Notes under the pieces: generated by a model
What the model saw: only the letters and a program-made list of their open reading frames with translations
What the model was told of the DNA's origin: nothing
Database searches by the model: none
Position numbers and translations under genes: made by a program
DNA from: Macrostomum lignano
Taxonomy: Eukaryota
Assembly (NCBI GenBank): GCA_002269645.1
Contig: NIVC01002174.1
Location: 1-39,815 of the forward strand
DNA length: 39,815 nucleotides
Direction: 5' to 3'
Shown here: positions 1-39,815 of the stretch, piece by piece
Position numbering within the stretch: the first letter of the stretch is position 1
Layout of the letters: each line of letters starts with the position of its first letter

Positions 1-53
1 AGCTGCAGTTGAAATTTATTGAATTTTCTAGCCGAAAATTGATAAAATTCCAC

Positions 54-1222
54 CAGTGTTGGGCAAGTTACTCAAAAAAAGTAACTTGCGTTACTGTAAC
101 TTAAGTTACCACTTTTAAAAAGTAACTTACGTTAGCCTAGTAACTTTGAACAAAAACCGGTAACTTTTAAGTTACTTCCGTTACTTACTCCGTTACCTAT
201 GTTATAAACAAAATTTTCTGCTTTTTTAACATTGCAAATGTGCTGGAACAGCACAAATGATCGCGAAAGCCAGAAGGAAAAATACAACAAAATTAATTTC
301 AGTAACTGTATTAAATTTTAATCACTTTAGGCCCTTTCCGTAAAAAGAAGAGAAGCTGAAGGTCAGAAACGTTAAAGGCAAAACGCAATTTAATTTTTAA
401 TAACATTATAAGTTATAATACACAAGGACAACTTAACGTAACTTCAGTTGTCCTTGATAATACATCGCTCGTAATAAGTACCTGGCTTTACTCCACTCTA
501 CAGTCTGCTTTACTAGTCTTTTTATTTTCAATTATTTGAAATTTTTTCAATTTTTTCAATTATTTTTCAATTCATTAATATTAAATTATTGTGCAGTGCA
601 GTGCAGTGCCAGTGGACTTTAGTGGTGTAGCCAGGGAGGCCGCCTTAACAATCGTTGGGGCGGCAACTTCACCCCACCTGCAAGACACCCCACCAGGGGG
701 GGGTGGGGTTGGGCGTGGCGGGTGCATGAGGCATGGCCAGCCAGGTCAACCCGCCCCCCCCCAATTAAAATTCCTGGCTACGTCGATCACTGAGTGGATT
801 TGTGGAGACTACAGATGAATTTCTTTCTTTGGTTGTTTGTTTCTAAGAACTAAACAAAATATTTTTATTAACTTAAAAACGAAAAGCAAAAATATTTTAC
901 CGAAAATAACAAAGTAAAAACATGTTTCAAGTATTTCTTTATTAATTACAGCGTAATACCGTATGATATTATTCACTTAGTTTTGAATTTAAGTATGAAA
1001 AATGCTAAAAATGTGACAACTGGCGTAATAGCTAAGCATATCAGTTTTAAATTTAAATATTGCGATTGTTGCAAAGTAACTGTAACGGACTTCCGAAATT
1101 TGAGTAACTTACCGTTACTCCGTTACCAAAATAGGAAAGTAACTTGCGTAAGGAACGCTTTACGAAAAAGTAACTTGCGTTACCATTTACAAGTTACTCG
1201 GTAACGGAAGTGCCCAACACTG
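54..1222. mobile_element. Non-autonomous hAT-like DNA transposon / MITE (1,169 bp)
   Basis: Perfect 12-bp TIRs CAGTGTTGGGCA (54-65) / TGCCCAACACTG (1211-1222). Identical 8-bp flanks AATTCCAC at 46-53 and 1223-1230 (TSD). Many GTAAC/GTTAC subterminal motifs at both ends and no transposase ORF. An 8-bp TSD with CAG termini is typical of hAT. Confidence 0.9.
619..792. mobile_element. Small GC-rich MITE-like insert nested in the hAT-like element
   Basis: Inverted GTAGCCAGG (627-635) / CCTGGCTAC (773-781). Near-duplicated flanks AGTGGACT (611-618) / AGTGGATT (793-800). GC-rich island inside AT-rich sequence. Ends are imperfect. Confidence 0.45.
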
Positions 1223-1968
1223 AATTCCACCTTGCCGAAATTATTGTTGAGGAATAATTGTGGGCTACTGAAAAAGCTGAATAGATAGCATTATGAAGCT
1301 GATAATAAAGTTTGAATTTTACACAAAATTTTGCGTCTATATTTTTTATATTTGGCACCTGGCTTAATAAACGCTTTCGATACTACTGGGTGATTTTACA
1401 TCAATAATGAGTGGGACTAAGTGATGATGTTCGGAATGATGGGAATGATCAGGGTATTGGACTTTGAGGGGATGCTCAGTTAAAACGGTTTTGAGATGCA
1501 GCAATGCTGAAGGGAGTGAGATACAGAATGATGCTAAGCGGGAATGATGCTAATGGGGGATGATGTTGAGTGGGAATGACTCTAAGGGGGGGGGGTGATG
1601 CTGAGAGGAAGTTGCCCAATTGTGTGGAGTTTTTATCGTTTTATGGAAATTAATAGCAAAGCGCTTTTCACTTACATGGACATTGTTGAATGGGATTCCA
1701 GTGAGGTGAGGGATTCTACAAACTGAGATTTTACCTTGTTTAAATTACTTTGATTCAGTGCGTGTAATCTTTGCAGACCACAGTGAAAACACTGAAGGAT
1801 CAAAAAAGCATAGTATACAAAAATTTAGAGGCTGACATCTTCAAAAAATTGCCATAAGTTTTGTGTAACAACGTACATTGTCACAAACAGAAAAAAACTA
1901 TAGTCACCATCTGGAAAATTCCGCAGCTAAAGGGTTTATGCATGGAAAAGCATGTCTGATTTCGTAGA

Positions 1969-3949
1969 TCAAGAAGTGTTGGATGACCCGGTTTCCTTTT
2001 CCGAACTCGGCGATCCAGCGGCAATGCTATCGATTGAGCAAGGCCTCCCATACCAGTCCCGGACTGCATCCAGCAGCCAACCTCGCAGCACAGCCGTCCT
2101 ATCGATAACCTTTTGAATTCTTTCTTTCAGTCGTCGTTTCAACTCGACATCATGGCAGTACAGCGCCGCTGTGACCAGCTCCTGGGCGTCTGCGTCCGCT
2201 CGCACAGCCACGTCTCTGATCCAGCCATGAGCTTCCTCGATGCCCACTTTCAGCTCAATTCGGAGACACTGGAGAAGTGCGTCAAAGTTCACAGAAAAAT
2301 TTGTGTAATAATTCTCCAGTTGAAAAATTACGCATTCAGACATCCGTCTGGAAATGAAGGAATACGTTGGGCGCTGATGCAGTGTGAAGCAAAACTTCCA
2401 AGCCGAGTCGGAGTTACAGAGATGTTGCCAAACTAGCTCCGTCGCCGAGCTCGAGACTGGCTTCTCAGTCGGCCAAGAGAAACCTCGCCTAACTTTGTGC
2501 AATCTGCACCCGATGAGAATATCGGCTGCCGCATCCTGGAGGCCAAATTTCAGACACGCAAGGACTCTCAGCGATTCGCGAGCGGTTCGAGCGCAATCGG
2601 GCAGTTTTCCTATCAAATCCAGGAGTCCCAGATGCGATTTGGAGCTGCAGTCGTAGTCAGACAGGAACATTAGCGCTTCGCGAACAACATCGTAGATCTC
2701 GTGGTACTCGATTTTATTTGACTTTGGCGATGGGTTTTGTGCATGCATGTATGGCAGCACAACAAATGGATGAAAGTAGAACATGTCGCCATCGTTGATT
2801 GATCGCAGAGTGCTCATAAACTGTATTACTAGCTCGTCAAAGTTTTCTGTCAAGTGAGTCAGTGCTCTAGCAATGGTTTCAAGAAAAGCCTTCATCTCCT
2901 CTGCTGCTTTCGGTTCCACACCCTTCAGGTACAGAGCCGTGTCGCAGAGAAAGAAATGGTCTAAAATTTTTCCTTCTCCGTTATTATGCCCGGCGTTTTT
3001 CTCAACTGAGTCCCGAAGAATCTTGAGCGACTTCTTTGTGAGGCTGATAAGATTTTCTGGCCGCCATCGCTCGCGTGGTGTTGTCTCAAGCATTCGGAAT
3101 GTGGTAGTCTTGACGTGGTATGCCTTCAGTCCTTGAATACGAGTATTGTAGGAATCTTTGCTGCTGATAACCTTCTTCACCAGATACTTGAGAATGATAA
3201 ACAGCTGCCCTTGGACAGTGTTTAGACTTCTCAGAAGAAGCTTCTCCAGAAATGTTGTGCTGACTCGAAGCTGTCTTCCTGCCTGATTTTGAGGTGCTGC
3301 GTGCACCACATGGCAGTGTGTAGAGGCGAGCGCCTGTTCCAGGGACAGAAGCAGGGACTCTGGAATTTCGGAGTCTACGACTCTGTCCGGCAGCAGCGGC
3401 GCAATCGGGGGGTAGCAGCAGACCCGACGCGCGTCCACCAGGTCTACGGCGGGCTTCAACACGGATCCCAACAGCGGTTCGGCAGGATTCGATGCTGTGG
3501 GATGGATTTAATTTACAGTTGCATCTCGTAATTGGGAAACAGAGTATAAAAGCTTTAGTATATGGGGTATTTAAAGCAAGCCAATTACCGAAACCAGGGC
3601 AAAAAATGTGACCATTGGTGTACTCCACTTGTTCGTCTTCCACCAAATCGCATCGGCATACGCCCCTAATGTGGTAATCTCTTCCAGAGATAAGCCTCAT
3701 CACATCAATGTCGGACTCAATGTCTGTCGTGCCATCCAGGGCGGACAGATTGTTGCCCCAGCTTTCGGAATAGCTTCCCACGACAAATACTTCATTGTCA
3801 CGCAGGCGCCTTCGCAGAATATCCTGCAAAACGTCTGCGACCGCGGCTTGAGCTTTGGCTCGAGATTCCGTAAACCCGGACTGCGATAGGCGCCTGTGTA
3901 GAAGCACGCTGAGCTCATTTTCTTTTTGCAGCACCCTGAAATGCAACAT
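1969..3949 (-). CDS. Mab-21 / cGAS-like nucleotidyltransferase portion with C-terminal helical extension (94-bp intron at 3495-3588)
   Basis: Motifs VVGSYSESWG, ESDIDVM (DxD), AVDLV (third acidic residue), LRVSTTFLEKLLL, LKAYHVKT and LDHFFL match the Mab-21/cGLR pattern. The 94-bp GT-AG intron links the two track ORFs (3086-3949 and 1969-3471) in frame. Confidence 0.85.
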
Positions 3950-6217
3950 TTTACTGCCTATAGTCTCAAATAATTCAAAACAATCTAGTAGAATAGTAAA
4001 AAAGTATAAATGAAAATATTAGCTTCTTCTTGTTGTTTCAATTCGAAACGACTTTAATTAGAGGTGAAATTACGGATTGCAACTGTTTAAAACAACTTTA
4101 TGCTGGAGATCTCTTATAGTTAGCATTTAGCCATGCAGGGTAGCTTCGAGCGATCGTAAGCCAGATGTCTCATTGTCGCAATACTGGCTAATTTTCAATT
4201 TTGCAAATCACTTAATATATATTCCACACAGGACTAAAATGTTCTTACGCTTTTTCATCTGACGTCAAATCGTTGGAGTCAACTTGAGGTTGACTCGTGG
4301 GTGAATCTGGCATCCATTTCTCATCCGGTAAGTTGTTTTGTTGAGCCACCGCCACGGCACCTGAATTAGCGGCTTCTTGGCCACTTTGCTTGTCTTCGAC
4401 TAATCGCACCGAGAGTAGTACTTCTTGACCCTGCTGAAGACTGCTTTCGGCACCGGCTTCCATTAAGGACTTGACCACCCTTTCGTGACCCTGTACAGCT
4501 GCAAAAACCAGTGGAGTTATTCCATTGGCCTGGGTCACATCAACGTCTGCTTGTGCATCGATTAATTCCGTCACCACCTCCGCACTTCCTTGGTACGAAG
4601 CCAAATGTAGAGGAGTTAATCCATCGGCTGACTTGATATCGACATTGGCTTGAGCTCTAATCAGCTGTTTTGTGACTCTTAACTCATTCACTTGAGCAGT
4701 AGCGTGCAAAGCTGACATCCAATTGCCTCCTATCAAGTCCACGTCAGCCGGAGCTTTGATGAGTAAATCAACAGCTTTAGTGTGACCTTGATGCGAAGCG
4801 ATGAACAATGGAGACTCACCGTCGTTTGACATTGTGTCAATGTCTGCTTGAGCTTTGATGAGAGAGTCTGCCACTCTGTCGTGCCCGTTTGCACAGGCAA
4901 TAAACAGTGGCGTTGCGCCACTAGCTGTCTGGGTGTCCACATGGGCTCCTTCCCTTATGAGAAGATTTACAACCTTTAGATGCCCTTGCTGAGCTGCAAT
5001 AAAAAGAGGCGTAGCGCCCTCCCGTTGCTGAACGTTCAATTCAGCCTTAGCATCAACAAGAGCCTGAGCAATTTTGAAATGACCAATTTGGCAAGCGACG
5101 TACAGTGGTGATTCGTTGTCAACTTGCCTCAAGTTTACATCTGCTCTCGATTGGATGAGCAGACTCACCACTTCACTATGTCCGCGGTGAGTGGCAGCTA
5201 GCATGCAGGAAACTCCAGAGTTGTCTTGGCTGTTAAAACATTTGCTTGGGCCTCAACGAGTGCTTTCACAACTCTATGGTGACCCCGAAACGATGCAATA
5301 TGAAGCGGTGAAGTACCTGTGCACTCTTGAGTATCGAAGTCCGCTAGCGCTTTTATTAACACATTCAAAACTTCGTGATGGCCATTTTGTGATGCAACGT
5401 AAGACGGCGACATGCCATTGTGCTTGGAAAGATTAACATCAGCGCTTGCAGCAACCAGAGCCTGTACAACACGCCGATGTCCATTCTGAGATGCGAGATA
5501 CAGTGGCGAGCAGCCTTTGGCATCTTGACAGCTCAAATTAATTTGAGCTGTCAAAAGTAGCTCCACAACTTTCAAGTGACCCTCCTGCGATGCAATATAG
5601 AGAGGTGAAATTCCGACAAGATTAGCCACATTTGCGTTCGCTTCCGCCTTGACGAGCGCCCGGACGACCTCGTGATGCTGGCCGAATGAAGCAGCGTGCA
5701 GCGGAGAAACAAGAACTTCCCTATTGATGCAACGGTCGATGTCAGCTTGAGCTTCGATGAGGAGTTGAACGATTCCAATATGGCCTTCCTGCGACGCGAT
5801 ATACAGCGGTGATGCGTGAATGCCTTCAAATTTATTCACATCGGCTTGAGCTTTGATTAGCAAGTCTGCTAGGAAGTAATAACCATTCTGAGAAGCAAGG
5901 TACAAAGGTGTGCAGCCGTCTGAGTCCAATAAATCAATGTCAGCTTGAGCTTCAATCAGTCGTTTTAGAACTTCAAGCCTACCTATAATGCATGTGAGGT
6001 GCAAAGGTGAAAACTGCTCGCCTAGAACGGGTAATTCGACGTCAAGGTTGTTCCGAGCTTCCAGATAGCGGTCCACAACGGTAAGATTGCCTTCCAAGAT
6101 CGACCGCATGAATTGCTCGTCCGTCGGATAGGGAACATCAGCCTCGGGTTGGTCAGGCTCAGAGGCAATCATGAGAACAGTGGCTATCCATTTGATCACT
6201 TCTTGTATTAGCGACAT
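1969..6217 (-). CDS. Predicted ankyrin-repeat / Mab-21 (cGAS-like receptor, cGLR) fusion protein, ~1,280 aa; exons 6217-4249, 3935-3589, 3494-1969; one frameshift at ~5235-5238
   Basis: Donor GC|GTAAGA at 4249/4248 (phase 2) joins acceptor TTTCAG|G at 3936/3935, giving GCG and continuing in frame into VLQKENELSVLL. The second intron 3588-3495 (G|GTAATT...CCCACAG|CA) gives ...PGF-A-SNPAEPLLGSVLKPAVDLV. Both junctions conserve frame. No transcript evidence available. Confidence 0.68.
4245..6217 (-). CDS. Ankyrin-repeat region (~16-17 repeats), split by a frameshift into track ORFs 5198-6217 and 4245-5204
   Basis: Repeated G-x-[ST]PL[YHF]-x-A-x-x-x-GH-x-x-VV-x-x-L-I-x-AQADV[DN] units. At the break, AAT GTT [TT] AAC AGC CAA GAC AAC TCT GGA GTT TCC TGC ATG restores a normal repeat linker (ANVNSQDNSGVSCML). 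Confidence 0.9.
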
Positions 6218-8452
6218 GGCCGCTTTTTTAGTTCAAACAGAAACCAAGCCTTTCAGTAGTTAATTCTATCAGCATAAGCGCGTTTCTCTGACTCTGTTAG
6301 TCGTCGCGAGCTAGTCTGTTAACAATCTTTTGCGCGTCAAATGCAGCTTAGTCCTATTTTTATTGCAGAGTTGAAGCTACAGTGTGTACTGAAGTTTCTA
6401 CCCCCAAGCATAAGCGCGTAATAATGGCCTCATAAATCTGCCTGGAAATTCGTAGCATCTAGAAAAGATCAGAATTAAACAGACCCGTCGGGCAAGCCTG
6501 CTTCAGTTCACTCGCGTACATTCTTGTGCGCAGCCGGGCGCCTCCATTGGCTACGAGTTTTGATTCTATGCCAGAATTTGCTAGCTCATTACAAATTTGC
6601 ATGCTACACACGACCGGTAGTACACCACTATAGCAGCCAGCCAGCATGGAAGCATACAGTGCGATGATCTTTAAACCATAGGCAGACGGATGCCGTTTTC
6701 ATCCACTCTGTCTACGTCCAAGCCAGACGGCATAAAATCAATCTCTATGGGCCAGATTCGTTAGATTTTTCACCACAGCCGTTCCCGACGACTAGAAGCC
6801 GAAAACGGCCATATAGATCTTATTTACAAGGACTACTGACTACTATATATAACCATATTTATAATGAATAGAACTTCTATTACTTCATCTATATGTATCT
6901 AACACACCAATAAGGCAACAATATGTTTTGAAGTGAAACGAAACCGTCGTTAGCAAGAGGATGGGAGAAATCATCCAGCCTTGGCAGCAACACCCAGATG
7001 CACAAGATCTGCATGCCTAAAAATAAGCCCTGATGATCGGCAAGCGAGAAGCCCAGCCATGCGACCCTCGCGTGATGCATGAATCTCCTCTGGCCGACGG
7101 CTCCTATTGGGCCTTCCACTTTCTTCCCCTATTCCTCGTTGCTCGCGTACAGTCTGTTAACTTATAAAATATACTGATTGAAGAGGAAAGATCCTCGCCT
7201 GAAGTTTGAGAATGTGACTCTAGAGATCACACAGAGAAAGTACCATCGAGTCCATTGTTCGTTGTCTTCCTGAACTGTTGGCAGAAGTAACGATTATGTG
7301 GGAAAAACCCTTATAAATTGTCGTTTCAGTTTCTCACAGTGAATGATAAAGTACATGCACAGAGTAGATAGTTTACAGTCGATTAACAGCCACCACGAAA
7401 CAAGAGCCAGGAGACTGTTCTAGACTGAAAAAATGTTTTCTGTGGCTGCTAGACTGAACGAGTGTGTATTTTACTGAATTTAATGCAGAAAAACAATGCA
7501 GTTAATGTGAACTGAGGTTGACTATAATAGTATAGTAGTCAAAAGTAGTCAACTAGTCAAAACTAAACTAAAAGTAAAATTCTCGTATAAAGCAGTCCGT
7601 ATAAATGAATTAAATTAGCAAACAGACACTAAATCTAAGCGAGACTACTATCCGTCGGGAACGCGGTTATAAGCGCCTAAAACTGCAGTCAAATAGAGAT
7701 TTCAAGCCGCAAATTGAGCTTCGGCAAACATTGAGCCGTTGAAAATCGAAAAAGATCGATAAGAAATTAACGAATTTAAGCTCCGCTAAGGATCAAAATA
7801 CTTTGTACCGGTCTGTCAATTACCTTACTGCAAGAGTTACGCTTATGCGTTACACATAGCTAAGTCTTGAGCTACCGAAGTCTGAGGATCTACATATAAA
7901 TACAGTAAATAATTAGTCTTTCCAGGTAAACCGTGCATGTCTAAGGCCGCTGAAAAGCTGAGGCATAAGCAATGAGCAATAAGCAACACGCAAATCGTAC
8001 TGATGCAACAGGGACAACCGCTTTGCGTTGCAAAAGGTATTGGCCAGATGGGAAGTTTTCAGGATTTTTGGCACAATACGACGCTCGGATAGCGTTATAA
8101 GCTTTATAAGCTTTTATAAGCTTTTATAAGCTATAAGCTATCATAGTACATCCGATATGTGAATATCGTCCGAAATGCAGAAGAAGAATAAAAAATATTT
8201 CTCTTCCAGGTTGGTTCACAGTTTTTTTCAACAAAATGTTTGAAAACCGTTCAAAATACAGTGGTTGCAAAGATCCACTTTCAACATAGCACTGAATAGG
8301 GCTTTCACCAATATGTGTCCGGTAACATTTCAAGATAAATTAGCTCGGAAAACTTACACGATTCGCGAGCGTAGAGCCCTTCTATTCTAGATTTCTACGC
8401 AAATTTACTCAACAATCGCTGAAATTATTCAGAGTGCCTGGCATTTGTCCCA

Positions 8453-10890
8453 TCAAGTCTGGGCGTCCCAGCCCCACTCGGGGTGAATGCGGTAGTGCCC
8501 CGGGCTTGCTGGCTGCAGCTCTCGCAGACGGGCAGGCGCTGGCGTCGGCGCCGTTGCCTTCGCTGCTCTTGACTCCTGCGGCTTCGTGCCGTGCCAGCTG
8601 GTGAACTGCCAGCGGTTTGCCCGGCTGCCGGGGCTGAGCTGCCTGATGTACTTCAGTGTTGTTGTCGCTGGAGTTGTTTCTGAAGAGTTTCTGAAATAGC
8701 ACACCAGCACATCTAGAATTATCGTCTCACATTCGCGACTTTATACAGTTATAACTACTGAGTAACTATGGAAGCCGAGTCATAGATAATGACTATGGTT
8801 TTTATGTGAAAAATACGCACTAAATAAATCCCGACGAGCTTTAAATGAATGTGCTTAAGTTTTTTAATTCTTTTTGCGTGATCTGTTTTTTTGCCTTTCG
8901 ATTTGACGGCGCAAATTCCTTCTATTTTAGTTATCTACGTTAACGATTGCAGCAACACACTTAGCACTCACTCTGAAGTTCGTGAAAGCAGCTTCGCGGT
9001 TGTCTCACCGCCTGGACGCCGCTCTTCAGCGCTATCAGCATCGCGCGATCCCTTGGCTTGACTGTCTGGCATCAGCCTGAGCGCTCGCCGCACAACTCTG
9101 AGCTCTGCTGGCGAGGCATTTTTGGTCAGCTGTTGGGCTCGAGTCAGCGCGTGCGAGCTGGCGCTGCTGCTACCTGCCTGTTGAATGAGGGGTTGTCGCG
9201 TGGTTCACACCTATGAGGGCTACCTGCAAACTCACAGACTGTACATTTCATTCCTGACGATTACAAAGTCTGTGTACACCCTGTGTGAGCGTGTGTATGA
9301 GAGCCTGTCTGCGTTCGGTATCCGCCTGATTGTATGTGGTCAGGAGTCAGTGGAATGTGTAAAACTGTCTCAACCGCTGGTTGTGGGTGATGTCGCAAGG
9401 TTGCCCACAACTGCTTCCTCAGGACAATGTCTTTCTGTTTTTAAACTCTCATCATTAGCTTTAATATCTCCTAAAGTCTGCGGTGTCCTATACTATCCAA
9501 TTACAATCAGAGACACCCTTGTAACCAGGGACGTCTCCATCGGGGGGGGGGGGGGAGACATGTCCCCCGAGTAAAAGCTATGGGGACATGACAAGGCTTT
9601 GTCCCCCCACCCCACCTTGCGATCTGTGATGGAAATCAATAATTTTGCTTCGGGTGACAAAACATAGCGCCTGCGGCGCCAAAATGATTGCCTGAGGTGC
9701 CAAAATGAGCGCTGCAGACAACACCGATTCTGAAAATAATGTACATGTAGGAGTTTGTTGTTAAACGAGGGTGGGAAGCCAGGGGCCCCCGCGGATCAGC
9801 CCAAGTAGGGCTCTGCCGCTGGATCTGTCTGTGGGCGATACTACCAGGGGCATATAGCCCGAGAGCCCACGGTTGGGACCAGGTCTCAAGGCCTGGTGAG
9901 ATATTGGGGCTGCTAGCTCAAACCTATGGACTAAGACACCGCTGAACAACAGTGGAATCAGGGACGTTGCTAAGACTGAGTCCACCCAAGCCACCCCCAG
10001 CAGACAAGTCCCAGGAGTCGCGCAAAAAGATTGGAGTTTAGAAGCGGTTCGAGAGCGGGGAGACCACGAAGTCTACGGAAAAGGCTTTAGATTGGAGCGA
10101 GTCTGGGCAACTTATTTACCAAGGGCGAGTCTCCTAACAGGTAGCCCCCCGTACTAAGCCTCACATAGGGCTGCGAGCCATACTTGTACATGTAGAATTC
10201 TTGGCTTTGTCCTCCACACCATAAAATCCATGGCGACGCCCCTATTTGTAACATCAGAACCTGTTGCATTGTCGGCGACTCCAGCTGACAGGCCACATCA
10301 TCCGCGAGGACTCACCCTAATGGAGAGAACCTGGGCGTTTCGTCGACTGCCTACTGGCTGACGCCGGCACCCCTGACTCGTTGTTGGCATTGCGTACGTT
10401 TGCGCCCAGGTCCAGAGGCGAGCCCTGTGACGCTGCTCTCTTTTAGCGCTAACTGACAGTGTATAAATTTTTGTTTGAAGTCTTGCATGTACGATAATGT
10501 TGCTTACCGTGGTGCCCGGTAGTTCTGGAAATCGTTGCGTTGCCAGAGCAACTTTTAATGACGATTTGCCTTCGACTTTGGCAGTTGCCTTTGACTGCGG
10601 CTTCTGCTCCGCTTTTTTGTCAGAATTTTCAGCTAAAAGTTTCCGGGATTATGGTTATTTTGGTCTGTAATGGCCTTATTGAATACGATCTTTGAGTAAA
10701 CATTGGCTCGCTACTCAGTTGTAATGTTTTTTTTACCGGCGCGTCTTCCGGCCGTCTCGGGTCCAAAGTTGCTCCGAAATTCCTCCTTCAGCTGTTGCCG
10801 ACGCGCGTTCGGTACGGGGGCGTCGAACTCCGGTGGCAGCTGCCATTTCACGAATGCAGCGGCACCTGTTGCGGAGGATTGGCTGGCCAT
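8453..10890 (-). CDS. Probable small multi-exon orphan gene (exons ~10890-10737, 10632-10508, 9177-9009, 8679-8453; ~225 aa, low complexity, ends ...HYRIHPEWGWDAQT*)
   Basis: Four GC-rich islands bounded by AG/GT sites (G|GTAAAA, TTTAG|CT, ACG|GTAAGC, CAACAG|GCA, G|GTGAGA, CTTCAG|AA). Phases chain consistently (1,0,1) without stops. No recognisable domain. The 5' end and additional exons are uncertain. Confidence 0.45.
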
Positions 10891-11688
10891 TTGTGCAGCT
10901 GAAAGGCGCCTGCTGCCGGTCTGGGTGAGCTGTTTCTCGGGTATTCTACACTCGGCAAGCTTCGTTTTTTCAGCTTATTTAAAATGCATACACTGTAGGG
11001 TCTATTGATGATGTACATTAATTCAAGTTTTCATTTCGTAGCCTTTGGACCGAGAGAACGATGTAGATCTTCTGCCCGCTGCAACTAAATTTGAAATGAA
11101 GTGGTGGTACGCGCATTGAGCTGCAAGTGTGGGCTTTAGTCTGCAAATATAATGTTTATCAGCTACCCCATTGCTCGGGTTGGCTACTAAAGTCTGAGGG
11201 ATTGCTGTATTGATTTATGCAGAACTATTCGCTGTTGCCTGTACATGTACATGCGCATGTAGTAAAGATCGGCAAAATAAATAAGCGTAGACCTGCTGTC
11301 CTTGTGGAAGTGTTGAGACCATGAGGGTGCATTTTGGGTGACATATCCATTAAATGGCACCAAAAAAGTTTTCTGAAGTGATGGGTTTCGACCTTCGGGC
11401 TCCTTGTTAGGGAAGCCTGCGGGCCTCAGGCTCAGAAATAAATCAATTAGAGACCTGGCCCCCCACTCCTGTCAGATGGTCAGCCCCATGGTAGCTTGAT
11501 CGTGTGGCGAGCAGTCTAGGTCCTATAGCTAAGAGAGGGACAGCGAGAGACGAGCAGGGAGAATTTTGAAAGTAGAAATTAGCTAATCCGCAGATCAACT
11601 AACTTGCTGCCACCAGCCCGTGCGCCCTGGCTCACCACACCGGGACTCTCGAAATCGGGCTTCCGACTAGAAGGGGCTTTGCACTTAC

Positions 11689-11819
11689 CTGCCAACTAGT
11701 GTCTTTTTGCTGTCAATCTCGAAGTCATAGCCGATGATAAGGGACACTGCTGGGACTAGATCGCGTTGGCCATGCAGGTACAGAGGGGACTTGTGCAGGG
11801 GATTCTTGCGGTGGCGAGT
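11689..11819 (-). CDS. Candidate upstream exon (TRHRKNPLHKSPLYLHGQRDLVPAVSLIIGYDFEIDSKKTLVG)
   Basis: CATAG| acceptor and strong AG|GTAAGT donor, with only one frame open. Linkage to the downstream exons was not resolved. Confidence 0.3.
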
Positions 11820-12655
11820 CTATGGGGTAGCTACATGTACTATTACATTGCTAAATACGAAGATATGTACTTTTAGCCTTCAACGCGCCAACTAGCCTCT
11901 CATAGCGCTGATGATAGGCTAACTCGAACTTCAGAGACCGCATGATTCATTTACCCGAGCCGCTTGGCTACCCTTGAGTGCACAAAGTACATCTCTGGCG
12001 CCGATTCTGCACTTCTGGCAGTTTTGCTCACTGATTTGTTAGATTGGTCGACTGAGAACTGCCTTGCCATTGGTCCACTGTGACCGGCGCCTACTAGCTT
12101 AGCTACTCATCTGAGCCATCGGCGAACAAAGAAATAAAGCCGACAAAGATAACTGTTAGATTTAACCTTCTCCTTAGTTCACTTCACACTTTAGATTGAA
12201 TTGGAGTCTTAGACTACTAGCAGTATTATTGAATGATTCCTGCCTCAGCAACAGCACTACTGAACAAAATGAGCCAAAGTGTGCGCCTAATTCAGCTACT
12301 GCAACAGGGGACAGAAAAGGGATCACCCAATCAAGCAAGTCTAGGTAGCCTTTCACCCAACCAAACAGAAACTCAACAGCCGGAGACCAGGTATTCCACA
12401 GTGACCGAATCGGCTCGATGCTCTGCAGCTGTAGACTCGGGATGATGCTGTCACAATCTTCGCTGTTAGCTAGCAGGTGATGCTCTTAACTGGATGTTCG
12501 CTGCTGTCGACCGGGGGACTCGTCCTTGATGATGATGGGGGAAGTTGCAATCCGGGGATCAAGAAACGACGGTCGTGCTCCGGGAACCAGAAGTTGCGCG
12601 CTGGGCCCGAGCCAAAGTAAGAAGAAGTTGCGTCCGAGCGGGCCAAAAACTCCGG

Positions 12656-12788
12656 TTTAAATAGCCGCCAACTGGACCGCAGTTTGTTATAACGGAACAC
12701 GTCGATTCTGATTGGCTGAGCCGTTTTGTTAAAATGAGCGCCGAATTTTCTGATTGGCTAAGCTCGTTGCTACCCAGAATCACGTGAC
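12656..12788 (-). promoter_or_regulatory. Putative Pol II promoter: E-box, two CCAAT boxes, TATA-like box
   Basis: On the minus strand in order: GTCACGTGA (12788-12780), AGCCAATCAGAA twice (12759-12748 and 12717-12706, 42 bp apart), then TATTTAAA (12663-12656). Points toward the candidate minus-strand exons. Confidence 0.5.
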
Positions 12789-15700
12789 CGAGAGATCCTA
12801 TCAGTTCCCACAGGGTCGTAAAAAGATGACAGGTGCGGCCATAAATCACTCAAAATCGCAACAAAATGATTTATGACTTTTCGCGTAGGATTGACAGAAA
12901 TTAATGAAAAAATATACATTAGAAAGCTCTTATTAAATAGAAAGTGAAGATAATGAAGAGAAATCGCTAATCGCTAATCCCAAGGTACTTTTAGGGGTAA
13001 AACGCATAGCTGTCAAAGCTGTCACACGCTTGAGTGAATCCGAACAATAGGCTCTGACCTCATAAATCTTGATGGCCTGTCAAAATGATGAGAAAAAAGC
13101 TACCGCCCGCATCCTCTCAGACCATCTGGCGCCCGCTTCAACACTGAGTGAGGCGCAGGTGGCTGTCAGATCAGCTTCGAAAGCGATGATTTATGACCCA
13201 AAAAGCTGCGCCTATGTTATTATGACTACTAGTATGGCCAGACATTATATCTAGTATAGATTCCATGAAAATTCGCAGAAAAAGGATAAAAATGCCCACT
13301 GCCCACTGTTAGTAGGCAAGTAAGTTTAGAGCCCATGTGCTAGCGCGGGATTTGGGAAAAAGTGCGTCCTCATCAGAAGCTTCATTTCCATCGTACAGGG
13401 GTTGTGTCCAATTGCAGTGTTATTTCCCCTAAATTACATGTAACAGTATACATATACATGTACACGTACGTAACTGAAAGACGTGTGTACATGTACATGT
13501 TAATGAGACTGCAGTTCTGCAATAGTATAATATATTCATTGCAATTAGAAGTACAATCCTACTCCTGTAAACAACTAGTAGAGAATGTACATGTACAATG
13601 CTACATGTTCATTATTCGCAGGGAATTTTTGATGCTGGGGCACCGACAATCGAAGTAAGCGTACAATGTCTTACAATAGATTGTTCATGTACTCAGTTGC
13701 AATAACAAATAATTGCATTGAAGTGCAATGTACGGTCATCAGTCACGTATGGTCCAACTCAACTCGGTTGAAGAACAAAGGCGAGATTTGCGCTTCCTCA
13801 TAACTTTGTCATTTGCCACTACGTCATTTCCACCAAAGTCCAAAGGTCTCTACGGAAATCGAGTTTATTCTGATAATTGTATAAATTTATATTTTAAATG
13901 TTAATACAAATTGTATTGTCGACTTCTGGGACCTTAAAGACTTAATTACTCAGTGAGAAAATCGGTTAAAGCATTTCTTTTAGTCAAAAGAGAAAAGAGA
14001 ATAGAAAGCGCGCAATCAACTAGGCACTAGAGTCCTCAGTAGCTCTTGGAACTTTTCACTGAAGGTTTGATGACGAATTGTCCTCATTTTGAATACAATT
14101 TCGAAAAAGCCATTATGCTATTTTTTATAAAAGGCTACCATCCCTCTTCTTGTCTTGTCAGACGACCAATCTCTAACCAGCAACCTGGTGTGCTTGTATA
14201 TTTTGTTATGACACATAAACTTAATATTTTTTTCCTCTGGACGCGCTCAACTCAAATTGTGCAGTTTCTAACAACGGACCTTCCATAACTGAGGTGGGGC
14301 GGAGAAAAGAAAAGAAATGATTTGGGAATTTGAAAGTTGGGGTTTCCTCGAAACCGGTTAGCGTTGCGTTCGCACGAATGAAGCCGTAAAAATCGCGCAG
14401 ACGAATCACAACGAAATTCTTCTCCTGTTTTACTCCGACAGCCGGGTTCTCAAGTCCGGGGGGAGGGTAGTCGTAATCGTAGCGGAGCGGTCGTAGAGCG
14501 GCGCGGTCGTTCAAAGCGATGAAACACCGTAAATTCAGACACCGTAAATTTTGCGTCGATTTGCAGAGCTTGTTACTTGTCAGTAGGGTAGTTGCTGCCA
14601 CCACCGTAATTTACGTATTACGGAACGTTAATGGTCTCAGAGCTTTCTTTGAGATGAGAACTTTGGTTATTTTATGCCCCACTGGCAAATGACTTCAAGA
14701 AATACTATGGCTTTAGTCAACGGATAAATATGGAGTTATTAATTGTCTTTATTATTAAGTGAAGCAGGCTTATTAAGTAAAATTATTATTATTGTTAATC
14801 AAACTAACTTGTAATATTAAATTCCAGACGAGGATGAAATTCACGGGCGCCGGTGCGCAAGACTGTTAGAAGATAGAAGTAAAACTCAAGTTGGTAAATG
14901 TAATGACAAAACAAAGAGAGAGAGAGAGAGCGCGAAAGCAAAAACACATACTTGGGACGACTCGTCACAAGCAGAATAAATAGGAAATAAAATAGCATGA
15001 ACATTAATTGGGGGAAACACTGGACAGACTGCTGGATTAAAAATACATGGCATGGACACTTCGGGTGGACGGCTTTGTCGCAATGGGGAAAAAGAAGACT
15101 TAAACAAATTTCCAACGGGAGGGAACAAGCCCTGTCCAAAATATGGAAGTAATGTTCAGCAGCTGGATGTCCACTTGATGAAAATGAGGAACCAAAATCA
15201 CATAGTGGACACGAAAAAAAATAATGTTCCTTTTGCATGCGTTTTAAAAAGTTATTAAATAACTGTTAGTTACGTTTCACTGGTGGCACCCAACTGCCAC
15301 ATAACCTTGATTTTAAGTTCAGGCTTCTTCTGCCAGTCTGTCATTACTTACTAGTGTGCATTGTGCAACAATTCGATTGTGTAGTTCTGTAGTTCTATGT
15401 GGTTTGTCCAACACAGGCAACCAACAGTAAGGTCTCTAGTGAGATTTTGAAAGTTATATTTTTGCAGATTGTTATTGTTAAATGTTATGGTGACAGTATA
15501 TAAAAAGCAATATGATTATTTTTACAGTCAATGCATTAGACACTATGTGGGCCTAAGGTTTTAACTTAATGTTACCATATAAATTGCAAAACAGTTATTT
15601 TTACAGTCACTAGGCCTATACTAGGCCCTATATATAAAAAGCAAAATGGCTATTTTTAGTCATTAGTAAGAAATTTCATTTACATTCATTAATATCCAAT

Positions 15701-16653
15701 ATACTTATTGTTGGCAATTTTTTTACATTTGCTAAAAGTTTAGGGCCTATTCAATGTAGGCCTAACACTTTTCTATGCAACAGGGTTATCAATCCTAAAT
15801 GTAGTCATTATCCTTCCTGTTCAATAACTCTTTCAGTCTGTCAACATATATGCAAAAAGTGGATGCCTTGGCTATAGAACTCTGGGTGCATGTGCACTGG
15901 CCCTTAAAAAAGTTTGTTAGGTGGGTCTTCAGTAGGTCATTCTCATTATTGAACTCCTTGCTAGCCATAGAATAGTTGAAGGTGGCAAACAGGTGATAAT
16001 TGGTAGGATATAAGATCTAGTTTGTACAGTGGGTAGGGAAGAATTGCCTAGCCTACCTAGCTCAAGCAGCTTTTAATAGGTCAACTTGTGTGCCTTGTGT
16101 GCAGGTGGGTTATTATGCAACAAGATGACCTAGCAACATTCAAGAATCTAGGTGTATTTTAGCTAGTTTCTGTTGCAAGCATTTAAGCTATTGTTAGTAA
16201 AAAGTAACATTGATGCTCTTGTTCTTTGGTAGTAGCTTCCATATGATTATTCCTTTTGTTTACCAAAATATTGAAAGCATAACCTTCTTGGGGTGCAACT
16301 TAGCCTTGGCTTCTTGCTTTAGTTTTGCATTGGAATCAACCCATTGTCTATTCTTGCTTGTATTAAATATTGACATAGAAGCACAATTTTTGTCATTTAT
16401 TATCATATCATCTAGCCAATCTAGATGGTGGGATTAGAAGAAGATAGTAAAAGCAGCCTCAATGAGCCAGTCCATGTCAATAGAAATCAGCTAGTGGGGC
16501 ACCTAATATCCTAGCTTTGGCTTCTTATTCAAAAGGTGAAGGTAGTTGGCAACAATAAAGTGATGCATACCCAGTTGCGTGGCCAGCTCATATGTGATCT
16601 GCCAGGTTTTATAGGGCCTACTCAAGCAGTTGTTCCAATGCACCATTTTCAAG

Positions 16654-18062
16654 CCCTATTGGAATAAGTTTCAAAAACCTGCAGATGCGCGACACAGGTA
16701 CCAAAATTGTGCCCTCAAAAGTGCAACGCGACACCAAATTTTGTTGACTAGAGGTGGCGACACGCGACACAACACTGATCACCAATGTCTATTGACCAAA
16801 TGACCAAGGGGGGGAGGATGCCACAGCAACCACGTTGCAATTGACAATTCATGTTTTGCCATTCACTCCCGACACCTAGACCATGGGGCGAGGGACAAGA
16901 GTATTTCTTTCAATTTTGTAGAAAAAGAAATGAAATTTAAAAACAATAAACAGTAAAACAACAAAGGTACAACACTTAAAAAAACAGTGCACGCATTGTA
17001 ACTAACAAGTAGCATTTTTAAAAATTATATTTGAAGTATTAGTTACTTTACTGTCAAAATAAAAAAGAACAATTCAAGAACTAGTTATTATCAAACATGT
17101 TTGAAGCATTTAAATACAGAGAAACAACCATAAACATATTACAATAAAACACAGTTTGCAAGGATTTGGCCCCTATTGGAATAAGTTGAAAAAGCGTGGA
17201 CGACCGTCTGTCGCATTTTCGGATTCTCCTGGTGTCGCGTCGCGCGACAGTGGTGTCAAGTGGTGTGTCGCGTCGCGTGACACTGGAAACCTGGTGTTGT
17301 CATGCGTCGCGTCGCGGCCTGGACCTATAGCCAAAACCTTGCAAACTGTGTTTCATTGTAATATGTTCACGGTTGTTTCTCAGTATTTAAATGTTTCAAA
17401 CATGTTTGATAATAACAAGTTCTTGAATTGTTCTTATTTATTTTGACAGTAAAGTAACTAATACTTCAAATATAATTTTTAGAAATGTTACTTGTTAGTT
17501 ACAATGCGTGCGCTGTTTTTCTAAGTGTTGTACCTTTGTTATTTTACTGTTTATTGTTTTTAAATTTCTTTTCTTTTTCCACGAAATTGAAAGGAATACT
17601 CTCGTCCCTCGCCCCATGTTTTTGGTGTCGGGAGTGAACAGCAGAACGGGAATTGTCAATTGCAACGTGGTTGCTATGGCATCCTCCTCCCCCCGGTCAT
17701 TTGGTCAACAGACATCGGTGTTGCGTCGCGCGTCGCCGCCCCCCAGTCAACAAAATTTGGTGTCGCGTCGCGCTTTTGAGGGCACAATTTTGGCACCCGT
17801 GTCGCGTGTCTGCGGGTTTTTGAAACTTATTCCAATAGGGGATTTGGCTACAGATCCAGGCCGCAATGGGACACAAGACAACGCCAGTTGCTAAGTTGCC
17901 ATACTATCGCGTTGCTTGATGTGATGCATGACAACACCAGGTTTCCACAGTGTTGCGCAACGCAACACACCACTTGACACCACTGTCGCGCCATGCAACA
18001 CCAGGAGAATCCAAAAATGCGACAGATGGTCGTCTGTGTTTTGTCAACTTATTCCAATAGGG
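16654..18062. mobile_element. MITE, outer copy (~730 bp excluding insert), inserted into the mariner relic
   Basis: 17-bp TIRs CCCTATTGGAATAAGTT / AACTTATTCCAATAGGG. 8-bp TSD TTTTCAAG at 16646-16653 and 18063-18070. The mariner reading resumes across the TSD. Confidence 0.92.
17171..17840. mobile_element. MITE, inner copy of the same family, inverted orientation (670 bp)
   Basis: Same 17-bp TIRs. 8-bp TSD GATTTGGC at 17163-17170 and 17841-17848. Its body is the reverse complement of the outer copy. Confidence 0.92.
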
Positions 18063-19243
18063 TTTTCAAGCTATCAGCTAGCCACTACATGGCTTGTCTT
18101 CAAGGCCCTCATCTTCATCTTTGAATTGCTTGAACCAACTATTGGCAATCTGATGAGTAAGGGTTCCTGTACCAAATGCAACTTTGATGCCAATGGCCAA
18201 TTGTTTTGCATTTTTGCCAAAGTGAAAATTGTAAAGAAGCAGTAGGCACTATAGGTCTTTTGAGAGCAAAGTATCTTTCACAGCTTCCTAATGGGAAATA
18301 CCAATTGGGAATGATAGGATATTCTTGAAGGATAGACAGAATACTTGGTGGACAATGTCTAGAAGATAGGCAGAATGCCTATACTGGGTAACATGCCATG
18401 GGGATAAAAAAGTAGCATACCTCTATTGAAAAAATATGTCCTTTTAGGGATAAAGGCAGAATGCCTTTCAAAAAAACAAATAGTAAACAAATTTCTATTT
18501 TAAAAAGAACTATTAAGCACTTGGAAAGAGGCAAGCAAAGGCAAAAGGCTAGGAGCAAGTTGAAGTTTTTGCTTTTTTGTCAGTTTATATAATAAGAAAA
18601 TAAAAATAGTAGAATCATTAATAACAAATATAGTATTTATATGAGTCTTTTAAAGCAATATATACAAAACAGTTTTTCCAAGTTTTGACACTGAAAGTCA
18701 TCCACTTTGCTAGGTTGATATCATCTATCATCAATGATAAAGACAAAATAATTACCCAAATAAAAATTTAAAGTTTATAATACAAGAAAGCTTACTCTAT
18801 TAAGACAAAATGTTTGGATATGTGTACCTTTACCATTTGGATTGCAAATACAAATTGTGTGGCTTTTGTTGGCTTGCAGAGTGCATCTAGAAATAAGCAA
18901 AAGAGCAAAAACTGTACTGGGCCAATAAGAGAATTATGGAAGGAAAGTCAGAGAACATAACTCAAGAATAGGAATAGCTGTGCATTGAATTGATATGATT
19001 TATACACCCTACTAAAGGGTAAAGCACAGACCATATAAAATTTAAACCAGTAAAGTGGAGAAACTGTGGGCCATTTCCCCCATAAGAAACGTCTGTATGC
19101 AGGATTCAGACTGTGGCAGATTGCAGTCCGGTTCACTGAGAAAGGCACTGAAATCAATTTTGGCAGGTAAAAATCATGCAGATGCAGCAGTCAATGTCCT
19201 CCTCCTCTTCTGCGCAGGTTGCAGGTGGCTTGCAAAGGCAGCA

Positions 19244-19480
19244 AAAAATCGATACAATTGCTCCTGGGTACCACTGCCCTTTGCACATTTGCTGAGAGGC
19301 ATTAAATTGCTCAATGAAGCAAGATGGAGAGAAGTGCTCGGAGCAAATTCTTGATGATGCTGACGACTGAAAGCCTTCTTAAAGGATAGCTACGATCCAT
19401 ATTTACTTCAGCTCATCGTCCTTCGGAAATGAGTGAAAAAATACTCCAGTCGAGCAGCCAAAAGCACAGAAATTGCCACT
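19244..19480 (-). pseudogene. Decayed THAP (C2CH) zinc-finger domain, probably a transposon relic
   Basis: Translation SGNFCAFGCSTGVFFHSFPKDDELK*IWIVAIL*EGFQSSASSRICSEHFSPSCF...YPGAIVSIF shows the THAP pattern C-x3-C...FP...W...CSxHF...AVPTIF-like tail, with two in-frame stops. Confidence 0.7.
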
Positions 19481-20259
19481 TGCCACACTTTCTGGTGCTT
19501 TCCTCTTTTTTCGATACGCTTGGAGCTGGCTGCATAGATAAGAATGCTTGTTTGAGAGTTTAAGTTTAAAGTTTTAAGTTTTATCATAAAAAATATTGAA
19601 ACCATGTGCATGGTATTCAGGTACCATGGTACGAGTATTGCGACACCATTGAGGACTGAATATTTCAACGAAAAATTACTTCCAAGAAGTGTACACATTT
19701 TAAACTAATTTGAAATAGCATTACCACTTCTCACACTCTCTGGCTGGTGCAGCTATAATAATCAGCTAAGAGTACAATTTGCTGAGTTGCCGTAATGTCT
19801 AGTTGACAAAATGCCGGTTGACGAAATGTCCGTTCACCTGTTTGAGAGATTTTTGTGGGATATTTTGCAAGTGGATATTTATCCCCCTGAGGTTTTAAAA
19901 CTCTATAATGAGTAAATTGTAAGCACCGACCCGCTTGAAAATGAGACAGTCACTACCATTTTTTGTCCCACATATCGATCGAAGTGGGGCAGCAGGGGAA
20001 GGACCATTTTTGTGTTGCTGTTTTGTCCCACAACGCGGTCTTGGACCCCCCCCCCAAATATGAATTTCTATAGAAAAGCCTGCTTGCCAGATAGCCATTT
20101 GGTCAGCAAACGAAATGCCTTCCGCAAGGCCTGCATTTGTACTGAAATTAGTAGAGATCTTGAATGTTCAAAACAGCTGGCAAACAGGTATTGAAAAAAC
20201 TAAAACTACTGTGTGTGGTCCAAATTTGGTTGTTATATTAAAATGTACGAAAATCATTG

Positions 20260-23200
20260 ATGGATTGCCAATCAAACCCCGCAGCCAGCAGTTTGGAGGC
20301 CCCCCAAGCAGTTCTCCGCAGTCCCATGAGCAACCCGCACCGGCCCAGCTCTGGGGCCAGCGCCAACAGGCACAGCAATGCCCCCGGCGGCGCCTCCCGG
20401 AATGAGGCCTTCCTGATGGTGGGGCCGAACTTCAAGGTTGGCAAGAAGATCGGCTCTGGTAACTTTGGCGAACTCCGGCTGGGCAAGAACATCTACAACA
20501 ATGAGCACGTGGCCGTTAAACTGGAGCCGCTGAAGTCCAGGGCGCCGCAGCTGCATCTGGAGTTCCGCTTCTACAGCGAGCTGGGAACCAGCGAGGGAAT
20601 CCCGCAGATTTTCTATTTTGGCCCGACACACAAGTACAATGCGCTGGTCATGGAGCTGCTGGGGCCCTCGCTTGAGGATCTGTTTGACATCTGCGACAGG
20701 CACTTCAGTCTCAAGACTGTGCTCATGATTGCTGTACAACTGGTGAGTGCTTAAGACTGTGCTCATGGTTGCTGTACAACTGGTGAGTGCTCAAGACTGT
20801 GCTCATGATTGCTGTACAACTGGTGAGTGCTCAAGACTGTGCTCATGATTGCTGTACAACTGGTGAGTGCTCAAGACTGTGCTCATGATTGCTGTACAAC
20901 TGGTGAGTGCTCAAGACTGTGCTCATGATTGCTGTACAACTGGTGAGTGCTCAAGACTGTGCTCATGATTGCTGTACAACTAGTGAGTGCCCAAGACTGT
21001 ACTGATGAGTGCTCAAGACTGCTCAATGCTTGCCGACTCGCCCTCAGCTGCACCGCATTGAGTACGTGCACTCGCACCGTCTCATCTATCGCGACATCAA
21101 GCCGGAGAACTTCCTGATCGGGCGGCAGACCACCCGCAGACAGCACATCATCCACATTATCGATTTCGGTCTGGCCAAGGAGTACATTGACAAGGACACT
21201 GGCAAGCACATCCCGTACAGAGAGCACAAGAGCCTCACCGGCACTGCTCGGTACATGAGCATCAACACGCATTTAGGCAAGGGTGAGTAGTTGCAGCTGA
21301 CTCATAGAGTATCCTTTAAGATGTGGGTCAGCTGACCCATCGAGTATCCAATTCAGCTTGTGGGTCAGCTGACCCATCGAGTATCCAATTCAGCTTGTGG
21401 GTCAGCTGACCCATCGAGTATCCTTCAGTTTGCGGGTCAGCTGACCCATTGAGTATCCAATTCAGCTTGTGGGTCAGCTGACCCATCGAGTATCCAATTC
21501 AGCTTGTGGGTCAGCTGACCCATCGAGTATCCTTCAGTTTGCGGGTCAGCTGACCCATCGAGTATCCAATTCAGTTTGTGGGTCAGCTGACCCATCGAGT
21601 ATCCTTCAGTTTGTAGGTCAGCTGACTGATTTAGTATTATTCAGTGTACTGCAGGAGTTGATAACTTAAGAGTAAGTAATCTTCTCTCAACGGTAAAGCT
21701 GTTTCTAATTATCGAATGCTGATTAATACCCAGTCTGGCGTAATTCGGTGTCCCGCGGGAGCTCGCGAATTCAATTCTCCTTTAGTAATTCTCCATCGCC
21801 CCCCTCCTGCCCAGAGCAATCCAGACGCGACGACCTGGAGGCGCTGGGCCACATGTTCATGTACTTCCTGCGCGGCAGCCTGCCCTGGCAGGGCCTCAAG
21901 GCCGACAACCTGAAGGAGCGCTACCAGAAAATTGGCGACACGAAACGGGCAACGCCTATTGAAGTGCTGTGCGAGGGTTTCCCCGGTGAGTGCCGAGTGT
22001 GACTGGAATCTAGTAATTATTAGGAATCTCCCATATCGTAGTGGCATTTTCCCAAAAGCTTCCTGATCCCAAATATCCTATCTGTCACTTCCCGATCCCA
22101 AGTATCCTATCTGTCAACTCCCGATCCCAAATATCCTATCTGTCACTTCCCGATCCCAAATATCCCATTTGTCACTTCCCGATCCCAAATATCCTATCTG
22201 TCACTTCCCGATCCCAAATATCCCATCCGTCAACTCCCGATCCCAAATATCCTATCTGTCACTTCCCGATCCCAAATATCCTATCTGTCACTTCCCGATC
22301 CCAAATATCCTATCTGTCAACTCCCGATCCCAAATATCTTGTCTGTCAACTCCCGATCCCAAATATCCTATCTGTCACTTCCCGATCCCAAATATCCTAT
22401 CTGTCACTTCCCGATCCCAAATATCCTATCTGTCAACTCCCGATCCCAAATATCCTATCTGTCACTTCCCGATCCCAAATATCCCATCCGTCAACTCCCG
22501 ATCTCAAATATCCTATCTGTCACTTCCCGATCCCAAATATCCTATCTGTCACTTCCCGATCCCAAATATCCCATCTGTCAACTCCCGATCCCAAATTCCC
22601 CAAACGCCGCAGAGGAGCTGGCCAGCTACCTTCGGTACGTCCGCGGCCTGGACTTCTACCAGGACCCTGACTACGCCTTCCTGCGCTCGCTGTTCACTGA
22701 ACTGATGGCCAAGAACGGCTGGTCCTGCGACTGGGACTTCGACTGGCTGTCCCGGCAGGAGCAGACCGTAAGCCCATGAGTCGATGAGCTCTCATAGCTA
22801 CGACCTTTATATGTTTGAGACGGCTTGTGCCTTGCCGAGGGAGATAAGCGAGCATGCCTATAGGGAGAATGCTTTATGGGCGAGAGAGAGAGAGTCTAAA
22901 TTGGCGATGCGGAAAATCTGATGATTGATGCGCTTTACGGGACTTCTAAACTTCAGAAATCGTTTTCTTTAGAAATTGATTAGTGTTTATTTAAGCTACT
23001 TTTATAAGTAGAAATTTAGAAATTTTATCCTATTTATATTTATATTGTTCTGTTTTTCGGTCCCCGCAGGGCACCCCAGTCAGCGGCGGCGCGGATGCTG
23101 ATGCGAAAGCCCGGCACGGGCCGTCCACTCAGAAAGTAAGCTGCCCAGCAGAGTACTCATTATTCCAGCTTTCCGCCCCTGGCATTCCAGCTTTCCACCC

Positions 23201-26200
23201 CTGGCATTCCAGCCTTCCGCCCCCTGGCATTCCAGCTTTCCGCCCCTGGCATTCCAGCCTTCCGGAGATTCACTCTGATCTCTGGAGAATTCACCTCTAA
23301 ATTCACTCTGATCTCTGGAGAATTCACCTCTAAATTCACCCTGATCTCCGAAAAGTTCACCTCTAAATTCACCCTGATCTCTGGAGAATTCACCTCTAAA
23401 TTCACCCTGATCTCTGGAGAATTCACCTCTAAATTCACCCTGATCTCTGGAGAATTCACCTCTAAATTCACCCTGATCTCTGGAGAATTCACCTCTAAAT
23501 TCACCCTGATCTCTGGAGAATTCACCTCTAAATTCACCCTGATCTCTGGAGAATTCACCTCTAAATTCACTCTGATTTCCGGAGAATTCACCTCTAAATT
23601 CACCCTGATCTCTGGAGAATTCACCTCTAAATTCACTCTGATCTCCGGAGAATTCACCTCTAAATTCACCCTGATCTCTGGAGAATTCACCTCTAAATTC
23701 ACTCTGATCTCTGGAGAATTCACCTCTAAATTCACCCTGATCTCTGGAGAATTCACCTCTAAATTCACCCTGATCTCTGGAGAATTCACCTCTAAATTCA
23801 CTCTGATCTCTGGAGAATTCACCTCTAAATTCACTCTGATCTCTGGAGAATTCACCTCTAAATTCACTCTGATCTCTGGAGAATTCACCTCTAAATTCAC
23901 CCTGATCTCTGGAGAATTCACCTCTAAATTCACCCTGATCTCTGGAGAATTCACCTCTAAATTCACCCTGATCTCTGGAGAATTCACCTCTAAATTCACT
24001 CTGATCTCTGGAGAATTCACCTCTAAATTCACCCTGATCTCTGGAGAATTCACCTCTAAATTCACCCTGATCTCTGGAGAATTCACCTCTAAATTCACCC
24101 TGATCTCTGGAGAATTCACCTCTAAATTCACCCTGATCTCTGGAGAATTCACCTCTAAATTCACCCTGATCTCTGGAGAATTCACCTCTAAATTCTCACT
24201 CTGATCTCCGGAGAATTCACCTCTAAATTCACCCTGATCTCTGGAGAATTCACCTCTAAATTCACCCTGATCTCTGGAGAATTCACCTCTAAATTCACCC
24301 TGATCTCTGGAGAATTCACCTCTAAATTCTCACTCTGATCTCCGGAGAATTCACCTCTAAATTCACCCTGATCTCTGGAGAATTCACCTCTAAATTCACT
24401 CTGATTTCCGGAGAATTCACCTCTAAATTCTCACCCTGATCTCTGGAGAATTCACCTCTAAATTCTCACTCTGATCTCCGGAGAATTCACCTCTAAATTC
24501 TCACTCTGATCTCCGGAGAATTCACCTCTAAATTCTCACCCTGATCTCTGGAGAATTCACCTCTAAATTCTCACTCTGATCTCCGGAGAATTCACCTCTA
24601 AATTCTCACTCTGATCTCCGGAGAATTCACCTCTAAATTCTCACCCTGATCTCTGGAGAATTCACCTCTAAATTCACCCTGATCTCCGGAGAATTCACCT
24701 CTAAATTCACTCTGATCTCCGGAGAATTCACCTCTAAATTCTCACTCTGATCTCCGGAGAATTCACCTCTAAATTCTCACTCTGATCTCCAGAGAATTCA
24801 CCTCTAAATTCACCCTGATCTCTGGAGAATTCACCTCTAAATTCACCCTGATCTCTGGAGAATTCACCTCTAAATTCACTCTGATCTCCGGAGAATTCAC
24901 CTCTAAATTCACTCTGATCTCTGGAGAATTCACCTCTAAATTCTCACTCTGATCTCCGGAGAATTCACCTCTAAATTCACTCTGATTTCCGGAGAATTCA
25001 CCTCTAAATTCACCCTGATCTCTGGAGAATTCACCTCTAAATTCACTCTGATTTCCGGAGAATTCACCTCTAAATTCTCACTCTGATCTCCGGAGAATTC
25101 ACCTCTAAATTCTCACTCTGATCTCCGGAGAATTCACCTCTAAATTCACTCTGATCTCCGGAGAATTCACCTCTAAATTCACTCTGATCTCCGGAGAATT
25201 CACCTCTAAATTCACCCTGATCTCTGGAGAATTCACCTCTAAATTCACCCTGATCTCTGGAGAATTCACCTCTAAATTCACTCTGATTTCCGGAGAATTC
25301 ACCTCTAAATTCTCACTCTGATCTCCGGAGAATTCACCTCTAAATTCTCACTCTGATCTCCGGAGAATTCACCTCTAAATTCACTCTGATCTCCGGAGAA
25401 TTCACCTCTAAATTCACTCTGATCTCCGGAGAATTCACCTCTAAATTCACCCTGATCTCTGGAGAATTCACCTCTAAGTTCACCCTGAACTCAGCTCATA
25501 CAAAGCCGCAAGAGGCTGTCAGCGGCGCAGCATTTACCTGAGCCCCCCGTCCCCATTGCCGCAAGCAGCAGCCCGAGACCCCGCACCGGTTCCGCGATCG
25601 AACCACTCGCTACCAGCGGGAGGTTGATCACAATCGAGCTTTCGAATGCAGCGCCGAAACGGACAGGATGGTACTCTGATGGAGTAAAGCTGCCTACTTA
25701 GTAGATTTAGACTAGCATGTCCGCTATGAGCTACTGATGACTAATTTCAGTAGAGTAATGCGCATTTAATTGCTTTTAAATTCTTTTCGATTGATTATTC
25801 GGTTGCCTAAGCAATGTTATGCAGCTACTCTTATTGATCACACGCCCTCTGCTCAACCATCAGCTGACCAGCCTCAATAACCAGGCGGCCGGACTCACCG
25901 CCGAGTGCGTTGCCAATAGAAACAATTTAAACAAAAGAACCTGCGGCAGCCTCTCTGCTGAGCGGCCAGTCGCCTCCGTGCGCGTGATTGCTTTTATTGA
26001 TTCCACAGAGTTCCTGTTTATTATAAGCTTTTTTGTTTCGGTTTGGTTCTGACTGATGTTTGGACTTGCTGGACCAGCCTCCCAGATCCTCAGTTGCCAG
26101 ACCAGCCTCCCAGATCCTCAGTTGCCGGGCCAGCCTCCCAGATCCTCAGTTGCCGGGCCAGCCTCCCAGATCCTCAGTTGCCGGGCCAGCCTCCCAGATC

Positions 26201-26818
26201 CTCAGTTGCCGGGCCAGCCTCCCAGATCCTCAGTTGCCGGGCCAGCCTCCCAGATCCTCAGTTACTATGCCAGCCTCCCAGATCCTCAGTTGCTATGTCA
26301 GCCTCCCAGATCCTCAGTTGCTATGTCAGCCTCCCAGATCCTCAGTTGCTATGCCAGCCTCCCAGATCCTCAGTTACTATGCCAGCCTCCCAGATCCTCA
26401 GTTGCCGGGCCAGCCGGTCAGATCCGCCGCTATTTCCCCCCATCCTATTGATTGTCCAGTGGCTGCTGGTTGCCCGCTCCCATAGCTACAACTGAGTTGC
26501 TATCTCACGATCCTAAAAGGCCATTCAATTCAATCGCGTGACCCCTTCCGCCCCCAGGTGATCAGTTCCATGGCCTTCGACCAGGTGGGCGGCGGAGACG
26601 CGGCAGGCGCCGGCCAGACGTCCCGCCAGCCAATCGCGGCGGCCGGCGCCGACGCCGGAGGCGATCAGGAGGCCGACGAGGTGGGCAGCGGCGAGGCGAA
26701 GTGCTGCTTCTTCAGGCGGCGACGCAGGGCTGGGAAGAAGGCGCAAGAGCAGCAGCAGCAGCGCGCGGCGGCTGGCAAAAGCCGGGCTGATCAGCATTTG
26801 CATGCGCCGCTCGCGTAG
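20260..26818 (+). CDS. CSNK1G: Casein kinase 1 gamma (gilgamesh-like); exons 20260(or 20326)-20742, 21048-21282, 21815-21985, 22613-22767, 23070-23135, [possible exon ~25520-25680], 25864-25983, 26558-26818
   Basis: [108 protein letters not shown] and the C-terminal [11 protein letters not shown] motif typical of CK1-gamma. Canonical splice sites with consistent phases. Confidence 0.95.
20710..21000 (+). repeat. 40-bp tandem repeat made of the exon-1 end plus its splice donor (7 donors)
   Basis: Unit GTGAGTGCTCAAGACTGTGCTCATGATTGCTGTACAACTG; GTGAGT at 20743, 20783, 20823, 20863, 20903, 20943, 20983. Confidence 0.97.
21323..21628. repeat. 35/37-bp minisatellite in CK1 intron 2 (~8 copies)
   Basis: Unit GTGGGTCAGCTGACCCATCGAGTATCCAATTCAGCTT, containing the 14-bp palindrome GGGTCAGCTGACCC. 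Confidence 0.95.
22060..22595. repeat. 29-bp minisatellite in CK1 intron 3 (~18 copies)
   Basis: Unit CACTTCCCGATCCCAAATATCCTATCTGT with minor variants. Confidence 0.97.
23163..23260. repeat. 22-bp repeat (~4.5 copies)
   Basis: Unit TTCCAGCTTTCCGCCCCTGGCA. Confidence 0.9.
23261..25489. repeat. 33/35-bp satellite (~67 copies, 2.2 kb) in CK1 intron 5
   Basis: Unit GAGAATTCACCTCTAAATTCACCCTGATCTCTG (one GAATTC per unit). A 35-bp variant with a CT insertion appears from ~24190. Confidence 0.98.
26070..26420. repeat. 28-bp minisatellite in the last CK1 intron (~12 copies)
   Basis: Unit GCCAGCCTCCCAGATCCTCAGTTGCCGG. Confidence 0.95.
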
Positions 26819-26974
26819 CGCCGCCGTAGAGGGCGCGCGTCACAGGCGCTTCGGTCTGCTGTTTTTTGGCGAAACTCAGAATTTTCCTTTTTCATTTTCT
26901 TGGTTCGCATTCGCCTACTTCAAGTAGGCAAGTTTGGGACTCCAGCGTGTACTGGGGGTAGAATTTGATAAAAT

Positions 26975-27205
26975 GCTGCAGATTGGCTATTAGTTTCATC
27001 AGTATTGACAGATTGGCTGGCAGTTTTGAGTATTGGCAGATTGGCAGGTAGTTTTGAGTATTGGCAGATTGGCAGGTAGTTTTGAGTATTGGCAGATTGG
27101 CAGGTAGTTTTGAGTATTGGCAGATTGGCTAGCAGTTTCATGAGTATTGGCAGATTGGCTAGCAGTTTCATGAGTATTGGCAGATTGGCTGGTAGTTTCA
27201 TGAAT
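26975..27205. repeat. 28-30-bp minisatellite (~8 copies)
   Basis: Unit TTGGCAGATTGGCAGGTAGTTTTGAGTA and 30-bp variants. Confidence 0.92.
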
Positions 27206-27524
27206 ATTGGCAGAGGATCGGCCCGCAAGCTCAGCTATTTTACCTCGCTGAAACTAAAGGCCGCTTACTTTTATTGGAGACAAAACCCAATATTGTAACT
27301 CACTGCCCCGCTGCTTCCGCTGCAGCTTCTGCGACTGCAGCTTTTGCTTTGCTTTGCAAATTTCTGCCGTTTTTGTTATTTTTATCTACTGTAGCTTCCG
27401 CCATGCGATGGTCTGAGGGGTCGAGTGGGAAGATTCTGGCCTGCCAAAATTTCATATTGGAGGCCTCTCAATCATAGTATCGGCGCCTAGTAGTCACGCA
27501 TTTGTGGTAGGCTTTGAGGACTAC

Positions 27525-27770
27525 TCAGGGTAGATTTTGAAACTACTTGGGGTAGATTCTGGGACTATTTAGGGTAGATTCTGGGACTACTTGGGGTAGA
27601 TTCTGGGACTATTTAGGGTAGATTCTTGGACTACTTGGGGTAGATTCTGGGACTACCTAGGGTAGATTCTGGGACTACTTAGGGTAGATTCTGGGACTAC
27701 TTAGGGTAGATTCTGGGACTACTTAGGGTAGATTCTGGGCCTGCTTAGGGTAGATTCGGAGACTACTCAG
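27525..27770. repeat. 23-bp minisatellite (~10 copies)
   Basis: Unit GGGTAGATTCTGGGACTACTTAG. Confidence 0.93.
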
Positions 27771-28099
27771 AGTGGGTTAAAAATCAGCGTTCCCCCTACT
27801 CGATCCCCTGGCCATTCCTCAGACATGAATCCGTACGCGGAGACAGACATGGCTTACACAGAGTTCAAAGTATTTGACAACTGCATAAATGTACTTTAGC
27901 CGTCCGCATCGGACCAAAATGAGAGCCTCTTGGCTCTGCAGCTGCAGACACCAGTTCAAGCTGGGCGTTGCCTGCCGCTGTATTGCATAACGAACTTGAT
28001 GTCTCCAGATTCCAATTGCGCGGTTTTTTATCACTTTTGTGTTTGTAACTAATTTTGCTTCCAGTTTTTATCCTTGTGCTCATTATTATCGGAATTATA

Positions 28100-28735
28100 G
28101 TCGGCATTGAGCCCGGGTGAGACTCTCAGCTCCCAGTACTGTGAGACTGTCGGCATTGAGCCCAGGTGAGACTCTCAGCTCCCAGTACTGTGAGATTGTC
28201 GGCATTGAGCCCGGGTGAGACTCTCAGCTCCCAGTACTGTGAGATTGTCGGCATTGAGCCCGGGTGAGACTCTCAGCTCCCAGTACTGTGAGACTGTCGG
28301 CATTGAGCCCGGGTGAGACTCTCAGCTCCCAGTACTGTGAGATTGTCGGCATTGAGCCCGGGTGAGACTCTCAGCTCCCAGTACTGTGAGATTGTCGGCA
28401 TTGAGCCCGGGTGAGACTCTCAGCTCCCAGTACTGTGAGATTGTCGGCATTGAGCCCGGGTGAGACTCTCAGCTCCCAGTACTGTGAGATTGTCGGCATT
28501 GAGCCCGGGTGAGACTCTCAGCTCCCAGTACTGTGAGATTGTCGGCATTGAGCCCGGGCGGGACTCTCAGCTCCCAGTACTGTGAGATTGTCGGCATTGA
28601 GCCCGGGTGAGACTCTCAGCTCCCAGTACTGTGAGATTGTCGGCATTGAGCCCGGGTGGGACTCTCAGCTCCCAGTACTGTGAGATTGTCGGCATTGAGC
28701 CCGGGTGGGACTCTCAGCTCCCAGTACTGTGTGAT
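28100..28735. repeat. 49-bp minisatellite (~13 copies)
   Basis: Unit GTCGGCATTGAGCCCGGGTGAGACTCTCAGCTCCCAGTACTGTGAGATT, nearly invariant. Confidence 0.97.
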
Positions 28736-29029
28736 TGCTCGGTGACAACATTTTTTAACTCAATCATTTTAGCGTCACCAGTCTTAGTCTGTGAATTCAG
28801 TTTTACACCAATTAAACTGCCATTTTTACCTGTTCAAAGTCGATAATAAAAGATTATAATTTTTAGAATCGCACGCGCGCATATCAGTAGTATGTGAGCG
28901 AATTGAAAATGCTTTGTATTACAAATAAATTCATTTATTTATCAGTTTCTTGGCAGCCTGCGCGGAGGCAGATTTTCTAATTACTGCAACTGAAGTTCGT
29001 GCGGCTTATTTCACCACCTGATTTGCTGA

Positions 29030-29760
29030 CTTGAGTGAGTGCCAGTGTGTGCAGGAGTGATTTCCACTGTGTGCAGGAGTGGGTGCCAGTGTGTGTAGGA
29101 GTGGGTGCCAGTGTGTGCAGGAGTGATTTCCACTGTGTGCAGGAGTGGGTGCCAGTGTGTGCAGGAGTGGGTGCCAGTGTGTGCAGGAGTGGGTGCCAGT
29201 GTGTGCAGGAGTGATTTCCACTGTGTGCAGGAGTGATTTCCACTGTGTGCAGGAGTGGGTGCCAGTGTGTGCAGGAGTGGGTGCCAGTGTGTGCAGGAGT
29301 GGGTGCCAGTGTGTGCAGGAGTGATTTCCACTGTGTGCAGGAGTGATTTCCACTGTGTGCAGGAGTGGGTGCCAGTGTGTGCAGGAGTGGGTGCCAGTGT
29401 GTGCAGGAGTGGGTGCCAGTGTGTGCAGGAGTGATTTCCACTGTGTGCAGGAGTGATTTCCACTGTGTGCAGGAGTGGGTGCCAGTGTGTGCAGGAGTGA
29501 GTGCCAGTGTGTGCAGGAGTGAGTGCCAGTGTGTGCAGGAGTGAGTGCCAGTGTGTGCAGGATTAGGTGCCAGTGTGTGCAGGAGTGAGTGCCAGTGTGT
29601 GCAGGAGTGAGTGCCAGTGTGTGCAGGATTGGGTACCAGTGTGTGCAGGAGTGAGTGCCAGTGTGTGCAGGAGTGGGTGCCAGTGTGTGCAGGAGTGGGT
29701 GCCACTGTGTGCAGGAGTGAGTGCCAGTGTGTGCAGGAGTGAGTGCCAGTGTGTGCAGCA
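29030..29760. repeat. 22-bp minisatellite with two unit types (~33 copies)
   Basis: Units GTGCCAGTGTGTGCAGGAGTGG and ATTTCCACTGTGTGCAGGAGTG, interspersed. Confidence 0.97.
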
Positions 29761-30349
29761 GGTGTTCCTGAATTGTCAGCCTGCACACACTGACACACAT
29801 TGTGTCAGTCAGTGGGACAAAAGTCAGTTTGAGCTGGTCTGCTAATCAACTACTAATTTTTCATTACACAGTTTCTGGAGGCTAATAAATTTTTTACAGT
29901 AATTTCACCAGCTTGTAAGAGTGGATTGGGGTGCATCACAATGCAATGTTAAGCAGTGGATTTTCGTCTTTGTACGCTCGTGGCTGCCTCAACAGGTCGG
30001 GCAAAAGGCGATTTGCTCCTACAGTATGGGAAATCTCAGACTGCAAGGTAGGTCTCGCCAGTCGGCCTCTCCCATTTAAAAATTATCGATTTTCGATCCT
30101 CTCCGCTCTCACTCTGACTGGCATGACTGCCTCCCGGGGGGGGGGGGGGAGCTGCTGAGTGTTCTGGGGTTGGCAGCCTTTGGAAAGGAGTAGCGGAGCG
30201 GTGGCCCCAATATGCCAGACTGTGCGACTCCCGCAGCGTATTAGGGAGTGAACTATTCCCTTAGGAAGCCACTGGTAATCCCGTCTGCTCAATGGGCGTC
30301 GCCTTAACTGTGATTGAATTCTGAACTGCCGGGATCTGAGCCGCTGTCA

Positions 30350-30537
30350 GCAGCAGGCGCCAGGAGTTGGAGATCCCCAGATTCGGCCGGCCGCCCTCCC
30401 AGCTGCTGCCTGCCGGTGGCGGCGCCGGGCCCAGCAGCGGCCTGCAGAGCCACGCAATGCTGGACTTCAGGCGGACGCGATGGCGCCAGCGAAATCTGAT
30501 GAGCATGACGGATGACGAGCTGCGGCCTTTTATAGGC
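30350..30537 (+). CDS. Candidate upstream exon of the coiled-coil gene (…ELEIPRFGRPPSQLLPAGGG…NLMSMTDDELRPFIG)
   Basis: GC-rich open frame ending at GGC|GTGAGC and immediately followed by a repeat. Its phase does not join directly to the 32192 exon, so the link is unresolved. Confidence 0.4.
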
Positions 30538-30589
30538 GTGAGCCGCCTGCTGCCCGTGAGACTGCTTTGGATGAGTTTTGGTGGCGTGC

Positions 30590-30845
30590 CTAACAGGATA
30601 CCGTGTCTAGCAGGGTTGGCGTGTCTAACAGGCGCTGTGTCTAACAGGGTGCTCTGTCTAACAAGGTTGGCGTGTCTAACAGGGGGATGTGATTGTCTAA
30701 CAGGGTTGGCGTGTCTAACAGGCGCTGTGTCTAACAGGGTTGGCATGTCTAGCAGGGTGCAGTGTCTAACGGGGAGGCGTACATGTATCTCCGTCTAACA
30801 GGGAAATGTCTATGCATAACAGGGTGATGTGTTTGTCTAACAATC
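30590..30845. repeat. Degenerate ~18-20-bp repeat with core TGTCTAACAGG
   Basis: Core recurs more than 10 times with variable spacers. Confidence 0.85.
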
Positions 30846-31424
30846 AGGTAGAGCAGTGTATCTATCTAAAAGACAATCATGTGTCAGTCTGCTCCTCTGG
30901 CAGCCACAGTACAAGTAGGCAGAAAAGCCTGTACCCCACCGTAGGTTTCAAGCACTAACAGGTAGCAATGTCTCCGAATAACACAGAGCCACAGGTTAAT
31001 AAACGCATGCGCAAGAAAAGCTTTTAGCAAAATTAGTGCAATTTTTTGTCGCGTAAAAGTGGAGCTTTAGAATAGAATTGGCCAGCTCTGCTGCATAAAA
31101 AATACCCACCCAGCAACTGCCTGGTGTGCGTTTCAAATGAGCTCTTTGCTCAGCTTTGCCCCCTCCCCACCTCGCCAGTGCTCAAAACTGCTCTTCACTC
31201 CGCATTGTTGCTCTTTGAGAATCCAAAATGCAATCCTCGGGTCTGCGCTGGACCTGCTTAAATAAACGGGGCAGCAGAGGCGGTGCTTTAGCTGACACTG
31301 TATAGAGACTGAGCTGCTCAGCTGCATCAATTTGAGCTTTGAGCTATGCTGGCACACAGCACCCTGCTGCTGTCCACCGCTGCGACTGCGGGCGGCAGGC
31401 AGCGCCTGAGAAGAGTAGCTGGAA

Positions 31425-31945
31425 GTAGAGTAAGTAGGGCAGGGAGTAGGCGGTGAGTAGGCAGTGAGTAGGCAGGGAGTAGGCAGCGAGTAGGCAGGGA
31501 GTAGGGCAGTGAGTAGGCAGTGAGTAGGCAGTGAGTAGGCAGTGAGTAGGCAGAGAGTAGGCAGTGAGTAGGCAGTGAGTAGGGCAGGGAGTAGGGCAGG
31601 GAGCAGGCAGTGAGTAGGGCAGGGAGTAGGCAGTGAGTAGGGCAGGGAGTAGGCAGTGAGTAGGCAGAGAGTAGGCAGTGAGTAGGGCAGTGAGTAGGCA
31701 GTGAGTAGACAGTGAGTAGGCAGTGAGTAGGCAGTGAGTAGGCAGTGAGTAGGGCAGGGAGTAGGCAGTGAGTAGGCAGTGAGTAGGGCAGGGAGTAGGC
31801 AGTGAGTAGGCAGTGAGTAGGGCAGGGAGTAGGCAGTGAGTAGGGCAGTGAGTAGGGCAGTGAGTAGGGCAGTGAGTAGGCGGTAAGTAGACAGTGAGTA
31901 GGGCAGTGAGTAGGCAGTGAGTAGACCGTGAGTAGGGCAGTGATG
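31425..31945. repeat. 11-12-bp minisatellite GCAGTGAGTAG(G) (~45 copies)
   Basis: Begins at a GTAAGTAGGGC donor-like site; most units contain GTGAGT. Confidence 0.95.
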
Positions 31946-32191
31946 CAGTTTACGCAAAGCAGTAAAATTGTCGATCACAACTCTCCAATCCCATTCATTG
32001 GATTTCAGAGAGCGTACGACGGGATTGACAATGCTGCCATGGGGTGAGCGGTGGCAGTAAAGTCCACTAACTTTTTAGAAAATATTTTAGCATTTTCACT
32101 GTACTCCAGTTTTCACATACTGCACTGTTGCTAGGAGATTTTGAAGTCTCGAGCTTGTCACCCCCATACTCGGCATCCCTTCAAACCCCAG

Positions 32192-35100
32192 CAGCATCCA
32201 GCTCAGCCTCAACGACCCGTCCAGATCCCGACGCTCGGGAGACTTCACCGACCAGCAGCAGCAGCAGCAGCCGCAGCTGTACGCTGACTACCGGAGGCGC
32301 TCACTGACCGCGGACAGCGACACCACCAGCCTGGGGCGCGGTCGGGACGGCGCTAAGGGGTGATTAAAATTGCTCATAACTGTATTATTATGAAACTACA
32401 TAATACACTCTGAAGTGCCTAATATCCTCTTATAGCAGAGCTAAGCTGCTTTAAAGTATTTGAGATACTCTAAAGCACATAAGACACCCTAAAGGTGGAT
32501 AAGGTACCCTAAAAGTGCATAAGATACTCTAAAAGTGCATGAGATACTCTAAAAGTGCATAAGATACCCTAAAGGTGGATAAGATACCCTAAAAGTGCAA
32601 AGATACCCTAAAAGGGCATAAGATACCCTTAAGGTGTCTAGGATACCCTAAAAGTGTATAAGATACCCTAAAAGTGCATAAGATACATTAAAGTGCCTAA
32701 GATACCCTAAAAGTGCATAAGATATTCTAAAAGTGCAAAAGATACCCTAAAGTGCGCAAGATACTCTTAAGTGAGCATCCAAAATACTGGTCAAAGTCTC
32801 GTCAAAGTATCCGCTTGAGTTTGATTCCGTGCACGGCGCGCGCATGAGGCCTGACGATGAGAGAAAGCCAGCCGCTGTTACACCCTGTGTGAGCGTGTCC
32901 GTGTGCATGCTCAGGATATGAGCGTGACTGCTGGCCTAATTAAGGGCTGACTGGCTCGAGCCCACCTGAGAACTGACCCGCTAGCAACTGAACCGCCCCC
33001 CCGCCAGCCTCCCCAGCACCACGCCGGTCGGCTCGTACATCAGCGGCGTCCTCGGCGGCTCGCTGCATCCCGGCCTGGCCGCCGACGATCTGGCGGACGA
33101 TGCCGAGGCTGCCGACGTGCAAGACGAGGACGCGAAGAGCGCGGCAGATTCGGCTAGCGAGGCGGTGGTGCGGCTTCGAGCGGAGAACGCGCGCCTGGCC
33201 GAGCGGCTGCGCAGCGCCGAGCAGCGGGCGCGCCAGGCCGAGAGAGAGCGCCTAGCCCTGGCGGAGCGGGCGTTGGCGACAGCCGGCGAGCTGGACGAGG
33301 CGCGCGAGGAGCTGCGCGAGGAGCAGCGGCTGGCGGCCGGCTTGAAACGGCAGTTGGAGTCGGAGAGAGCGGCGAGACCCGAGTGAGTGACTGAGAGGTG
33401 TGACCGATAAGAGTGACTGAGAGGTGTGACCGATGAGAGTGACCGATGAGAGTGACTGATGAGAGTGACTGATGAGAGTGACTGATGAGAGTGACTGATG
33501 AGAGTGACCGATGAGAGTGACCGATGAGAGTGACCGATGAGAGTGATCGATGAGAGTGACCGATGAGAGTGATCGATGAGAGTGAGTGATGAGAGTGACT
33601 GATGAGGTGACCGATGAGAGTGACTGATGAGAGTGACCGATGAGAGTGATCGATGAGAGTGACTGATAAGAGTAGGCAATTAAAATTGACAACATTAAGA
33701 GTGACCAACACGAGAGTCATTCAAGACCCGTTTAACTCCCCAGCCCCTCGGAGTCGCCGCAGTCACCGCCAGGCAGTTCGCTGGACGCGGAGCTGGAGCG
33801 GGCGAACCGGCGGGCCGGCAGCCTGGAGCGCAGCCTCCAGGAGATGCAGCGCCGGCTGCTGCTGGCCGAAAGTCGCCAGGTTGGCGCTGACAATGAAGCG
33901 GCAGCAGCAGCGGCTTCTGACGATCTGGAAGCCGCGCCGTCGACGTCCCCGATGGATCCCGCAGCGGCCCTGGCTGTCGGCGCCATGTCGCAGGCGGTCG
34001 CCGATTTACGCGCCGATTCAGAGGCGCTGCGGCGCCGGGCGGCCCGCGACGAGTTGGCACGCAAGCGCCGGCTGGAAGAGGTGGAAGAAAAGGCGGCGGA
34101 CGGGCAGCGGGCGAGTGAAGAGGCACTGCTATCCGTGTCGCTGGGGCTCGAGTCCGCCAGGGCGCAGAACGCCGAGCTGAGGCAGCTGCTGGAGCGGAGC
34201 GAGGCTGCGCGGGCGGGACAGAGTCGGAAGCTGGGGAGGCTGCAGGTGAGCCGGAAGCTGGGGAGGCTGCAGGTGAGCCGGAAGCTGGGGAGGCTGCAGA
34301 TGAGCCGGAAGCTGGGGAGGCTGCAGGTGAGCCGGAAGCTGGGGAGGCTGCAGGTGAGCCGGAAGCTGGGGAGGCTGCAGGTGAGCCGGAAGCTGGGGAG
34401 GCTGCAGGTGAGCCTGAGCTGGGGAGGCTGCAGGTGAGCCGGAAGCTGGGGAGGCTGCAGATGAAGCTTATGAAGCTCCAGAGAGACTCAAGTATCAGTG
34501 GAATCTCTGTCCAATCCTCAGGAGGACTTCGGCCAGCTGCAGGAGTCCCAGTCGGGCCTGGAGGCCTGGGCCGCCCAGGTGGCCGCAGGGCGCGAGGACC
34601 TGCGGCAGCTCGGCGAGGCAAACAGCGAACTGCGCGCCCGGCTGGACTGGCTGGAGCGCGGGCTGGACGGCCTGGGCGCGGAGCTGCGGGCCGCGCGAGC
34701 CGAGGCGGCGAGGCGCAGCGAGCGGTGCCGCCGGCTGGCCGAGGAGGCGGCGCGAGCTCGCCAGGCCGAGGAGAAGTCGGGGCGGGCGGCGGCGGCGGCG
34801 TCGGCGACTCTCGGCCGGGTGGCGGCGGAGCACCGATCACTTCGCCGGCGGCTGGGTGCGGCTGCGGAGGCGGCGGAGGCGGCCGGGGCTGCGAAGGTGG
34901 CGCGGCAGCTGCGGGAGCTGGCGGGGTCGCTGAGCGCTGAATTTCAGGTGCGGCGTTTTGGTGGGGCGATAGGGATGTCAGGAGAATGAAGGGGATGTCA
35001 GGAGAATGAAGGGGATGTCAGGAGAATGAAGGGGATGTCAGGAGAATGAAGGGGATGTCAGGAGAATGAAGGGGATGTCAGGAGAATGAAGGGGACGTCA

Positions 35101-37058
35101 GGAGAATGAAGGGGATGTCAGGAGAATGAAGGGGATGTCAGGAGAATGAAGGGGATGTCAGGAGAATGAAGGGGATGTCAGGAGAATGAAGGGGATGTCA
35201 GGAGAATGAAGGGGATGTCAGGAGAATGAAGGGGATGTCAGGAGAATGAAGGGGATGTCAGGAGAATGAAGGGGATGTCAGGAGAATGAAGGGGATGTCA
35301 GGAGAATGAAGGGGATGTCAGGAGAATGAAGGGGATGTCAGGAGAATGAAGGGGATGTCAGGAGAATGAAGGGGATGTCAGGAGAATGAAGGGATGTCAG
35401 GAGAATGAAGGGGATGTCAGGAGAATGAAGGGGATGTCAGGAGAATGAAGGGGATGTCAGAAGAATGAATGGGCCTGTACACATATACTCACTGTACACA
35501 TGTACTCACTGTACACATGTACTCACTGTACACATGTACTCACTGTACACATGTATTCACTGTACACATGTACTCACTGTACACATGTATTCACTGTACA
35601 CATGTACTCACTGTACACATGTACTCAGTGTACACATGTACTCACTGTACACATGTACTCACTGTACACATGTAGAGCTGAGAAACCCAAACCCAGTGCA
35701 GTAGAATTTATTATCCAACAAACCAACTGCTGCAAAAGGCGCCCGAAGTCGACCGGCAGCAGCCGGCGCTGGAATCGGCCGGGCTGCAGGCCGAACTGCG
35801 CGCCAGCCAGCGGGCCGGCCGGCAGCTTCAAGGCGAAGTTGACCGGCTGCGCCGCGAATTGCAGGTGGCCATCGAGAAGCTGACGGACTGCGAGGCCAAG
35901 CTGTACCTGGCCAGAGAGGTGACCGCCCGCCCTTGGTGCCGGTCTTTGTCTTGGTGTCGGTCTTTGTCTTGGTGCCGGTCTTTGTCTTGGTGCCGATCTT
36001 TGTCTTGGTACCGGTCTTTGCCTTGGTGCCGGTGTTGCTGCTTCCCAGCCTGCTGTTTGTTTATTTATTGGTTGCCATGGCTACCTACCGATAATATCGG
36101 TTGCTACTAGCTATTCCCATGTATTCACATTTATTTGATTTACCTTGGATACGGCATAGCAACCCTTTTATGTCCAGCTATTTCCTTATATGTTTGCTAC
36201 TACCTATCAAACCGCAGGTGGCCGGCAGCGAGTCGGACTCCGGGCTCGGTGACGTCACAGCGGAGCCGCGGCGCAGGTCGAACGCTCAGCTGGCCGCACT
36301 GATCGAGCAGATCGACCTGGTGGAGGCCAGAGGGGACAGTCTGCTGGCTTTGAAGCGCCGCCAGGTGCAGGAGGCCGCAACGGTAAGTGGCCACATCAGA
36401 AGAATCCCCTGTCAGTGCTAGTGTTCTAAATAGCTCGATAGCTCGCCTGCTATGTGCACTGGATTCTCGGTCTGACCACTCAGGACCCAACCTCACGCCG
36501 CCAGCAGTTTACATGCCTACATCCACCACCCCATTCTCGTCGCCCACTTCTACCCCATTGTAGCCTTTTAACACCCCATTATAGCTCCACCACCATCTCA
36601 TTCTCGATCCCCACCAAGCCATTCTTGGCCCCCACCAAGCCATTCTCGGCTCCCACCACCCCATTCTCGGTACCACCACCCCATTCTCGGCCCCACCCCA
36701 TTCTAACCCACTATCACCCAATCCTCGCCCCACCACCCCATTCTAGCCCCCACAACCCATTCTCGCTCCCACAACCCATTCTCGCCCCCACAACCCATTC
36801 TCGCCCCCACCTACCCTATTCTCGCCCCACCACCCCATTCTTACATGTACATCAGACCAACTGAACAAGCAGCAGAAAAGGTTTAAACTATCAGGAAATG
36901 TCACCCTCGCTTTCTTTCAGCCTGCAGCAGCGCAGAGCCAGAAGCAGGCGACAGCGATGGCGCCTCCTGGCGGCGGCGGGCCTCCAGTTCCTGAGGACAG
37001 GAGCGACATGCAGCGCCTTCTGCGAATGCTGCTGTACAATTCCGGGGGCAGCCGCTGA
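32192..37058 (+). CDS. Multi-exon coiled-coil protein of unknown function; exons 32192-32359, 33008-33382, 33744-34245, 34522-34947, 35739-35918, 36218-36382, 36921-37058 (5' end not resolved)
   Basis: GC-rich exons with heptad-like E/R/A/L content (RLRAENARLAERLRSAEQRARQAERE; ELERANRRAGSLERSLQEMQRRL; EVDRLRRELQVAIEKLTDCEAKL). GT-AG junctions have matching phases (2,2,0,0,0,0). Stop TGA at 37056-37058. Confidence 0.8.
32460..32770. repeat. Degenerate ~20-bp repeat AAGATACCCTAAAAGTGCAT (~15 copies)
   Basis: Visible periodic GATACCCTAAAAGTG core. Confidence 0.88.
33383..33670. repeat. 13-bp minisatellite GATGAGAGTGAC[CT] (~21 copies) starting at a splice donor
   Basis: Starts at CCCGA|GTGAGTGACTGAGAGG (33383). 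Confidence 0.95.
34222..34460 (+). repeat. 27-bp exon-end plus donor tandem repeat (VSRKLGRLQ)n
   Basis: Unit GTGAGCCGGAAGCTGGGGAGGCTGCAG; CAG|GTGAGC at 34246, 34273, 34327, 34354, 34381, 34408 and 34434 (34300 is ATGAGC). Confidence 0.97.
34972..35468. repeat. 20-bp purine-rich minisatellite (~25 copies)
   Basis: Unit GGGGATGTCAGGAGAATGAA. Confidence 0.98.
35475..35673. repeat. 17-bp minisatellite (~12 copies)
   Basis: Unit CTGTACACATGTACTCA (contains TGTACA and ACATGT palindromes). Confidence 0.96.
35931..36030. repeat. 18-bp repeat (~5 copies)
   Basis: Unit CTTGGTGCCGGTCTTTGT. Confidence 0.9.
36520..36840. repeat. Degenerate C-rich repeat (CCCATTCTCG…CCCCAC)
   Basis: CCCATTCT core recurs with irregular spacing. 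Confidence 0.8.
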
Positions 37059-38765
37059 GACTTTATGGTTTACATGTACATTCAATGTACATAGTAAATT
37101 TTTAACTCGAATTAGTATTTCCGTTCTGTTCGAGCCCTCTGCGCCATATGAGCCACAAGCTACGGTTTGCATAAAGCCTTTATAAATGCTTTAGGACTTT
37201 AGCACTACATGCAACTGTCAGAGTCAATATTTATCTGCACTATTCTCAACTACAACTAGCAACAATACGCGCTTATACTACTGAAAAACTACTTATTTAG
37301 CCTGCTCTCGTATTTCTCTTAAAACAGATTAGTAACTTACCAACTCGAATTATTGTCGGCTATTTTATTCATTAAGTTGGTACCCATCCGAGTTATTAAA
37401 ATACACTGTAGACTGCAGCTTCTAAAATGGCTTTCACCTTTATTGTTTGATTTTTGCCGATTCAGTCTGCACTACTGCCAGTAGCAAAATGTGGAAGGGT
37501 GGAGAAAAAATCAGAAATCTGGATCTGGAATATTTCAGACCATAAGTTGCTCATTCAAACAAATATTTATCAATAGAATCGAAACAGTTGGTCCGCATCC
37601 ACATATTTCATGTGAATATGAATTTGCGCAGCTCATATTTATTGTATTAATATATTAATATTCACAGTCTAATAAAAGTTGCAGTGCTTTTAAATACAGC
37701 GAGAAGCAGATCACTAGCAGGTGCACAGACAGCAATATTCAACAAATCAACATTCAACAAGCACAAGGTAAGCAGAGCTAGCTCAAAAAGCGATGAAGGA
37801 AAAAGCGATTTAGAATTCTTTTCACAGCCTCCCCCAGAGGTTGCAAAACTCCACTTTGAGCAGGAAGTGCGCGGGCCTGAAGCCGCGCGCACTGCTGGGG
37901 TGGCGGCCCCGGGTGCTCTGAGGTCAGCGCGGCCGCAGCTGTGCCCCCCCCCCCGTATTTGGACAGCGGCTCCTGCCCCCCCCTCCCCGGCTGAGTCATC
38001 AGCTCAGCTGCAGTCCGCTCCCCCAGCTGCAGATTGGCTGTCCCAGACCCACCCTACAGCCCGCCCGTATATTCACTAAAGACAATAAAAGTACACTGAG
38101 ACTACAGGCGGTAAATCTAAGCATATAGAATTATAAATATATATAGCTAATTGAAAACTTGCAGAGCTGTACAGAAGCTATTGCAGAGCTGCTCAATCTG
38201 TCTAGCAGGTAAAAACACATAGGAGGATGTCTTGCTAAATAAATGAAATTTTCATGCTGAAGCGAAAAGGGATGAAAATCCCTCAGCTAGAAATCAAAAC
38301 TCAGTTAATCAGCCGAAAGCTCAGAACTGTACATGAGGTGAGAGAGCGCAAGAAGCCGCAGCCTTCTTGTCCGAAACTGAAAAATCATTTGAAAATCTTG
38401 CTGGAATGCGCAGTCAGGGAATGCCAGACGGTGAGACAACATTGATAAAAGTGCAAGCAGCGCACAGCAGGTGCACAAAATCACAGCAGTCAGTCCGGAA
38501 TGGAAACGCAAAATATTGTTGGATTCTAAAGCCGCATAAATAATAAAAATGTAAGCAAGCCTTGAGAGTAGAAATTAAAATTTAGTAAACAATAAGTTTA
38601 AAAAGTCACAGCACGTGTGTGCGAAGTTCGCGTAACACAGACAAGCAAAAGTGCATCGTAATACTTGATAATGAACTCTCCGAGTAGGTTTCTGGTATGA
38701 CCTCAGTTTTAATTCGCATATTACAAACAATGTATCACAAACTCAACAGTAATCAAATTATGGCG

Positions 38766-39095
38766 TCATGACCTCAGTCATAAGCATAGCTCACTCATTA
38801 CCTAGTCATGACCTCAGTCATAAGCATAGCTCACTCATTACCTAGTCATGACCTCAGTCATAACCATAGCTCACTCATTACCTAGTCATGACCTCAGTCA
38901 TAAGCATTGCTCACTCATTACCTAGTCATGACCTCAGTCATAAGCATTGCTCACTCATTACCTAGTCATGACCTCAGTCATAAGCATTGCTCACTCATAA
39001 TCTAGTCATGACCTCAGTCATAACCATAGCTCACTCATTACCTAGTCATAATAAACATAACCCACTCATAGCCATAACCTTAGTCATGACCTCAA
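38766..39095. repeat. 40-bp minisatellite (~8 copies)
   Basis: Unit TCATGACCTCAGTCATAAGCATAGCTCACTCATTACCTAG. Confidence 0.96.
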
Positions 39096-39114
39096 TCTAG
39101 GTTACTGGCGGGGT

Positions 39115-39160
39115 CATGAGCAGTCATGAGCAGTAATGAGCAGTCATGAGCAGTCATGAG
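39115..39160. repeat. 10-bp repeat TCATGAGCAG (~4-5 copies), likely in the 3' UTR of the adjacent gene
   Basis: Seen directly, just downstream of the stop at 39195-39197 on the minus strand. Confidence 0.85.
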
Positions 39161-39194
39161 CACACCCAGAACTCGCCCCCCCAAGAGTCGGCCG

Positions 39195-39815
39195 TCAGGA
39201 CTTGGCCAGGTTGGAGATCCGCTGCACGATCTCATAGTCGAGCAGCTTGTGGAACTGGCCCGTCTCGTCCGTCTGCAGCTGGCCGTAGACTGACAGCTCG
39301 CCGAGCTCCTCGCCAACTGACAGCTTCTTGGACCAGATGCCGCCTCGCGAGGAATCCAAGTCAAGCCAGGTGTTGCCGTTGAGCACCACAGCCACGGCTT
39401 TGAAGTGCCGGGGCCTCCAAGGCGGAAGTTGTACTTCCGGCCAACGTCCAGATGGCGCTGCATGGGCTCGTGCAGGTAGGCCAGCGTTGAACAGGCTGGT
39501 CTGCGCGGGGAAGGCGGCACCTTGCCGAGACCGCGCCGGCAGTCAATCAGCACCCGTAGTAGACGCAGTCCAGATTCCGCCTCTTCGCTGTCCTGGGCAG
39601 AGCCGGCTGGCTCGGAGTCCTTGGCGGCCTCGCCGGCGTACACGGTGAAGAAGTAATAGCCGTCAGCCGGGCAGGCCAGCCAGTACTCGGCCTGCTGCTT
39701 GCCGCGGCACTGCAGCAGAGCGTACGGGTCGCACTGCTCGGTATTGACGCCGGACCGCTGGTAGCACTTCATCTGGTGGGCCACCTTCAGGCCAGGGCCG
39801 CCGCCACGGGCAGGC
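39195..39815 (-). CDS. 3' end of a hillarin / kyphoscoliosis-peptidase-like protein (Ig-like C-terminal domains), frameshift at ~39405-39422, 5' part outside the window
   Basis: YWLACPADGYYFFTVYA…LRVLIDC, then YNFRL[fs]HFKAVAVVLNGNTWLDL…WSKKLSVG…GELSVYGQ…FHKLLDYEI. This resembles, by recall rather than by search, the repeated C-terminal domains of hillarin/KY proteins. Stop at 39195-39197. Confidence 0.65.

What the first reader, a model, noticed from the sequence alone, without database searches (positions are those of the whole stretch)
1969..6217. Ankyrin-array + cGAS-like (Mab-21) nucleotidyltransferase joined by in-frame splicing: candidate ANK-cGLR immune sensor
Seen: the ORF track shows four separate ORFs, but a GTAAGA donor overlaps the ankyrin stop codon (AAA GC|G TAA GA, 4249/4248). 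It pairs with a TTTCAG|G acceptor at 3936/3935 in exactly the right phase, and a second 94-bp intron completes the enzyme. The product is ~16-17 ankyrin repeats, a ~60-aa low-complexity linker, a Mab-21 domain with GS, DxD (SDIDV) and a third acidic residue (VDLV), and a ~250-aa helical tail. Established: cGAS/cGLR enzymes use this triad to make cyclic dinucleotides that activate STING, and animal cGLRs can carry accessory domains. Inference: a long ankyrin array could act as a protein-ligand sensor or autoinhibitory module in place of nucleic-acid sensing, i.e. an uncharacterised second-messenger immune receptor in an invertebrate.
Basis: partly seen in the sequence, partly recalled or inferred. 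Interest (0 to 1): 0.85.

Follow-up and report, generated by a model that had tools for sequence, protein, structure and literature searches.

The report
Flatworm ankyrin–cGAS-like enzyme gene, already catalogued
This is a real, already annotated gene of the flatworm Macrostomum lignano that joins a long ankyrin-repeat array to a cGAS-like enzyme; it belongs to a large gene family already listed among animal cGAS-like immune receptors, and this copy carries a 2-base frameshift.

Summary
Exon ends and starts are 4249>3935 and 3589>3494 on the minus strand. The spliced translation matches GenBank protein PAA60250.1 (BOX15_Mlig018754g1, 942 aa) residue for residue. That protein sits on a 39,815-nt contig of Macrostomum lignano, which is this window.

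The two ankyrin ORFs are out of frame because a T run at 5238-5235 has two extra T. The sister copy (PAA80483.1, 1277 aa) reads straight through. So the full 16-17-repeat protein cannot be made from this contig as it is assembled.

The enzyme part folds as cGAS: AlphaFold2 pLDDT 90.9, and the top 50 Foldseek PDB hits are all cGAS. It keeps the motif GS-X20-DID-X53-VDL and the nucleotide-binding residues. These are conserved in about 90% of paralogs. It has no zinc thumb and is mildly acidic, so a nucleic-acid ligand looks unlikely.

The family has at least 90 clusters at 50% identity, and every named member is M. lignano. Li et al. 2023 already listed ankyrin-fused cGLRs. They cloned five M. 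lignano relatives for their screen, and none is among their 15 characterised active enzymes.

Verdict: a real but ordinary new member of a known kind. Its product, ligand and receptor are unknown.

The parts
5239..6217 (-). First part of exon 1. It runs from start codon ATG 6217 through a short hydrophobic N-terminus, a capping half-repeat and ankyrin repeats 1-8.
   Evidence: ORF 6217-5198. Pfam Ank_2 E 1.9e-63. Same N-terminus as the intact copy P0057 and as paralogs P0017 and P0004.
5235..5238 (-). T run (TTTT) with two extra T relative to the sister copy. This frameshift splits the ankyrin array between repeats 8 and 9.
   Evidence: Alignment of window to L001 shows gaps at 5238-5237. Frame analysis. 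P0057 and P0030 read ..EAQANV|NSQDNSG...
4249..5234 (-). Rest of exon 1: ankyrin repeats 9-16 and the 66-aa low-complexity linker. The GenBank CDS of this contig starts at ATG 5204.
   Evidence: ORF 5204-4245. Pfam Ank E 1.6e-51. P0058 is identical from MLAATHRGH.
3936..4248 (-). Intron 1, 313 nt, GTAAGA...TTTCAG. The apparent stop codon TAA lies inside the donor.
   Evidence: Sequence. Annotation P0058. 28 mismatches plus 31 gap columns against the sister copy.
3589..3935 (-). Exon 2: N-terminal helices and first half of the nucleotidyltransferase core. G53-S54 lie at 3778-3773, D75 at 3712-3710 and D77 at 3706-3704.
   Evidence: AF2 strands 49-52 and 75-81. Conservation of these residues in the family.
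3495..3588 (-). Intron 2, 94 nt, GTAATT...CCACAG.
   Evidence: Sequence. Paralogs read ..GHIFCPGF|ASNPA.. without a gap. Annotation P0058.
2731..3494 (-). Exon 3, first part: the strand with the third acidic residue (D133, 3444-3442) and the Mab-21 C-terminal helix bundle (LRVSTTFLE, AYHVKT, HFFL motifs).
   Evidence: hhalign against a cGAS/cGLR profile gives 96.6%, E 5.5e-10. PDB profile search finds mouse cGAS at E 1e-6. Pfam Mab-21_C 21.7 bits. Foldseek.
1969..2730 (-). Exon 3, second part: a family-specific, mostly helical C-terminal domain (residues ~371-600 of the enzyme part), a disordered end and the stop codon TGA at 1971-1969.
   Evidence: AF2 pLDDT is mostly above 90 up to residue ~580. 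Conserved in paralogs. Outside the family, only fragments that look like partial models of family members match this part alone.

Best explanation
Shown:
- The locus is copy g1 of the Macrostomum lignano gene Mlig018754. It lies on the minus strand at 6217-1969 and has three exons and two GT-AG introns.
- The intact form (sister copy g3, 1277 aa) encodes 16-17 ankyrin repeats, a 66-aa linker, a cGAS-like nucleotidyltransferase and a family-specific helical C-terminal domain of about 230 aa.
- The enzyme part has a complete active site: GS 709-710, DID 731-733 and D789 in the intact copy.
- In this contig a 2-nt insertion in a T run breaks the ankyrin array. Only an 8-repeat, 942-aa version is annotated.
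- The gene is one of a very large M. lignano expansion of ankyrin-fused cGAS-like receptors (cGLRs).

Inferred mechanism:
- The enzyme is held inactive until the ankyrin array, perhaps together with the tightly packed C-terminal domain, binds a protein or other non-nucleic-acid ligand.
- The Mab-21 core then uses its metal-binding triad and its conserved Arg/Ser/Glu/Tyr/Lys nucleotide contacts to join NTPs into a cyclic di- or oligonucleotide signal.
- A downstream receptor reads that signal. Its identity in this animal is unknown.
For: Gene structure:
- The spliced translation equals PAA60250.1.
- The sister locus L001 is colinear at ~97% identity with the same two introns.
- Paralogs are ungapped across both junctions.

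Fold and family:
- The AF2 model has pLDDT 90.9 and pTM 0.91.
- The Foldseek top 50 are all cGAS, with E from 3e-8, probability 1.0, TM 0.52-0.59 on the target and ~380-400 aligned columns.
- hhalign against a cGAS/cGLR profile gives 96.6%. A PDB profile search finds cGAS at E 1e-6.
- BLASTP gives 34% identity, E 3e-69, to PAA86972.1, a protein curated and cloned as a cGLR by Li et al..

Active site:
- The motif is GS-X20-DIDV-X53-VDL.
- In the family the catalytic residues are kept in 34-37 of 38-39 sequences, and R192, S194, E199, Y241 and K244 in 39-41 of 41-42.
- pN/pS between the two copies is 0.08 in the last exon, 0.24 in ANK2 and 0.46 in ANK1.

Non-nucleic-acid ligand:
- The zinc thumb is absent (gap).
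- The core has pI 6.5 and the ankyrin array pI 5.2.
Against: - No product or activity has been shown. Five relatives cloned for Li et al.'s 140-enzyme screen carry no 'active' note. Their cloned sequences start just before the enzyme part, and the screen offered only nucleic-acid ligands.
- Pfam finds no PF03281 match, and Mab-21_C scores 21.7 bits against a cutoff of 24.1.
- The residue before GS is V, not the Q/T of the published motif.
- cGAS and STING are reported lost in other flatworms. I could not check M. lignano for STING.
- A caspase-fused paralog has a degenerate triad, so not every family member needs catalysis.
- This contig's copy is frameshifted.
Confidence: 0.62

Rival explanations
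1. Non-catalytic scaffold. The Mab-21 module binds a nucleotide or a partner but makes no messenger, as proposed for MAB21L1/2 or MID51. The protein would signal through protein-protein contacts of its ankyrin array and C-terminal domain, for example towards caspases.
For: - Five relatives cloned for the screen are not listed as active.
- Paralogs P0094 and P0116 carry a caspase domain in the same chain.
- P0094 has D-x-N and Ser in place of DxD and the third Asp.
- Li et al. note that Mab21L1/2 keep a complete putative site with no known product.
Against: - The triad and five nucleotide-contact residues are kept in about 90% of paralogs that are only 30-50% identical overall.
- pN/pS is 0.08 in the enzyme exon.
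- The published screen used N-terminally trimmed constructs and only nucleic-acid ligands, so a negative result there is weak.
Confidence: 0.22
2. This particular copy is a dead or crippled allele or duplicate. The 2-nt insertion is real. The transcript would yield only a 339-aa ankyrin-only peptide, and the enzyme part would not be translated.
For: - TTTT versus TT at 5238-5235.
- ORF1 stops at 5198, and the GenBank CDS is truncated to 942 aa.
- The window is a short, minisatellite-rich contig that is 97% identical to a 605-kb contig carrying the intact gene.
- ANK1, upstream of the shift, shows the highest divergence and pN/pS 0.46.
Against: - A homopolymer indel in a long-read assembly could be an error.
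- Everything downstream is intact, with very low pN/pS.
- Paralogs with few ankyrin repeats exist (P0004, 871 aa), so a short form might work if it had its own start.
Confidence: 0.45
3. A cGAS-type nucleic-acid sensor: the enzyme core itself binds dsDNA or dsRNA, and the ankyrin array is only an accessory.
For: The closest structures are DNA-bound cGAS. The known ligands of characterised cGLRs are dsDNA or dsRNA.
Against: - There is no zinc thumb.
- The core has pI 6.5.
- Relatives were not among the actives when offered a nucleic-acid pool.
Confidence: 0.08
4. Two independent genes, one ankyrin-only and one Mab-21-only, that merely lie next to each other.
For: The ORF track shows a stop codon at 4247-4245 and an ATG at 3949.
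Against: - The stop lies inside a consensus donor, and the ATG lies in the AT-rich intron.
- The annotated protein and dozens of paralogs carry both parts in one chain.
- The intron is the most diverged segment.
Confidence: 0.03

Closest known systems
Ankyrin-fused cGAS-like receptors (cGLRs) catalogued by Li et al. 2023 (PMC9980059). These include M. lignano PAA86972.1, PAA45980.1, PAA68676.1, PAA67649.1 and PAA58690.1, and ANK-cGLRs of the coral Stylophora pistillata.
   Same: Same architecture: N-terminal ankyrin array plus cGLR core. The M. lignano entries also belong to the same family (34% identity, E 3e-69 to PAA86972.1). The active-site motif is the same and the C-terminal extension is shared.
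   Different: This paralog's accessions were not found in the stored parts of their tables. It has one of the longer arrays, with 16-17 repeats. None of the family has a known product, ligand or receptor.
Mammalian cGAS (for example PDB 4k9b, 7utt, 6ct9)
   Same: Overall bilobed fold of NTase core plus helix bundle. It shares the GS, [DE]x[DE] and third acidic residue, and the equivalents of the WRLSFS..E and SYHVKT motifs.
   Different: Sequence identity is 12-16%. There is no zinc thumb, the pI is acidic to neutral, and the GS-to-DxD loop is longer (20 residues). It has an extra ~230-aa C-terminal domain and an N-terminal ankyrin array. Pfam PF03281 is not detected.
MAB21L1/MAB21L2 and MB21D2 (Mab-21 proteins with putatively complete sites but no known product)
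   Same: Mab-21 fold with acidic residues retained and no demonstrated enzymatic product.
   Different: Those are single-domain, slowly evolving, single-copy developmental genes. This is a multi-domain member of a fast-expanding, lineage-specific family. M. lignano has its own canonical Mab-21 (PAA76228.1, PF03281 E 4e-91 in Li et al. Table S2).
TPR-fused cGLRs (unnamed ENA proteins of ~650-750 aa found as distant hits)
   Same: A repeat-domain sensor module fused to a Mab-21 core. They match residues ~115-285 at E 1e-7 to 1e-4.
   Different: The repeat type and position differ. They hit PF03281 directly, lack the family-specific tail, and come from unidentified organisms.

Membership tests
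cGLR (criteria of Li et al. 2023, PMC9980059) | Active-site motif h[QT]GS-X8-20-[DE]h[DE]h-X50-90-h[DE]h | tested here: met
   VVGS-X20-DIDV-X53-VDL. The only deviation is V in place of Q/T before GS. The M. lignano proteins accepted by Li et al. also vary there (M, L, F, T).
cGLR (criteria of Li et al. 2023) | Homology across both the NTase core and the C-terminal helix bundle | tested here: met
   Foldseek aligns ~380-400 columns covering whole cGAS catalytic domains of 341-363 residues. hhalign gives 96.6% over the bundle half.
cGLR (criteria of Li et al. 2023) | Predicted structural homology to known cGLR/CD-NTase enzymes | tested here: met
   AF2 pLDDT 90.9. The top 50 PDB matches are all cGAS, with probability 1.0 and TM 0.52-0.59 on the target.
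cGLR (functional definition) | Ligand-activated synthesis of a nucleotide second messenger | not testable with these tools
   This needs biochemistry. Five relatives in the published screen carry no 'active' note.
cGLR-STING pathway | A STING (or other cyclic-nucleotide) receptor in the same genome | not tested
   No suitable search was available. The literature reports loss in Schistosoma and Schmidtea. M. lignano is absent from Li et al. Table S5 as stored.
Pfam Mab-21 (PF03281 NTase domain / PF20266 Mab-21_C) | Score at or above Pfam's gathering cutoff | tested here: not met
   There is no PF03281 hit at E<=0.1, and PF20266 scores 21.7 bits against a cutoff of 24.1. Of 60 aligned relatives, 50 hit PF20266 at E<=0.01 and 17 (not individually identified) hit PF03281.
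cGAS proper (DNA sensor) | Zinc thumb H-X5-CC-X6-C and basic DNA-binding surfaces | tested here: not met
   The thumb region is a gap in the profile alignment. The core has pI 6.5.
Ankyrin-repeat proteins | Tandem 33-residue ANK repeats | tested here: met
   Ank_2 E 1.9e-63 and Ank E 1.6e-51. There are 16 repeat cores at exact 33-34-residue spacing in the intact copy.

The most novel reading that the evidence does not exclude
M. lignano sits in a phylum said to have lost cGAS-STING. Its expansion of ankyrin-cGLR genes, at least 90 clusters at 50% identity, may be a diversified receptor repertoire analogous to NLR or TLR expansions. Variable ankyrin arrays would recognise different pathogen or danger proteins. 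The conserved NTase plus the family-specific C-terminal domain would signal through a STING-independent receptor. In the caspase-fused, triad-degenerate paralogs, signalling would go directly through a death protease.
Probability: 0.2. Interest if true: 0.7.

Novelty: new member of a known kind. Interest (0 to 1): 0.3.

Why it matters
For genome annotation it matters little. The gene model already exists in GenBank, and the ANK-cGLR architecture is published.

The remaining open point is biological. Flatworms are generally described as lacking cGAS and STING, yet this early-branching flatworm carries a very large family of cGLR-like enzymes with conserved active sites. Their ligand, product and receptor are unknown, and published screening did not report activity from the five relatives cloned. 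M. lignano is transgenic and RNAi-tractable, so the family is a usable entry point for asking what repeat-domain-fused cGLRs sense and what they signal to when STING may be absent.

Tried and rejected
- Single-sequence Pfam and PDB searches of the enzyme part gave only sub-threshold hits: Mab-21_C 21.7 bits and cGAS E 0.4-0.8. Profiles and structure were needed.
- The first AF2 run, on 16 close paralogs, was unusable (pLDDT 57, core below 50). I did not use it for a fold search.
- hhalign aligned only the helix-bundle half. The N-lobe correspondence rests on the motif and on Foldseek.
- A 10-nt 'intron' (GTTTTAACAG) that might bridge the two ankyrin ORFs was considered and rejected. It is far too short and would remove residues that the repeat register requires.
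- The 252-residue N-terminal extension in UniProt models A0A1I8G1W6 and A0A1I8FWB8 (P0030, P0059) was rejected as a merger with the upstream gene. NCBI annotates that gene separately (259 aa) at the sister locus, and paralogs start at the ATG equivalent to 6217.
- No second copy of the gene lies in the window.
- Literature searches for Mlig018754 and for STING in M. lignano found nothing relevant.
- I ran no further search on STING. A 30%-identical flatworm STING would probably be missed, so a negative result would mean nothing.
Full report
**What is in the sequence**

On the minus strand, four ORFs lie head to tail: 6217-5198, 5204-4245, 3949-3086 and 3471-1969.
- Intron 1: AAAGC|GTAAGA, last exon base 4249, pairs with TTTCAG|G, first exon base 3935. 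The intron is 313 nt and AT-rich. The split codon gc|g gives Ala and runs on into VLQKENE.
- Intron 2: CG|GTAATT, last exon base 3589, pairs with CCACAG|C, first exon base 3494. The intron is 94 nt. The split codon g|ca gives Ala and runs on into SNPAEP.

The repeat register requires ..EAQANV + NSQDNSGVSCMLAA.., but two extra bases sit between the GTT and AAC codons.

**Identity of the locus**

A protein search showed that essentially all relatives are from the flatworm Macrostomum lignano. The 90% cluster of the best hit contains two GenBank proteins.
- PAA60250.1 (BOX15_Mlig018754g1) is 942 aa and lies on a contig of exactly 39,815 nt, the length of this window. It is identical to my splice from ATG 5204 onward.
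- PAA80483.1 (BOX15_Mlig018754g3) is 1277 aa and lies on a 605-kb contig. It is the same protein with the whole ankyrin array in one frame.

I fetched that sister locus as L001. It is colinear with the window at about 97% identity over more than 16 kb. Against it the window differs as follows:
- TTTT instead of TT at 5238-5235, which is the frameshift.
- An in-frame 6-nt indel at 3145-3140.
- Few exon substitutions: 5 in the 1515 aligned bases of the last exon.
- Many changes inside the two introns: intron 1 has 28 mismatches and 31 gap columns.
- No change at the splice sites.

pN/pS between the two copies is 0.46 for ankyrin repeats 1-8, 0.24 for repeats 9-16 plus linker, and 0.08 for the last exon. 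The counts are small. They say the enzyme part has stayed under constraint and the ankyrin array less so.

The UniProt models A0A1I8G1W6 and A0A1I8FWB8 add about 250 N-terminal residues. These map to window 10959-8478. NCBI annotates that stretch as a separate 259-aa gene at the sister locus, and paralogs begin at the equivalent of ATG 6217. I treat the extension as a merged gene model.

**What the protein is**

The intact copy has four parts:
- 16 regular ankyrin repeats at 33-34-residue spacing, plus an N-terminal half-repeat.
- A 66-residue low-complexity linker.
- A 623-residue part holding the enzyme and its tail.

Alone, that 623-residue part is weakly recognisable. Pfam gives only Mab-21_C at 21.7 bits, below the 24.1 cutoff, and no PF03281 hit. 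A single-sequence PDB search gives cGAS at E 0.4-0.8.

Family information makes the signal clear.
- A 16-sequence profile finds mouse cGAS at E 1e-6.
- hhalign against a small cGAS/cGLR profile, built from sequences printed in Li et al.'s Table S3, gives 96.6% probability and E 5.5e-10. It aligns LRVSTTFLE with WRLSFSHIE, AYHVKT with SYHVKT, and HFFL..D..YL with NYFIP..NLF. There is a gap where cGAS has its zinc thumb.
- AlphaFold2 on 16 close paralogs failed (pLDDT 57). On a 60-sequence alignment that included distant relatives it gave pLDDT 90.9 and pTM 0.91.
- In Foldseek against the PDB, the 50 best matches are all mouse, human or pig cGAS. E runs from 3e-8, probability is 1.0, TM is 0.52-0.59 normalised to the target, and about 380-400 columns align. 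That is the whole cGAS catalytic domain.

Residues ~371-600 form an additional, confidently predicted, mostly helical domain. Its match is found only within this family.

**Active site**

The motif reads VVG53-S54, 20 residues, D75-I-D77-V, 53 residues, V-D133-L. It fits the published cGLR pattern h[QT]GS-X8-20-[DE]h[DE]h-X50-90-h[DE]h, except for V in place of Q/T.

Across 43 family members that are 25-53% identical to this protein, conservation is high:

| Residue | Kept in |
|---|---|
| G53 | 36/38 |
| S54 | 36/38 |
| D75 | 37/39 |
| D77 | 34/38 |
| D133 | 34/39 |
| R192 | 39/41 |
| S194 | 39/41 |
| E199 | 41/42 |
| Y241 | 40/42 |
| K244 | 41/42 |

R192, S194 and E199 align with the R, first S and E of cGAS WRLSFSHIE, and Y241 and K244 with the Y and K of SYHVKT. 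From my own knowledge these are nucleotide-contact residues in cGAS. This conservation is the main argument that the family is enzymatically active.

The core has pI 6.5, the ankyrin array 5.2 and the tail 8.05. Together with the missing zinc thumb, this argues against cGAS-style nucleic-acid binding. That step is inference.

**Family and literature**

An exhaustive HMMER scan of 1.84 billion representatives found 184 hits, 92 of them at E<=1e-10. Every hit I could name is M. lignano. A few 38-45% identical fragments come from JGI metagenome contigs. The most distant hits are unnamed proteins of about 700 aa from ENA assemblies. TPR repeats and PF03281 were found among the aligned relatives, though I did not check which ones carry them.

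Li et al. 2023 (PMC9980059) make the following points.
- Some cGLRs are fused to TPR or ankyrin modules.
- Their Table S2 lists Ank_2 domains in several M. lignano entries.
- Their Table S3 rows 89-93 are five M. lignano proteins of this family, cloned for the 140-enzyme screen. One of them is 34% identical to this protein at E 3e-69.
- The 'Note' column, which marks the 15 characterised active enzymes, is empty for those five rows.

The kind is therefore known and catalogued, and activity is undemonstrated. cGAS and STING are reported lost in Schistosoma (PMC4117786) and not found in Schmidtea (PMC13563047). M. lignano keeps other antiviral genes such as Mx and RLRs. I could not determine whether it has STING.

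**A hint about output**

Two relatives carry a caspase domain in the same chain:
- P0094: Mab-21, then ANK, then Peptidase_C14.
- PAA93319.1 (P0116): ANK, Mab-21, ANK, then caspase.

In P0094 the NTase triad is degenerate (D-x-N, and Ser for the third Asp), while the caspase keeps SHG and QACRH. If those gene models are right, part of the family works as a scaffold wired directly to a death protease. That supports an immune or cell-death role for the family. It also keeps the non-catalytic rival alive.

**Verdict**

It is wrong by omission about the ankyrin array, which is frameshifted in this contig.
- The interpretation as a candidate ANK-cGLR is supported by structure, motif and family membership. 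It is not new, and its biochemical core is untested.
- Whether the frameshift is a real lesion or a homopolymer assembly error cannot be settled without reads.
- I rate it a new member of a known kind, with low to moderate interest.

Noticed in passing
window 20257-21013 (+): A CK1-like protein kinase exon (Pkinase E 5e-6) ends in a 40-nt unit repeated 7.6 times. Each unit holds the last codons ([11 protein letters not shown]) plus a GTGAGT splice donor, so the exon end and its donor are tandemly multiplied.
   Followed up: partly
window 20700-39050: At least 17 separate minisatellite arrays with periods of 11-49 nt. One is a 33-nt unit repeated 66.5 times (23268-25492) with strong negative GC skew. 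They create long spurious ORFs on both strands, and roughly the second half of the contig is dominated by them.
   Followed up: partly
window 8478-10959 (-): Upstream neighbour gene in four exon blocks, 259 aa at the sister locus, low complexity, no Pfam hit on the one exon ORF scanned (8409-8702). UniProt models A0A1I8G1W6 and A0A1I8FWB8 fuse it to the ankyrin-cGLR gene. A0A1I8FWB8 also reads through intron 2.
   Followed up: yes
P0094; P0116 (PAA93319.1, BOX15_Mlig026614g1): Paralogs with a caspase (Peptidase_C14) domain fused after the Mab-21 module and a second ankyrin block. P0094 has lost two of the three catalytic acidic residues of the NTase but keeps the caspase His/Cys motifs.
   Followed up: partly
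window 33600-35000: A GC-rich stretch (64-72% GC) with overlapping long ORFs on both strands and a coiled-coil-looking + strand ORF (34498-34989). It has no Pfam match and is interrupted by 13-, 27- and 20-nt arrays.
   Followed up: no
P0097 (A0A1I8I4L5), P0052, P0053: Other family members appear in UniProt models joined to WSC and RING domains, a death domain plus kinase name, or EGF/Delta domains. These are probably merged gene models from the older assembly, but this was not checked.
   Followed up: no
window 6161-6217 (-): The short hydrophobic N-terminus (MSLIQEVIKWIATVLMIAS) is shared in kind by paralogs (MQAILKALASVLMQAAG, MGFLQRLFSAVAACCL). It could be a membrane-association or capping helix.
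   Followed up: no
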